Source: Planctomycetota bacterium (GTDB lineage Bacteria > Planctomycetota > Phycisphaerae > UBA1845 > Fen-1342). Taken from it: DNA of 51,246 bases. The stretch covers positions 1 through 51,246 of the forward strand of contig JACRLV010000056.1 in assembly GCA_016235145.1 (NCBI GenBank), given 5' to 3'. Made by a program: the position numbers and the translations under genes. Numbering within the stretch: position 1 is the stretch's first letter; each line of letters starts with the position of its first letter. This document shows positions 1-51,246 of the stretch, one piece after another. Under the pieces are notes generated by a model. The model made no database searches and was not told the DNA's origin. It was given only the letters and a program-made list of their open reading frames with translations.

Positions 1-190
1 CCTCGGACCGTCAGCGCGTGGGCTGCGGGCCAGGCCCGCGCTCAGGGCTCGGATTCCCCTCGCGCCAAAATCGACGGCCCCACCCCGGACCGGCGCCGGC
101 TCCGTCATTGCTTGTGGCCTTCCGGCGGCATCGGTATTCTGGCCAGCGCCGCAAAGCGCGGCGAAAACAAGGCTCTGGAGGCGTACCAAC

Positions 191-757
191 ATGGCGCTCG
201 ACGACATTCTGTTCGAAGCGGAAGAGAAGATGGACGCCGCGGTCGAACACCTGAAAACGCAGTTCAAGGGCGTGCGCACGGGCCGCGCGTCGACGGGGCT
301 GGTGGACGGCATGCGGATCGAGGTGCCGGCCTATGGATCGACCATGACGCTGAAAGAGCTGGGCAACGTCGGCGTGGCCGAGGGCAACACGATCGTCATC
401 AAGCCCTTCGACCCGAGCACGCTTAAGGATATCGAACGCTCCATCATCAAGAGCGAAATCGGCATTAATCCGCAGAGCGACGGCAAGCTGATCCGCCTGC
501 CCGTGCCGCCGCTGTCGACCGAACGGCGAAACAAGCTCGCGGCGCAGGTCAAGGACATGGCCGAGCAGCAGCGCGTGGCGATCCGCAACGTGCGGCGCGA
601 CGCCAACAAGGCGATCGAGACGGCGGAAAAAGCCAAGACGATTACCGAAGACGACAAGAAACGCGGCCAGGAGCAGGCCCAGAAGCTGACCGACGACTAC
701 ACCGGCAAAGTCGACAAGCTGCTCGAGGACAAGACCAAGGACATCATGACGGTTTGA
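191..757 (+). CDS. frr: ribosome recycling factor
   Basis: 188-aa ORF of typical Frr length with recognisable Frr sequence along its whole length (e.g. ...GVRTGRAS..., ...IKPFDPS..., ...INPQSDGKLIRLPVPPLSTERR..., ...IRNVRRDAN...). Confidence 0.97.
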   Translation: MALDDILFEAEEKMDAAVEHLKTQFKGVRTGRASTGLVDGMRIEVPAYGSTMTLKELGNVGVAEGNTIVIKPFDPSTLKDIERSIIKSEIGINPQSDGKLIRLPVPPLSTERRNKLAAQVKDMAEQQRVAIRNVRRDANKAIETAEKAKTITEDDKKRGQEQAQKLTDDYTGKVDKLLEDKTKDIMTV

Positions 758-796
758 GACGCGCGGGCCGCGTTACGGCGGCGAGAGGACTGGGCG

Positions 797-1054
797 ATGG
801 GCTTTCGCGAAACGAGCGGCGGAAAGGTGGAGTTGGCGCTCTCGCTCGATCAACTCAAACGCATCTACGTCGCGCTGTTCGCGCACCTGCGCCAAGCGCC
901 GCTGGACGATCTGGATGAGGACGATCTGTTGCTGCGGATTCAGACGTACCTACAGCGCAAGGCGCGCGAGGCCGGCGTGGACGCCACCGACCACGCCCAG
1001 TGGGACGCATTTGTCGGGAACAACGGCCGATCGTGTGCGCGGCGGGCGCCGTAG
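797..1054 (+). CDS. hypothetical small acidic protein
   Basis: 85-aa ORF between frr and coaD with GC3-rich codons and a non-shadow composition. I recognise no family. Its TAG stop (1052-1054) lies inside the GTAG of the adjacent palindromic repeat. Confidence 0.45.
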   Translation: MGFRETSGGKVELALSLDQLKRIYVALFAHLRQAPLDDLDEDDLLLRIQTYLQRKAREAGVDATDHAQWDAFVGNNGRSCARRAP

Positions 1055-1138
1055 CGTCGGACCTCCGAGTCCGACGAGGAGATTGCCGCCGAAATGCCGT
1101 CGGACTCGGAGGTCCGACGCTACGGTGTCCGACGCTAC
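1051..1138. repeat. REPIN-like nested palindrome: two inverted GTAG-hairpin units plus a partial third unit
   Basis: GTAGCGTCGGACCTCCGAGTCCGACG (1051-1076) and its exact reverse complement (1098-1123) are separated by a 21-nt spacer. Each arm is itself a hairpin (GTCGGAC/GTCCGAC). A further GTCCGACGCTAC follows at 1127-1138. The same arms recur at 42060-42133. Confidence 0.85.
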
Positions 1139-1179
1139 GGCCAGCGCGGTAGCGTGTGTGACCGTGAGGTGAGCGAGCG

Positions 1180-1731
1180 ATGCCGAAGACCGATCCGAAC
1201 ATCGTCGCCGTTTATCCGGGAACATTCGATCCGCTGACGCACGGCCATCTCGACGTCATCCGCCGCGCGGCCTGCTTGTTCAACACGCTGGTGGTGGGCA
1301 TCGGCGAAAACCCGGACAAGCAACCGGTGTTCAGCCAGCAGGAGCGATTCGACCTGATGAAGCCGCACATCGCGGCCCTGCACAACGTGCGGGTCGAGAT
1401 CTATCGGGGCTTGACGATCGATTTTGTTCGCAAGTGCGGCGGGCGCGTGCTGGTGCGGGGAATTCGCGATATCAACGACCTGTCGAGCGAGTTGCAGCAG
1501 GCGAACGTCAACCTCGCGATCGGCGGCATCGAGACGGTTTTTGTGCTCACCAGCGACCAGCACGTGATGACGTCGAGCACGTACGTCAAGCAGATTTACG
1601 AGCTTGGCGGCGGCAACCCGAGTCGATTGAAACGGCTCGTGCCGGACAATGTAGCGCGGATGCTGGCCGCCAAACTTGGTCGGCCGCGACGGCGGAAGGC
1701 GGGCGCCCGAACGAGCAGAATTCGAGCTTGA
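1180..1731 (+). CDS. coaD: phosphopantetheine adenylyltransferase
   Basis: N-terminal YPGTFDPLTHGHLD nucleotidyltransferase (T/H)xGH motif, plus RGIRD...D...E and ISSTxVK-like (SSTYVKQI) motifs. It carries a short basic C-terminal extension. Confidence 0.95.
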   Translation: MPKTDPNIVAVYPGTFDPLTHGHLDVIRRAACLFNTLVVGIGENPDKQPVFSQQERFDLMKPHIAALHNVRVEIYRGLTIDFVRKCGGRVLVRGIRDINDLSSELQQANVNLAIGGIETVFVLTSDQHVMTSSTYVKQIYELGGGNPSRLKRLVPDNVARMLAAKLGRPRRRKAGARTSRIRA

Positions 1732-1765
1732 GACTTCGCCGCGATGCGGCGGATAGGGTAATTCC

Positions 1766-2905
1766 ATGCGTCTACTCATCGCGATCGGACTCTGCGTCGG
1801 CCTGGCCGGAACGGTTTTCGCCCAGGAATCAGACCCAGTCGACAAGCTCGTCGAGCGGATCGCCAAGGGCGATCAGGCCGATTCAAGGGACGCCGCCGAT
1901 GAGCTTGTCGAACTGACGATCGGCCAGCTGGCGAAGGCGATCGGATCGCTGGACTCGCGGCCGGCCGAAGAGGTCGAGCGGATCAGGGCCGCGGTCGGGC
2001 GAATCGCGGCGGGATTGAGGATTCGACTGGCGCGGACCGCGCTCCCGGAGGACGACAGAGCGCTCTTCGATCAATTCCGCAGGTCCTATCCCGAGCTGAT
2101 CGAGCAGCTTTTTCACGACAATTTCCGGGTGCGGCAGGCGGCCGTGCAGCAAATCCCGCTCGACCCCGACACCGGCGCCGGCGTCATGCTCGCCCTGCGA
2201 ATCGACGATGAGGACGAGAACGTCGTGACGGCCGCATTCGAGGTCGCGACGAAACTCGCCAGGCTCAAGGACCCCGTTCTCGCGCGGAATCTCGGAAGGT
2301 GGATCCACGACGTCACCGAAACCACGAAGTCCGGGCATTTCGGAATCGGGCAGGCAGAGCTCAAGCAGACCCTCGCCATCTTCGCCCACCGCGCGTCGCT
2401 GCTGCTCGCGAATTGCCAGGCGCGCGCGCAGCTTCCGCAGATGCTCGACGCGCTCCGATTTTTCGGCTCGCCCCAGCCGGATCGCTGGTCTCCGGACATG
2501 ACGGCCCAGGCGGCGATCGCGATCGGAAAGTTGCGAGATGAACGCGCCGCAAGCGTGCTCGCCGGGTTGCTGGACGATCCCCGTCTGGCGGAGCTGCGTT
2601 CGCCGGCGCCGGGAGCGCTGATCGCGCAGACGGTCGGCGACGCCGCGTTTGTGGCGCTGTTGAACGTCTACGAGCTGGAACCCGGCCGGTTTGGAATGGC
2701 GTGCGCCGAAGGCGAAGCGCCGGTCTACGGCTTTGTCGATGATGACTCGCGTCGCGCCGCGCGCGAACACTTGCGCGGTTGGATTCGTGAGAACAGCGGC
2801 AAGCCCGCCGCCGAGCGAAACGCGCCGCCGCCGCTGCCGGTCAAGGCGGCCCCGGCCACGCAGCCGGCCAGCCGCCCGTCAAATCGGATTCCCGCTGAAC
2901 CGTAA
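1766..2905 (+). CDS. secreted HEAT-repeat-like protein
   Basis: Signal peptide MRLLIAIGLCVGLAGTVFAQ. Helical repeats resemble HEAT/PBS-lyase type (AAIAIGKLRDERAASVLAGLLDDPRL). Pro/Ala-rich C-terminus. Confidence 0.65.
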   Translation: MRLLIAIGLCVGLAGTVFAQESDPVDKLVERIAKGDQADSRDAADELVELTIGQLAKAIGSLDSRPAEEVERIRAAVGRIAAGLRIRLARTALPEDDRALFDQFRRSYPELIEQLFHDNFRVRQAAVQQIPLDPDTGAGVMLALRIDDEDENVVTAAFEVATKLARLKDPVLARNLGRWIHDVTETTKSGHFGIGQAELKQTLAIFAHRASLLLANCQARAQLPQMLDALRFFGSPQPDRWSPDMTAQAAIAIGKLRDERAASVLAGLLDDPRLAELRSPAPGALIAQTVGDAAFVALLNVYELEPGRFGMACAEGEAPVYGFVDDDSRRAAREHLRGWIRENSGKPAAERNAPPPLPVKAAPATQPASRPSNRIPAEP

Positions 2906-3023
2906 AGGCCCGCTTGGAAGCAGCCTCGCAACCACAGCCCGCTTGGAGGCGCCAGCGTTCGTACGCCAAGAAAGCTCACCCGCTCGACCACCAAATCCGC
3001 CGACGAATCGCCCGCGACGATCG

Positions 3024-5876
3024 TCACGAGCTCACCGGGGTCCGTCCCCCGAGCAGCCGCTTCGATAGTCGCGCATACGCCAGCGACGTCACGATCAGCA
3101 CGATTCCCAGCGCGAGCAGCGACAGCACGCGGTACAGGTATTGGGCCTGGCTCATGTCCACCGTGACCACCTTGAGCAGCGTCAACCCGAGCAGCGCCAG
3201 CCCGGCGTAGCGGCTCCACGCCACCCGCCGTGCGAATCCGATCGCCACCAGCCCGATCGCGTAGAGCGCCCAGAACACGCTGAACGCGGTTTGGCGGACG
3301 ACGAACGGGCTTTCGAGCCGGGCAGCGTTCAGCCCCACCGCGCGGTCAAGCTCCAGCGAACCGAGCCAAAGCCCGACCAACGCCGCGAGGATCCACCCCG
3401 CCGCGCGCAATTGGCGCTCCGGCTGCGGCTGACTCGCGCCGTCCGGTCCGTCCGTCTCTGCCGGGCTCGCGGGCGGCCGGTTCGTCCACGCCAGAATCCC
3501 CAGCAGCGCCGCCCCGACGGCGAATTGCAGGTTGAAGACGACGCTGCAATGCGCCGCGCCGAGCAAGGCTCGCGGCAGGAGCGTTCCCAGCGTCAGCCAG
3601 CCGATCGCCGCGACGCAAAGCAGGACCCGCCCGCACGACACGTAGCTCGCACATTGCGATCGGCGGCCTGCGACGACGAGGCCGAGCGAACCCGCCGCCC
3701 ACAGCAGCGTGATCCACAGCACGCGGGCCCATTCCTCCGGCCAACCCGCCCTTGCCGCGACGAATTGCGAGACCACGCGATCCACTTCAAAGCTCAGCGC
3801 GAGCAGCACGAAGCACACCGCCGCCGCGATCAACGCCGGAGCGGATTTCTTCGCGCCTTCGCTCGTCCGTTCCTCAACGCGCGACAGCCAGATCGCGCCG
3901 CCGGTGATCAGCAGCGCCGTCAGCATCTGCACATTCAGCACCGGCCACAGGTCGGCCGCGTTCCAACCCGGCGAGAATCGCCCCGCGACCGCGTCCACCC
4001 CGAACCAGCGCACCGCCGCGAGCACCATCGCCGCCACGGCGATTTCGAAGAAGCGCTCCCGGCGTCCGAGATCGCGCAGACCGCCGAGCAGCATTCCGCC
4101 GAGCCACCAGCCGATCGTCACCGGCATCCCCCGGCCGGCGATCACACATAACCAGAGCCAGCCCAACGAGCCGATGATGCTCAGAATCGGCGGCAGCGCC
4201 GGCGACACGTCTTTTCGCAACCGCATCGCTCCGACGAAGACAGCCAACATCGCGAGCAGCACCAACGGGACGTTGTAGCTGAAGACCAATTCTCCGATCA
4301 TCGGGTAGTCGCAGGTCGCCCGAACGAGGGCCATCTCGGGCAGCCGGATGTCGATGGACCACAGGCGCAGCAGGGCCAGAGTGCCGAGAATGAGCCCAAA
4401 TACCTCCACGCCACGCGAGGGCAGCCGGCGTGCCAATTCGATGCACCCGACCGCCATCACCAACCACGACACGGTGCGTCCGACGCTTTCGATTCCCCGT
4501 CCGTGGAAATACAGCCCCGCAGCGGTCACGAGCAATATGCCGCCTTGCAGCCACAGTGAGGCGGCGAGCTTGCGGCCAGCGTCGCGCGGCCCATCGCGCA
4601 GGCCCGCCCAACCGCCGCCGACCCACGCGGCCAGCGTCAGAGTCGCCGCAGCGATGCAGACGCAGAAGAGAGCCAGCCATTCGCCGGCGTCCGGCACGGC
4701 GTTGTTAACCTGCCAGATCCCGGTGCCCGTCAACCACAGCGTCGAGACGAACGACGCGATTGCGTTGCCGTCTGCGGACTGTCCGCGGCGCGCCGCCAGC
4801 ACCAGCTCGGTTGCGATCGCACACCACCACGCCGCCAGGAACGTGAGCGACAGCCCCAGACGAACATCCGGCGTTTGCAGCCAGAGCGTCGTGATCAGCA
4901 CATGCAGCCCGAGCCCGACATATCGCAGCGGCCGCAGCCGCTCCGGCGACAAAGCGGAGCCCATCAGCGCAAGCACCAGGAGCGAACTTGCGTATAGCGG
5001 CAGCCCGGCGGCGAACGTCGACGCACCTGGCAGAAGAAACGGCGCCAGGTAACCGCCTACCAGCGTCAACACGCCGACGGTCAGCATGTGCGACCGCCAG
5101 GTGATCGCGACGCCGATCGCCGTCACTACCGTCAAGAGCCCGAAAGCGCCGGCCTGCGTCGTGAGGTGGAAGTACTGATACGTCGCGAACGCGGTGAGAT
5201 AGAGAATGCCGAGCCCCGCGGCGAAAAGGCCGACCGAAGCGACACGCCCGAGCTTTCGCAGCGTCACTTCACCCGCACCGATCAGTCCCAAACCGAAGGC
5301 CGCCGCCAGAACGCATCGCCACACCGGCGTGATGTTCAGCCAGCCCTGGTCATATGCGAATTTCACGAAAAAGCCGACCGCCAACACGAGCAGGATCGCT
5401 CCTGCCCAGGCGACCCAGCGCGTGCCGATCGCAAGCTCCAGGCCGCCGAAAGAACGAGGTGGTTCTTTTGCGGGGCGCTCGTCCGTTTTCAGCCCGGATC
5501 GCAGCTCGAAGAGACCGCCAGCGACCGGCCTTTCGGAAGCGGTGATTTCCGGCAGCACAGGCAGAGCCGAGTCGTGGACGGCATCCGCGATGGATGCCGC
5601 GGGAGTCGGAACGGTGGGCGCAGCGGGCTGTTTCTCTTCGACGACCTCCGCCGCGGACAAAATCGGAGGCGGCGACGGACGCGACAGGTCGCCAACGATC
5701 CGCCCGAGCACATCTTTTTTGCTTGGCGGTTCAGGAGTGACGGGCACGGTTGGCTGCGCGGCCTCGATCAGGGGAATGCCCGCTCGCGTGACGGCCTCTT
5801 CGAGCCGGTTCAGTCGCCGGCGAATGTCGCGAAGTTCCGTGGATGAATCTTGCTCATTCATCGTACACCCCGCCAA
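3024..5876 (-). CDS. large polytopic membrane protein, DUF2339-like
   Basis: 950-aa ORF. N-terminal coiled segment (RRRLNRLEEAVTRAG) is followed by about 25 hydrophobic helices rich in W/G/L, matching the DUF2339 architecture as I know it. The start could instead be the internal Met at 5861. Confidence 0.8.
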   Translation of the reverse strand: MAGCTMNEQDSSTELRDIRRRLNRLEEAVTRAGIPLIEAAQPTVPVTPEPPSKKDVLGRIVGDLSRPSPPPILSAAEVVEEKQPAAPTVPTPAASIADAVHDSALPVLPEITASERPVAGGLFELRSGLKTDERPAKEPPRSFGGLELAIGTRWVAWAGAILLVLAVGFFVKFAYDQGWLNITPVWRCVLAAAFGLGLIGAGEVTLRKLGRVASVGLFAAGLGILYLTAFATYQYFHLTTQAGAFGLLTVVTAIGVAITWRSHMLTVGVLTLVGGYLAPFLLPGASTFAAGLPLYASSLLVLALMGSALSPERLRPLRYVGLGLHVLITTLWLQTPDVRLGLSLTFLAAWWCAIATELVLAARRGQSADGNAIASFVSTLWLTGTGIWQVNNAVPDAGEWLALFCVCIAAATLTLAAWVGGGWAGLRDGPRDAGRKLAASLWLQGGILLVTAAGLYFHGRGIESVGRTVSWLVMAVGCIELARRLPSRGVEVFGLILGTLALLRLWSIDIRLPEMALVRATCDYPMIGELVFSYNVPLVLLAMLAVFVGAMRLRKDVSPALPPILSIIGSLGWLWLCVIAGRGMPVTIGWWLGGMLLGGLRDLGRRERFFEIAVAAMVLAAVRWFGVDAVAGRFSPGWNAADLWPVLNVQMLTALLITGGAIWLSRVEERTSEGAKKSAPALIAAAVCFVLLALSFEVDRVVSQFVAARAGWPEEWARVLWITLLWAAGSLGLVVAGRRSQCASYVSCGRVLLCVAAIGWLTLGTLLPRALLGAAHCSVVFNLQFAVGAALLGILAWTNRPPASPAETDGPDGASQPQPERQLRAAGWILAALVGLWLGSLELDRAVGLNAARLESPFVVRQTAFSVFWALYAIGLVAIGFARRVAWSRYAGLALLGLTLLKVVTVDMSQAQYLYRVLSLLALGIVLIVTSLAYARLSKRLLGGRTPVSS

Positions 5877-5912
5877 TAATGGCTGAAAGTTTACTCATTC
5901 AATATCTAGCAG

Positions 5913-6497
5913 CTACGCCGCCGTGCCATTCGCTTTCACCGCGAGCAGCCGGCGGAGCGCGCCCATGATCTCCGCGTGTAGCCCTACCGGCGAACCGTTC
6001 ACCGTTCCATAAATCCACCCAACCACCGGCTGAAGCGTCGTGCCCAGGAAGAACTGGATCGCCAGTTCGGGGTCCATCCGCCGAAGCTCGCCGGATTCCA
6101 TGCCCTTTCCGAGCACGGTCGCCAGCAGCCGCCGAACTCCGCGCTCGGTCGGCATCGATTGCACGAGATCATGCTGGCTGAGGAGGAGGAACTTCAAGAT
6201 GGTCGGAGACTCTTCAGCGAACGCGAGAAACTCTCGTACGATCGCGTCGATCTGATCCCAGGTACCCGCAGTCGGTGCGGCCCGCATAAGAATCCGTTCG
6301 ACCAAGGCATCGTAGTGCTGCCGATAAACCTCCGCCGCCAAGGCGTCCCGGTTCTCCCAGTACCGATAAAGGAGCCCGGGTGAGACCTTTGCGGCGGCGG
6401 CGATGTCCTGGATCGTCGTGGCGTGAAGTCCTTTTCTGGCAACGACTTCCACGACGCCTTTTTCGATGAACTCGCGTTTTTCAATTGGCCGTGCCAT
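5913..6497 (-). CDS. TetR family transcriptional regulator
   Basis: N-terminal HTH (GLHATTIQDIAAAAKVSPGLLYRYWENRDAL) and an all-helical C-terminal domain. I prefer the ATG at 6497 over the upstream GTG at 6518. Divergent from the BNR/MoaD-like pair. Confidence 0.9.
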   Translation of the reverse strand: MARPIEKREFIEKGVVEVVARKGLHATTIQDIAAAAKVSPGLLYRYWENRDALAAEVYRQHYDALVERILMRAAPTAGTWDQIDAIVREFLAFAEESPTILKFLLLSQHDLVQSMPTERGVRRLLATVLGKGMESGELRRMDPELAIQFFLGTTLQPVVGWIYGTVNGSPVGLHAEIMGALRRLLAVKANGTAA

Positions 6498-6713
6498 TAT
6501 GAATAAATCCTCACTCACTTATTATGGCGCGAGAACGGGCAGGAATCAAGTTGCGGGGGCATTTTTTCCTGAATCATCGCGGTGCGACCGCAACGGCTCG
6601 AACCGGAAACAGACGCGTGTCGGTTCGAAATCGTCCATGGGGTTATCATTCAAGAGGGAAATCCTGGGTGATTGCGGTCGAATCTCCAACGGACGGCCGC
6701 GATAGGAGAGATC

Positions 6714-7901
6714 ATGAGCAGCGTTCGAGTTCTTGTGGGCACCAAAAAAGGGGCGTTTATTCTCACATCCGACGCGAGCCGCAAAAAATGGGAGGTCAGC
6801 GGCCCGCACTTCGCCGGCTGGGAAATCTATCACGCGAAAGGTTCGCCCGTCGATCCGAAGCGGATTTACGTTTCGCAAACCAGCGGATGGTTCGGCCAGA
6901 TCATTCAGCGTTCGAGCGACGGCGGAAAGACCTGGGAGCAACCCGGCACGCCGCCGGGGGAGCCGATGACGACTCCGGAGGGCTTTCCGAAGGGCGAGAG
7001 CAACAAGTTCGTGTATGACACCTCTCCGGCGACGGGCAAGCCGCTGACCACGCACCAGTTCTACGACGGAACCCAGCACCCCTGGGAATTCAAGCGCGTC
7101 TGGCATCTGGAGCCGTCGCTCGTCGATCCGGATGCCGTTTACGCCGGCGTTGAGGACGCGGCGATCTTTCGAACCACGGATGGTGCGAAGACGTGGCATG
7201 AGCTGTCCGGACTTCGCGGCCACGGCACCGGTCCGCAGTGGCAGCCTGGCGCCGGCGGGATGGGGCTGCACACGATCGTGCAGGACGCGAAGAATCCGCA
7301 GCGTCTGACGATCGCGATCTCCGCGGCGGGCGTGTTTCGCACCGACGACGGCGGAAAGACCTGGGCGCCGAAGAATCGCGGACTGACTTCGAAGTACATT
7401 CCCGATCCGAATGTCGAGGTCGGGTTCTGCGTGCATCGCCTCGCCAGCCACCCGTCGCGACCGAGCACCGTGTTCATGCAACTGCACTGGAACGTCTGCC
7501 GTAGCGACGACGCGGGCGACAATTGGAGAAACGTCAGCGGTAATCTTCCGAGCGACTTCGGCTTCCCGATCGCAGTCCACGCGCACCAGCCCGAGACGAT
7601 TTACGTGTTGCCGATCCTCAGCGATTCGCTGCACTATCCGCCCGAGGGGAAGCTGCGCGTGTACCGCAGCCGCGTCGGCGGAAACGAATGGGAGCCGCTG
7701 ACGAATGGATTGCCGCAGAAAGACTGCTATGTAAACGTGCTGCGCGGCGCGATGTCGGTCGACACGCTCGATCCGTGCGGCATCTACTTCGGCACGACGG
7801 GCGGCCAGGTGTACGGCTCTTCGGATTCCGGCGACACCTGGGCGCCGATCGTGCGGGATCTGCCCGCCGTGCTTTCGGTCGAAGCCCAGGCGCTGCCATG
7901 A
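6714..7901 (+). CDS. BNR/Asp-box repeat beta-propeller protein (sialidase-fold, cytoplasmic type)
   Basis: Five Asp-box motifs: [47 protein letters not shown] sits upstream of the ATG at 6714. No signal peptide. Confidence 0.9.
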
Positions 7902-8194
7902 TTCGCGTCGAGCTGCCGTTTCATCTGCGGACATTGGCGGGCGTAACGGGCGAGATAACACTCGAAATCGAGGGGCCGGCGACCCAGCGGTCGGTGTTGG
8001 ATGCCCTGGAAGCGAGATTCCCGATGCTGCGCGGAACGATTCGCGATCACATGACGTTCCGACGCAGACCGTTCGTACGGTTCTTCGCGTGTCAGCGCGA
8101 TTATTCGCACGAACCGCCGGATTCGCCGCTGCCCGACGAAATCGCCAGCGGCGCCGAGCCCTTTCTCGTGGTCGGCGCAATCGCGGGCGGCTGA
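7898..8194 (+). CDS. MoaD/ThiS-family ubiquitin-like beta-grasp protein ending in Gly-Gly
   Basis: 98 aa with the typical MoaD pattern ([11 protein letters not shown]...) and C-terminal ...VVGAIAGG followed by stop. The start codon overlaps the upstream stop (ATGA at 7898-7901). Confidence 0.75.
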
Positions 8195-8377
8195 CCGCGC
8201 TCTCTCCGCACGAGGCGATTCGGTCGGCGCGATTGAAGAAAACGCGTTTTGCGCGGACTTGCCCGCTCTCCGGCGCTCGCTGGCGGCGCTGCTGCCCTGC
8301 GAGCAGTGCGATTTTGCGGGAAAACACTGCCGGCACAGCAGTGGCACAGCCTGCAATCTCCGGAAACGCGCGCCCGC

Positions 8378-10879
8378 TCAGCACGGCACGCCGAAGACCG
8401 CCAGGAGAAACGCCAGATCCTGGAGGTCGACGTCGCCGTCGCGGTCGAGGTCGCCATCTTCGGGATGTGCCCCGGACGGCGTCCCGAAATGCGTCAGGAG
8501 GTGCGCCAGATCGAGGAGATTCCGCTGTCCGTCGCCATCGAGGTCGCCGGGGCACGGCGGCGCTTCGCAGATCAGGCTCATCGTGTAGTCGCCCGTGCCG
8601 CCGGCGAAGCCGCCAACCGCGATCAGGTAGGTGTGGCCGACGATCAGGTTGGACACGGTGAGGTTCGACCGTAAACCGCACGCATCGTCATTACAACCGA
8701 GTACGACGCCGCCGCAACCGTCGGTGAGCATGACCGCGGTGTCATAGCTCGAACCGCAGAGATCGACAGTCGCAACCGCGCCTGTGGCGACAAAGCTGTA
8801 CCAGACGTCGCTGCCGCCTGCCGCGCAAGACCAGGCGCCGTCGGTAGTCGCTCTAAGCGTGCTGCCCGATACAGTGCTGCCACAGGCCATTGGGAGAGCA
8901 TCGATGCAATTGTCATTCGCCGGCGGCGGAGGCGGCTGGCAGGGTGCACAGGTGAGACTGCCTCGATACTGAGATGGGCACGGAACGCCGGAGAAGACGC
9001 TCGGCGCGACGAACGCGACATACTCCCCTGGAGGCAGGCAGTCCGAAGTTGTCGAGGTCTCGGTGCAGGTGTTGCCGATCGCGTAGGTCAAGAAGGTCGT
9101 CGCCGGGCAGGGTAGGGCGACGAAGCCGATCAGAACCGGGAATTCCGCCGTAACCGTCCAGGTCGCAATGGCACCGGGCTCGACGACTTCGAACCGCCAC
9201 CAATCCGTGTCGCGGTATTGGAGGCCGCCGGAGGAGAACGTCCCGCTCAATCCGTGAATGGAATCACCGCACGCGATTTCACTGAACACAGGCGGGTTGG
9301 CGTTACAGCCTCCCGGCGTTGTGCCGCAGTTGTCCGACTCGTTCTCTTCAATGTCGCCGGGCTGAGCCTGTGCGGCTACGCAAGGCGGACTGCCGCAGAT
9401 CAGGCTCATCGAGTAGTCGCCCGTGCCGCCGGCGAAGCCGCCAACCACGATCAGGTAGGTGTTGCCGACGGTCAAGTTGGATAGGGTGAGGATTGACGCT
9501 GGGCCGCACGCGTCGTCATTGCAGCCGAGGACAATGCCGCCGCAACCATCGGTGATCATCACCGCGGTGTCATAGTTGGACGACGCGCAAAGGTCGGCGG
9601 TCGCAATCGTGCTCGTAGCGACAAAGCTGTACCAAACGTCGCTGCCGCCCGATGCGCAAGGCCAGACGCCGTCGGTGGTGGCGCGCGCCGTGCTGCCGGT
9701 GACCGTGGCGCCGCAGGCGATTGCAATGGCGTTGGCGCAGTTGTCATTCGGAGGCGGAGGCGACGGTTCGCACGGCGTGCAGGTCAGAGTTGCGCGGTAC
9801 TGCGAGCCGCAGGGAACGCCGGAGTATGTGCTCGGCCCGATCCACGCGGCATACTGCCCCGGAGGCAGGCAGGTCGAAGTCACCGAGGTCTGGACGCAGT
9901 TGGGGCCAATCGCGTTAACCAGGAAGGCCGACTGGGGGCAGGGCTGGCCGACAATGCCGATCAGGATCGGAAAGTCGCCGGTTGCGGTGAGCGTGACGAT
10001 CGCGCCGGGAGCGGCCACGTCAAACAGCCACCAATCGGTGTCGCGGTACACGAGGCCGCCGCCGACAAGGTAGGTGCCCGTGTAGCCGTGGAAGCTCTGA
10101 CCGCAAGCGATTGAGCTGAACGCGGGCGGAACGCTGCCGCAGCCGCCGTTGAACTGATCGCTGTAATCGGGTGCGCAGCCGCCGAAGGGCTCGTTCTCCT
10201 CGATGTCGCCGGGCTGCGGCATCGCGGCTTCGCAGCGGCCGGGGCCGTTGCCGCAGGTCAGCGTCAGCGTGTACGCACCGGTCGAGCTGGCGAAACCGCC
10301 AACCGCGATGAGGTAGGTGTTGCCGACAGTCAGGCCGGTGACATCCAGTTGCGACTGGAGGTTGCAGTAGTCGTCGTTGCAACCCAGGACCAGGCCGCCG
10401 CAGCCGTCGAGAACCATGACGGCGGTGTCATAAGACGAGCCGCAGAGGCTGACGGTCGCGGCCGTGCCGGTCGCGACGAAGGAGTACCACTCATCCGCTC
10501 CGCCGGCGGCGCACGGCCACGCACCGTCAGTTGTGTCGCCGGTCGTATCGCCGGTTACCGTTCCGCCGCAGACGATCTCGAAGGCGTCCGCGCAATTGTC
10601 ATTGGGGCTGCGCCGGCCGGGGCCGGGGGCGGGCAGCGTGGGGACGATTCGCTTGGCGAACAACCGCTGCTTCGCCGCAACAGCGGGGTCGATCGTTTCC
10701 TGTTGGGCCACGAGCTTGGAAGACCGCGTCGCGCCGGCGGCGCTGGCGCTCAGGGAGCGATACTCAGGAGTCGGCGAATCGGAGAGCTGTCCGAACGCGT
10801 GAATTGAAAGCGGCAGCGCGATGGACAAGATTGTGAGGACACCAGAGAAGCGGGCCGCGACGGACAAGTCTCTTGTCAT
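8378..10879 (-). CDS. secreted Cys-rich repeat protein (A-B-A-B-A modules) with C-terminal dockerin-like module
   Basis: Signal peptide present. There are three copies of a PPC-like module (NDNC...TTDG.W.C..GG.D.WYSF.A...DTAV...GCNDD.C...G.TYLI.VGGF). They alternate with two copies of a second module (QPGDIEENE...YRDTDWW). The C-terminus is GDLDGDGQRNLLDLAHLL...GDLDRDGDVDLQDLAFLLAVFG. Confidence 0.85.
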   Translation of the reverse strand: MTRDLSVAARFSGVLTILSIALPLSIHAFGQLSDSPTPEYRSLSASAAGATRSSKLVAQQETIDPAVAAKQRLFAKRIVPTLPAPGPGRRSPNDNCADAFEIVCGGTVTGDTTGDTTDGAWPCAAGGADEWYSFVATGTAATVSLCGSSYDTAVMVLDGCGGLVLGCNDDYCNLQSQLDVTGLTVGNTYLIAVGGFASSTGAYTLTLTCGNGPGRCEAAMPQPGDIEENEPFGGCAPDYSDQFNGGCGSVPPAFSSIACGQSFHGYTGTYLVGGGLVYRDTDWWLFDVAAPGAIVTLTATGDFPILIGIVGQPCPQSAFLVNAIGPNCVQTSVTSTCLPPGQYAAWIGPSTYSGVPCGSQYRATLTCTPCEPSPPPPNDNCANAIAIACGATVTGSTARATTDGVWPCASGGSDVWYSFVATSTIATADLCASSNYDTAVMITDGCGGIVLGCNDDACGPASILTLSNLTVGNTYLIVVGGFAGGTGDYSMSLICGSPPCVAAQAQPGDIEENESDNCGTTPGGCNANPPVFSEIACGDSIHGLSGTFSSGGLQYRDTDWWRFEVVEPGAIATWTVTAEFPVLIGFVALPCPATTFLTYAIGNTCTETSTTSDCLPPGEYVAFVAPSVFSGVPCPSQYRGSLTCAPCQPPPPPANDNCIDALPMACGSTVSGSTLRATTDGAWSCAAGGSDVWYSFVATGAVATVDLCGSSYDTAVMLTDGCGGVVLGCNDDACGLRSNLTVSNLIVGHTYLIAVGGFAGGTGDYTMSLICEAPPCPGDLDGDGQRNLLDLAHLLTHFGTPSGAHPEDGDLDRDGDVDLQDLAFLLAVFGVPC

Positions 10880-11005
10880 GGGCCTCTCCTTGAAATGACT
10901 ATGGTACTATGAACGCTGGGCGGGTTCCAGGCAATTCTTCCGGGCAGCGTGAAACGCATCCGTGACGGCTTGGGCGGATGCAATTGGATTGCCGGCGCGA
11001 CGTTG

Positions 11006-11043
11006 CCGGGTGCCCTGCCGACGGCTGTTCGCGTCGGCAGGGT
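11006..11043. repeat. REP-like hairpin, left flank of RAYT
   Basis: CCGGGTGCCCTGCCGACGGCTGTTCGCGTCGGCAGGGT. Perfect 11-bp stem CCCTGCCGACG/CGTCGGCAGGG with an 8-nt loop. Confidence 0.8.
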
Positions 11044-11071
11044 CTTCGCGGACAGCCGATAGAATGCGAGG

Positions 11072-11668
11072 ATGGCGTCCAGCGACCCGTCCCGAGTTCG
11101 GCGGACACGCGATGACTCCGCGTCCGACGCGCGTTTCATCACGTTTTCCTGCACCCAGCGCAAGCCGTTTCTATCGAAGGACCGCACACGAACCTGGTTC
11201 GTCGAGGCGCTCGAGCGATCGCGGCGCACGCACGGTTTCCACCTCTGGGCGTGGGTCATTATGCCCGAGCACGTGCACCTGCTTCTCTGGCCCGGCTCGG
11301 CGCCTTTTCGGCTCGCCGACGCACTCTACACGCTCAAAAAGTCGGTAAGCAACCGCGCGTTGTCTTTTGTCCGCAACAACACGCCGCAGTTCCTGGACGC
11401 GATGGCCGACATTGACGAGCGCGGTCGCGGCTCGCACCGGTTCTGGCAGCGCGGCGGAGGATACGATCGCAACACGTACACGGCCCGCGAGATATGGGAG
11501 AAAATCGACTACATCCACGCGAATCCGGTGCAGCGCGGGCTCTGCGAGCATCCGACGGATTGGCCGTGGTCGAGCGCCAAGGCCTTCGCCATGCGATCGT
11601 CCGAGCCGATCGCAATCGACTTCGATTCCCTGCCGCCGCCACCGCCGGGGTATCACCCGCCTTTCTGA
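11072..11668 (+). CDS. REP-associated tyrosine transposase (RAYT, IS200/IS605-type Y1 transposase fold)
   Basis: HUH motif in WVIMPEHVHLLLWP. Catalytic Tyr region IDYIHANPVQRGL...WPWSS. Size of about 200 aa is typical of RAYTs. Confidence 0.88.
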   Translation: MASSDPSRVRRTRDDSASDARFITFSCTQRKPFLSKDRTRTWFVEALERSRRTHGFHLWAWVIMPEHVHLLLWPGSAPFRLADALYTLKKSVSNRALSFVRNNTPQFLDAMADIDERGRGSHRFWQRGGGYDRNTYTAREIWEKIDYIHANPVQRGLCEHPTDWPWSSAKAFAMRSSEPIAIDFDSLPPPPPGYHPPF

Positions 11669-11684
11669 CGGCTCGAGAGCGAGG

Positions 11685-11722
11685 ATCCTGCCGACGCAAA
11701 CAGCCGTCGGCAGGGCACCCGG
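11685..11722. repeat. REP-like hairpin, right flank of RAYT (inverted copy)
   Basis: ATCCTGCCGACGCAAACAGCCGTCGGCAGGGCACCCGG. Its reverse complement matches the left copy apart from 2-3 substitutions. Confidence 0.8.
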
Positions 11723-11983
11723 CGATTTCTTCCCCCGCTCCGCGGCTCTGAAGGCGTCGAAGCCCACCTCCCACGGCTCGCGCCGTGGGCCATCTTCTTA
11801 CGCCCTTCCAGGGCTAACTCCAAAACGGCCAATACTGTCAGCCCCTTACGGTCGCCGCGGGCAAACAAAGTATCGACGGCCTCGGTCTGAACCGGTACAT
11901 TCCTCCCAACGGGCGCGCCCGGGGCGTGTCCAGACGAAATCAAACGGAATCGATTTCGGCCGGGTTACACGGAGGATCGGACA

Positions 11984-12166
11984 GTGAAACGCAATCTCGC
12001 CAAGGCCCTGACTCTTGCCGTCTCGTTCGCCGCGACCATGCCGCTTCTTCAAACCTGCGGAGTCTCGCTGCCCATCATTGGGGACATCGTGATCGCCCGC
12101 GGCGACGGCGAAGACGACCTTGAGGACGATTTGGACGATTTGTTCGACCGGCTCTTCGACGATTGA
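11984..12166 (+). CDS. small secreted/lipoprotein-like acidic peptide (hypothetical)
   Basis: GTG start preceded by GGAGGA at correct spacing. The N-terminal signal-like segment ends ...LLQTCG, and the tail is extremely acidic (GDGEDDLEDDLDDLFDRLFDD). Short ORF, no recognised family. Confidence 0.45.
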   Translation: MKRNLAKALTLAVSFAATMPLLQTCGVSLPIIGDIVIARGDGEDDLEDDLDDLFDRLFDD

Positions 12167-12193
12167 TCGTCGCCGCTCTTCCGCCGTGCGTTC

Positions 12194-14899
12194 TCATTCG
12201 CCGAATCGTGCCAGGAGCGCCGCAAGGTCCGCCAGATCGATCGCGCCGTTTGCGTCGAAGTCGGCGTCGATGCGGAAGCCTCCCTCGCCATCGGTCGAGC
12301 CGAAACTGGATAGGCACATCGCCAGGTCCATCAGGTCGACCCGACTGTCGCCGTTGACGTCGCCGATTCCTCTGAAGCTCGCTTGAACCGGAGGCGAAGC
12401 GACGGAAGCCCAGCCATCGCGCACGCCGCTGCATCGATACTCGTAGTTTTCGCCCGGCAGGCCGCTGTGGTCGATGAATCCGGCGGCGTTCGCGGGCACC
12501 GTGGCGATCAGTTGAAACGCACCGCCGGCGACGCGCCGCTCGATGTTCACTTCCGCTGCCTGGCCAAGCACGGAAATGTCCGGCGGCGCCAACAACTGAG
12601 CCAGGTGCGCATCGCCGAGTGATTGCGGAGTCAGCGCGTTGTCGATCCACGTCGCCGGAAGCGTTTTTGTCCCAGTCGCATCGCCGCAATTCCAAGTCAC
12701 GGGTCCGTCGGCTACGGGCAACGGCGTCGAGGGAACGCCGAATTCGAGCGGCTGGCCGTTGCAGAGCGCCAGTTGCATTCCGGCGGCGGAGCGGCGCACG
12801 GCGAAGCGGATCTGGGCCTGGCGTTGGAACCGCAACGGCATGCTCTCCGTTGCGGCGATCACCACGCTGTTTCGGGTCAGCACGAGTGCGAAACGCCGGG
12901 GCGCGGGCTCGTAGCGCAACTCGACGCCGTCGCCTGCGGAATTCTCGTACGAGGCGATGACCGGCATTTCTCCTTCGACGATAAAATCGCTCATGGCCTC
13001 CGGCAGGATGGTGAAGACGTGGGTCCACTCGGGCCGGTCGATCGTGGCGGACCAGCGGTCCGGGGCCCGCGGCGCATTTCCGGGATGCCAGGGCGACGAC
13101 GAGCCCGCCTCGATCTGGCAGGTATCGACGTACACATCGCACACGCTTCCGTTGCGCGAGACGCAGGTCAGTTTGGCCCGCAAATCGACGGTGCCGTCCG
13201 GCAAATAGAAATTCGGCGTGCGCAGCTCGAGCCACCCGTCCGGCGAGGGGCTTGCCAGCGCGGATATGCCCACGTCAGCGTAGTTCCATCGCATGCGCAG
13301 CTCGCAATACGCACAATCGCCGCGAATCCACGCCCGGGCGCGCACGATCGAGTTTGGATCGGCATCGACAGGCGGTGTGAAGATGGACATGGTCCCGCCG
13401 TCGGAGCGGCTGTAGTGCAGGCTGCCGGCGCCGTGGTGCTGCTGTGCGCCGGTCCATTCCAGCGTTCCGCGGTTGCCGCTTCCCGGGGGAAGCTCGTCGC
13501 TCAGGTTCCACCAGCCCGCCGTTGATTCCGCGCTGTACCCGGCGGCGGCGGTCAGGAGGTTCGCACCGGTCGGCGAAACGACGATTCCCTGCTGCGGCGC
13601 CATGTCCGCCGAGGAAATCGCAAAATGCCGCAAGCCGCCGGCGGCTTCCTGAATCGCCAGGTGCAGCTTGCCGCCGAGGAAACCGCAGAATCGAAAGCCT
13701 CCGGTCTCGCCGGCGGCGAAATTGTGGTAGACCGCCCAGTGGATTCGATCGGTGCTGACGCTGATAACCGGATGGCGGTTTGCGCCGGCTCCGTCGTACT
13801 GGCAGGCATAGGTGACGCCGGCGTGTTCGAACAGGCAGAAGCAGTAACCCCTCGCCGGTCGTGTATCCCAGTTGGTCACCACCGACCGCATGCGCCCGCG
13901 GGTCGGTCCGTCGGATACATCCAGCAACCCGACCTGCCAGTACAGGTCTGATCCGATGAGGAGCTGCGTCGGATCGCCGAAATCAACGAACGCCATGGGC
14001 TGCGCGTAGATCTCGCCGAAGCCCGTGTAGTCGTACCAGGTCAGGCCGTCGTCGTCGCTGGCGACGATATGGTGGCGTGGAGGCGTGTCGCCGGTCGCCG
14101 CGATCCAACGGCCGAGACCCTCGTGTTTGGTTAGGGCGTGAAAGTGGTTGATGTTCCCGTGTTGCAGCTCGTCGTGCACGATCCGCCACGTCCGGCCGTC
14201 GTCGTCAGAGCGATAGAGGAAACGCCCGCCGGCCGGGAGTTGGTATTCGCCCATCACGATCGTGCCGTTGCTGGCCTGATGGAAGCCCCACGGCCCGACG
14301 TAGGCGCCCGGATTGGGCCAGACAAAGTCGGCGAGCGTGTCGGCGTATCGAGCGGGCGCCCAGGTCGCGCCATTGTCCTCGCTGCGGCAGACAGTCAAGT
14401 AGTCATTCACCGACGCTGTCCCGAGCAGCGTGCCGCTGCCGAGCGCGTACACAAAACTGAACCAACGGTCGCACATCCACTCCCAGGTGACGCCGTCGGC
14501 GGATCGGTAGATCTTCTCGTTTGAGCCCACGCCGATGAGATAGCCGAGATTCACGCATTGCGGCGTGACCCGCACGCCGGTCGGAACGCCGATCGGCGTG
14601 ACGTATGCCCCATCCGACGCGCTGCACGCGGCGACGTCTACGATCCGCGGCACGTTGGGGGCGTACGCGGTCATCGCCTGCTCGTCGCCCCAGTAGGCGA
14701 TGCTGTCGCGAGAAAAGGAACCGCCGGCGCCGGGCGACAGGTCGGCGATCAGCGAGTTCGTTTGCCAGACCAGCTCGACGCTTCTTGCTCGCTGGGCGGG
14801 AGAAGCCAGCGAAACCTGTACCGGCAAATCGTCGGCCCGGGTCGCCGCCGTGGCGACGAACACGAAGAGCGCGGTTGCTGCGAAGCGCATTGTGGGCAT
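12194..14899 (-). CDS. secreted BNR/Asp-box (sialidase-like) propeller protein with beta-sandwich region and C-terminal dockerin-like module
   Basis: Signal peptide MPTMRFAATALFVFVATAATRA. Asp-boxes SEDNGATW, SDDDGRTW, SDDDGLTW. C-terminus GDVNGDSRVDLMDLAMCLSSFG...DFDANGAIDLADLAALLARFG. Confidence 0.85.
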   Translation of the reverse strand: MPTMRFAATALFVFVATAATRADDLPVQVSLASPAQRARSVELVWQTNSLIADLSPGAGGSFSRDSIAYWGDEQAMTAYAPNVPRIVDVAACSASDGAYVTPIGVPTGVRVTPQCVNLGYLIGVGSNEKIYRSADGVTWEWMCDRWFSFVYALGSGTLLGTASVNDYLTVCRSEDNGATWAPARYADTLADFVWPNPGAYVGPWGFHQASNGTIVMGEYQLPAGGRFLYRSDDDGRTWRIVHDELQHGNINHFHALTKHEGLGRWIAATGDTPPRHHIVASDDDGLTWYDYTGFGEIYAQPMAFVDFGDPTQLLIGSDLYWQVGLLDVSDGPTRGRMRSVVTNWDTRPARGYCFCLFEHAGVTYACQYDGAGANRHPVISVSTDRIHWAVYHNFAAGETGGFRFCGFLGGKLHLAIQEAAGGLRHFAISSADMAPQQGIVVSPTGANLLTAAAGYSAESTAGWWNLSDELPPGSGNRGTLEWTGAQQHHGAGSLHYSRSDGGTMSIFTPPVDADPNSIVRARAWIRGDCAYCELRMRWNYADVGISALASPSPDGWLELRTPNFYLPDGTVDLRAKLTCVSRNGSVCDVYVDTCQIEAGSSSPWHPGNAPRAPDRWSATIDRPEWTHVFTILPEAMSDFIVEGEMPVIASYENSAGDGVELRYEPAPRRFALVLTRNSVVIAATESMPLRFQRQAQIRFAVRRSAAGMQLALCNGQPLEFGVPSTPLPVADGPVTWNCGDATGTKTLPATWIDNALTPQSLGDAHLAQLLAPPDISVLGQAAEVNIERRVAGGAFQLIATVPANAAGFIDHSGLPGENYEYRCSGVRDGWASVASPPVQASFRGIGDVNGDSRVDLMDLAMCLSSFGSTDGEGGFRIDADFDANGAIDLADLAALLARFGE

Positions 14900-15215
14900 G
14901 GATCTCGCGGCCTCCCGGCGCGCCGAATCTGCGATGTCCGATGGGAGTCAGCCCAGGACAGCGTGCTGCCGACACTGATGCTAGGACCTCATGGCCGCGT
15001 TCTCAACATGGCGGACGATGCGGTAACGGGTTCGGCCCCGCCGACGACCGATCTTGGCCGAGAACGGTGTTATTATCAGTCTGTTGGCACGCGGCTGCGC
15101 GGATCGCTCGATGCCCGCAAAGAACCGCTTGTTCCCGCGGGTATCATGCAATCGGGTCGGAGGCGGCGCGCGGCTCGGGGCGGGCGTCAGCGGTCCCCGA
15201 GGGCGTGCTTTGTCG

Positions 15216-15614
15216 ATGAAAGAAACCAAGCCGCGATCATTCGAAACCGCGAAGGCCGCGTTCGCCGATGACCAGGTTCGGCGTGAGCTGCGCACGCTGG
15301 GCACGTTTATCGAAGTGTATTGCAAGGCGCACCATCGCGATCAACCCAAAAGCACCGTGCCGTTTCGGCACATCGACATTCGCGGGCTGGCGGGGCACGA
15401 AGTGCGGCTGTGCGAGGCGTGCGGCAAGCTCCTTCAATATTCGTTCATGATGCGCAGCCTGTGTCCGCTGGACCCCAAGCCGTCGTGCAAGCACTGCCCG
15501 CAGCCCTGCTACAGCGATGAATACCGCCGCCAGATTCGCGAAGTGATGCGCTATTCCGGCCTGCGGCTGCTGCTGACGGGGCGGATCGACTACCTGTATC
15601 GTTACTTCTTCTGA
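15216..15614 (+). CDS. nitrous-oxide-stimulated promoter (YgbA_NO) family Cys-rich protein
   Basis: Characteristic pattern YC..HH....LC..C..LL.Y...R...CP....KP.C..CP..CY....R..I..VMR..G. I prefer the ATG at 15216 over the upstream ORF start at 15054. Confidence 0.8.
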   Translation: MKETKPRSFETAKAAFADDQVRRELRTLGTFIEVYCKAHHRDQPKSTVPFRHIDIRGLAGHEVRLCEACGKLLQYSFMMRSLCPLDPKPSCKHCPQPCYSDEYRRQIREVMRYSGLRLLLTGRIDYLYRYFF

Positions 15615-17185
15615 CTGGCAGGTTGCGAGGCGGGTTGCGTCGTGCCTTCCACGGGCTCCTTCCCGCCGCCATATCCGGTATCGATTTCCCGCTGCAAGGC
15701 TTCGGGGCTGAGCGGCTTTGGCGGACCTCCCTGTAGGTCGATGCGTTCGAGCGGCTTGCGATAGCGCTCGAAATCAGCGCTCAGCTGCGCGAACTTCTGC
15801 GGATCCTTCGCGGCCAGGTTCTCCTGTTCGCCCGGATCGGACGCGATGCGGTACAGCTCGTGCCGCCCGTCGCCGGCGAAGATCAGCTTGTATTCGCCCT
15901 GATAGAACGCGTCGAGCGAGCGATTCCAAGGCGCGAAGTCCCAGTCCGGACGCCGCTTCTTGATGTCATTCAAGGGACTGAGGTTCGCGGCGGGATACTG
16001 CGAAAGCCGCGCGCGCATGTCGCGCGGCGTGCGCAGCGACCAACTGAACCGGCCGCCGGCGGGCATCGGCGCCCCGGCGCTCTCGAGGATCGTGGCGAAG
16101 AGATCATGCACCATCACCGGCCGCTTTTCGCGTCCGGCCGGGAAGCGTTTCGGATCGTGAATGACCAGCGGCACGCGCAGCAGCACGTCGTAGACGGAAA
16201 ACTGGTGGTCGAGCATGTGGTGCTCGCCGAGATGCTCGCCGTGGTCGGCCGTGACGATGACCATCGTGTTGTCGAGAGCGCCGGCGGCTTTCAGCTCGTC
16301 CAGCAGTTGGGCGAACAAGTCGTCCAGCTCCGCGATCGCCGCCTCATACGTCGCACGGGTAACGGCCAGATCGTCGTCCCTGTATTCACGCAGGCCGACG
16401 GTGTATTCCCAGTTCGAATTCCAGGTGCGATCCACGCGGTACGAGCGCTCCACCTGCTCGGGGGTCATGAAGCGCTCCCGGTAGCGGCGCGGCGGAACGA
16501 GCTGCCGATGGGCTTCCATCCAGTTGATGAACGCGAAATACGGCCGCGACTTGTCGCCCGCAGCGAGCCAGCCCCGCAGCCCGTCGATCGCGAGCTCGCC
16601 GGCCGCCTTGATGTTCTGGCGAATGCGCAGGGCCTCGGCGGGTCCGCCGGACATGCGCTCGGTCAACTCGCTGCTCCGGTCGCCTTTCACCTTCTCGCGC
16701 ACGATTTCAAACGCCCGCTCGGCGTACTTTTCCGACCACGGATGCTCGCTGAGGTCGAATCCCTGGGCAAAGCCGTAGTCGGCCGAGATGTAGTTGTTCG
16801 ATGAGAACAGGTACGTCCGGTAGCCCGCGTCATGCAGAATTTCGGCGACGGTGCGAAAGCCGTCGGGAAGCTGCTCCTGCGCGTGGCTTACGCCATGCTC
16901 GGGCGCCAGGTAGCCGGTGAACATCGAGGCGTGCGCTGTGACCGTCGTGCTGCCAGGCGAAATGCAGTCTTCGAAAACGCGGGCATCGCGGGCCCACTCG
17001 TCGAGCTTGGGAGTCGTCCGGCGTTCATGTCCATAGAGCGACAGATAATCCGCCCGGGCCGTGTCCCACACCACCCAGAGGACGTTCGGCGCGTCTTTCG
17101 AGGCCTGGCCGGGCGTGGGATTGCCGCCGGAAGGCGGCGGCCGTTCGCAGCCGCCGAGCAGCGCGAAGATTATCAAACCCGGCAT
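15602..17185 (-). CDS. sulfatase-like (alkaline phosphatase superfamily) hydrolase/transferase, lipoprotein
   Basis: Lipobox LLGGC. N-terminal VVWDTARAD metal-binding motif, then ...STTVTAHASMFTG, and later TADHGEHLGEH. The canonical C/S-x-P-x-R formylglycine motif is absent, so it looks like a Thr/Ser-nucleophile type member. Confidence 0.88.
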   Translation of the reverse strand: MPGLIIFALLGGCERPPPSGGNPTPGQASKDAPNVLWVVWDTARADYLSLYGHERRTTPKLDEWARDARVFEDCISPGSTTVTAHASMFTGYLAPEHGVSHAQEQLPDGFRTVAEILHDAGYRTYLFSSNNYISADYGFAQGFDLSEHPWSEKYAERAFEIVREKVKGDRSSELTERMSGGPAEALRIRQNIKAAGELAIDGLRGWLAAGDKSRPYFAFINWMEAHRQLVPPRRYRERFMTPEQVERSYRVDRTWNSNWEYTVGLREYRDDDLAVTRATYEAAIAELDDLFAQLLDELKAAGALDNTMVIVTADHGEHLGEHHMLDHQFSVYDVLLRVPLVIHDPKRFPAGREKRPVMVHDLFATILESAGAPMPAGGRFSWSLRTPRDMRARLSQYPAANLSPLNDIKKRRPDWDFAPWNRSLDAFYQGEYKLIFAGDGRHELYRIASDPGEQENLAAKDPQKFAQLSADFERYRKPLERIDLQGGPPKPLSPEALQREIDTGYGGGKEPVEGTTQPASQPASQKK

Positions 17186-17294
17186 CGAAAGCCGTTTTGG
17201 TCGGTACTACAATTGAATAGGGGCAGTCGTCCGCACGGCCGGCATTCCGCCGACGCATGTCAAGGGACGGCCCGCCCAGGAAGGACGGTGTGCG

Positions 17295-17771
17295 ATGCTC
17301 GCGAAAGCGCAACGCATTCTCTGGCCGACCGATCTCTCCGAGTTGTCATTGCAGGCGGGTCAGTATGCCCTGGGGTTCGCCCGGCTATTCAACGCGGACC
17401 TGCACGTGCTGCACGTGATCTCGCCGCCGCTCAATCCAGACGTGACGCTGTTTGTTCCTTCGGACCTGCCCGTTCAGTTGACGTAGCCGGAGCTGCGATG
17501 CGCCGCGGGCGGCGCGCTTCAGGCCCTCGTGAGTCGGCATTTCGCCGATTATCCGCGGCTGATTCAGGAAGTGCGCGTCGGAAACCCCTGGCCGATGATT
17601 TGCGAGTACGCCAGGCTGAGCGAGATCGACCTGATCGTCGTGACGACGCACGGCCGCACGGGCCTCGGGCACGCGATCATCGGCAGCACGGCGGAGCGAA
17701 TCGTGCAGCACGCGCCCTGTCCGGTGCTGGTGGTGAAAGCCGACGGTCGCGGATTCCTCGCGCCAGCGTAG
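17295..17771 (+). pseudogene. universal stress protein (UspA family) interrupted by an in-frame TAG
   Basis: ORFs 17295-17486 and 17529-17771 are in the same frame and together make a normal 158-codon Usp (...LHVLHV... then DLIVVTTHGRTGLGHAIIGSTAERIVQHAPCPVLVV). The only interruption is TAG at 17484-17486. Confidence 0.7.
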
Positions 17772-17799
17772 CGGGCATCTGGGCTCGTGGTCGGCGGTC

Positions 17800-18372
17800 T
17801 TACTGTTTTGACAGCGTTCCGGTGCAGATCGTCGTTTCGGTGGTGTCCAGCGAGATGCCCGACGCGACGAACTGGATCGCGTAGTTCACTTCGGCGTTGT
17901 ATTGAACCGCGCCGTTGACGAGGGTCGCGTCGATCGTCTGCGTGCCCGTCCCGGTTTGCGAGAGGTTCCCGCCGACGCCGCTGTATTCGATGCTGAGCAC
18001 GATCCGCGAGCGCGTATCGGTGTAGGAGACGCTCGTCACCGTCACCATCCGCGTGATCGCCAATCCGCTGGAACTCGACGTCAGCGTCGCGGTGTCGCCC
18101 ACCGCGTTGAGGGCCGCGGTCTGTTCCTCGTCGCCGGAGAAACCGAGGATTGTAACGCTGCCCGGCTTGCCGTTGGCGTCAAATTGAATCGTGAGATCCT
18201 GGGACGAGCTGACGGGCGTGCCGGCGCCGCCATTCAGAGTCTGCGTGCGCTCGCAAGCGAGCGATCCCTGCCAGGCGCCTTCGAGCTGACTGATGACGGG
18301 CTCGTTGCTGCCTCCGTCTGATGGACAACCGCCGATTCCACACGCCGCCAGCACGCTCGCGATGATCGCCAT
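17800..18372 (-). CDS. lipoprotein, hypothetical (Thr/Ser/Gly-rich beta protein)
   Basis: Internal start MAIIASVLAACGIGGC gives a signal peptide plus lipobox. The sequence upstream of it within the ORF looks non-coding. Confidence 0.6.
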   Translation of the reverse strand: MAIIASVLAACGIGGCPSDGGSNEPVISQLEGAWQGSLACERTQTLNGGAGTPVSSSQDLTIQFDANGKPGSVTILGFSGDEEQTAALNAVGDTATLTSSSSGLAITRMVTVTSVSYTDTRSRIVLSIEYSGVGGNLSQTGTGTQTIDATLVNGAVQYNAEVNYAIQFVASGISLDTTETTICTGTLSKQ

Positions 18373-18662
18373 TTTGCGCACGTCGAATCTCCATTCGTTG
18401 CGGACAGCCGGGCCGGAAAAAACCCGCTCAGGATCCACCCATATCAATCGATCCGCCGAAGGTGCGGCTTGACTATTTCGCCCGCCCCGCCGGCCCATCG
18501 ACGAGTTTCGAAACATCGAATTCGGGGCGTCGTCCATCTCTCGAACGAAACGCCCTGAGCGTCTGGACTCTCAATATCAGAGCTTCCGTCCATGCTGAAG
18601 TGACCCAAGTCGCCGGTCGATACGCCGCTTGGCCCGAATGAACTGCGCGCCATGCACCGTAC

Positions 18663-19805
18663 TTGGCTGAGGGCGAGATGAGCGATAACGCTTCGATTCC
18701 TTCGCCAGCAATTGGCAGCTCAAGTTGGCGGCTGACCGGCGCCGTTTTGCCGGAAGCGCTTACGGCTTTTCAGACTCTGATCCTGGCGATCGCGGTCATC
18801 GCGCTGTTTTGCGTACATTCGAGTGCGGTGCAGCGAGCGGCGACGAGTGCAACCTCGCAGCAAGCGCGCGGAATCGCCGAGCGAATCGCGGCCGAGCAGG
18901 AGCTCAATCCCGAGGAGCCGGAGGCTCTGCTGGCGCGCTACGAGCCCTTCTTCCGTCTGGCGGGCGTTACCAGCGTCCGACTTCTCACCGCAGATGGTCA
19001 ACAGGTTGCCGCTTGGCCCGAGAACGGCCCGCGCCCCGGCCACTACACCGGAGCGGGGGCGCGCGTGACGCGCGCGGATTCGCGCGTGCGGCGAATTGAA
19101 ATCGCACTGCCTGATCCGGATTTCACCGACTCCACGACAGAAGCGATCTACCGGGGCGCTCCGGTCGTCGTTCTGGCGCTGCTCGGTCAATGGTGGATTT
19201 ACCGCCGATTGCGGCGGCACGCGCAGCCGCTTTCTGCCATTCAGGACAATGTTGAGCGCTACGCCTCCGGCATGCAGCAGAGATTCGCGGCGTTGACGCT
19301 CAGCGACACGCTCGGCCACGTGGCGCAAGCGTGGAACAAGCTCGTGTCCGACGTCGCGGAATTGCAGGCCCAGTTGCCGCGCGAGGCGGAATCGCCGAGC
19401 GCGGCGTTGCGACGAATGGAATCGAAATACGTCGCCGAGGTGCTGGACCCGCTGCCGATCGGCGTCGTACGGATCGCGCCGGACGGCATGGTTCAACAGG
19501 CGAATGCGACGGCCGCGCGGCTGCTGCGGGCGGAAGGCCAGCCGTGCGGTCGGAAACTGTCCGACTGGTCGGGCGATCCGAACGCCGAAGAATGGATCGC
19601 TGCATGCCGCGTCGCCGGCGCGCGTGCGATCGTGCGCGAGGTCGGCGGTCCGGAGGATCGGCTGGCGCTGCGAATCCGGCTGGCGTCAATAGGCGGGAAC
19701 GGCGGCGACCGACTGTTGATCGTGGAAGAGGCCGGCCGTTCGTGTGCCGAAGAACCCGTCGAACAGCATCTCCGGCGACGGCCGCCGGATCGAGATGCTC
19801 CTTGA
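18663..19805 (+). CDS. membrane sensor protein with HAMP-like and PAS-like regions
   Basis: Two hydrophobic helices flank a periplasmic-type segment. After TM2 comes a HAMP-like segment (RRLRRHAQPLSAIQDNVERYASG...WNKLVSDV), then a PAS-like segment (LDPLPIGVVRIAPDGMVQQANATAARLL). The last 25 or so codons look out of frame. Confidence 0.7.
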   Translation: MAEGEMSDNASIPSPAIGSSSWRLTGAVLPEALTAFQTLILAIAVIALFCVHSSAVQRAATSATSQQARGIAERIAAEQELNPEEPEALLARYEPFFRLAGVTSVRLLTADGQQVAAWPENGPRPGHYTGAGARVTRADSRVRRIEIALPDPDFTDSTTEAIYRGAPVVVLALLGQWWIYRRLRRHAQPLSAIQDNVERYASGMQQRFAALTLSDTLGHVAQAWNKLVSDVAELQAQLPREAESPSAALRRMESKYVAEVLDPLPIGVVRIAPDGMVQQANATAARLLRAEGQPCGRKLSDWSGDPNAEEWIAACRVAGARAIVREVGGPEDRLALRIRLASIGGNGGDRLLIVEEAGRSCAEEPVEQHLRRRPPDRDAP

Positions 19806-20103
19806 CGGCATTGTCGAACACGCCGTCGAGCGGGCGCGGCCGGGCGGAGCGATCGCCATCACGGCGCGGATGGCCGGGCAGTTCGTGCGAATCGCCATCA
19901 CCGACCCAAGCGACGAGGGCGCGCCGCAGGATGCGGCCCCGGACCCGCCCGTGCAGAGCGCAGCCGCGATGGCGCTGCCGCTGGTCATCGCGCGCGAACT
20001 GGCCCGCCGGCATGGCGGGGAGTTTTACATCAAGAATGGACTGCAACCGGGGACTCAGTTCGTCGTTGATTTGCCGCTCCCTGTTCAATCGGCCAGACGG
20101 TGA
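19744..20103 (+). CDS. degenerate HATPase_c-like domain (probably the frame-shifted C-terminus of the preceding sensor)
   Basis: LLDGIVEHAVERARPGGAIAI...VRIAITD...ALPLVIARELARRHGGEFYIKNG..GTQFVVDLPL resembles the N/G1/G2 boxes of histidine-kinase ATPase domains, but with His in place of the N-box Asn. This frame is open from 19720 and overlaps the preceding ORF by about 85 nt. Confidence 0.55.
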   Translation: MPKNPSNSISGDGRRIEMLLDGIVEHAVERARPGGAIAITARMAGQFVRIAITDPSDEGAPQDAAPDPPVQSAAAMALPLVIARELARRHGGEFYIKNGLQPGTQFVVDLPLPVQSARR

Positions 20104-20240
20104 CGGATGCCACGGATAGACACAGCACCCCAGCCGTCTGACCCGGCGCGCAGCGCGGCGGGGATTCAGGGAACCATCCGATGGTCCCCGATTCAGCGCG
20201 CCCCCGACGCTGAAATGAACCACTCAAACAAAGGCAGCCC

Positions 20241-21500
20241 ATGATTTCGCGAGATTTCCAGACTGCCGCGAATTTCAACGTCGGGTCCGCCGGCGGATCG
20301 GCGACGGATCCGACGGCGGTTTCCGCCGAGTATGTGCAGAAACTCGTCGGAGCGAATGAAGAGCTCATCGGCGAAGTGCTGCGCGGTTACGAGCGATCCA
20401 ACTTGATGCTCGAACTCACGTCGCGAATCGCGGATGTCGCCAATGTGGATCAATTCATCGACGAACTTCTCCTGCGGGCCGCACAGGCGGTCAAAGTGCC
20501 GTTCGTCTGCCTCCATTGCGCCGACGGCAGCCGGCGATTCTTCGACGTCCGCAGCGGACGCTCGGACGAGCTGCCTGGCGTCACGGGGCTGGAAAACTCG
20601 CTCCAGGATTCCGTCGAGCTCGCCCGCCGCCAGCGGCGCGCTTTCATCCGAACTCTCGGAGAATTCCACGTCATCCTGGCCGCGCTGACCCGCCTGGGCG
20701 ACCGGGTCGACGTCGTGCTCGCCGTTCGCGCGGCGCCCTCGCCGCCATTTCAATCCGACGATCTGCTGACGATCGAGTCCCTGCTGACCTTCGGCGGACA
20801 GATCATCCGAAACTACGAGCTGAACGAGCAACTGCGGGCCATGTCGGTCGGCGTCATGCGGGCCCTGGTCGCGGCGATTGACAAGAAAGACCACTACACT
20901 TGCGGCCATTCCGAGCGCGTCGGAATGCTCGCGCGAATGACCGGCGAGCGGCTCGGCGTGAAAGGCCGGTCGCTGCAACTGCTTGAGTGGAGCGGCCTTC
21001 TGCACGACGTCGGGAAGATCGGCGTTCCGGAGCAGATCCTGTGCAAACCGGGCAAGCTCTCCCCCGAGGAACTGGCCATCATCCGCAAGCACCCCGAGAT
21101 GGGCTACGACATTCTCAAGCCGATCGGGAGCTTGAGCGAGCTGCTCGACGGCGTGCGATACCACCATGAGAACGTCGATGGCAGCGGGTATCCCGACAGA
21201 CTGCGCGGAAACGACATCCCTAAGTCCGCGCAGATCATCCATGTCGTCGACGTCTTCGACGCGCTCTGCACGTCGCGCTCTTATCGCGCCGCATTCAGCA
21301 TCGAAAAGGCGGTCCGTATCATTCAGCAGGAGGCCGGAACGAGCTTCGAACCCGAGACGCTGGCTGCGTTTTTGACTGTTCTTCAGCAATTGAGAGCTGA
21401 GTCGCCGGGCACGCTGACCACGATGTACGCCCCCGCCGACGCGCCGCAGCGCGGGTTCATTCCCACGCTCGCTCAAGAACCTCGCGACTTCGCTCGATAA
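20241..21500 (+). CDS. GAF-like / HD-GYP domain protein (putative c-di-GMP phosphodiesterase)
   Basis: HD-GYP signature: HSERV...LLHDVGKIGVP...KPGKL...E...HPEMGY...HHENVDGSGYPDRL...IIHVVDVFDALCTSRSYR. Confidence 0.9.
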   Translation: MISRDFQTAANFNVGSAGGSATDPTAVSAEYVQKLVGANEELIGEVLRGYERSNLMLELTSRIADVANVDQFIDELLLRAAQAVKVPFVCLHCADGSRRFFDVRSGRSDELPGVTGLENSLQDSVELARRQRRAFIRTLGEFHVILAALTRLGDRVDVVLAVRAAPSPPFQSDDLLTIESLLTFGGQIIRNYELNEQLRAMSVGVMRALVAAIDKKDHYTCGHSERVGMLARMTGERLGVKGRSLQLLEWSGLLHDVGKIGVPEQILCKPGKLSPEELAIIRKHPEMGYDILKPIGSLSELLDGVRYHHENVDGSGYPDRLRGNDIPKSAQIIHVVDVFDALCTSRSYRAAFSIEKAVRIIQQEAGTSFEPETLAAFLTVLQQLRAESPGTLTTMYAPADAPQRGFIPTLAQEPRDFAR

Positions 21501-21595
21501 GCCCAGCAGGCGCCCTCGTCGCGCGGGCCGGACGGCCCGAGTATGCCGTCCGCTGAGCTCGGCGACGCGGCGCACCCCGAATCAGGGCCTCTCGT

Positions 21596-22105
21596 ATGTC
21601 GCAAACCGGTCAACGGGCCGGCGCTTTCACGCTGGCGGATTTTGTTCTGGCGGCCACCCTGGTCGCGGCTGCCGCCGCGATGACGCTCCCGAGCCTGGGC
21701 CGCGTGAAGACTGGCGCGGGCAGCGAGCAGATGGAATTGGCGGGAAACCTGGCCCTGCTGCGGAACGCGATCGCCGCGTATCAGGTGGACCACGGCGGGC
21801 GCTACCCCGGCGCCAACGGCGGCCGACTGGTCGAGCAGCTCACCCTCTGCACCGACGAGGCGGGCAACCCCAGCGCGATCCGCACGGCGAAATCCGGCTA
21901 CGGTCCGTATCTCGTGGCGGTGCCGCGCTGCCCCGTTGTTGACGGCAACGGAGCCACTGCAATCCTCCTCGACGCGACGCCGGCGGATCCACCGTCTGTA
22001 ACTACTGGCACAAAAGAGGGTTGGGTCTACAACCCCGCGACAGGCCAGATCATCGCCAACACGCCCAAGAAGGACGCCGCCGGCCGGAGCTACAGCACGT
22101 ATTGA
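21596..22105 (+). CDS. GspG/pseudopilin-like protein with degenerate prepilin N-terminus
   Basis: N-terminal GAFTLADFVLAATLVAAAA hydrophobic helix. Then LRNAIAAYQVDHGGRYPG and GYGPYL, typical of type II secretion major pseudopilins. The Glu+5 position is not conserved. Confidence 0.55.
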   Translation: MSQTGQRAGAFTLADFVLAATLVAAAAAMTLPSLGRVKTGAGSEQMELAGNLALLRNAIAAYQVDHGGRYPGANGGRLVEQLTLCTDEAGNPSAIRTAKSGYGPYLVAVPRCPVVDGNGATAILLDATPADPPSVTTGTKEGWVYNPATGQIIANTPKKDAAGRSYSTY

Positions 22106-22126
22106 AGCGCGCGGCGGGGCCTCGAT

Positions 22127-22378
22127 CTACGGGCGGATTCTCGGTTGATCCACCGCCCGCCGGTCTCGCACAGGCGGCGGACGGCGCGCGGGAGCAGACG
22201 CCGGCCGGGCGGAAAAACGCTCCGCATCATCGACAGCCGTAGCGCTCGGATCGTTGGCGTTCATTGGGTCGGCGTGAGGTGTGCTTCCTTCCGAGTTGGA
22301 GGCTCGTGGCCGGTTCGTGTTCGCCGCGCAGCCGCTGAGAAGCAGCAGACAAGTGCTCACAATCGTGATCCGACGCAT
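22127..22378 (-). CDS. small lipoprotein, hypothetical
   Basis: MRRITIVSTCLLLLSGC signal plus lipobox, with GAGGA 5 nt upstream of the ATG at 22378. Short, low-complexity C-terminus. Confidence 0.4.
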   Translation of the reverse strand: MRRITIVSTCLLLLSGCAANTNRPRASNSEGSTPHADPMNANDPSATAVDDAERFSARPASAPARRPPPVRDRRAVDQPRIRP

Positions 22379-22400
22379 CGGCATCCTCGGCATCGGAGGA

Positions 22401-22925
22401 TCATATTCCGATCAGCCGCACCGCCGCCAGGAACAGCGCCAGCGCGAGGACCAACGCCGCGGCAAGCCGCGCCGCGCCCGGTTTTGAATGGCCCCATTGT
22501 TCGGCGGTCTGGGGATCGTCGAACGGCAGCACGCGCTGCGGTCCGAACTGCGTCTGCGCGATCAGCAATTGGGTGTGAAACGGCGACAAGCCCAGACGGC
22601 GGCCTTCCGCCAGGATCTTCTCCCGCCGCGAGTGCCGCAGGAGCCCGTCTTCGAGCGAGCCCGCGATCAGGGTTCGCAGGAGTTCCACGCGATTCGGCCG
22701 GCTCGTTTCGTCGTGGCGGCGCAGATAGACGGTCTGGGTTTGAGGATCCCGAAGGACGGTATACGCGACGTGAAGCGCGTCGAGTTCGCCTTGCGTCTCC
22801 GGCGAGCGCGCCTGGCTCAGGCGGCGGCGCAATTCATCGCGTCGCCGAATGAACCGCTCGCGCACCGCGGGTTCTTCATGCGGGCGGTGCGGCAGCCCCA
22901 GAATGTCGAACAGGTCGCGTGACAT
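22401..22925 (-). CDS. membrane-anchored protein with degenerate J-domain-like N-terminus
   Basis: DLFDILGLP....R.F...R.ELRRRL...L..AY.VLRDP..Q..Y resembles a J domain but has no HPD tripeptide. C-terminal hydrophobic helix (AARLAAALVLALALFLAAV). Confidence 0.55.
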   Translation of the reverse strand: MSRDLFDILGLPHRPHEEPAVRERFIRRRDELRRRLSQARSPETQGELDALHVAYTVLRDPQTQTVYLRRHDETSRPNRVELLRTLIAGSLEDGLLRHSRREKILAEGRRLGLSPFHTQLLIAQTQFGPQRVLPFDDPQTAEQWGHSKPGAARLAAALVLALALFLAAVRLIGI

Positions 22926-23073
22926 CCTCGTGTCCTTCGTTATTCAACTCTAGCCACGAGAAAGCCGAATACAAGCGGTTTGCCGATTCCGCCCGGCGCA
23001 GAACCCGCGCCGTCCGAAAAAGACTGACGAACGCCGCGGCCGGCGCGAGGAACCTCTGCACATCGAATCGCGG

Positions 23074-23751
23074 ATGCGAATAAAATCCTCCGAGATGAAC
23101 CTGGCGGATCGGCAGGTCGAACGCGATCGCATGGCGAATGAGCAGCTCGTCGCCCGGGAAATCCGCGATGCGCAGGTACTCGATGTTCTCCGCCGTGTGC
23201 CGCGCCATTGCTTTGTTCCGCCCCAGATCAGCGGCCGTGCGTATGAAGACAACGCCCTTCCGGTCGAATGCGGACAGACGATCTCGCAGCCCTACATCGT
23301 CGCCCGCATGACCGAACTGCTGGCCATCCGCCCGACCCACCGCTTGCTCGAAATCGGTACGGGCACGGGCTACCAGACGGCGGTACTTGCCGAGTTGGCG
23401 CGCGAGGTGTGGTCGGTCGAATGGCACCTGTCTCTCCTGACCTCCGCGAGTGAGCGGCTGGCCCGTCTCGGGTATCGAAACGTGCGGATTCGGTGCGGCG
23501 ACGGCTCGCTCGGTTGGCCGGAGCATGCCCCGTTTGACGGGGTCATCGTCACCGCCGGGGCGCCGCAAGTGCCGCCGGCGCTGCTCGAGCAGCTCGCACC
23601 GGACGGGCGGCTGGTCATTCCCGTCGGTGGGGTCGATTCGCAGGAGTTGCTGGTGGTACACAATTCCCGGGAGGGGTTTCGGACCGTTCCATCCCTCGGA
23701 TGTCGCTTTGTGAAGCTCCGCGGAGCCGCCGGTTGGGCGGAATTTCGTTGA
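23074..23751 (+). CDS. pcm: protein-L-isoaspartate O-methyltransferase
   Basis: VPRHCFVP, GQTISQPYIVARMTELL, LEIGTGTGYQTAVLA and APFDGVIVTAGAPQVPPALLEQLAPDGRLVIPVG are classic PIMT motifs. The exact start is uncertain. Confidence 0.93.
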   Translation: MRIKSSEMNLADRQVERDRMANEQLVAREIRDAQVLDVLRRVPRHCFVPPQISGRAYEDNALPVECGQTISQPYIVARMTELLAIRPTHRLLEIGTGTGYQTAVLAELAREVWSVEWHLSLLTSASERLARLGYRNVRIRCGDGSLGWPEHAPFDGVIVTAGAPQVPPALLEQLAPDGRLVIPVGGVDSQELLVVHNSREGFRTVPSLGCRFVKLRGAAGWAEFR

Positions 23752-23763
23752 CTTTCTAAGGGA

Positions 23764-23791
23764 AAACCTGTAGGTATCAGGTTTGGTTTTT
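23764..23791 (+). terminator. Rho-independent terminator candidate after pcm
   Basis: AAACCTG-taggtat-CAGGTTT followed by GGTTTTT, 13 nt after the pcm stop. The stem is short and AT-rich. Confidence 0.5.
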
Positions 23792-23891
23792 GAAGAACCT
23801 GACTTTCGGAGCATGGCTTTCAATCGCAGGCGGGCGATTGGAAAGGCGCGCGGTTCTTTCTGTCCGCATTACGGCAGGGGAGAGGTGAGGA

Positions 23892-24950
23892 ATGGGCGCT
23901 CGGTTCTTGACCGCTGCGACGGTCGGGGCGCTCGGGTTTTCGCCTATTCCAGTCATTGGGCAGAACTGCCTGCTCATCCCCGATTCGGCGACTGACTCGA
24001 TCGGTCTCTATAGCCCTGTCAACGGCGACTATCTGGGTGATCTGATCGTGGATTCCGACCCCGGAAGCGCGGGCAACCTGGATGTGCCGATTAACGCGAT
24101 CGTCGGGCCGGACGGCCTAATCTACGTGTCGGATCAACTCAAGGACTCGGTGCTTCGGTACGAGCAGGCCGGGCAATTCGTCGACGTATTCTGCGGCCCT
24201 GATGACGGAATGGACAACCTCCGCGGGATCGCTTTTTACGGAAGCGATTTGCTCGTGTGCTATTCGTCCACGACCAATCCAAGCGATCGGGGAGTAGCGC
24301 GGTTCTCTGCGTCCGGTGTTCGCGGGCCTGACCTCATTCACAACGGAGCGGACCCCTTTGACCTGCTGATCTTCGGCAACAACCTTCTGCTGAGCGACAT
24401 TGCTGGGGCTCGTGTGAGCCTGTATACGACGGGCGGTTCGCTGGTCTCATCCGTATTCAGCATTGATTTTCCGGAACAGCTCCAATACGACGCACAGTCC
24501 GGGCATTTCTTCAACATCGCGTACAACGGCAACCGAATCACGGAATTCGATCTAAGCGGCAGGGTCTATTCTCAACTCACGATCACCTCGCTCGGCCGAG
24601 GCGTGGCCCGGCTGGCCAACGGCAATCTGCTGATCACGAACTCTACGTCCATCCGCGAAGTGCTTGCGAACACGGGCGCGACGGTTCGTGTTGTTCGCAG
24701 CGGCACCGGCTTTCGTTTTATCGAGCGCGTGCAGCTCGGTCCAACCGGTTGCCCCGTCCCCGGTTGCGAAGGAGGCGACCTGAACGGCGATTGCCTGGTC
24801 GATCTGGTTGATCTGACGAGTTTCCTGAGCCAATTCGGGCAGGTCGGCGTCCCCGGAACGATCATCGCCGACCGCAATAATGACGGAGTCGTCGATCTAG
24901 TCGACCTGACGACTTTGCTCAGCCAGTTCGGATTGAGTTGCCTGCCGTAA
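23892..24950 (+). CDS. secreted NHL-like beta-propeller protein with C-terminal dockerin-like module
   Basis: Signal peptide present. NHL-like blades (GPDGLIYVSDQLKDSVLRY...). C-terminus GDLNGDCLVDLVDLTSFLSQFG...DRNNDGVVDLVDLTTLLSQFG. GGAGAGGTGAGG lies upstream of the ATG. Confidence 0.8.
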   Translation: MGARFLTAATVGALGFSPIPVIGQNCLLIPDSATDSIGLYSPVNGDYLGDLIVDSDPGSAGNLDVPINAIVGPDGLIYVSDQLKDSVLRYEQAGQFVDVFCGPDDGMDNLRGIAFYGSDLLVCYSSTTNPSDRGVARFSASGVRGPDLIHNGADPFDLLIFGNNLLLSDIAGARVSLYTTGGSLVSSVFSIDFPEQLQYDAQSGHFFNIAYNGNRITEFDLSGRVYSQLTITSLGRGVARLANGNLLITNSTSIREVLANTGATVRVVRSGTGFRFIERVQLGPTGCPVPGCEGGDLNGDCLVDLVDLTSFLSQFGQVGVPGTIIADRNNDGVVDLVDLTTLLSQFGLSCLP

Positions 24951-24976
24951 ACCGCAAGGCCTGATGGACCATCCGC

Positions 24977-25369
24977 TCAATAAAACAAGTCGATCGCGTT
25001 CTTCTCGATTTCCCCGAGGCGGCCGTCGAGCAGGTCGATGATGGTCCGTCGATAGTCAGCCTGGCGCCGCTCAAGACGGCGGAATTCGTTCTGGAGGTTT
25101 CTATCCAGGCCGCGCAGGTCGCGGTCGAGTTTCGCGCTGTCCCGGGCGATGGAATCCGGCACGAATCGGCAGTCGCGTTCAAACCATGCGGGCCGTGACG
25201 CCTCACTTTTTGCATAGGCCTGCAACGTCCGATCGATTCCGCGGGTTCGCTCCGCCAATCTGCGCTGCGAATGGCTGCCGGGCTGGCAGCCCAGGAGGAG
25301 CGAGGACAGCATCGCGACGGCACACCACGCGCCGCACGTGCTTCGCGATTGGCATGGTCGCCTGGTCAT
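24977..25369 (-). CDS. lipoprotein, hypothetical (helical)
   Basis: An internal ATG at 25369 yields MTRRP...AMLSSLLLGC (lipobox) followed by charged helical sequence. The upstream part of the ORF lies in a low-GC non-coding-looking region. Confidence 0.55.
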   Translation of the reverse strand: MTRRPCQSRSTCGAWCAVAMLSSLLLGCQPGSHSQRRLAERTRGIDRTLQAYAKSEASRPAWFERDCRFVPDSIARDSAKLDRDLRGLDRNLQNEFRRLERRQADYRRTIIDLLDGRLGEIEKNAIDLFY

Positions 25370-25798
25370 CCGCTGCTCCGTGAAAAAACAGACCCATCCA
25401 CTCTTACCCGGAAAGCTCGAAAAGGTCACTTGAGCTTTCGGACGGATTTCCGCCAATTCTCTCTTGCTACGGGTATTTGCCCACGATAGCATTCCGGTTG
25501 AGCGAAGCCAATTTGTCAATTTGGATCTGATTCTGGATTCTCCGAGTTCATCGGGGGCGCATCGCGGCTAACGTGACTGAAGATCGTCCGACCGGGGATC
25601 TTGGCACGTCCTAGGCTGCCTCCGGAGGTTCGGCGACAGAGGGTTGAGCCGGGTGACCGAGCGGAGAGGCGGTCCCCATCACCTTTTGTCGCCGTTTTTT
25701 TTTTGCCCGATCGGTGATGGTTTTTCGCCAGAGAGTCAGCGCGCCCGGTAGCCGACGGCCTTCCGACTTGAGTTTCCTCACTGCGGCTGATGATCGAG

Positions 25799-26856
25799 CT
25801 ACGGCGTCTCCGGCGCCGGCTTTGTGGCGGGTTGCGACGCCGGCGCGACCGGCACCCCCATCGCCTCAAGCTCGGCTCTGGCCCGGGCATTTCCCGGATC
25901 GACCTCAAGCACTTTTCGGAATGTGCTCGCTGCTTCTTCGATCTGGTAGGTGTTTCGCTGCAACATGCCGACCAGCAAGATGGCTTCGAGGTCGGTCGGG
26001 TCGATGACCGCCGCTCGAGCCGCGAATTCCAACGTCGTGAAATACGTGAGCGTCCGGTTCAGATCAGCGATCAGGACGTAGGTCTCCGCCACCCGGCGTG
26101 TGATTTCGGCGGCGGTCTTCTCGCGTCCTGGCACCACTCGATCCGTCGGATTTCCGTCGGGACCGATCACGAACTGTATTTCGCCCAGCTTCTGAAGCAC
26201 GGTGAGCCGCGTCGCATATGCTCCGGAGAGGTTGGCGAGGGCGTCGCGCTTCCTCGTCGCCCCCGGGATCGCTTTCGTGCATAGATCAACCAGCGTGTCC
26301 GCTTCCGCGAGCGCGCGATCAAAATTCCGGACCGCAAGCTGCAAGCTGACATTGACTTGGCGCGGCTCGATCGCGCCGGGATCCGCGGCGAGGGCCTTTT
26401 CGATCGCGGCGAAGGCGTCCGGAAAGTCGCCGTTCTTGCGATAGCACTGGGCTATGTAGGCCTGAAGCTCCCCCATTTTGTCCGGCGGGGCGGTGCTCTC
26501 TGCCCGCTTGAGGTAGAGCAGGGCGGTGCGTACGGCGCCGGATCTGAACTAGATCTTGCCCGCGCCGCCCGGGCGTCGGCCGGCGTCAGCTCCAGGGCCA
26601 ATTCGCCATCCAGCACGCGTGCCTCGAAATTCCGCTCGTTTCGATCGAGCACGTATTTCAGGATGGCGCGGGCATCCACGATCTGCCCCGTGGTGCGCCT
26701 TCTCTGCGCCTCCTGAATCAGGTCGCTCTCAGACATCGTGCTTGGATCCAGCGCAGCGGGACGGGCTTCGCCGGCAGGTTGGCTGGTCGGCTGCTCCTGC
26801 GCCGTTGATACTGCTGCCCCAACCCCCAACGCGATCAGACAAGCCATGAAACGCAT
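25799..26856 (-). pseudogene. secreted TPR-repeat protein, reading frame disrupted near 26541-26556
   Basis: The N-terminal ORF (26452-26856) has a signal peptide and its TPR-like sequence stops making sense after ...ELTPADARAARA. The downstream ORF's frame reads TPR-like ...FRSGAVRTALLYLKRAESTAPPDKMGELQAYIAQCYRKNGDF upstream of its first Met, but is closed by a TAG. Confidence 0.6.
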
Positions 26857-26988
26857 GAATCACTCCAATCGAACATCCGCGTCAAGCACGCATGCTCCCG
26901 CCGGCACGGCGCGACACTACTCTACGACTTATCGGCCGGTTCGCGAAGCGACTGGCGTGGGAAAACGCGGACAGCGGGCCGCAGGCGC

Positions 26989-28230
26989 CTAGCCAAGTTC
27001 CATACGCAGCAGATTCAAGGCGGTTCGGGCCGCCCAGTGGCGGATGACGCCGCGCGGCAGCGTCTCGCCGTAGCGGATCGTCCGAGCGCGCACGCTCGCC
27101 GGGCCTGCGATGCCGAAACAGACCATGCCGACGGGTTTTTCCGGCGAGCCGCCGTCCGGTCCGGCGACGCCGGTGGTCGCCAGGGCGTAGGTACTTTCAA
27201 AAGCCGCCCGTGCGCCGGCGGCCATCGCGGCGGCGGTTTCCTCGCTCACCGCGCCGTGCCGGCGAAGCAATTCGGCCGGCACGTCGAGCCGCTTGATCTT
27301 CACCTCGTTCGCGTACGCGATCACGCCGCCGAGGAAGTAGCGGCTGCTGCCGGGCACATCCGTGAGTATCGCACCGAGCATGCCGCCGGTGCAGGATTCC
27401 GCAACACTGACCGTCTGACCCCGCTCCGCGAGCATCCGCCCCACCGCAACCGCCAGCGTGTCCGCATCTCGCCCGTAGACCGCCGGCCCGAGCCGCCGCC
27501 TGACCTCCCGTTCCTCGCGTTCCAACAGTGCGTCACACGCCTCAGCCGAGTCCGCGATGGCGTTGATCCGCACGCCGATGTCGCCCATGTCTGCCGTGGT
27601 GCCCACTTCCGGATTTCGTCCCCGGGCCATCAAATCGCTCAGTTGTTCGCCGATCTCGGATTCCGGGCGGCCGAACGTCCGGACGACGCGCGACCTCACT
27701 ACCCGGCCTTTCGCCGCCGTGCGAATTTCCGGCGCGACCTGGGCCTCGAACATGGCTTTCATCTCGAACGGCACGCCGGGCAGCGCGTAAATCGCCGTGC
27801 CGCACATTGCAATGAACACGCCCGGGGCGGTCCCGCGATCGTTCGGCAGGCTGCGCCCGCCGATGGGAACATCCGCTTGCACGCAGTTTCGCTCCGGCAT
27901 GGGGCGGTTTCGCTTGGCGAAGAACGCCCGAATCCGCTCCAGTGCCGCCTGGTCCCGCTCAAGTCGCGTGTTGGCCGCTTCGGCGAGGGCAGCCCGCGTC
28001 AGGTCGTCGTCGGTCGGTCCGAGCCCGCCGGTGACGACGACGAGATCGCTGCTGCCCGCGGACTGGCGCAATACGTCGACCAGCGGGGCGTGTTCGTCCG
28101 CGATGGTGACGTGGCGTTCCACGCGAATGCCGAGCGCCGCCAACTGTTGCGAGAGCCACGCGCTGTTCGTGTCGACGCTCTGCCCCAGCGTCAACTCCGT
28201 TCCGATCGAGATGATCCAAGCCCGCCGCAT
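26989..28230 (-). CDS. cinA: CinA-family protein (MoCF-binding domain + nicotinamide-nucleotide amidohydrolase PncC domain)
   Basis: N-terminal IISIGTELTLGQSVDTNSAWLSQQL...VVVTGGLGPTDDDLT, and C-terminal ESCTGG...GGVIAYAN..K...L.V...L...GAVSEE.A..MA. Start taken at MRRAWII. Confidence 0.92.
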   Translation of the reverse strand: MRRAWIISIGTELTLGQSVDTNSAWLSQQLAALGIRVERHVTIADEHAPLVDVLRQSAGSSDLVVVTGGLGPTDDDLTRAALAEAANTRLERDQAALERIRAFFAKRNRPMPERNCVQADVPIGGRSLPNDRGTAPGVFIAMCGTAIYALPGVPFEMKAMFEAQVAPEIRTAAKGRVVRSRVVRTFGRPESEIGEQLSDLMARGRNPEVGTTADMGDIGVRINAIADSAEACDALLEREEREVRRRLGPAVYGRDADTLAVAVGRMLAERGQTVSVAESCTGGMLGAILTDVPGSSRYFLGGVIAYANEVKIKRLDVPAELLRRHGAVSEETAAAMAAGARAAFESTYALATTGVAGPDGGSPEKPVGMVCFGIAGPASVRARTIRYGETLPRGVIRHWAARTALNLLRMELG

Positions 28231-28322
28231 CTCGCATTGCCTCCAAGGCCCCAGGGTCGTAGCCTCATTGTACGTGCCGGCCATGACGGTCGCGCGGCGA
28301 GCCGGTCAATCGAGGAACTGCG

Positions 28323-29363
28323 GTGGCTGCCAACCAATCCCCATTCGACGCCCAAATTTCCGCCGACGTTGCACGGACGGTCGTCGGCCGCACAATTTTG
28401 CCGGCACGATTCGGGCCTGCGGCGGACGAATATCATCGCGTGCGGAAGTCCTGCGGCCTGTTCGATCGCAGCGATCGCGGCCTCCTGGTCGTCAGCGGGC
28501 CGGATCGCAAGGTCTGGCTGCACAATGTGGTGAGCAACGCGGTCCGCACGCTGGATGACAACGCCGGCGCATATGCGTTTGCCCTGGATTTGCGCGGCCG
28601 GGTGCTGTTTGATCTGAGCATTCTTGTGCTGGCGGACCGCCTCTGGCTCGACATCGACGAATCGCGGATCGAGGCGGCGATCGCGCATTTCAACCGGTAT
28701 CTGATCATCGAAAAGGCTGAGGTCGCGAACGCCACCGCGCAGTGGGCACGGCTGGGCGTCGCCGGTCCGACTGTGTCTGAGGTCGCGGCCAGGCTCGGCG
28801 TCGGCAATTTCGCGGCCTGGCCGGCGCTTCAGAGTGTGTGGCTGGAGCCGGACCGCGTGCGGCTCATTCGACATGACTTCGCGGGCCTGCCGGGGCTTGA
28901 GCTCGTCCTGCCGCGCGAGGCCGCCGGGGCTTGGTGGGCACGGTTGGCGGACGAATGCGGCATTCAACCGGCGGGGCAGGAAACGCTGGACGCCCTGCGA
29001 ATCGAGTCGGGCATTCCGTGGTACGGGCGAGACATCGACGAACGCACGATCGGCCCGGAGACGGGGCAAATCGAGCGGGCGATCTCATACAACAAGGGTT
29101 GCTATCTAGGGCAGGAGGTAATCGAACGGATGCGCTCCCACGCGTCGCTGGCCCGGCGGCTGGTGCGCGTTCGGATGGTTGACGGAAGCGGGCTGGCGCC
29201 TCCCGTGGCGATGCAGCAGCAGGATCGGGAAGTCGGACAAATCACGTCGCTTGTGCCCCACCCACTCGGACAATCGTGGATCGGCCTCGGCTATCTGCGG
29301 ACGGCGGTTATGAGCGCCGATGGTCTTGCCGCCGGCGGACGCGCGGTCGAAGTCGCGCCGTAG
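28323..29363 (+). CDS. YgfZ/GcvT-family folate-binding protein
   Basis: [18 protein letters not shown]...WLHN and [46 protein letters not shown] are typical of the aminomethyltransferase/YgfZ fold. Confidence 0.88.
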
Positions 29364-29405
29364 CGCGGCATCTCAAAGTACGGTCATGCAGGCTTCTTGT
29401 CTTTC

Positions 29406-29475
29406 CTCTGCGTTCTCTGCGTTCTCCGCGGTTCAAGAGCTTGATTTCACCGCAGAGGACGCAGAGATCGCAGAG
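29406..29475. repeat. long imperfect hairpin built from CTCTGCG repeats
   Basis: The left arm CTCTGCGTTCTCTGCGTTCTCCGCGGT (29406-29432) pairs with ACCGCAGAGGACGCAGAGATCGCAGAG (29449-29475), 24 of 27 positions, with a 16-nt loop. Weaker pairing extends to about 29392-29487. Intergenic. Confidence 0.7.
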
Positions 29476-29547
29476 AAGAAAGAACAGGCGCAGATTGTGG
29501 ACGCGCGGGGGGCAACAGCCATTTCGATTGGGCGACATACAATCGGC

Positions 29548-31686
<2,139 letters not shown>

Positions 31687-31871
31687 GCCGCGGCGTTTTC
31701 GCCTGCGTTGCACAAGCGGCGTCGATCCAGCGTTTCTCGGACGCACAGATGACGCGCGGACCGAAAAACCGCGGAATCGCTCCAATCTCGCCTGTCATCC
31801 GGCAGCCGCCCGCAGGAACTTGACATGCTAATAGATGCTGGCGGAAGGAATACCCGATACCGATCGATGGT

Positions 31872-32345
31872 GTGATCAACGTGTCTGAGCTCCAAGTTCG
31901 TCTTTGCGCCATTCGCGCCGATGAGGCTGCGATTCGAGAGGCATTGGACGGGACGGCCGCCTCGCTTGACCAGTGGTTGGGCGAGATGAACCAGGTGCAT
32001 GATCTGCTCGCGCGGGCCGTCGCGGCTGTGGACAAGGGTCGCAAGCCGCTGATTTCGGGACCGGCGCCGGCGCCCGCGGCGACTGGGCATGAGACCGCGT
32101 TGTTCACGGGCAATGCCCGGATCGGCAAGCCGGTCGAGGAGCAGGCCGCTCCCTCCGCGACGTCGGCGGAAGAGGACGCGGCCCTGCTCGCGTCGCTCGA
32201 TCCGGAGACCGCGGAAGCCGTGCAATTGCGAAGGCGGCTGTTCGGCGCCCGCAAGAGCCTGCGCGAAATCGTGGATGAAGTTCGAGCCGACAAGAAACCC
32301 GCAGCCCCGAACCCGCCGCAGCAGAAGAAGGGCTGGTGGAGTTGA
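31872..32345 (+). CDS. hypothetical helical/disordered protein (first gene of GTPase operon)
   Basis: 157-aa ORF with GTG start and coding-like composition. Its stop lies 2 nt before the next start. No recognised family. Confidence 0.55.
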   Translation: MINVSELQVRLCAIRADEAAIREALDGTAASLDQWLGEMNQVHDLLARAVAAVDKGRKPLISGPAPAPAATGHETALFTGNARIGKPVEEQAAPSATSAEEDAALLASLDPETAEAVQLRRRLFGARKSLREIVDEVRADKKPAAPNPPQQKKGWWS

Positions 32346-32347
32346 CC

Positions 32348-33376
32348 ATGAGCGAACATGCGGCGGAGCCTCGAGGGGGAAACACGATGGACGAGCCGGC
32401 GATCGATCTGGAACGGCTTCGGCGACTCAGCGCCGACGTGATCGGGAACATGCAGCAGCTCCGCACACTGCTGGATGCCCGGGCCGCGGCGCTCGAGGAA
32501 TGCCGCGAAGCGCTCGAAGGCTATGCCACCCAGCTCAAGACCGAGAGCGAGCAACTCAGCGCGCATGAGCGCGAGTTGTGCGAACGTTATGAGTCGCGCG
32601 AAGGCGAGCTGGCGGCCCGCGAAAAATCGTGCGCGGACCAGGAGCAGGCCTACGGTTCCAAGCAGGAGCAGTTGGCGGCCCGCGAAACGGGCGTGCAGAC
32701 CGCGGAGCGCTCGCTGTCCGAACGCGAGGGCGCCATCTCCACGCGCGAACAATCCACGGCGCAGCGCGAGCACAAGGTCGCGGCCGTCGAGAAACAGATC
32801 GAATCGCAGAGCGCGGAATTGGCCGCGAAGACCCAGGCCATTTCGGAAGAAACGGCCAGACTGAGCAAGCTCGACGCCGAAGTGCGTTCCGCGTCGGCGA
32901 CGATTTCCGCGCGCAGTGATGAGCTCAATCAGAAGCTCGCCAAGTTCGCCGCGGATCAGGAGGCGGCCGCCAAGCAGAAGAGCGAACTGGCCGGCCAGGC
33001 ACAGCAGATTTCAGAACAGAAGGCCGCGTTGACGCAACTGGCGGCCCAAACCGCGCAGGACCGGCAGGAAGTCGCCAAGCAGATGGCCGAAATCCGTTTT
33101 CTGCGAGAAGCCTGCGAAGCGCGAAAACGCGAGGTGGACGCGGCCGCGGAAAGCGTCGCCAGCCTCCAGAAGCAGCTCGAATCCGAACTCAAGCAGCTCG
33201 CGGAGAGCGCCAACGCTCCGGCCATGCGTTTCGTCGAAACGCAGCAACCGGCGGGGTCGGGCGCGGCGCCGGGCGCGGGCGGCCTGCCGCAGCCTCCGGA
33301 CGCCAAGCCGCGCGGATCGGCCGAGCGATTCCAGAAGTTGTGTCGCGACGCAAAACGCAAGGCGATCGGATCCTAG
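32348..33376 (+). CDS. long coiled-coil protein
   Basis: About 250 aa of uninterrupted heptad-like E/Q/A/K/R-rich sequence (ELAAREKS...QEQLAARETGVQTAERSLSEREGAISTREQS...). GGAG lies 7 nt upstream of the ATG at 32348. Confidence 0.75.
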   Translation: MSEHAAEPRGGNTMDEPAIDLERLRRLSADVIGNMQQLRTLLDARAAALEECREALEGYATQLKTESEQLSAHERELCERYESREGELAAREKSCADQEQAYGSKQEQLAARETGVQTAERSLSEREGAISTREQSTAQREHKVAAVEKQIESQSAELAAKTQAISEETARLSKLDAEVRSASATISARSDELNQKLAKFAADQEAAAKQKSELAGQAQQISEQKAALTQLAAQTAQDRQEVAKQMAEIRFLREACEARKREVDAAAESVASLQKQLESELKQLAESANAPAMRFVETQQPAGSGAAPGAGGLPQPPDAKPRGSAERFQKLCRDAKRKAIGS

Positions 33377-33394
33377 TCGGAGCGGAGCCCAGCG

Positions 33395-34387
33395 ATGGCG
33401 ATGAGACTGTTTTCCAAGCTGAGCGGAAAGGACACAAGGCCCGCCGCGCCGGACCCACGGGTCCTGCCGAAGCGGGCCGAGTTCCAGCCTTCCGCTCCGA
33501 TGAAGCCGGCGGGCGATGAGCTGGCCCAGGCGATTCAGGCGCGCCGGTTCGGGTACATCCTCGCCAACGCCGAGCGATTCGCAGCCAGCGCGCGCTATGC
33601 CGCCGCCCGAGCCGAGGCCACGAAATCCGTTGACGCGGAATTTGCTCTCGTTCCGGACGGCTTCGCAACGGTCAGCATGACGGTGAACGGCGACGGCAAC
33701 GGCGTCGAGCAGGACGTCGAGACCGCGGCGTTCCTGCTGGCCGGGCATCCCGTCACCAACGCGGAATACCAGCTTTTTGTCGACAGCGGCGGATACGAGA
33801 ACTTCGAGTTCTGGCCGGAAGAGGTCTGCGCCCACATTGTCGATTTCAAGGACCGTTCGGGCCGGCTTGGGCCGCGATTCTGGCAGGATGGCCGGCACGA
33901 CAAGCGCGTGGCGGATCATCCGGTGGTCGGCGTCTCGCACGTCGAGGCGCTGGTCTATGCGCGCTGGGCGGGCTATCGCCTTCCGACCGAAGCGGAATGG
34001 CAGATGGCCGCCAGTTGGCGCCTGCGGAGCGAGGCGAACGTCAGCCGGCGTTATCCCTGGGGCGACGCGCTCGACCTGGAAAACTGCAACATCTGGCACA
34101 GCGGGCACGGCGGAACACTGCCGGTCTCGGCCTGTCCGGGGGGCAACGCGCCGAATGGCGTGGCGCAGCTCATCGGCAATGTCTGGGAATGGACCAGTTC
34201 GGATTTCACCTGCAACGACCTCGATGGTCGGCCGATCGTCGGCGACACGCTCATGAAGACGATCCGCGGCGGCGCCTTTGATACGTATTTTCCCTGGCAG
34301 GCGACGGCGAGCTTCCGTTCCGCATCGCCTTGCCTCACCCGTGCGCACAACATCGGCTTCCGGTGCGCACTCGACGCTTTGGAGTAA
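33395..34387 (+). CDS. SUMF1/FGE-fold (formylglycine-generating-enzyme-like) domain protein, probably non-catalytic
   Basis: HPVTNAEYQLFV, HPVVGVSHVEALVYARWAGYRLPTEAEW, NVWEWT and RGGAF...NIGFRCA are hallmark SUMF1-family motifs. The C-x4-C type active-site cysteine pair of bona fide FGEs is not present before GFRC. Confidence 0.9.
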   Translation: MAMRLFSKLSGKDTRPAAPDPRVLPKRAEFQPSAPMKPAGDELAQAIQARRFGYILANAERFAASARYAAARAEATKSVDAEFALVPDGFATVSMTVNGDGNGVEQDVETAAFLLAGHPVTNAEYQLFVDSGGYENFEFWPEEVCAHIVDFKDRSGRLGPRFWQDGRHDKRVADHPVVGVSHVEALVYARWAGYRLPTEAEWQMAASWRLRSEANVSRRYPWGDALDLENCNIWHSGHGGTLPVSACPGGNAPNGVAQLIGNVWEWTSSDFTCNDLDGRPIVGDTLMKTIRGGAFDTYFPWQATASFRSASPCLTRAHNIGFRCALDALE

Positions 34388-34391
34388 CACG

Positions 34392-35300
34392 ATGTGGCGT
34401 AGCGGGGGACAGACAACCTACGAAAGCGACGCGGAAAGCGGCACGACCTGCCTGATCTGCGACACGCACAACGGGACGGGCGCCGTCCTCTGCTCGCAGT
34501 GCGCCGCCCCGTTGTCGCTCACGCTTTCGACCATCGGGGCCGAGCGGCCGCCGCGGCTGGTGACCGTGCTGGGCGACAGCAACGTCGGCAAGACGGTCTA
34601 TCTCGGCTTTTTGCTCGACATGCTCACGCAGCGGGCCCGCGGCTTCGAGGCGATCCCAAAAGGCACCAGCTCGGTCAATCTTCAGCAGATCGTCATCAGC
34701 CACATGGCCTGGCGCATGTTCCCGCCCAAGACGCCGATGGAAAGCGACCAGTGGAACTGGGCCTATTACGAAGTCTGTCAGAAGCTCGCCGGCCGCAAGG
34801 AGAAATGGGTCGATCTGATTACGCCGGACCTGGCGGGCGAAGCGATCGCCGCCGAGGTGGCGTCGCCGTCCACCTTCGGCGTGATTCAGAAACTGCTGAA
34901 CAAGTCGGCGGGTCTGCTGCTGCTGGTGGACGCGGCCCTCGCGGCCAACGGCTCGTCGCAGCCGGATTTCTTCGCGCTGAAGCTGATGAGCTACGTGGAC
35001 TCGATGGCCTCGCAGAAGCGCGGCAAGAAGATCGACAAGCCCGTTGCGCTGGTGCTGACGAAGGCGGATTACGTGCCGGAGTGCTTCGACAATCCGCGCC
35101 GCTTCGCCCAGGCCAACCTCAACCGGCTCTGGAATATCTGCGAAAGCCGCCTGGCGAATTTCGAATTCTTCGCGTCGAGCGTGGTCGGCTCCATCGGCTA
35201 CGCCGTCAATGAGTCCGATGGAATGGTCACGCCCGTACCGTTGCACACCGCGCTGCACGGGGTGTTGGAGCCGTTCGAATGGATCGTGGACAAACTGTGA
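34392..35300 (+). CDS. zinc-ribbon-fused P-loop GTPase (unassigned family)
   Basis: CLIC-x10-CSQC at aa 20-37. G1 GDSNVGKT (nt 34572-34595), G3 DLAG, G4 TKAD. The ATG lies 4 nt after the upstream TAA, with GGAG overlapping that stop. Confidence 0.85.
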   Translation: MWRSGGQTTYESDAESGTTCLICDTHNGTGAVLCSQCAAPLSLTLSTIGAERPPRLVTVLGDSNVGKTVYLGFLLDMLTQRARGFEAIPKGTSSVNLQQIVISHMAWRMFPPKTPMESDQWNWAYYEVCQKLAGRKEKWVDLITPDLAGEAIAAEVASPSTFGVIQKLLNKSAGLLLLVDAALAANGSSQPDFFALKLMSYVDSMASQKRGKKIDKPVALVLTKADYVPECFDNPRRFAQANLNRLWNICESRLANFEFFASSVVGSIGYAVNESDGMVTPVPLHTALHGVLEPFEWIVDKL

Positions 35301-36418
35301 CCGACGGGCAGGCGAATCCGCCGGCCGAAACGCCGCCCAGCGCACCTCGCACCGTGCAGGTCGAGCAGGCGGTGTTCACCTCCGTCCCTTCGCCGATGGG
35401 CCGGGGCTATCGGCTGGTCGCGGCCAGCGCCGGCGTCACCGCGGACGAAAAGCGGGAAATCACCCAGCGGGCGCCTTCGCACGGCAACCTGCTCGACGCG
35501 TCCGAGCACGGCAACGGCCTCTACAGTTTCGAGCTGCGCGGCGGACGGCGCTGCGTGCTGGCGACCTGGCACGCCGAGACGGAGCACACCGGCCGCGGCG
35601 GGCGGCGCGTGCACACGCAGGCGGCCATTCTGGACCGGGAGTCGTTCGCACAGTTCAGTTCGAATCCGATCCTGGTCGAGGACGCCGTGCGGCGGACCGT
35701 CGACCGTATGCTGATCCCCAAGGCGGATTCGCGCCTACCGCTGCTGGAGCTTCCGCTTCCCGACGCCTGCGCGCCGGACGCCGCTTCCGCCGCTCCGTAC
35801 GCGGCCGACGCCGCGCTGATCGACGCCGTGATCGCGATGACCGCGCTGCTCGTGACGGAGCGGCGGCTGATCGTGACGGACGCTCCTGACGGGAGAGCAG
35901 CGTTTCAGCGCGTAATCGAGCTGCTTCCGATCGAGCGGCGGGCCGCGCTCGACGTGGCGCTGGGAATGCGTTTCGCGCCGTCGCGGGCGGCGAGCGTGGT
36001 TTTCACGCAATGCCGCCGGGAAGAGATGGAGCGGATCGTCCGCGACCACGCCTACGAGGCCTTCACCTGGAGCGAGCCGCCGGAATTGAACATCTCCGAC
36101 GAGCTAAGCTCGTGGTTCGGGCTCGTGCATCGCACGTGGCGCGTCGAAGGGCTCGCGGCCCTGCACGCGCTGCTGGCCAAGGTCGGGCCGGAGCTCTCGA
36201 TCGAGGCCCTGACGCAGATCGGCCGCCTGATGATCGACATCGGCCGCATCGAGACCGTCCCGTCCGACCGCCTCGACGACGTGCTCGAACGCCACCTGCC
36301 CTTCGTCCGCCGCAACGAGCTGCAAACGTCGCTGCACCTGAAGCTGATGCAAGCCGCGGAAACCCGCCGCCGGCACTGCACCAGCCTGATTCCGGACATC
36401 GCGATCACGCTGCCGTAG
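35279..36418 (+). CDS. hypothetical protein with GTPase-associated-protein (GAP1-N)-like N-terminus
   Basis: 379-aa ORF overlapping the GTPase stop. The alternative start GTG at 35297 forms a GTGA overlap. The N-terminus VEQAVFTSVPSPMGRGYRLVAASAGV resembles the QxxYTS...GFQ...AxSxG pattern. The rest is helical. Confidence 0.72.
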   Translation: MDRGQTVTDGQANPPAETPPSAPRTVQVEQAVFTSVPSPMGRGYRLVAASAGVTADEKREITQRAPSHGNLLDASEHGNGLYSFELRGGRRCVLATWHAETEHTGRGGRRVHTQAAILDRESFAQFSSNPILVEDAVRRTVDRMLIPKADSRLPLLELPLPDACAPDAASAAPYAADAALIDAVIAMTALLVTERRLIVTDAPDGRAAFQRVIELLPIERRAALDVALGMRFAPSRAASVVFTQCRREEMERIVRDHAYEAFTWSEPPELNISDELSSWFGLVHRTWRVEGLAALHALLAKVGPELSIEALTQIGRLMIDIGRIETVPSDRLDDVLERHLPFVRRNELQTSLHLKLMQAAETRRRHCTSLIPDIAITLP

Positions 36419-36441
36419 GCGTCGCCAACAGAATGCGCCAC

Positions 36442-36495
36442 GGCCGCCGAATATGCCCCGGCCGCCGAATATGCCCCGGCCGCCGTATTTGCCGC
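36442..36495. repeat. 18-bp tandem repeat x3 (third copy degenerate)
   Basis: GGCCGCCGAATATGCCCC occurs twice exactly (36442-36459 and 36460-36477), followed by the degenerate copy GGCCGCCGTATTTGCCGC. It begins 24 nt after the operon's last stop codon. Confidence 0.85.
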
Positions 36496-36577
36496 AGCCG
36501 CCCCCGGCTGTCGCTTCCCACATGCCGCAGCCGCATCGGAACCCCATTCTGTCATTGACGCGTCCGCCTCGGAATGT

Positions 36578-36660
36578 GGGTAGCATCGGCTTCCAGCCGG
36601 TTATTCCGAGTGGCGCCGGCGTCTCGCCGCGTTTCGGGTAGCACCGGCTTCCAGCCGGTT
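36578..36660. repeat. two direct copies of a GTAG-hairpin REP-like unit
   Basis: GGGTAGCATCGGCTTCCAGCCGGTT (36578-36602) and GGGTAGCACCGGCTTCCAGCCGGTT (36636-36660). Each contains the hairpin CCGGCT-TCC-AGCCGG. They lie between convergent genes. Confidence 0.8.
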
Positions 36661-36662
36661 CT

Positions 36663-37895
36663 TCACGGCAGCGTCTCCCCGAAATTCCCGAGCAAAATCG
36701 CGAGGTCCTGCAAATCCACGTCGGCGTCGCAATCGAGGTCGCCGTCCTGATACGAGGCCCCGCCCGGCAGGCCGAAATGCGAAAGCAGCGCCGCCAGGTC
36801 GAAGAGGTCCACCTGTTCGTTTTCGTCCAGGTCGCCAGGGATGTAAGGCGTCAGGACCGCGCCTTCGCGGTTGGGCGGATCGATGATCGCGGCGATCTGG
36901 CCGCGGTTGTTCAGCCGGTTGAAGCGGAGCCGATTCGTCTGCCCCTGCACGCAGGGGTCGATCAAATCGTCAATGACGCGCAGCCCCCGCCGCGGATCCC
37001 AGACCGCGTTGCGGATCTGGTGCGAATCAGGATGTCCCAGGATCACCGTCATGGTCATGTTGTCGTTGATGTCCAGGCCGGCGGCGCCCGTGAATCCCGG
37101 CAGGGGTGAAACCATCTGTACGAACCCTTGATCCCGCTGCCAGATGTACGCCTTGCCCTGGGTGCAGGTTCCGGTCACGTAGCCCAGGTTGTTGATTCCA
37201 AGTCCCGAAGTCGCCCATCCGCCGCCAGGCAGGTCGCCGAAAGGCTGCATACCGCGTTCTGCATCCCAGATGAAGGCCTCGCCCTGAATCGCACGCCCCG
37301 AGCCGCTGATTCCGACGACTTCGGTGCGATTGTTCATCGCGTTCGCCCAACTGATCGTCTGCCCGCCGGGCAGGTCGCCCAGGCCGATCATGCCGTTGAC
37401 GGGATCCCACAGAAATGCCTCATGGTCGCCGTTGGCGCCGACGGAATCACCGACGATCTGGTCGAGATCGTTCATGTCCCAGGGCTGGCTGTAGTAACGC
37501 GCGCCGCCCGGAATCGTCCCGATGCGGATCATGCCGTTCTCGGGCGTCCAGAAAAAACCCTCCGTCCCAATGTCAGCGTCGGCATCAGATACGCCGGTCG
37601 CATGGCCAAGGTCGTTGATGGCATACGCGGCGGACACGACGTTGCTGCCGGGAAAATCGCCCAGCGAGACCAGCCCGGTCTGCTCGGACCAGATGATCGC
37701 CAATGAAACGTCTCCCGTCGCCAAACTACGTCCGCAGACCATTCCAGATGAGTTGATGTCCGTGGTTACGCTGTAGAAATGGCCCCCGGGAAGGTCGCCG
37801 ATTCGCTGGACACGATAGCGAATCTCCGCCCGTGCGTCCGACTGAATGGCGACGATGACGCCCGCGAGCAACCCGATACTACGGCAACTAGCCAT
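36663..37895 (-). CDS. secreted HAF-family extracellular repeat protein with C-terminal dockerin-like module
   Basis: Repeated units ...INN/DLG.V.G.S......[EH][AG]F.W....GM...G.LPGG.... occur at least six times, the HAF repeat pattern. The C-terminus is GDLDENEQVDLFDLAALLSHFG...GDLDCDADVDLQDLAILLGNFG. Start taken at MASCRSIGLLAG. Confidence 0.88.
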   Translation of the reverse strand: MASCRSIGLLAGVIVAIQSDARAEIRYRVQRIGDLPGGHFYSVTTDINSSGMVCGRSLATGDVSLAIIWSEQTGLVSLGDFPGSNVVSAAYAINDLGHATGVSDADADIGTEGFFWTPENGMIRIGTIPGGARYYSQPWDMNDLDQIVGDSVGANGDHEAFLWDPVNGMIGLGDLPGGQTISWANAMNNRTEVVGISGSGRAIQGEAFIWDAERGMQPFGDLPGGGWATSGLGINNLGYVTGTCTQGKAYIWQRDQGFVQMVSPLPGFTGAAGLDINDNMTMTVILGHPDSHQIRNAVWDPRRGLRVIDDLIDPCVQGQTNRLRFNRLNNRGQIAAIIDPPNREGAVLTPYIPGDLDENEQVDLFDLAALLSHFGLPGGASYQDGDLDCDADVDLQDLAILLGNFGETLP

Positions 37896-38022
37896 GATTG
37901 ACCCTTTCCACGTACCTGCGCTGACGGTGAGCCATGTCAAAACAAACTAGATCCCATTCCACAACCGCGGACGCACATACCATCGGCCGTCGCCGCGGTT
38001 GTGGGATGGGCTCGCGCCCTGC

Positions 38023-39492
38023 TTATGGCGGCAGCGTCTGCAAGGAGCTGTTCAGGAGAACGCTGATGCTGCCGGACGACGTGTTCGAGACCACCACGTC
38101 GTTCTGCCCGTCATCGTCAAAATCGGCGATTCGAACGAAAGTTGGGCCTCCCTTCCAGGGGGGATCCTCACATACCGGCTCGGTCGCGAAGTAGTGAATC
38201 GTCGGCCAGAATGTGCCGTCGGACTTGCTCAGCAGCACGGCGATTCCGCCCTGCTGGTCGCTCCCGCATCCGCCGGAAGGGATTCCCTTCTGGCACGTCA
38301 CCACCACGTCGTTGAGGGTGTCCGGATTGAGCCTTCCAATGTCCATTTGGAACGGTTCTTCGTACTCAGTGAGTGCATCGCCAGGCGTCCGAAGGTTGAA
38401 GGCCCCCGTACCATTTCCCTGGTCGCGGAACACAACGTTATCACTATCGAGCATCACGGACGTTTGGCATGCCAGTACGGCGTCGTTGTAAGGTCTTGTT
38501 CCTAATTTCCCGAAGACCACGCTGTTCGAGTTTCGACCAGGCTGAAAGGACGGCGTCCAGATCGGCAGGCCGTTGGAATCCGGACCATCGTTAAGAAATA
38601 CCAAAAGATGGTCTTCGTTCTGGAATTCTGAAGTCAACTCAAGCGAAACCAAAAGGTCCAGCCGTCCGCCGACCTGCGGCAGCCGCACCGGCGCCGCGAC
38701 CGCGTCCGTCGCTTGGCCCTCGATCGGCAACCCGCCGATATACTCAAAATCGTAGTGCTGGACGCTGTATCCGCCGCTGGTTGCACCCATGACCACGTCA
38801 ACCTGCGGGTGGGAACCCGTGATTTCGTGCGCGGGATCGGTCCAGTGTCCGCCAACGATGAAATCCGGCGTTCCGTTTGCGTCTACGTCCGCGGTGGTGA
38901 GGCCGTTGACGTTCAATACGGACAGCGTAATCCGCGTTTGCGGATAGGAGTCGTAGTGGCCGGTTCCGTCGTTCCAGAGAATGAGGAGATATTCTTCTTG
39001 TCCCACTTCCTCTCCGAGAGTTCGGATCGTCACCACGATGTCCAGAAAGGGCTCCATCGGCTGGCCCGGCTCGCGCTGGAGGTTTACCAGTTCGACGTCG
39101 TACGGTTTTGCCAGCGGGTCGAGAATCGGATAAACTTGGTCGAGCACAAGACCCGGATCGGTCGCCGACCAGTCACCGCTGTTGCGAAATACGCTGATTG
39201 TCTTGGTCTCGGAGTTGGCCACCACCACGTCGATGTTGCCGTCGGGATCCACGCCGTCACCGATGATGTCGCCCACCGCCAGCCCTAGCGGACCGCTGTA
39301 CACGCAATGCGCCCCTCCCGGTTGCCCATCCTGTTGAGCACAGTATACTCGTGGCGGCTTAAAATGAAGCGGTTTTTCGGCAGCGAATGCCGGCGAGACG
39401 ACCAGAACACCTCCCAGAGCGACCGTCAGGCCGAGCGATCGTGGAAACAGGGCGATTGAGTTCCGTCGAAACATTTTGCGCCTCCTTGGCAA
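38023..39492 (-). CDS. secreted FG-GAP/VCBS repeat (integrin-alpha-like propeller) protein
   Basis: Signal peptide present. Repeated motifs GD..GDG..D....ANS....ISVF.N.G, DVDANGTPDFIVGG and ADFDDDGQNDVVVSNTSSGSISVLLN. Confidence 0.88.
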   Translation of the reverse strand: MPRRRKMFRRNSIALFPRSLGLTVALGGVLVVSPAFAAEKPLHFKPPRVYCAQQDGQPGGAHCVYSGPLGLAVGDIIGDGVDPDGNIDVVVANSETKTISVFRNSGDWSATDPGLVLDQVYPILDPLAKPYDVELVNLQREPGQPMEPFLDIVVTIRTLGEEVGQEEYLLILWNDGTGHYDSYPQTRITLSVLNVNGLTTADVDANGTPDFIVGGHWTDPAHEITGSHPQVDVVMGATSGGYSVQHYDFEYIGGLPIEGQATDAVAAPVRLPQVGGRLDLLVSLELTSEFQNEDHLLVFLNDGPDSNGLPIWTPSFQPGRNSNSVVFGKLGTRPYNDAVLACQTSVMLDSDNVVFRDQGNGTGAFNLRTPGDALTEYEEPFQMDIGRLNPDTLNDVVVTCQKGIPSGGCGSDQQGGIAVLLSKSDGTFWPTIHYFATEPVCEDPPWKGGPTFVRIADFDDDGQNDVVVSNTSSGSISVLLNSSLQTLPP

Positions 39493-39583
39493 GACGGGAA
39501 ATGCCGCCGGACGATCCGGCGGATGGTCTGCGAACGGGTGGCCGCGCCCCGCGGCGACGCGACGGTGTTGCGTTAGAGCTTGC

Positions 39584-39629
<46 letters not shown>

Positions 39630-39898
39630 GCGATCATGGAATCACTATGGATGGCCCCAGGCGGGAAGTCAAGGGGAATTACAGGACAACTGCCGCTCGG
39701 CTATGCAGTGGCTCATCACGGTCCGCGCCTCGACAAGAAGTGCCTGGTTTCGAAAACTGGCACGGCGCTCGTCCGAAACCTCAGCGCCGGCAAACTGCGC
39801 CTCCACCGGCAGCACCACGCGAGCGGCGCATTTCACCATACCAAACAAACCCCGAATTCTTGCTTCAAACCCCGCACGCCGCGCGGTATCGTCTTTGC

Positions 39899-42283
39899 AT
39901 GGCTTCCGGCCTTCGCATTCTGCACCTGGCCGATTCGCACATCGGCGCGCAACTGCCGGCGCGGCCGCGCGTGCGCGGGGCCGTCTCGCGCGGCGATGAC
40001 ATCGTCGCCAGCTATCGCCGCGTGCTCGGCCGGGCGCGGGAACACGAGGTCGATCTCGTGCTTCACGCCGGCGACGTCTTCGACATGCCCGATCCGTCGC
40101 CGCCGGCCGTCTCCGCCGCGGCCGCGCCGCTGCTGGAATTGGCGGCGGCGGGGTTGCCCGTGGTCATCGTGCCGGGAAATCACGAACGCTGCGTCATTCC
40201 CGGATCGCTGCTCTTTGCACACCCGAATATCCACATCCTCGACCGGCCGCGCACGCTGGTGCTCACGCTGCGCGGGACGCGCGTCGCGATCGCGGGCGTG
40301 CCGTTCATCCGCCGGCGGCCGGCGGAGCGATTCGCGGCGGAGCTTGAGCAGACCGGCTGGCCCGCGGCGGCCGCCGACGTGAACATCCTGCTCACGCACC
40401 AGGCGTTCGAGGCCGCAGTCTGCCCACCGGGCGCGTATCGCTTTCGCAGCGGCGAAGACGTGGTCGAGCGCCGCGACGTGCCCGCTGCGTTTCACTACGT
40501 CGCCGCCGGGCACGTGCATCGGCACCAGGTCCTGCGGCGAAACGGCGCGGCCGAGCGAAAACGGGGGCGGCGCGGCGCTTCTGTCGCACCGCCGAGCAGC
40601 CCGCTGCTGGCGCTCGACGCCGCCGACGGCCCGCCGATCGTTTATTGCGGCTCGGTCGATCGCATCAGCTTTGCGGAGCAGGACGAGGCCAAGGGCTGCG
40701 TGTTGATCGAAGAGGCCGGCGGCCGGCTGACGCACCGGTTTCTGGAGCATGACGTGCGGCCGATGCGGCGGCTGCCGATGGATGTTTCGGGGCTGAGCTG
40801 CGAGCAAATCCGCCGGAAAGCGGCTGAATGGGCGCGGGAGCTGCCTCGGGGCGCGCTGGCCCAAGTGCGGTTGAGCGGGCGGACGACGCCGCGCGCGATC
40901 CGCGGGCTGGCGCTGGCCGCTTTTGTGCGTGAAATGCGGCCGGATCTGCTTTTTGATGCGACGGCGCAGGCGATCGAGTTTGCATCGGAGCGGGACATCG
41001 CGGCGGGCGAGCCCGCGAACGGACACGAGGACAGGCCGCGCGCTACGACTTCGGTCGGGCCGCGTCCGATGACGCCGGCGAGCGCGTTCGCCGAGATCGA
41101 CGTAGCGGCGGGCGAAATCGTGTCGTGTGCGAAAGACGCCGTCGCCGAGTTGCCGACGACTTTCGCGACTTACGCCCTGTACGACGCGAAGGATCGGCTG
41201 CTCTACATCGGCAAGGCGACGAACGTGCGGGCTCGCGTGCGGCAGCATCTGGCGGCGCGGCCATCGGGGGCGTATTTCGAGGGCTGGACGCGCGAGATCG
41301 CGCGGGTCGAGGCGCGGCTGGCGCACAGCGATCTGGAATGCCTGTTGGTCGAGGCGGATCGAATCCGCGCGTTACGGCCGCCGTTCAATCGTCAGATGCG
41401 GCAGTGGGAGCGCTACTGCTATCTGTGCGCGGGGCAGCGGCAACATGGCGAGTTGACGATCTGCCGCGAGCCGGCGACGGACGAGGCGGCGGACGGGCTG
41501 CGATTCTTCGGTCCCTATCGCAGCCGGTTCGAAGCGGCTGCAATCGCCGAGGCGACTGCCGCACTCTTCGGTCTGGCCTATTGCACGCCGCTGCCGACAT
41601 ATCTGATTCGGCCGCGCCGCAACCGCCGCGGGGCGCCGATCGTCGCGCTGCCGCAGGCCGCGAATCTGTGCGATCGCTACTACGCGAAGCAGTGCTGCGG
41701 CCCATGTGCCCATCGCATCGGCGAGGCCGACTATTCCGCCGCCCTCGACCGCCGCGCCGCGCTGCTGGAAGGGCGAGACGATTCCGCTTTCGCCGCCGCG
41801 GAGGCCGAATTGGCGGACCGTTTGGCCAGCAGCAACGAGGAGCTCGACGAGGTCGTCGCGGAACGGGTCCGTTTCTACGAGACGCTGCGGCGAGCGTACG
41901 AGCACGGCCGCTTGCTGGCGGCGGCGTTGGGCTTGCTGGGCTCGACGCTTGAAATGCCGGGCCCTTATGGTGAGGTCACGCTGGCACATCTGCACGACGC
42001 CGGCGTGCGCATCGAACGTCGCCGGGCCGATTCGGCGGCGGCGCCTCGGCGAATCAGCAGTAGCGTCGGACCTCCGAGTCCGACGGGGTCTTCGATCATA
42101 GACTCGTCGTCGGACTCGGAGGTCCGACGCTACGAAATCGACCGCACACGGGCTCGGCGCAGCGGACCCCCCAACCCCAATCGCGACGGGTTGCCCGGCA
42201 CGCGCCCAGCACGCCGATCGATCCCGAAGAGCATGCTCGACTGCCTTTGCGCGGCGACGCGTATCGATCGACGTGACTGCTAA
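39899..42283 (+). CDS. SbcD/Mre11-like metallophosphoesterase fused to Cho/UvrC-N-terminal-half (GIY-YIG + Cys-rich + UVR-like) nuclease
   Basis: N-terminal ILHLADSHIG...LHAGDVFD...VVIVPGNHE...LLTHQ...AAGHVHRHQ are calcineurin-like phosphoesterase motifs of DNA-repair exonucleases. The C-terminal half has YALYDAKDRLLYIGKATNVRARVRQH...LECLLVEADRIRALRPPFNRQ (GIY-YIG), FGPYRSR, CDRYYAKQCCGPCAHRIGEADY, and a helical UVR-like segment. I chose the start at MASGLRILHL. The last 75 or so codons run through a REP-like palindrome. Confidence 0.85.
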   Translation: MASGLRILHLADSHIGAQLPARPRVRGAVSRGDDIVASYRRVLGRAREHEVDLVLHAGDVFDMPDPSPPAVSAAAAPLLELAAAGLPVVIVPGNHERCVIPGSLLFAHPNIHILDRPRTLVLTLRGTRVAIAGVPFIRRRPAERFAAELEQTGWPAAAADVNILLTHQAFEAAVCPPGAYRFRSGEDVVERRDVPAAFHYVAAGHVHRHQVLRRNGAAERKRGRRGASVAPPSSPLLALDAADGPPIVYCGSVDRISFAEQDEAKGCVLIEEAGGRLTHRFLEHDVRPMRRLPMDVSGLSCEQIRRKAAEWARELPRGALAQVRLSGRTTPRAIRGLALAAFVREMRPDLLFDATAQAIEFASERDIAAGEPANGHEDRPRATTSVGPRPMTPASAFAEIDVAAGEIVSCAKDAVAELPTTFATYALYDAKDRLLYIGKATNVRARVRQHLAARPSGAYFEGWTREIARVEARLAHSDLECLLVEADRIRALRPPFNRQMRQWERYCYLCAGQRQHGELTICREPATDEAADGLRFFGPYRSRFEAAAIAEATAALFGLAYCTPLPTYLIRPRRNRRGAPIVALPQAANLCDRYYAKQCCGPCAHRIGEADYSAALDRRAALLEGRDDSAFAAAEAELADRLASSNEELDEVVAERVRFYETLRRAYEHGRLLAAALGLLGSTLEMPGPYGEVTLAHLHDAGVRIERRRADSAAAPRRISSSVGPPSPTGSSIIDSSSDSEVRRYEIDRTRARRSGPPNPNRDGLPGTRPARRSIPKSMLDCLCAATRIDRRDC
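42060..42133. repeat. second copy of the REPIN-like nested palindrome
   Basis: GTAGCGTCGGACCTCCGAGTCCGACG (42060-42085) and its exact reverse complement (42108-42133), with a 22-nt spacer. The arms are identical to those at 1051-1123. Confidence 0.9.
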
Positions 42284-42424
42284 ATCGGACCTTGCCGCTT
42301 CTGAAATTTCATGGAGCGAAGTCCGTTCCTTCACGATGGCGCGCCCGCAGGCGCAGTGCGGCGGCTGTTCTTATCAGGCAGACCCGCGGCCGAAAAGTAA
42401 TGCGATTTATCGCCGGTTTTTGCG

Positions 42425-42453
42425 TTGACTCGTGCGAAAGCGATCACTAGAAA
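42425..42453 (+). promoter_or_regulatory. sigma70-like promoter candidate TTGACT-N17-TAGAAA (paralog 1)
   Basis: TTGACT at 42425-42430 and TAGAAA at 42448-42453, with 17-nt spacing. The same architecture precedes all three paralogs at about the same distance (93-97 nt) from the ATG. Confidence 0.5.
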
Positions 42454-42548
42454 GAGTTGTAGACATCAAAGGGGGGGAGTCCCGCAATCCGATGCGGCGC
42501 TTGTGGAAGGGCCGGCGGAATTCCCAGTCTTAGAACTTGGAGTATGTG

Positions 42549-43241
42549 ATGAACGCAATGAAAATGCGCTTGGTCGCCGTGCTGGCCGGTTCGCTCGCGT
42601 TTGCGGGGACCGCATTCGCGGACTACGAGAACGTCAACGATGTTCTCCGCTTTTATGAAGCCGAAGGGACTGTGGGCGGCGAGTACATCGGCCAGAACCT
42701 CACCCAGCCCGCGCTGGCCCAGTTCCGCACGTTCTGTCTTGAGCGGCACGTCATGTTTGATTTTGATCCGGCGGGATTCAACGTCGCCGGCGTGACCGAT
42801 CGGGCGATGCTCCAGAACGACCCGCTTTCGGCCCAGGTTGCGTACCTGTATACGCAGTTCCGCGCGGGTTCGCTCTCGAGCTACGACTACGGCGCGGGCC
42901 GTGCGATCTCGGCGGACGAACTCCAGGAAGCGATGTGGTATCTCGAAAACGAGATTCCCGCGTCGGATGGACAGGCGGCGGCCTGGATCGCGGAGGCGAA
43001 CGCGGCCGTGGCGGTCGGCGGCTCCTGGTACAACTCCTGGGGCAACGGCGCGGGCGGCTATGACGGCCTGGACTATCTGGGCACCGTCCGGGTGCTGAAT
43101 CTGACCTGGGCGACGACCCGCGGCGGCTTCAACGTCGGCGATGACGCGCAGGACATGCTGACGCTGATTCCCGCGCCCGGCGCTGCGCTGCTCGGCACGA
43201 TCGGCCTGGCGTTCCTGCGAGCGCTGAAGCGCAAGGCGTAA
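42549..43241 (+). CDS. surface protein with thioester-domain-like (TED/TQXA-like) motifs and PEP-CTERM-like anchor, paralog 1
   Basis: Signal peptide MNAMKMRLVAVLAGSLAFAGTAFA. FRTFCLE (Cys63, nt 42735-42737), VAYLYTQF, and ELQEAMWYLE (Gln126, nt 42924-42926). C-terminal IPAPGAALLGTIGLAFLRALKRKA. Confidence 0.85.
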   Translation: MNAMKMRLVAVLAGSLAFAGTAFADYENVNDVLRFYEAEGTVGGEYIGQNLTQPALAQFRTFCLERHVMFDFDPAGFNVAGVTDRAMLQNDPLSAQVAYLYTQFRAGSLSSYDYGAGRAISADELQEAMWYLENEIPASDGQAAAWIAEANAAVAVGGSWYNSWGNGAGGYDGLDYLGTVRVLNLTWATTRGGFNVGDDAQDMLTLIPAPGAALLGTIGLAFLRALKRKA

Positions 43242-43269
43242 GGCGCCGCAATCCGATGGATCGCGCGAA

Positions 43270-43300
43270 GGACCGGATTTTTGTCCGGTTCCTCTTTTTT
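43270..43300 (+). terminator. Rho-independent terminator after paralog 1
   Basis: GGACCGGA-tttttg-TCCGGTTCC (one bulged T) followed by TCTTTTTT, 29 nt after the stop. Confidence 0.7.
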
Positions 43301-43429
43301 GCGCGCTGATGGCGGGAAGATTGAGGCGAGTTTGTAGTCGTTTGTACATCCTCAGGAGCGCTGCGCGACAAAGTATCGGCCTGTTGATTTCCGCCTGAAA
43401 CGCCGCTGGATTCAGGGTGGTACTTTGCG

Positions 43430-43458
43430 TTGACTCCACCGGATGGCATGGCTACAAA
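43430..43458 (+). promoter_or_regulatory. sigma70-like promoter candidate TTGACT-N17-TACAAA (paralog 2)
   Basis: TTGACT at 43430-43435 and TACAAA at 43453-43458, with 17-nt spacing. Confidence 0.45.
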
Positions 43459-43550
43459 CGGTAGGGGACATGGGGGAAGATCCGCGATCCGAAGCGGATC
43501 TCATCAGGAAGCCGGCGGGATTTCTAATCACGCTTGCTTCGGGGTGTGCC

Positions 43551-44279
43551 ATGAACACGATCAGACTGCGCTGGGTCGCGGTGTTGGTTGGCTCGCTTTC
43601 GCTGGCAGGAACCGCCTTGGCGGACAACCAGCCTGTTGGCGACGTGATCAGCTCCTATGACGCCGGTGCAGCCGAAGTCACCCATACCACAACGGACTCG
43701 CGCGCCCGTTTTCGCGCGTTGTTTCTGGAGCGCGGGAATCGAACCGGCCGAAAGCTGACAGGCCTCGCCGCCTTCAAGGCCCTGTTCGGCGGCCGCCACC
43801 GTTGGGCGCGGGCGCACGCCGACCAGCTCGATCAGGTGATTTGGCGCTTCGACGACCAGCTTTGTCTCGTCGACCAGAACGCCACCTGGGCCGCCCGGGT
43901 AAACGCCGCCGCTGTTGTCGGCAGATCGTCGTACGGCGATCGCAGCTCCAACAGGGGTAGTGGGAATGGCGGCAACACGAGCGGCAGCGGCGACTCGGCC
44001 GCCGGCGGCACGGGCGACGCGGGGGCAAACGATGCCGGCGGTGGCGGCAAGGGCAGCGGTGGCACGGGCAGCGGCGGCGGTTCCGGCACAAACAACGATC
44101 GTGGGCTGCATCCTCCGGGAGACGACCGGACAGTGAATCCGGATCCGGGCACGGACGGGAAATGTCCCACGGGAAGTGGAAGTACTCAAGAACAAATCAC
44201 GATCGTCCCAGCGCCGGGCGCCGCATTGCTGGGCGCGCTCGGCCTGGCATTCCTGCGGGCACTGAAGCGCCGGGCGTAG
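43551..44279 (+). CDS. degenerate paralog 2 (Cys and Gln lost, Gly/Ser-rich insert) with PEP-CTERM-like anchor
   Basis: Signal peptide MNTIRLRWVAVLVGSLSLAGTALA. FRALFLE aligns with FRTFCLE, so Cys is replaced by Phe. QLDQVIWRF aligns with ELQEAIWRL, so Gln is replaced by Asp. It has a low-complexity GSGNGGNTSGSGDSAAGGTGDAG... insert. C-terminal VPAPGAALLGALGLAFLRALKRRA. Confidence 0.8.
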   Translation: MNTIRLRWVAVLVGSLSLAGTALADNQPVGDVISSYDAGAAEVTHTTTDSRARFRALFLERGNRTGRKLTGLAAFKALFGGRHRWARAHADQLDQVIWRFDDQLCLVDQNATWAARVNAAAVVGRSSYGDRSSNRGSGNGGNTSGSGDSAAGGTGDAGANDAGGGGKGSGGTGSGGGSGTNNDRGLHPPGDDRTVNPDPGTDGKCPTGSGSTQEQITIVPAPGAALLGALGLAFLRALKRRA

Positions 44280-44318
44280 GACGCGACGCTGCCGCCGGCC
44301 ATTCAGGATTCACACTTG

Positions 44319-44346
44319 GAGGGATCGGCTTCCGGGCCGATCCCTC
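44319..44346 (+). terminator. hairpin/terminator candidate after paralog 2
   Basis: GAGGGATCGGC-ttccgg-GCCGATCCCTC, a perfect 11-bp stem, followed by only a weak T tract (TGCTTAT). Confidence 0.45.
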
Positions 44347-44515
44347 TGCTTATCGGTGCAGAGCGCGGCGACAACTTTCGCCGACAGACTCGGAACGCCT
44401 CGATTCGCGCAGCGCCTTGCCCGGTAATTGGTGCAACCAATGCACAGAAAAGCATACTTCGCGGAAATCGGCATTGGGCAGCAACAACTGTATTGTTTTG
44501 CCGCGCTTTTGTATG

Positions 44516-44544
44516 TTGACTCGCTCGGCGGCGCTCGCTAGAAA
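44516..44544 (+). promoter_or_regulatory. sigma70-like promoter candidate TTGACT-N17-TAGAAA (paralog 3)
   Basis: TTGACT at 44516-44521 and TAGAAA at 44539-44544, with 17-nt spacing. Confidence 0.5.
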
Positions 44545-44640
44545 CTACAGAGGATCACCTGGGGGATGTGCCGCGTTGCGACGTGCGGTCTGCGCATCGT
44601 CGGCGGGAATTCCCAATAATGCATGTTGGGGGGACATGAT

Positions 44641-45333
44641 ATGAACGCGATGAAAATACGTAACCTTGCCGTGTTGGCCGGCTCACTCGTGCTCGTTGGC
44701 GCCGCCTTTGCGGATAACGAGCAGGTCGGCGACCGGATTCGCTTCTACGACGCCGCGGGAACACTGGCCGGCGAATTCGGGATCGATAACCTCACGCAGA
44801 CCTCGCTGGCGGACTTTCGGACCTTCTGTGTCGAACGCCGCAGCTACATGGACTTCGATTCACGCGGCTTCAACGTCGTCGGCGTGACTGATCGGGCCAT
44901 GCCCCAGAATGACCAGATATCGGCCCAGACCGCGTATCTCTACAGCCAGTTCCGCGCCGGCACGCTTTCGAACTACAGCTACGGCGGGTCGCGGACCGCC
45001 TCGGCCGACGAACTTCAGGAAGCGATCTGGCGCTTGGAAGGTGAACTCAGCGGCGCCAACGGACAGGCCGCCGCCTGGATCGCAGAGGCGAACGCCGCAG
45101 TCGCCACGGGCGGATCCTGGTACGACCAGTGGGGCAACGGCGCCGGCGGCTACGACGGCCTCAACTTCCTCGGCAACGTTCGCGTCCTGAACCTGACCTG
45201 GGGCAGTTCACGCAACGGCCATTACGCCGGCGAAAACGCGCAGGATCAACTGACGCTGATCCCCGCGCCGGGCGCCGCCTTGCTCGGCGCGATCGGCCTG
45301 GCGCTGCTGCGCTCCTTGAAGAGACGTGCGTAG
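44641..45333 (+). CDS. surface protein with thioester-domain-like motifs and PEP-CTERM-like anchor, paralog 3
   Basis: MNAMKIRNLAVLAGSLVLVGAAFA signal. FRTFCVE (Cys63, nt 44827-44829), TAYLYSQF, and ELQEAIWRLE (Gln126, nt 45016-45018). C-terminal IPAPGAALLGAIGLALLRSLKRRA. Collinear with paralog 1. Confidence 0.85.
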   Translation: MNAMKIRNLAVLAGSLVLVGAAFADNEQVGDRIRFYDAAGTLAGEFGIDNLTQTSLADFRTFCVERRSYMDFDSRGFNVVGVTDRAMPQNDQISAQTAYLYSQFRAGTLSNYSYGGSRTASADELQEAIWRLEGELSGANGQAAAWIAEANAAVATGGSWYDQWGNGAGGYDGLNFLGNVRVLNLTWGSSRNGHYAGENAQDQLTLIPAPGAALLGAIGLALLRSLKRRA

Positions 45334-45387
45334 TCCGCGGTGTGCGCGCCGCGGCCGCCGCGCAAACACGCATATCAGGCTGGCCAA

Positions 45388-46533
45388 TCATCGCGGCAGC
45401 GGCCACGGTCCGAGCCGCTCCGGCCGCGGGGCGCGCTGCCGGATCAGGTAGCCTTCCAGCCAGCCGCGGCAGCGCTGCGGGTTTGCGAGCGCGTGCAACA
45501 CGGCCTCGTGGTCGATCGCGTTGACGCGATCATTGGCCGCGCGGATCGCGTCCATGCTGATGCGCAGGGCCACATCCACCGGCATCCGCTCCGGATTGAT
45601 GTCGACGCCGAAGTAGCCGCTGTATTCGTACATCTTCAGCGTGTACAGCAGCGCCTCGAGCTGCTCCGGCGAGACCACGCCGACGTTGAGATCCTGGTCG
45701 TAGTTGCCCAGCGGCTGGCTGTTCCAGTGGCTGTGGGCCAGCCGGCCTTCGCCGAGCGGCCAACTGAAGGCGTAGGCCAGATCTTCAAAGCCCATCAGCA
45801 CGTGCCCCACTTCGGGGTTCATACATACCAGTTTGTGCCCCTGATCCAGCAGCTTGCGGTTCTCCGGCGCCCTGAGCATCGCTTCGACCTGCTGGCCGAG
45901 CAGCACTCCCTCCGGCGTGAGGCCGAAGAGAATCCGCCCGCGCGGCTCGTACGGCTTGGGCTCAAATGCGATCCGCACTCCGGGGACCGCGTCCATCGCC
46001 TCGGCGAGGCCCTCAGCGAAGCGGGACCGCATGGCGACGAAATCCACGCCGAAGGGGTTCTCGAAGCCGTCGATGCCGGGCCAGACGATCGCGAAGTCCG
46101 TGTCGAGCTCGCGGTTCATGCGCAGCGCGGCCTTCGTGCGTTCGATCGCGGTGCGGCGCGGACCTTCGAGCGGGCTGGAAAGCGATCCGAATTCAAACTG
46201 CTCGTCCCAGAACAGCAGTGGAATGACCGTGATCAGCCGAATGCCCGTGTCGCGTGAGAACTTTTTCCACAGGTCGAGGTTCTGCTCGTTCACCTCGTTG
46301 GGGTAATGCGCCTCGAGGCCGACCAGGCCGCTGCCTTTCAGGCCGGCGGCGATCTCCAGCCGCTGCTCGATGTTCAACTCGCGTTGATACTTGGCGTGAA
46401 ACCGGCTGCTTGGCGGCGAGAAGTACCAGATGCCGGCGGAGAATCGCAGATTCAGATCGAACGCCTTGAGGTGGGCTAGCATCTGCTCCGGCGTGCGCCG
46501 CGCGGCTTGTTTTCGCAGGTCGACGATTGGCAT
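45388..46533 (-). CDS. xylose isomerase family (class-I XylA-like) TIM-barrel sugar isomerase
   Basis: IAFEPKPYEPRGRILF, MNPEVGHVLMG and NYDQDLNVG align with the conserved FAIEPKPNEPRGDI, NPEVGHEQMAG and YDQDLRFG blocks of actinobacterial-type xylose isomerases. The WGGREG block is diverged (WPGIDG). Confidence 0.85.
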   Translation of the reverse strand: MPIVDLRKQAARRTPEQMLAHLKAFDLNLRFSAGIWYFSPPSSRFHAKYQRELNIEQRLEIAAGLKGSGLVGLEAHYPNEVNEQNLDLWKKFSRDTGIRLITVIPLLFWDEQFEFGSLSSPLEGPRRTAIERTKAALRMNRELDTDFAIVWPGIDGFENPFGVDFVAMRSRFAEGLAEAMDAVPGVRIAFEPKPYEPRGRILFGLTPEGVLLGQQVEAMLRAPENRKLLDQGHKLVCMNPEVGHVLMGFEDLAYAFSWPLGEGRLAHSHWNSQPLGNYDQDLNVGVVSPEQLEALLYTLKMYEYSGYFGVDINPERMPVDVALRISMDAIRAANDRVNAIDHEAVLHALANPQRCRGWLEGYLIRQRAPRPERLGPWPLPR

Positions 46534-46772
46534 GGTGAACTCTCCGATTGAGTTGAGGTCGGTTCGCCGATCAGATTATCGTAGCGTCGGTCGAGCTGGA
46601 GAAGAATTCGCCTGGCGATCGGCCTTGATGCCGCCATTTGTGGGGGGAACCGGTTGCCGCGCTCCGTGAACGAAATAGCGCCCGTCCCCAACGGCCCTTC
46701 GCCGCCGGCGAATTCAACGTGCGAATTCATCGAACTCGGCCGGTCCGGCGCTGCGGATCGGCCTTCACGCTT

Positions 46773-47567
46773 TCATGGACACGCGAAGCCGAAATTCGCC
46801 AGCAACGTCGCGAGATCCTGGATGTCCACGTCGCTGTCGCCGTCAAGGTCGCCCTGCTCAGGCGTCGTGCCGGTCAAGCCGAAATTGGACAGCAGCACCG
46901 CAAGATCGCTCAGGCTGACCGTTCCGTCGCTATCCAGATCGCCCGTGCAGGGCACAGCGCCCGAGCTGAGCAGCGAATACGCGACGTCATTGCCCTGTTC
47001 GGTGAAATTGCCGGGCGAGAAGAACCATTGATGTGCGTGCGGCAGGGTCGTTGTGCTGGACGCGATCCAGCCCCACTGCGGCTCGTTGGCGGTTCCGCCG
47101 CGCGGCAGGATGGCGACCACGCTGACCCAGTATGTCGCGTCCGACGAAATATTGAACGCGGGGCTCAGCGAGACGGAATACTGGTATCCAGCGAAACCGA
47201 GCGATGGATGCACGTAGTAGTTGGTCTCGGTGAAGCTGAAGACGTCCTGCTCGAAGATGCGCGTGCCGGGGTGGCCGCCGTTGTCGGTGTAGAAGCGAAT
47301 CGTGAATCCCTCGGTGTGGCCCTCCTGGCCGAGCGGCGTCGCATAGCCGCCGTAGAACTCGACCTGGTCGACGTTCCAGCCGGTCTGGCCGACGAAATTG
47401 TCGGCGACCTCGCTGAACCAACCCAATCCGCCGGGGTTGCGGGCGTCCTGCGACGACAGTCCGCCGAAGGAGTTGACCTGCGGCTGCGACCAGAGCACGT
47501 CGGCGGTGGCGGCGGCGGTGAAAGTGCAGCCCGCGAGCATACAGATTTGAAGCAGTGATCGACGCAT
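46773..47567 (-). CDS. secreted beta-sandwich protein with C-terminal dockerin-like module
   Basis: Signal peptide present. Unassigned N-terminal domain (VLWSQPQ...ADNF...VEFYGGY...FTIRFYTDNGGHPG). C-terminus GDLDSDGTVSLSDLAVLLSNFG...GDLDGDSDVDIQDLATLLANFG. Confidence 0.8.
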   Translation of the reverse strand: MRRSLLQICMLAGCTFTAAATADVLWSQPQVNSFGGLSSQDARNPGGLGWFSEVADNFVGQTGWNVDQVEFYGGYATPLGQEGHTEGFTIRFYTDNGGHPGTRIFEQDVFSFTETNYYVHPSLGFAGYQYSVSLSPAFNISSDATYWVSVVAILPRGGTANEPQWGWIASSTTTLPHAHQWFFSPGNFTEQGNDVAYSLLSSGAVPCTGDLDSDGTVSLSDLAVLLSNFGLTGTTPEQGDLDGDSDVDIQDLATLLANFGFACP

Positions 47568-47884
47568 GGGAGTCCCTCTCCTTGTGCCTTAACCTTCGGG
47601 CTGGGGCTGAACGCGCATGCCCAGCGTTCTGGGTGAATGGTACCCGGCGGCGGCGACGGACCGAAGGGAAATCCGGACTTTGAAACCGGAATTGCAGGCG
47701 GCGCCGGCGGCGCGCGGGGCAACCCGTGTTCGTCAGCCGTTCGTCGTGGGCCACCCCTGATCTGGTCGGAATAGCGGAAATTCGCGAAACCCGGTTACAA
47801 ATCGCCATCACACGTGACTACTACAGGCGAAGCTTGCTCGCGGATCGAGTTACGGGCCGGTCGGTTCCGAAGGGGGCCGCTTGG

Positions 47885-49096
47885 ATGAGCCTGGGAACCA
47901 CTTTCTTCGTCGCCTCCGTACCCGTGCTGGGAGTGATTCTGCTCTGGCTTCGTCGCTGGCGGCTGCGCGCCTCGGTCCGAGCGATCGGGCTTTACCTCGT
48001 CGGACTGGCGGCGATGCTCGGCGGGGCGTTGCTGATTGTCGCGTACATCGCCGGGGCCAGAGTTCCGCCAATCGAGTTCGTGGTTGTCCTTTGGTTTGCG
48101 ATCAGTCTGCGGCTGGCGTGGGAGCTCTGGTCTCGAACGATCGGTCGAGCGGGGCAGCGCTGGGTGCGCTGGGCCAGGCGAAGGCGGCGCAGTCGCCGGT
48201 CTGCACCGCTGCTGGTCCGCCTCATACCGGCGGCCAGGATTTCCGCCACGTTGGCGATCTTCGCACCGGCGGCACTGGCATTCACGCTCACGCATCGGTT
48301 CAAGCTGCTGGATGGCCATACGCCGCGCGAGGCCTTGGCGATGAAGTACGAGCCGGTGCGAATTCCGACGGCTGACGGGATGACGCTCGACGGGTGGTTC
48401 GTGCCCTGCGACGGCGCGACCGGTACGATCGTCATCTGCCACGGCGCGGGCGCGAACAAGGGCAATTTCGTGTGGTTCCTCGCGCCGCTCAACTACCACG
48501 GCTACAACCTGCTGATGTTCGATTTCCGAGCCCATGGCGCCAGCGACGGCCGCATCTGCACGTACGGTCTTCTGGAAAAACGGGATGTGCGCGCTGCGGT
48601 CGCTTGGCTGAAACACGAGCGCCCGGCGCAATCAACACGGATTGTCGGCTTGGGCTCTTCGCTCGGCGCCATGGCCCTCGCGTTGGCCGCCGCCGAAGAG
48701 CCGGCGATCGACGCCATCGTACTCGACAGTCCGTTCGTCTCGCCGCGGGAACTCGCACGTCATCATTTGTCGCGCGCGCCGCTGATTGGTACGGCGTTCG
48801 CTGATCTGGTGCTGTGGCACATGTCGTGGATGACCGGCGCCGACTTTCTGCACGATTCCGCTGAGCCTGCTGTCGCCGCCATCGCCCCTCGACCGACCTT
48901 AATCATCCATGGCGACGACGACCGTCTGATGCCGGCTTCGCATTCGCTGCGGTTGTATGATTCCGCCCGCGGACCGCGCGGCCTTTGGATGGGTCCGGGG
49001 CCGCACAGCAACATCATCACCACGGCCCCGGAGGAATACGCCGAGCGGCTGTTCGCATTCCTCGAAAAACCACCCGACGCCGAAATGAGACGATGA
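47885..49096 (+). CDS. membrane-anchored alpha/beta hydrolase (BAAT/DLH-like serine hydrolase)
   Basis: About 4 N-terminal TM helices. Then HGAGANKG...FDFRAHGASDG, the nucleophile elbow GLGSSLGA, and ...IIHGDDDRLMP...GPGPH. Start taken at MSLGTTFF. Confidence 0.88.
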   Translation: MSLGTTFFVASVPVLGVILLWLRRWRLRASVRAIGLYLVGLAAMLGGALLIVAYIAGARVPPIEFVVVLWFAISLRLAWELWSRTIGRAGQRWVRWARRRRRSRRSAPLLVRLIPAARISATLAIFAPAALAFTLTHRFKLLDGHTPREALAMKYEPVRIPTADGMTLDGWFVPCDGATGTIVICHGAGANKGNFVWFLAPLNYHGYNLLMFDFRAHGASDGRICTYGLLEKRDVRAAVAWLKHERPAQSTRIVGLGSSLGAMALALAAAEEPAIDAIVLDSPFVSPRELARHHLSRAPLIGTAFADLVLWHMSWMTGADFLHDSAEPAVAAIAPRPTLIIHGDDDRLMPASHSLRLYDSARGPRGLWMGPGPHSNIITTAPEEYAERLFAFLEKPPDAEMRR

Positions 49097-49365
49097 CCCT
49101 ACTTCCATCTTGAAGGCGCCGATTCAGTGCAAGTAGCGGCGCAGAGATCGCCATGATTTGCGGAAGTGCGATCGGCGAGTTGGTGTAGCGGCCTGCGTCT
49201 CGCAGGCCGTCGATTGGCAGCAATTCCGATCGCGACAGTTTGACGCACTACGGCCGGCGAGACGCCGGCCGCTACTCATCTTGCCGACTGGCGGCGCTTG
49301 GGCCGCGGGCATGGCCCACCCGGATGACCCGGACGTGCGCCAGAATCCCGGGCCACACCCTCAGG

Positions 49366-51246
49366 CTACCGCCGCCGTTCGCGTCGCGCCTGGCCGAACG
49401 AGCCCACCGGCAGCAGCGCCAACTCCTGGCGCTGCTCATCCACGCCCGCGACCGTGACGCGCGCCTGCTGCCCGATCGTGATGCAGCGCCCGCTCCGCCG
49501 GCCGATCATCCAGCCGGCCTGGCGATCAAACTCCCAGCGATCGTCGGGCAGGTCGGCCCGATGCACGAATCCTTCCGCACCGAACCGCTCGACCCGCATG
49601 AACACGCCCGTCGAAGTGACACCGGTCACAACCGCCGGGAAACTCTCGCCGATCTTTGATTTCATCAATTGCAGCAGCAGGATGTGGCGAATCTCGCGCT
49701 CCGCGTCGATCGCGCGGCGCTCGGTCATGCTCAGGTGCAGTGCGAGCGAGGGAAGGTCCGTTTCGTCCTCGACCTCGTCCCGCCGGCGTGCTTTTCGATG
49801 TTCAAGTCCCGGCGCCTTGCCACCCCGATCCTGTGACAGCAAGGCGTCCAAAGCGCGATGCACCATCAGATCGGCGTATCGCCGGATCGGCGACGTGAAA
49901 TGGCAGTAGTGCTCGCTGGCGAGTGCGAAGTGCCCTTCGGCCGAGGTGCTGTAGCACGCCTGCGACAGGCAGCGCAACAGGAGGAAGTGAATCGTCGATT
50001 CCTCGGGCCGGCCGGCGGAATCCGCGAGCAGTTTCTGAATCGCCGGCCGGTCCAGCGCGGAGCTTTTCGATCCGCCGACGATCGCCAGCAGCTTCGTGTA
50101 GCGCTGCGAGGCGTCGGCATCCGGCGGCGGGTGGACGCGCCGAATGTGCGGCAGGTCGGCCCCGTGCAGCGTACGGCAGACGGCTTCGTTCGCCTCGACC
50201 ATGAACATTTCGATGATCGTGTGCGAGAAGCTCGTGTCCGCCGGGTGAGCGTCCGCTACGCGCCCGTCTTCTCCCAGCACAATTTCAGTCTCCGGGATCG
50301 TCAGCGAGATCATTCCATCGGCCAGGCGACGCTTTCGAATCGTCTGCGCCAGTTTCTCGGCGGATTTGAGCAGCGCCAGGACGGTGCGGCTGATTTCGGC
50401 GGTTTTTCCCGCCAGTGCGGCGGCGACCTGGTCGTATGTCAGCCGGGCGTGCGAGCGGATCACGCTTGAGGCGAGCCGCGTTTCGCGCACGCGGCCGTGG
50501 GCGTCGTAGCGGATGAACACGCTTCGCGTAAGCCGCGGCTGGTGCGGCTGCAAGCTGCACACGCCGTTGGACAGAACTTCCGGCAGCATCGGGACGACAT
50601 ATCCGGGGAAATACGCACTGTTGCCGCGCTCCCGCGCCGCCAGGTCGAGAGGCGAACCGGCGGGAACGAAATGGGCCACGTCGGCGATGTGCACCCCGAG
50701 CCGCGTTTCGCCGCCGGACAGGTGTTCAATCGAGATCGCGTCGTCGTAATCGCGGGCGTCCGGCGGGTCGATCGTGACGGTGAGCAATTCGCGGAGGTCC
50801 TCGCGTTGCGGCGGAATTGTCGCCGCCGCCTTTGCGGCATCTTGTGCCGCGGCCCGGACCTCGGAAGAAAACTCATTCGGCAGCCCGCTGCGGCGGATGA
50901 CGCCTAGAATCTGAGTGGCGGTCTCATCGGGATCGCCGAGGCGCTCGACGATCACGCCGTGTACGCGTGGCGAGCCGAGTGTATGAACAAGGGGCTCAAT
51001 GAGGACGAGGTCGCCGGGCCGGGCGTTTTTCGCGCCGGGCTCGTCGATAGTGACCAGCGGTGCGGGCGTTTTTCCTTCGGGCTGGACGAACCAATGGCGG
51101 CCCTCGTGAAACAGCCGGCCGACCCAGCGAATCGGGGCGCGCTGCACGATTCGGACGATTTCTGCGTAGGGTTCACGGCCGCGCAATTCAGATCGGACGA
51201 TGCGAATCTGCACCGAATCGCCGTCGAGGGCGTGCATCGCCTTGCC
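49366..51246 (-). CDS. rnr: ribonuclease R (RNase II/R family), N-terminally truncated by window edge
   Basis: RNB domain motifs (TIDPPDARDYDDAISIE, HIADVAHFV, SAYFPGYVVPMLPE, HFALASEHYCHFTSPIRRYADLMVHR) and a C-terminal S1 domain (FPAVVTGVTSTGVFMRV...). The reading frame is open to the end of the window. Confidence 0.93.
   Translation of the reverse strand, partial: GKAMHALDGDSVQIRIVRSELRGREPYAEIVRIVQRAPIRWVGRLFHEGRHWFVQPEGKTPAPLVTIDEPGAKNARPGDLVLIEPLVHTLGSPRVHGVIVERLGDPDETATQILGVIRRSGLPNEFSSEVRAAAQDAAKAAATIPPQREDLRELLTVTIDPPDARDYDDAISIEHLSGGETRLGVHIADVAHFVPAGSPLDLAARERGNSAYFPGYVVPMLPEVLSNGVCSLQPHQPRLTRSVFIRYDAHGRVRETRLASSVIRSHARLTYDQVAAALAGKTAEISRTVLALLKSAEKLAQTIRKRRLADGMISLTIPETEIVLGEDGRVADAHPADTSFSHTIIEMFMVEANEAVCRTLHGADLPHIRRVHPPPDADASQRYTKLLAIVGGSKSSALDRPAIQKLLADSAGRPEESTIHFLLLRCLSQACYSTSAEGHFALASEHYCHFTSPIRRYADLMVHRALDALLSQDRGGKAPGLEHRKARRRDEVEDETDLPSLALHLSMTERRAIDAEREIRHILLLQLMKSKIGESFPAVVTGVTSTGVFMRVERFGAEGFVHRADLPDDRWEFDRQAGWMIGRRSGRCITIGQQARVTVAGVDEQRQELALLPVGSFGQARRERRR

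Follow-up and report, generated by a model that had tools for sequence, protein, structure and literature searches.

Organization of the five-gene cassette

The window, a 51,246-nt stretch of DNA from a Planctomycetota bacterium (contig JACRLV010000056.1), contains five coupled genes, A-B-C-D-E, in its ORF list, all on the + strand between 31872 and 36418.

31872-32345, + strand: gene A, GTG start, 157 aa
32348-33376, + strand: gene B, ATG start, 342 aa, coiled-coil protein
33395-34387, + strand: gene C, 330 aa, cytoplasmic FGE/SUMF1-fold (FGS) protein, predicted to be non-catalytic
34392-35300, + strand: gene D, 302 aa, zinc-ribbon DO-GTPase (TRAFAC class)
35279-36418, + strand: gene E, 379 aa, GAP1 protein (GAP1-N2 type) with three domains
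35279-35300, + strand: D/E overlap, 22 nt, read from the sequence

Direct reading of the sequence placed TGA of gene A (32343-32345) ahead of ATG 32348 of gene B, for which an alternative in-frame GTG start is possible upstream at 32336, and an 18-nt gap ahead of ATG 33395 of gene C. At the C/D junction, TAA (34385-34387) is directly abutted by GGAG (34381-34384), followed by ATG 34392. All five same-strand coupled ORFs of the original prediction and the junctions quoted there agreed with the sequence, except that the TAA described as sitting inside GGAG adjoins it. The prediction also left the start of gene E open between ATG 35279 and GTG 35297, the TGA of gene D lying at 35298-35300; both candidates are in frame, and ATG 35279 was chosen because all 24 E homologues start with M (MD or MT in 23/24; the distant P0024 begins MA). 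The 22-nt overlap was also present in 5/6 metagenome loci and 36/78 genome loci, implying probable translational coupling of D and E.

Conservation and distribution of the cassette

The B-C-D-E order was identical in all 86 related loci (6 metagenome and 80 genome loci; only loci with room for B-C-D-E were counted), nearly all of them from Phycisphaerae, and the cassette was found in >80 Phycisphaerae genomes. Gene content was invariant across these loci, with one locus per assembly and no second copy seen. Since homologues occur in matching order for all five proteins in six independent metagenome loci with differing flanks, and for B-C-D-E in 80/80 genome loci, the arrangement is far beyond chance; the random adjacency named as a refuting outcome in the original prediction was decisively contradicted. 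Overlapping or near-abutting gene junctions were likewise conserved. Flanks were unrelated between loci and consisted of housekeeping genes, with no mobile genes among them; one flank was common to L001 and L010.

In the D tree, loci with the long-E architecture grouped near-monophyletically (36/40), and architecture follows D phylogeny; the median identity of D between the two clades was 59%. Comparison of L001 with L010 revealed only 35-45% identity for E, A and B versus 80% for a neighbouring metabolic enzyme, a fast evolution that would be compatible with an arms race too.

Zinc-ribbon GTPase D

The Pfam profile check proposed with the original prediction placed DO-GTPase1/2, GAP1-N2 and FGE-sulfatase all above threshold. 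D scored 39.3 bits with PF19975 and 34.3 bits with PF19993 (DO-GTPase1/2; gathering score 27 for both) and matched no NCBIfam family, as anticipated for a protein outside the housekeeping GTPase families. It has 801 homologues, the top 120 of which are at least 60% identical. The CxxC-x10-CxxC motif and the G1/G3/G4 set, as originally read, were confirmed, with a single zinc ribbon; invariance was assessed over 32 homologues.

34449-34502, + strand: zinc ribbon CxxC-x10-CxxC, residues 20-37; C20, C23, C34 and C37 invariant
34572-34595, + strand: Walker A/G1 GDSNVGKT, residues 61-68; G61, S63, N64, G66, K67 and T68 invariant
34713-34733, + strand: RMFPPKT, residues 108-114, candidate switch I/G2; R108, F110, P111, P112, K113 and T114 invariant
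34827-34841, + strand: Walker B/G3 DLAGE, residues 146-150; D146 and G149 invariant, E150 at least 90% conserved
35058-35069, + strand: G4 TKAD, residues 223-226; K224 and D226 invariant

From its position, RMFPPKT is a candidate for the G2 threonine motif. Glu150 occupies the position of Ras Gln61, and a conserved Walker B glutamate is the signature of the DO-GTPase family (Kaur et al. 2020, eLife 9:e52696). The AF2 model of D (pLDDT 78.8) resembles Rab, Arf/Sar and SR-beta types, and its Foldseek matches were generic small or TRAFAC GTPases only.

GAP1-type partner E

E matched GAP1-N2 (PF20013) with 37.5 bits (gathering score 24), consistent with its earlier description as a GAP1-like partner; PF20013 was matched by 24/24 homologues and GAP1-M by 2/24. 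The VEQAVFTS... motif, previously quoted as the beginning of the protein, is present but starts at residue 28. The AF2 model (pLDDT 87.3, pTM 0.84) consists of longin-like, alpha/beta and helical domains.

35351-35698, + strand: N-terminal domain, residues 25-140, longin-like in the model (DSSP), corresponding to GAP1-N2
35582-35617, + strand: loop EHTGRGGRRVHT (EHTGRGGRR) between N-domain strands 4/5; E102, R106, G107, R110 and T113 invariant
35726-36073, + strand: middle alpha/beta domain, residues 150-265, DENN-core-like by model and Foldseek, corresponding to GAP1-M (distant-homologue matches)
36098-36409, + strand: C-terminal all-helical domain, residues 274-377, d-DENN-like by model secondary structure, corresponding to GAP1-C

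The modelled N-domain has the DSSP topology beta-beta-alpha-beta-beta-beta-alpha-alpha, and its invariant loop, where pLDDT falls to 73, is a candidate GTPase-contacting or arginine-finger loop. Top Foldseek matches in the PDB were C9orf72, FLCN, TagF, DENND10, FNIP2 and GATOR1, and six of the top eight were longin-DENN proteins (C9orf72, E=2e-4; three FLCN chains; DENND10; FNIP2). TagF (9t0n), ranked third, had the highest probability (0.99) and a near full-length alignment (TMq 0.36). Whole-chain TM-scores were low throughout (0.18-0.40), and comparison with PDB and Pfam gave no signal for the longin-DENN likeness at the sequence level. On the basis of this one model, E is predicted to resemble longin-DENN regulators of eukaryotic small GTPases.

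The three-part architecture predicted for E is also that of FLCN-FNIP, C9orf72-SMCR8, the DENND family and GATOR1 Nprl2/3, which pair with a small TRAFAC GTPase as E would with D, so that regulation of the nucleotide state would be expected. In contrast to E, which is a single gene product, these regulators are obligate heterodimers of two longin-DENN proteins; they share no detectable sequence similarity with E and whole-chain TM-scores of only 0.18-0.29, and their catalytic arginine and 'GP' motif have no established counterpart in E. TagF, a post-translational regulator of type VI secretion, is bacterial and similar to E in overall shape, but it has no known GTPase partner and lies in T6SS clusters, whereas the E locus has no T6SS genes.

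FGE-fold protein C and coiled-coil proteins A and B

C matched FGE-sulfatase (PF03781, E=7.8e-41) over residues 85-325; a Pfam search found no other domain in residues 1-84, which begin with the conserved motif MAxRLFS[KR]. Sequence matches in the PDB were EgtB/OvsA C-domains and, for the C-terminal part, SUMF2; the best were sulfoxide/selenoxide synthases, covering only their FGE-like C-domain. With the NCBIfam EgtB model, C scored 108 bits (E=4.5e-31), short of the 360-bit cut-off.

34265-34318, + strand: equivalent of the FGE active-site loop in C (RGGAFDTYFPWQATASFR); Cys336 and Cys341 both absent (phmmer to human FGE variants 2aft and 2afy)

In the phmmer alignment, human GGSYM-C336-HRSY-C341-YRYRC faces RGGAFDTY--FPWQATASFR of C, which, with the PF03781 match, bears out the claim of an FGE/SUMF1 fold lacking the active-site cysteine pair. 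C thus shares the fold family of FGE/SUMF1, pFGE/SUMF2 and EgtB/OvsA C-domains and the core motifs WAG.RLPTEAEW, NVWEW, RGG and GFRC; Cys336 and Cys341 are missing from it, as they are from the inactive paralogue SUMF2, and so is the DinB iron domain of EgtB; C further differs from FGE-type proteins in being cytoplasmic and having a conserved N-terminal extension. Across loci, C was 55-75% identical and showed no variable region, hypervariable C-terminus or DGR signature; the C-terminus instead ranks with the best-conserved parts of the protein. Use of the FGS fold as a binding module in the DGR-diversified FGS/C-type-lectin proteins Mtd and TvpA, on which the FGS 'effector' of Kaur et al. is based, is a point of likeness to C, which, unlike those proteins, has no variable region and no reverse transcriptase nearby.

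In the A protein, a low-complexity Pro/Ala linker connects an N-terminal helix to a C-terminal tail, both of them conserved; 6 metagenome loci and 32/80 genome loci carry an A homologue upstream of B. B showed a heptad-like pattern over 254/342 residues with long Pro/Gly-free runs, confirming it as a long coiled-coil protein; its database matches were only of coiled-coil type (arms of SMC, JetC and Rad50), and no locus with sufficient room lacked a B homologue.

32172-32342, + strand: A-tail motif EDAALLASLDPETAEAVQLRRRLFGARKSLREIVDEV ... KKGWWS (37-sequence alignment)
33323-33373, + strand: C-terminal tail of B, ERFQKLCRDAKRKAIGS, basic and near-invariant in the conservation profile of 76 loci

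The 820-970 aa coiled-coil proteins of clade 2 also end in the A-tail motif, which hmmsearch --max placed at their very C-terminus in every case (E=5e-9 to 1e-4), and because of this shared motif we assigned their genes to the A family. The family thereby occurs throughout the loci, one clade carrying it as a short co-directional gene, the other as a divergent 820-970 aa coiled-coil gene. Both tails are conserved on otherwise fast-evolving coiled coils, which, together with the A-tail in clade 2 and the co-occurrence of the gene families in metagenome and genome loci, favours the cassette as a unit of selection.

Relationship to known GTPase systems

GTPase-plus-GAP1 systems are a computational prediction of 2020 (Kaur, Burroughs, Iyer & Aravind, eLife 9:e52696), in which contextual evidence led the authors to define the DO-GTPase/GAP1 family as a conflict system. 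That study described DO-GTPase and GAP1 pairs, N-terminal zinc ribbons and planctomycete FGS versions, as well as other subtypes with SLATT, caspase or trypsin effectors, and regarded FGS domains as direct binders (Kaur et al. 2020); in the literature, we found no experiment on any DO-GTPase/GAP1 system. Although no named system had originally been thought to fit, the cassette maps to the GAP1-N2-type systems of that study, of which its sequence features make it a compact soluble variant. These share with D the N-terminal zinc ribbon and Walker B glutamate, carry the GAP1 gene directly downstream of the GTPase gene as E follows D, and occur in planctomycetes with FGS components explicitly noted, as here, their function being predicted. 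In contrast to the paralogous GTPase pair and usually two zinc ribbons of those systems, the cassette has a single GTPase gene with one zinc ribbon, no FNIII-repeat protein and no membrane-spanning or extracellular parts; it has two coiled-coil proteins whose tails are conserved, and a composition fixed in >80 species where the known systems have variable effectors. The B-C-D-E order, the A family throughout, the E model and the invariant composition are newly seen. MglA-MglB, a bacterial operon of a small Ras-like GTPase and a Roadblock-fold GAP, a regulator of the longin/Roadblock structural class, resembles D-E and has a cellular, not immune, role in cell polarity; D, however, lies outside the MglA family by its DO-GTPase Pfam matches, zinc ribbon and Walker B Glu, and E is three times the size of MglB, with two further domains.

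Proposed mechanism and alternative explanations

The cassette is most likely a GTP-gated assembly module. Building on family membership, motifs, co-conservation and predicted folds, we infer how its products may interact. D would be an active zinc-ribbon GTPase acting as a switch, since 32 homologues all retain the G1, G3 and G4 motifs and the switch-I-like PPKT. E, probably made in a fixed ratio with D via the 22-nt overlap, would serve as a longin-DENN-like platform for D, binding it and setting its nucleotide state as GAP or GEF; the EHTGRGGRR loop is a candidate for the contact site or an arginine finger. Through its nucleotide state, the D-E pair may then gate assembly of a complex from A and B, each perhaps docking by its short conserved C-terminal tail, in which the catalytically dead FGE/C-type-lectin-fold protein C might bind a ligand or peptide. 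We lean towards a constitutive, lineage-specific cellular role (scaffold, polarity or surveillance) over a mobile, diversifying anti-phage system, because there is one locus per assembly, the architecture tracks the D tree, D keeps a median 59% identity between the clades, L001 and L010 share a flank, C has no variable region, no PADLOC match for C, D, E or ten neighbouring genes and no viral relatives were found, and neither a transmembrane segment nor a second copy is present. Taken as a whole, a soluble, vertically inherited, Phycisphaerae-wide GAP1-N2-type DO-GTPase variant with this mechanism and a cellular role has, in our judgement, about an even chance of being correct.

A conflict or immune system, as in Kaur et al., in which the FGS and coiled-coil proteins act on an invading element by binding or sequestering one of its molecules, is possible though clearly less probable. 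The D-E pair would set the activation threshold, and the output would be a 'neutralising' superstructure, not an enzymatic toxin; such a reading draws on family membership, on the contextual argument from effector-bearing subtypes and FGS binders, on the fast evolution of E, A and B and on the lack of an obvious metabolic partner in the cassette. It sits poorly with gene content invariant in 86 loci, when variable effectors are said to typify the family, and with a C protein conserved at 50-75% and devoid of a variable region or DGR signature; invariant content, conserved FGS and phylogeny-tracking architecture are not arms-race hallmarks. The single locus per assembly lies between housekeeping flanks free of mobile genes, the Pfam search found no FNIII sensor, the cassette proteins include no membrane component, and no relatives were found in 2.9 million viral contigs, nor any PADLOC match for C, D, E or ten neighbouring genes. 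The earlier 'defence-type' label therefore gained no direct support from these data.

Copper enzymes include FGE, and some GTPase metallochaperones carry Cys motifs. An enzyme-maturation operon, in which D as a Cys-rich metallochaperone loads metal into an active FGE/EgtB-like oxidase C with E as accessory, could be drawn from these precedents and from the sulfoxide/selenoxide synthases among the best matches of C, but is improbable: C lacks both Cu-binding cysteines and a DinB-type iron domain, with no other domain in residues 1-84, D is a TRAFAC DO-GTPase and not a G3E (CobW/HypB/UreG) chaperone, and the two coiled-coil proteins and the DENN-like partner would be left unexplained. Next to no probability attaches to chance adjacency of unrelated genes or to a housekeeping (ribosome/translation) role of D. 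Der, EF-Tu and YsxC were among the many generic G-domain Foldseek matches of D; a housekeeping D is opposed by its above-threshold DO-GTPase matches and the lack of any NCBIfam housekeeping match, and the conservation data refute this reading, with order and strand kept in 86 loci despite different flanks and with overlapping or near-abutting junctions conserved.

Organization of the operon

Direct reading of the sequence confirmed the five coupled plus-strand ORFs described in the original prediction.

31872-32345, +, gene A, coiled-coil protein, 157 aa, GTG start
32348-33376, +, gene B, coiled-coil protein, 342 aa from the ATG (in-frame GTG 32336 is an alternative start)
33395-34387, +, gene C, FGE-fold protein, 330 aa
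34392-35300, +, gene D, zinc-ribbon GTPase, 302 aa
35279-36418, +, gene E, GAP1-N2 protein, 379 aa

The TGA of A (32343-32345) is followed two bases on by the ATG of B (32348), 18 nt separate B from C, and a GGAG (34381-34384) adjoins the TAA of C, with the ATG of D (34392) four bases further on. Genes D and E overlap by 22 nt, the ATG of E (35279) lying inside D and the TGA of D at 35298-35300. Either this ATG or GTG 35297 had been proposed as the start of E; since all 24 E homologues begin with M, 23 of them with MD or MT, the ATG is retained and the GTG discarded. The same 22-nt overlap was found again in 36 of 78 genome loci, and the GAP1 partner E is translationally coupled to D. A scan of the operon for promoter and terminator consensus sequences revealed no excess over shuffled sequences, and no second copy of any of the five cassette families was found in the window. 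None of the products A-E contains a transmembrane segment (maximum 19-residue hydropathy ≤1.84), and the highest peak corresponds to a buried helix in the model of E.

The GTPase D and its partner E

Protein D matched the Pfam models DO-GTPase1 (PF19975; 39.3 bits) and DO-GTPase2 (PF19993; 34.3 bits, almost full length), each with a gathering score of 27. The motifs originally quoted for D stood: it carries one CxxC-x10-CxxC zinc ribbon, which is invariant, together with GDSNVGKT, DLAGE and TKAD, and the key residues are invariant in 32 homologues; the E motif VEQAVFTS..., which had been placed at the beginning of that protein, starts at residue 28. In the Walker B motif DLAGE of D, the 32 homologues keep D146 and G149 without exception and E150 in at least 90% of cases; RMFPPKT is also invariant among them and is a well-placed candidate for switch I. 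Judged by these motifs, D is an intact GTPase with a zinc ribbon. Glu150 takes the place of the catalytic Gln61 of Ras, which would be compatible with partner-assisted hydrolysis. Only D carries a P-loop within the cassette, and no second family-D match was detected in the window or in related loci.

The view that D lies outside the housekeeping GTPases was borne out. No NCBIfam family matched D or E at E≤1, and assignment of D to Era, Der, Obg, YchF or a translation factor was therefore rejected, in keeping with the Pfam matches above gathering score. Foldseek with an AF2 model of D (pLDDT 78.8) returned Der, RABL3, Rab33, SR-beta, Sar1 and EF-Tu, so the predicted likeness is to the G domain of small/TRAFAC GTPases in general, with no specific affinity. 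PDB searches with D and with a D profile found no solved structure related by sequence.

Protein E matched GAP1-N2 (PF20013) at 37.5 bits (gathering score 24). N2 was the only GAP1 domain recognized by sequence in the E of the window; two of 24 homologues showed GAP1-M, at E=9.7e-6 at best. The AlphaFold2 model of E, made with 24 homologues, is confident (mean pLDDT 87.3, pTM 0.84). Its N-domain (residues 25-140) has the order beta-beta-alpha-beta-beta-beta-alpha-alpha, which is the longin topology (DSSP, strands E and helices H: E25-38, E41-50, H55-64, E79-85, E91-101, E109-118, H120-124, H130-140), followed by an alpha/beta domain (150-265) and an all-helical C-terminal domain (274-377).

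Table. Selected Foldseek matches of the E model among 350,542 PDB chains
C9orf72, 7mge_C, E=2.2e-4, prob 0.96
Folliculin (FLCN), 6nzd_H, E=4.2e-4
TagF, 9t0n, prob 0.99, TMq 0.36
DENND10, 8p0v_M, E=3.1e-3, prob 0.87

The top matches (C9orf72, FLCN, TagF, DENND10 and FNIP2) had E=2e-4 to 1e-2 with low whole-chain TM-scores of 0.18-0.40, and the lower ones comprised more FLCN and FNIP2 chains and GATOR1. Except for TagF, every listed match is a longin or longin-DENN regulator of small GTPases; a literature search for TagF together with DENN yielded nothing relevant. Neither Pfam nor a search of the PDB with an E profile gave sequence-level support for longin-DENN. In the DENN module, a longin domain is followed by an alpha/beta DENN domain and a helical d-DENN domain (Zhang et al. 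2012, PMC3521125), an order that maps one-to-one onto GAP1-N, GAP1-M and GAP1-C. On the strength of the model, E probably adopts a longin-DENN-like fold. If this assignment is right, E would be a GAP or GEF platform for D, and the loop E102-H-T-G-R106-G-G-R-R110-V-H-T113, which is invariant across homologues and flexible in the model, would be a candidate GTPase-contacting or arginine-finger element through R106 and R110.

The FGE-fold protein C

Protein C matched the Pfam FGE-sulfatase model PF03781 at E=7.8e-41. It aligned with the FGE-like C-domain of EgtB/OvsA over query residues 98-275, and the best alignment of its last 104 residues was to SUMF2, an inactive FGE paralogue. The human FGE loop GGSYM-C-HRSY-C-YRYRC aligned with RGGAFDTY--FPWQATASFR of C, where the positions of Cys336 and Cys341 are occupied by D/T/Y and P/W, respectively; thus both catalytic cysteines are absent. 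As far as the sequence goes, this agrees with the non-catalytic FGE fold proposed at the outset, and a formylglycine-generating enzyme of the FGE/SUMF1 kind was rejected for want of the cysteine pair. An EgtB/OvsA sulfoxide synthase was likewise rejected: C has the FGE-like domain only, with no N-terminal DinB-type iron-binding domain, and scored 108 bits against NCBIfam EgtB, whose cut-off is 360. The N-terminus of C carries a conserved MAxRLFS[KR] motif.

Conservation of the cassette and the two forms of A

In each of six metagenome loci with E homologues (33-56% identity), the five genes recur in the same array, with similar protein lengths (A 146-181, B 332-342, C 320-339, D 293-303 and E 358-385 aa) and with housekeeping-like flanks that differ each time. 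By BLASTP, each protein of the window has its counterpart in every one of these loci, and the identities (D 63-86%, C 55-75%, E 33-56%, B 31-54%, A 28-49%) rank as D > C > E ~ B > A. When one genome per GTDB species was scanned with the E alignment, 89 relatives came up and 80 loci were retained; nearly all of them bear the label Planctomycetota, Phycisphaerae, Phycisphaerales or Sedimentisphaerales, and each assembly contributes a single locus. HMMs made from seven cassettes revealed the same B-C-D-E order and strand in every genome locus with room for them, and D and E were adjacent in 86 of 86 loci. The five genes thus passed the co-conservation test that had been named for them. Clustering of the flanks detected no flanking gene family common to more than 11 of the 80 loci; therefore, the cassette itself is the conserved unit. 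Searched by HMMER with the E profile, a set of 1.84 billion representative proteins gave 1,106 matches (627 at E≤1e-30), and a D search gave 801, the best 120 of which were all at least 60% identical; by these sequence searches the cassette family is large and well conserved in environmental Phycisphaerae.

No Pfam family was found for A, and B returned only coiled-coil noise. A heptad-like pattern covers 254 of the 342 residues of B, which is a fast-evolving coiled coil except for a near-invariant, basic tail, RF.KL.RDAKRKAIG. The first A HMM matched in only ~32 genome loci. Outside this set, E is longer (~420-500 aa), the labels are mostly Phycisphaerales, Phycisphaeraceae or Phycisphaera, and a big divergently transcribed ORF lies directly upstream of the cassette; the extra length of E in this Phycisphaerales-type clade (clade 2) is ~100 aa at the C-terminus. 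The upstream ORF is complete in four of these long-E loci and encodes a coiled-coil protein of 820-970 aa with no Pfam family.

L065 49-2949, -, A equivalent, divergent from B
L066 119-2878, -, A equivalent, divergent from B
L087 498-2969, -, A equivalent, divergent from B
L090 372-2906, -, A equivalent, divergent from B

The C-terminal motif of A, LDPET...[IL]R..RRL....KS..ELL ... K.GW[WF], also stands at the extreme C-terminus of the giant clade-2 proteins and is their sole recognizable tie to A; hmmsearch with filters off detected it at E=5e-9 to 1e-4, and default filters missed the link. As read from these sequences, gene A is universal in cassette loci and occurs in two forms, a short protein and a giant divergent coiled coil. 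A SAP/HeH-like DNA-binding role of the A tail, plausible by eye, was rejected: 37 tails searched against Pfam at E≤10 gave scattered noise and no SAP, HeH or Rho_N match. In a neighbour-joining tree of D, 36 of the 40 long-E loci fall in one clade of 38, and median D identity between the two major clades is 59%. This near-clean clade argues that the cassette evolves as a unit, and by the D sequences its architecture goes along with phylogeny and, approximately, with taxonomic label.

Two contigs with the cassette, L017 and L035, are labelled 'Candidatus Binatota' and 'Alphaproteobacteria'. Both cassettes group with Phycisphaerae loci, so these labels probably reflect mistakes in binning or taxonomy, not transfer. 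A distant four-gene variant occurs in the metagenome locus L009 (JGI 3300042089, 2109-6559). It encodes a coiled coil of 222 aa, a longer FGE protein of 418 aa, a DO-GTPase that shares 35% identity with D, and a GAP1 of 445 aa in which GAP1-M can be detected, and is possibly an intermediate between the cassette and other GAP1-N2 systems.

Relation to GTPase-centric systems

The Pfam models that matched D and E are those of families named by Kaur, Burroughs, Iyer and Aravind (eLife 2020, PMC7159879), who defined 'GTPase-centric systems'. The cassette therefore maps to a named system, contrary to the original prediction, which had found no name for the combination; its statements on a GAP1 signature and on FGS domains are borne out by the same paper, and its domain-level dissection agrees with the Pfam matches of C, D and E. 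Systems of this kind have been described before on computational grounds, so the cassette does not constitute a new one.

DO-GTPases were described as a previously unrecognized TRAFAC family marked by a glutamate in Walker B, encoded just 5' of a three-domain GAP1 (N, M, C) of N1 or N2 type and known from hundreds of bacterial genomes (PMC7159879). The cassette shares the TRAFAC and Walker B features in D, the position of GAP1 directly downstream of the GTPase (with the 22-nt overlap) and, in the AF2 model, the three domains in E. N-terminal zinc ribbons occur in 60% of the family, usually two in the N2 type (PMC7159879), but D has one. The paralogous GTPase pair from which the name derives, present in 38% of systems (PMC7159879) and not obligatory, is absent here. 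The N2 subtype was further characterized by a partner protein whose FNIII repeats evolve rapidly, by membrane-proximal components with TM segments (in the GTPase, in GAP1 or in accessory proteins), and by FGS-domain components in planctomycete versions (PMC7159879). No fn3 match was found in A-E, in the neighbouring genes or in the gene calls of seven related loci, and the membrane-proximal components are absent from the cassette. By contrast, the planctomycete FGS version is shared, with C a PF03781 protein whose relatives are almost all from Planctomycetota/Phycisphaerae. DENN, longin and Roadblock are not mentioned in Kaur et al. (PMC7159879), and the accessible part of its supplement contains no occurrence of Phycisphaer, GAP1-N2 or DO-GTPase. 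Within the collection of papers searched, there was no other paper naming DO-GTPase, GAP1-N2 or 'GTPase-associated protein 1', the phrase 'double-GTPase' elsewhere only in a study of alignment methods, no experimental characterization of the DO-GTPase/GAP1 family, and no relevant later work on DO-GTPase/GAP1 or on Phycisphaerae GTPases and coiled coils.

Conflict or cellular role

Conflict systems in the published sense combine a constant core with effectors that vary even between close relatives (PMC7159879). Comparison of two related loci, L001 and L010, is in line with such a role for the cassette, in that E, A and B share 35-45% identity compared with 80% for a neighbouring enzyme. However, the same A, B and C families accompany D-E in all loci, leaving a constant composition without variable effectors; the FGS protein C is conserved up to its C-terminus and not diversified; each assembly has one locus; D retains the median identity noted between the major clades; and L001 and L010 still have a common HPPD-like gene upstream. 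Nor did database searches bring out a defence connection: PADLOC-DB v2 gave no match for A, C, D or E and only coiled-coil noise for B (JetC and LmuB arms), ten neighbouring genes gave one weak PADLOC match (PDC-S10, E=2.4e-4), a scan of 2.9 million viral contigs with the D alignment found no relatives, and no mobile-element genes were found in the flanks of the window cassette or of related loci. The 'defence-type' label thus received no direct support, and we consider the conflict-system reading of this cassette rather unlikely. The constant composition, conserved FGS protein, single locus per assembly, identity of D between the major clades and shared HPPD-like flank make us lean towards a constitutive, lineage-specific cellular role, to which we give about an even chance.

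Two coiled-coil proteins with conserved tails and a Cys-less FGE fold are, by sequence, all co-inherited with D-E. We suppose that E associates with D and controls the nucleotide state of the GTPase, that the GTP or GDP state would gate docking of the A tail, the B tail and C into a coiled-coil-based assembly, and that C might add ligand or peptide recognition. A bolder combination, in which GAP1 truly corresponds in bacteria to the eukaryotic longin-DENN-dDENN module and the cassette serves Phycisphaerae as a core circuit of cell biology instead of immunity, seems improbable to us at present. If it were true, a Rab/Arf-like switch, a DENN-like regulator, a lectin-fold adaptor and two golgin-like coiled coils that dock via short C-terminal motifs would organize some aspect of the envelope, polarity or division in a lineage not known to have FtsZ. 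Extended to the DO-GTPase/GAP1 family as a whole, with its tubulin-linked actinobacterial and firmicute versions, this reading would make its members regulators of the cytoskeleton rather than conflict systems. The conservation pattern raises doubt that the 'conflict system' label fits all branches of the family. A confirmed longin-DENN-like GAP1 fold would supply the family with a tangible mechanism, in which a GAP or GEF controls the switch, and provide a widespread bacterial example for the debate on the origin of eukaryotic small-GTPase regulators. The Phycisphaerae cassette is the simplest form found here (five soluble proteins, one GTPase, no membrane parts, fixed composition) and offers hundreds of natural sequence variants; it is therefore a convenient starting point for biochemical and structural studies.

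Other features of the window

11770-11815, +, Rfam Acido-Lenti-1 sRNA, full length (46.9 bits; gathering score 37)
28323-29363, GCV_T/YgfZ-like folate-binding protein
29320-31686, DUF255 thioredoxin-domain gene
36419-36662, convergent intergenic region 3' of gene E, repeat-rich (RNA fold z-score -2.4)
36431-36502, 18-nt tandem unit, ~3.7 copies
36578-36606 and 36636-36664, two copies of a 29-nt unit, each with a CCGGCT-TCC-AGCCGG hairpin
36663-37940, -, 425-aa protein with no Pfam match and, by eye, Asp-rich dockerin-like repeats at the C-terminus
38023-39492, -, 489-aa FG-GAP repeat protein
39587-39624, perfect (GA)19 microsatellite
39647-42283, calcineurin-like metallophosphoesterase, 878 aa

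Directly upstream of the cassette, the GCV_T/YgfZ-like and DUF255 genes overlap by 44 nt and are possibly a coupled pair, which is not conserved beside the cassette in other loci. The repeat region 3' of E is possibly a terminator acting in both directions or a REP-like element, and the two minus-strand genes beyond it likely encode secreted or surface proteins. The (GA)19 tract lies ~20 nt upstream of the metallophosphoesterase ORF and could possibly act as a slipped-strand switch.

Follow-up and report, generated by a model that had tools for sequence, protein, structure and literature searches.

Organization of the locus

Within the window, by which we mean the whole analysed DNA stretch of 51,246 nt, three genes for small proteins lie in tandem on the + strand (Table 1), and all features described for this triplet in an earlier sequence-only reading are present. 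The first gene (P1) has the Shine-Dalgarno sequence GGAG upstream of its ATG, with a spacing of 7 nt. Its product and that of the third gene (P3) align collinearly with no gap at 69% identity, each being 230 aa long rather than the 231 aa given previously, as codon 231 is the stop. Each of the three proteins begins with a Sec-type signal peptide, its cleavage placed by eye after A-F-A at residue 24, and ends in the tail [IV]PAPGAALLG...LKR[KR]A, a pattern found by ORF scan in no other window ORF of at least 60 aa. In the AlphaFold2 (AF2) model of P1 a low-pLDDT helix (residues 6-18) falls in the putative signal peptide. Both P1 and P3 carry F-C-[LV]-E and L-Q-E-A-[MI]-W, separated by the anticipated VAYLY[TS]QF-type block (VAYLYTQF in P1, TAYLYSQF in P3; residues 97-104). 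A consensus scan placed 3' of P1 a hairpin with a 9-pair stem followed by CTCTTTTTTG; the scan gave 5 terminator-like sites against 2.6 expected, which is weak evidence for this one.

The middle gene (P2) aligns in frame and collinearly to P1 and P3, at 33% identity over the N-terminal part and with deletions; its GC3 is 0.75 vs 0.81-0.83. As reported before, its aligned positions read FRALFLE, with Phe for Cys, and LDQVIW, with Asp for Gln; there are deletions between the motifs and a Gly/Ser-rich insert, here estimated at ~45 aa. P2 had been called a pseudo-thioester copy, which holds for the loss of Cys63 and Gln126 and fails for the fold, as strand D and helix α1 are absent and the family profile no longer matches (HMM E = 1.1). 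No counterpart of P2 was found among 80 related loci. It is a lineage-specific degenerate paralogue, a decayed duplicate unable to form the bond discussed below.

Table 1 Features of the tandem locus (window coordinates)
Feature	Position	Strand	Remarks
P1 gene	42549..43241	+	ORF, 230 aa + stop; signal peptide, TED-like domain, PAP-type PEP-CTERM tail
P1 Sec-type signal peptide, residues 1-24 (...AGTAFA/D)	42549..42620	+	putative, read from sequence
P1 TED-like domain, residues 25-207	42621..43169	+	AF2 model, Foldseek, hhalign
P1 F-C-L-E	42732..42743	+	Cys63 codon 42735-42737; candidate thioester cysteine
P1 L-Q-E-A-M-W	42921..42938	+	Gln126 codon 42924-42926, Trp130; on helix 118-132
P1 A-Q-D-M-L	43146..43160	+	Gln201 codon 43149-43151; start of last β-strand; candidate bond-forming glutamine
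P1 PEP-CTERM-type sorting signal	43170..43238	+	P-A-P, hydrophobic helix, LKRKA; PF07589 matches of homologues
Terminator-like hairpin (43270-43291) and T-run	43270..43301	+	29 nt after P1 stop; consensus scan alone
P2 gene	43551..44279	+	242 aa; degenerate copy, signal peptide and PAP tail kept
P2 FRALFLE	43710-43730	+	Cys63 to Phe; alignment with P1 and P3
P2 LDQVIW	43827-43844	+	helix Gln to Asp; alignment with P1 and P3
P2 T-Q-E-Q-I	44184-44198	+	Gln201 equivalent kept
P3 gene	44641..45333	+	230 aa + stop; codons checked
P3 Cys63 (F-C-V-E)	44827-44829	+	codon checked
P3 Gln126 (L-Q-E-A-I-W)	45016-45018	+	codon checked
P3 Gln201	45241-45243	+	codon checked
P3 P-A-P	45262-45270	+	codon checked

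Family, conservation and sorting signal

P1 and P3 belong to a large family, with 175 protein clusters and 266 loci in species-representative genomes, from diderm phyla throughout, and match its domain HMM at E = 9.5e-47 and 1.2e-48, respectively. The family is absent from Pfam and NCBIfam; the profile check proposed earlier, including PF08341, gave no match of P1-P3 to any model. Across 214 homologues, conservation of at least 93% is limited to 16 of the 183 domain positions, among them Cys63 (212/214), Gln126 (214/214), Trp130 (211/214) and Gln201 (212/214), the last of which the sequence-only reading had not noted. Judged by this conservation, the motifs of P1 and P3 are far beyond chance. 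Further invariant or near-invariant polar residues are E65, E68, D91, E133, E135, N184 and D202. Exactly one Cys is present in 171 of the 214 domains, which excludes a disulfide within the domain for these. Gln201 lies 7 residues ahead of the sorting motif in P1, and 7-10 residues ahead of it in 205 of 210 members.

Sorting of these surface proteins by an exosortase-type (PEP-CTERM) system, as proposed before, is borne out by the homologues: PF07589 was found in 97 of 120 at E <= 10, and VPDSG-CTERM models matched 7 of the 120. At the sorting position, members have P-A-P, P-E-P or P-L-P, and the PAP-bearing family consensus reaches 20.8 bits (cut-off 20.7). The tails of P1-P3 themselves stay below the threshold of every generic PEP-CTERM model in Pfam and NCBIfam. 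As for the named NCBIfam PEP-CTERM families, their hits were to the tail and under the cut-off, with no match to the N-terminal domain. Exosortase linkage comes from other genomes, where 34 of 80 loci have within 6 kb at least one of exosortase, a giant TPR protein, Poly_export or a sugar transferase. Exosortase neighbours the family at 10 loci, a PrsT-like TPR giant at 22, Poly_export at 13, a PrsR-type regulator cluster at 11 and a sugar transferase at 10; the PrsR-type regulator of locus L008 meets TIGR02915. The exosortase search suggested earlier for the genome was run on the window alone, where tblastn with queries from the other loci detected neither exosortase nor EPS genes.

Similarity to thioester domains

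To our knowledge, the covalent thioester domain (TED) has been known so far from Gram-positive adhesins only. The P1/P3 domain had been taken for a TED; most likely it is compact and distantly related to Gram-positive TEDs, on tests that are each weak but mutually consistent.

The full-length AF2 model of P1 had a pLDDT of 89.8, and that of the trimmed domain 94.4, with pTM 0.90. In the models the domain comprises four strands, three core helices with two further short helices, and two strands, with Cys63 placed after the third strand, Gln126 within the second helix and Gln201 at the last strand. Strand and helix order and the placement of Cys and Gln match the class I TED layout (PMC4450167, PMC6194298). 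When the trimmed model was compared by Foldseek with 350,542 PDB chains, ranks 1-4 and 6 among the best 50 matches were all 4c0z, the N-terminal TED of Cpa (Cpa-TED1), aligned over nearly the full length with TM 0.44/0.40, E 0.34 and probability 0.35, a TM below 0.5; every other match among these 50 had TMq <= 0.23. The other TED entries 5a0l, 5a0g, 2xi9 and 6fwv were not among the best 50, and the full-length P1 model gave no TED match.

Aligned by hhalign with nine SaTIE-like TEDs, a comparator which itself matched the 6fx6 SaTIE-TED at E 5e-10, the family profile scored 29.5 (P = 9.9e-4, probability 21.7%). This score was reached in 0 of 150 block shuffles (maximum 27.7) and 0 of 150 column shuffles (maximum 21.4), and the reversed alignment scored 21.4. 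The register pairs TFCLE with aFCiq and LQxAIWylExE with AQlxvWexxxe; since the score comes largely from these two motifs, which prompted the hypothesis, the test is not fully independent. PF08341 (TED) matched 6 of 120 members below threshold (best E 0.0059) and was the sole Pfam family other than sorting signals to match more than three of the 120. In these matches Cys is the second aligned residue, as it is in a plasmid-encoded TED homologue of E. faecium, and known or annotated TEDs (pLS20 TIE, the E. faecium plasmid protein) themselves reach only 20-24 bits. Cys63 is aligned to the TED thioester cysteine in both hhalign and PF08341 hits. Searched against PDB sequences, the family profile found no TED.

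Candidate bond-forming glutamine

The sequence-only reading paired Cys63 with Gln126, 63 residues on, and it is this part that we would revise. The TQxxΦW motif of TEDs lies on a helix; its Gln and Trp do no more than form hydrogen bonds to the Cys backbone and can be dispensed with, while the bond is formed by a Gln in a separate weak motif, Φ-Q-ζ-Φ-Φ, on the last β-strand; this holds for every characterised TED (PMC4450167, PMC6194298). Gln126 sits mid-helix in both AF2 models and hhalign places it on the Gln of A-Q-x-x-V-W in SaTIE-like TEDs rather than on the one that forms their bond; the 63 residues are the normal spacing from Cys to the TQ helix (~55-60 in SaTIE-like TEDs). Proximity of Cys63 and Gln126 in a model, proposed as a check, would be expected in any TED and would not discriminate.

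The candidate bond-forming residue is most likely Gln201, judging from its context (A-Q-D-x-L), which fits Φ-Q-ζ-Φ-Φ on the last strand, and from its distance to Cys63, 138 residues (class I TEDs, 129-153). In a C-terminal sub-profile alignment it falls opposite the TED thioester Gln (P 0.065). Natural variants without Cys63 point to no single Gln cleanly, since they differ: family member P0004 has lost Gln201 as well and kept Gln126, P2 has lost Gln126 and kept the Gln201 equivalent, and one copy at locus L071 has lost neither.

Proposed role and alternatives

The reading that we somewhat favour is that P1 and P3 are exosortase-sorted, Sec-exported proteins with a relative of class I TEDs whose reactive pair, by homology, would be Cys63-Gln201. 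They would be small proteins sorted through the P-A-P variant of the PEP-CTERM signal, the single domain of ~180 residues being a compact class-I-like TED relative in which Gln126 and Trp130 of the central helix may be the TQxxΦW counterpart. We infer the bond formation itself, the identity of the bonding Gln and the target: folding after export would yield an autocatalytic Cys63-Gln201 thioester with loss of NH3, and a nucleophile of the target (an amine, possibly a hydroxyl) would attack it, leaving a covalent link to the Gln201 side chain. As Gln201 precedes the sorting motif by so few residues, with no stalk, load would pass from the anchor directly into that link. The frequent position of the family beside exosortase, PrsR, PrsT-like and EPS-export genes elsewhere suggests the own exopolysaccharide matrix, neighbouring cells or particles as target.

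It is unlikely, though worth weighing, that the fold is that of a TED, or derived from it, and that the conserved Cys/Gln/Glu cluster is not an internal thioester; it might then be a Cys-dependent enzyme acting on exopolysaccharide or peptide or a specific ligand or metal site, or its lone Cys might form a disulfide between molecules. Universal conservation is described in TEDs for Cys and Gln alone, so the additional near-invariant acidic residues (E65, E68, D91, E133, E135, D202) hint at a more specific site or a different chemistry; the structural similarity is only moderate (TM 0.44), and enzymes too are expected near EPS biosynthesis and export genes, the context in other genomes. Against this, all three TED motifs are present, and their order, spacing and secondary-structure setting are as they should be; one Cys together with two invariant Gln in a secreted domain is precisely the pattern of TEDs, and no similarity to an enzyme family was seen in Pfam, NCBIfam, PDB sequences or the best 50 Foldseek matches.

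A coincidental resemblance, of short low-information motifs in an unrelated α/β fold of an uncharacterised PEP-CTERM protein, we hold to be more doubtful still. All similarity statistics are sub-threshold and the hhalign signal rests on the same short motifs; however, Foldseek, which is independent of motifs, puts a TED first of ~350,000 chains, the only one among its 50 matches above that TMq of 0.23, and PF08341 comes up repeatedly as a weak match with the register correct. Moreover, the residues that define a TED fall on the few positions invariant in the family, and there is agreement in strand and helix order, in both spacings and in the third motif.

A minimal TED bonded through Cys63 and Gln126 is very improbable. 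In its favour, conservation in the family is highest at Gln126, P2 lost it together with Cys63 while keeping the Gln201 equivalent, and the TQxxΦW Gln adjoins Cys in space in TEDs, but the helical place of Gln126, the third conserved Gln motif at the expected position and the retention of Gln126 in P0004 speak against it.

Comparison with known systems

Complement C3 and α2-macroglobulin, including bacterial A2M, likewise capture nucleophiles covalently by a Cys-Gln thioester, and bacterial A2Ms are present in Gram-negative bacteria. There, Cys and Gln share one CGEQ motif, and the protein is large, built of several domains and unrelated in fold; the family shows nothing of the kind.

Among class II TEDs (SaTIE-TED 6FX6, BaTIE 6FWV, EfmTIE86, pLS20 TIE; PF20610), the N-terminal lobe aligns (hhalign P 1e-3), with F-C-[LI]-[EQ] at the thioester Cys and A-Q-x-x-V-W-E against L-Q-x-A-I-W-x-x-E of the family. 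These TEDs have a β-sandwich of ~75 residues inserted before the Gln strand, which forms a slipknot; the family lacks this insert. Class II proteins also have CnaB/SpaA stalks and belong to Gram-positive conjugative plasmids.

The likeness to class I TEDs (Cpa-TED1/TED2, SfbI-TED, FbaB-TED, CpTIE-TED, PnTIE-TED; PF08341; PDB 4C0Z, 2XI9, 5A0L, 5A0G, 5A0N) takes in [YFL]-C-Φ-ζ with Cys at a β-strand, Q-x-x-Φ-W on a central helix ~55-65 residues past Cys, Φ-Q-ζ-Φ-Φ on the last strand ~130-150 residues past it, strands followed by three core helices and strands again, with 4C0Z as the best structural match, and an N-terminal Sec signal with a C-terminal sorting signal. In contrast to these TEDs, the family occurs in diderm phyla, not in Firmicutes or Actinobacteria, with a PEP-CTERM/exosortase signal in place of LPXTG/sortase. 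Its domain, ~180 residues instead of 200-250, abuts the anchor, with no isopeptide or ester stalk domains or fibronectin-binding repeats; the lack of both stalk and LPXTG departs from nearly all known TED proteins. Leu instead of Thr precedes the helix Gln, many additional acidic residues are invariant, similarity stays below the Pfam threshold, TM is only 0.44, and the thioester is only predicted.

With exosortase (EpsH, XrtA) substrates such as the floc-associated PepA (Haft 2006, PMC1569441), the family shares P-x-P, a hydrophobic helix and a basic cluster, and exosortase, PrsR, PrsT-like TPR, EPS-export and sugar transferase neighbours. It differs from them in an N-terminal domain outside the named NCBIfam families and in the P-A-P of the window copies, under the generic models. 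The literature searched describes no reactive-bond domain for such substrates and contains no paper linking TEDs to PEP-CTERM or exosortase, in agreement with the sequence-only reading, which was aware of no characterisation of the combination. A thioester-like domain would here sit on the anchor type of Gram-negative-type environmental bacteria.

Organization of the triplet

The three paralogues (P1, P2 and P3; residue numbers of P1 are used for the whole family) possess the motifs, the VAYLY block and the tails that had been read from the sequence, and only the length of P1 and P3 had to be corrected, from 231 to 230 aa. These two proteins are 69% identical and collinear without a gap. Each begins with a predicted Sec-type signal peptide with an A-F-A↓D end, carries its sole cysteine (Cys63) within F-C-[LV]-E, continues through V/TAYLY[TS]QF at residues 97-104 and L-Q-E-A-[MI]-W, which supplies Gln126 and Trp130, and terminates with IPAPGAALLG...LKR[KR]A, a type of tail shared by P2 and absent from all remaining ORFs of at least 60 aa in the window. 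The ATG of P1 is preceded by GGAG at a spacing of 7 nt, and a terminator-like hairpin, weakly matching the consensus, begins 29 nt past its stop codon.

Immediate neighbours of the triplet encode a metallophosphoesterase/GIY-YIG fusion, a xylose-isomerase-like TIM-barrel protein, a DUF7901/dockerin protein and an α/β hydrolase. The fusion, located directly upstream, is unusual; the dockerin gene lies about 1.4 kb downstream on the opposite strand. The closest homologue, P0003 (58% identity), is single-copy and placed in an unrelated context, and therefore the triplet is a local duplication.

Coordinates of the triplet, of two genes beside it and of selected genes at related loci in other genomes
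Feature	Position	Strand	Description
P1	42549-43241	+	230 aa
P2	43551-44279	+	degenerate paralogue
P3	44641-45333	+	230 aa
Fusion gene, window	39647-42283	+	878-aa ORF; calcineurin-like/Mre11-type metallophosphoesterase domain (aa 89-300) and GIY-YIG nuclease domain (aa 507-565)
Dockerin gene, window	46773-47567	-	264-aa secreted-looking protein; DUF7901, then type I dockerin-like domain (DLDGDSDVD...)
L036 array	7404-11551	+	Planctomycetaceae MAG; four tandem TED-like genes
L076 member	9554-10543	+	Syntrophus buswellii DM-2 (NZ_CP175563.1); Cys, both Gln and Trp intact
L005 copy	6130-7527	+	within a 466-aa stop-to-stop frame; Tyr replaces Trp130
L020 conserved protein	10705-11553	-	about 283 aa in most loci; no Pfam/NCBIfam match

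Degeneration of the middle paralogue

P2 retains the signal peptide and tail of P1/P3, as well as the equivalent of the C-terminal Gln201 (T-Q-E-Q-I), and has lost the equivalents of Cys63 and Gln126: the respective motif sites read FRALFLE and LDQVIW, with deletions between them. The sequence-only reading had called it a pseudo-TED copy. A folded thioester domain (TED) deprived only of its reactive residues is not what P2 represents, since segments matching strand D and helix α1 are missing, a low-complexity Gly/Ser-rich insert of about 45 aa is present and the match to the family domain profile is poor (E = 1.1). P2 aligns with its neighbours in frame and collinearly, which rules out a frameshifted copy. 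The codon signature of P2 is weaker (GC3 0.75 vs 0.81-0.83, with raised GC2), and no counterpart was found among the 80 related loci. The best reading of P2 is a lineage-specific decaying duplicate; alternatively, the copy was re-used as a disordered PEP-CTERM protein.

Family size, range and conservation

At E <= 1e-3 the search with P1 yielded 175 clusters of proteins; almost all measure 190-280 aa, and MAGs of Phycisphaerae and Sedimentisphaerales are the source of the named ones. When genomes were scanned by pattern, one per species, 266 family loci were confirmed. Among those listed are Planctomycetota (Phycisphaerae, Pirellulales, Planctomycetales, Kuenenia), Acidobacteriota/Vicinamibacterales, Verrucomicrobiota, Geobacteraceae, Sulfuritalea and another betaproteobacterial MAG, and Syntrophales, among them Syntrophus buswellii DM-2. 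This strain, cultured and completely sequenced, is a practical experimental source.

Conservation was examined on 214 domains, comprising 120 database members (both P1 and P3 included) and 94 further copies from 80 loci. The top-conserved positions are G44, F62, C63, D91, A98, L100, F104, L125, Q126, W130, E133, E135, A150, N184, Q201 and L204. Exactly one cysteine occurs in 171 of the 214 domains, thus the secreted domain possesses an unpaired, nearly invariant Cys. Two to four family copies are held by 11 of the 80 loci; L071 has three, and the largest array seen, that of L036, is situated directly downstream of genes for a sugar transferase and a TPR protein of about 1400 aa. Some members look longer, such as the L005 copy and P0092 (360 aa).

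Neither Pfam nor NCBIfam contains a model for the family's N-terminal domain, and the family consensus matched only PEP-CTERM in Pfam. NCBIfam assignments of members (NF038129, FxDxF, PepA and others) were rejected because the matches were confined to the sorting tail; all were below the family cut-offs except FxDxF for P0010 (50.3 bits vs a cut-off of 50). An insulin-degrading-enzyme match (E about 0.5), the sole outcome when the family profile was compared with PDB sequences, was considered spurious.

Proposed assignment of the bonding glutamine

In TEDs the bonding Cys is held by [YFL]-C-Φ-ζ on strand C, and the Gln and Trp of TQxxΦW on central helix α2 hydrogen-bond the Cys backbone; these two residues are dispensable for bond formation, and the motif is not universal even among TEDs (PMC4450167, PMC6194298). 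The bonding Gln resides in a weak Φ-Q-ζ-Φ-Φ motif of the last strand, at a distance of 129-153 residues from the Cys in class I (PMC4450167, PMC6194298).

Equivalents of all three motifs are present in the family. The first, F-C-[LVI]-[EQ], has Cys in 212 and Phe62 in all 214 domains, and in the AF2 models Cys63 comes immediately after strand 59-61. The second, L-Q-x-A-[IF]-W, with Leu replacing Thr, is located on the second helix (residues 118-132) and has Gln126 in every domain and Trp130 in 211 of 214. Its spacing from Cys63, 63 residues, compares with about 55-60 from Cys to TQ in SaTIE-like TEDs. Gln126 occupies the middle of this helix in both AF2 models (pLDDT 89.8 for full-length P1 and 94.4 for the trimmed domain, residues 25-207), which makes it the TQxxΦW equivalent. 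The third motif, [ARSK]-Q-D-[QMV]-L at residues 200-204, contains Gln201 (212/214), which lies 138 residues beyond Cys63 at strand 203-206. The sequence-only reading had joined Cys63 to Gln126; we abandoned this pairing, because Gln126 corresponds to the helical motif, while the bonding Gln of TEDs belongs to the last strand, where Gln201 is found.

Natural variants of these positions were noticed as well. P0004 (237 aa, from a 6.6-kb contig) is the only database member devoid of both Cys63 (Ser) and Gln201 (Ala); it keeps Gln126 within L-Q-E-A-I-W and is otherwise well conserved (45% identity to P1), and it is a single case. In one L071 copy the Cys is changed to Thr and both Gln are kept. 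Across the family, acidic residues 65, 68, 91, 133, 135 and 202 (FCLExxE, D91, WYLExE, QD) are near-invariant and lack a counterpart in published TED motifs, which hints at a specific site for binding or catalysis next to the putative thioester.

Probable relationship to thioester domains

The order of secondary structures in the AF2 models (four strands, then three core and two short helices, then two strands) matches the order of the TED fold, a six-stranded β-barrel with a bundle of three helices, and the positions of Cys63 after the third strand and of Gln126 on the second helix repeat the published class I layout. In a Foldseek comparison of the trimmed model with 350,542 PDB chains, ranks 1-4 and 6 were taken by 4c0z, a class I structure (Cpa-TED1, the TED at the N terminus of Cpa from S. 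pyogenes), aligned over almost the whole domain (TM 0.44/0.40, E 0.34, probability 0.35); all other matches among the best 50 had TMq <=0.23, and other TED entries were absent from these 50. With E of 0.34 the match alone is not significant, yet it is unlikely that a pre-specified family represented by a handful of PDB entries would rank first by chance. The untrimmed model, containing signal and anchor helices, retrieved only junk and no TED.

For profile comparison we used a plasmid-borne E. faecium TIE-like protein with eight relatives. Only 2 proteins were retrieved as homologues of the E. faecium TED, and 13 by the exhaustive search with P0121, just enough for this comparator. Against 6fx6, the crystal structure of SaTIE-TED, the E. 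faecium domain gives E 5e-10, its FCLQ, ATQMLVWE and SYQKL being paired with the corresponding SaTIE motifs. Aligned by hhalign, the family and comparator profiles gave P = 9.9e-4 (score 29.5, probability 21.7%), with TFCLE placed on aFCiq and LQxAIWylExE on AQlxvWexxxe; the score comes largely from the motifs behind the original hypothesis. Controls scored lower: 21.4 for the reversed alignment, a mean of 18.6 (maximum 27.7) for 150 block shuffles and a mean of 12.3 (maximum 21.4) for 150 column shuffles. Nothing was obtained when the family profile was aligned by hhalign to individual TEDs (pLS20 TIE, E. faecium), and the global mode was unsuccessful, as expected because of the class II insert. 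In the alignment of a C-terminal sub-profile, Gln201 fell on the bonding Gln of TEDs and VRVLNL on the TED strand that comes before it; this register is consistent with the proposed role of Gln201 and is not significant (P 0.065). Mean-field DCA on 210 sequences was too noisy, with invariant columns unscorable, and was not used as evidence.

The match to PF08341 or TIGR03934 that a TED identity had implied was not obtained for P1, P2 or P3 in Pfam and NCBIfam scans even at E <= 10. Family-wide, PF08341 (cut-off 22 bits) was weakly matched by 6 of the 120 members, the best being P0079 (17.5 bits, E 0.0059), and was the only Pfam family other than sorting signals matched by more than three; TIGR03934 was not among the 25 NCBIfam families matched most frequently. 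In P0079 and P0084 the PF08341 alignment starts one residue before the Cys, likewise in the E. faecium TED. The characterised pLS20 TIE itself scores 23.6 bits and the E. faecium SaTIE-TED homologue 20.2 bits, and phmmer of pLS20 TIE against PDB found no TED, which indicates that TEDs are highly divergent; weak scores are thus normal in this superfamily. Since the curated profiles failed and the motifs were present, we classify the proteins as a TED-like family and not as members of the Pfam TED family.

No single homology test passes a conventional threshold. Taking the results together, we regard homology of the domain to TEDs as quite likely, and it probably works like, and descends from, class I TEDs.

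Sorting signal and gene neighbourhood

The proposed exosortase-type tail with PAP was upheld: the PEP-CTERM pattern, composed of a P-E-P-like motif, a hydrophobic helix and a C-terminal basic cluster, together with an N-terminal signal peptide, is present in P1, P2 and P3, and 97 of the 120 members match PF07589 (PEP-CTERM) at E <= 10. VPDSG-CTERM was matched by 7 of the 120. The window copies score below the reporting limit of PEP-CTERM models, and the family consensus with PAP reaches 20.8 bits vs the cut-off of 20.7. Depending on the member, the motif reads P-A-P, P-E-P (often in PVPEP) or P-L-P, hence PAP of the window is a common variant and not an oddity.

Neighbours of the 80 related loci were clustered and their representatives annotated. 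At least one of the exosortase, the TPR giant, the export protein and the sugar transferase was detected within 6 kb in 34 of the 80 loci; by tblastn, no exosortase/EPS genes were detected in the 51-kb window. The conserved protein of L020 and 12 other loci adjoins the Poly_export gene close to the TED-like gene, and may be an uncharacterised component of exosortase/EPS clusters.

Genes recurring beside family members in 80 related loci (6-kb distance criterion)
Neighbour	Loci	Profile evidence
Exosortase	10/80	PF09721, E 9e-59; TIGR02602 above cut-off
PrsT-like TPR protein, about 1400 aa	22/80	best NCBIfam match TIGR02917, below cut-off
Polysaccharide export protein	13/80	PF02563
σ54 response regulator cluster	11/80	L008 member meets TIGR02915 (PrsR), 627.7 bits
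Polyprenyl glycosylphosphotransferase	10/80	PF02397

Proposed mechanism and comparison with known systems

With moderate confidence we propose the following course of events. P1 and P3 would be exported by Sec and fold outside the cytoplasm, the Cys63-Gln201 thioester would form in the folded proteins, and an exosortase would process them at the P-A-P signal. A nucleophile on the target would then attack the thioester, and the target would stay attached to Gln201. Only 7-10 residues separate Gln201 from the sorting motif in 205 of 210 members, so the covalent link would be set almost directly on the anchor, without a stalk. To judge from the EPS/exosortase neighbourhoods elsewhere, the target may be matrix polysaccharide, other cells or particles.

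A wider reading is offered more tentatively, as we hold it to be possible and rather less than probable. The family would be the first class of thioester domains in diderms, a stalk-less, exosortase-sorted covalent glue in which Cys63-Gln201 irreversibly ties the cell surface to groups bearing amines or hydroxyls, whether in the cell's own matrix of exopolysaccharide, on neighbouring cells or on particles. It would be spread over Planctomycetota, Acidobacteriota, Verrucomicrobiota and Syntrophales, and over some Proteobacteria.

To our knowledge, thioester domains are the only bacterial adhesin modules which bind their target covalently, and PEP-CTERM proteins, numerous as they are, seem almost wholly uncharacterised. 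A TED-like family that is conserved and borne on exosortase anchors in environmental diderm phyla would carry this chemistry to another type of envelope and beyond pathogens, for instance into flocs, sediments and anaerobic consortia, and, if true, would assign PEP-CTERM/exosortase systems a definite chemical role in the cohesion of flocs and biofilms. A reactive thioester would also make PEP-CTERM binding partners identifiable, by trapping and then sequencing the covalent adduct, and a stalk-less domain of about 180 residues would be a candidate for a compact protein-ligation tool. The existence of a cultured, fully sequenced carrier, S. buswellii DM-2, makes experimental work possible.

All reports of thioester domains concern Gram-positive bacteria, in which sortase-anchored stalks carry them (PMC4450167). 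The literature searched contains no paper linking them to PEP-CTERM, exosortase or the phyla considered here, in agreement with the initial impression that the combination is uncharacterised. The family described here differs from the known TED proteins in its diderm hosts, PEP-CTERM/exosortase anchor, compactness and lack of a stalk, and also in many additional invariant acidic residues which TEDs do not have. Where TIE-type Gram-positive adhesins combine LPXTG/sortase anchoring with an isopeptide/ester stalk, its members consist of a single domain and a PEP-CTERM-type tail.
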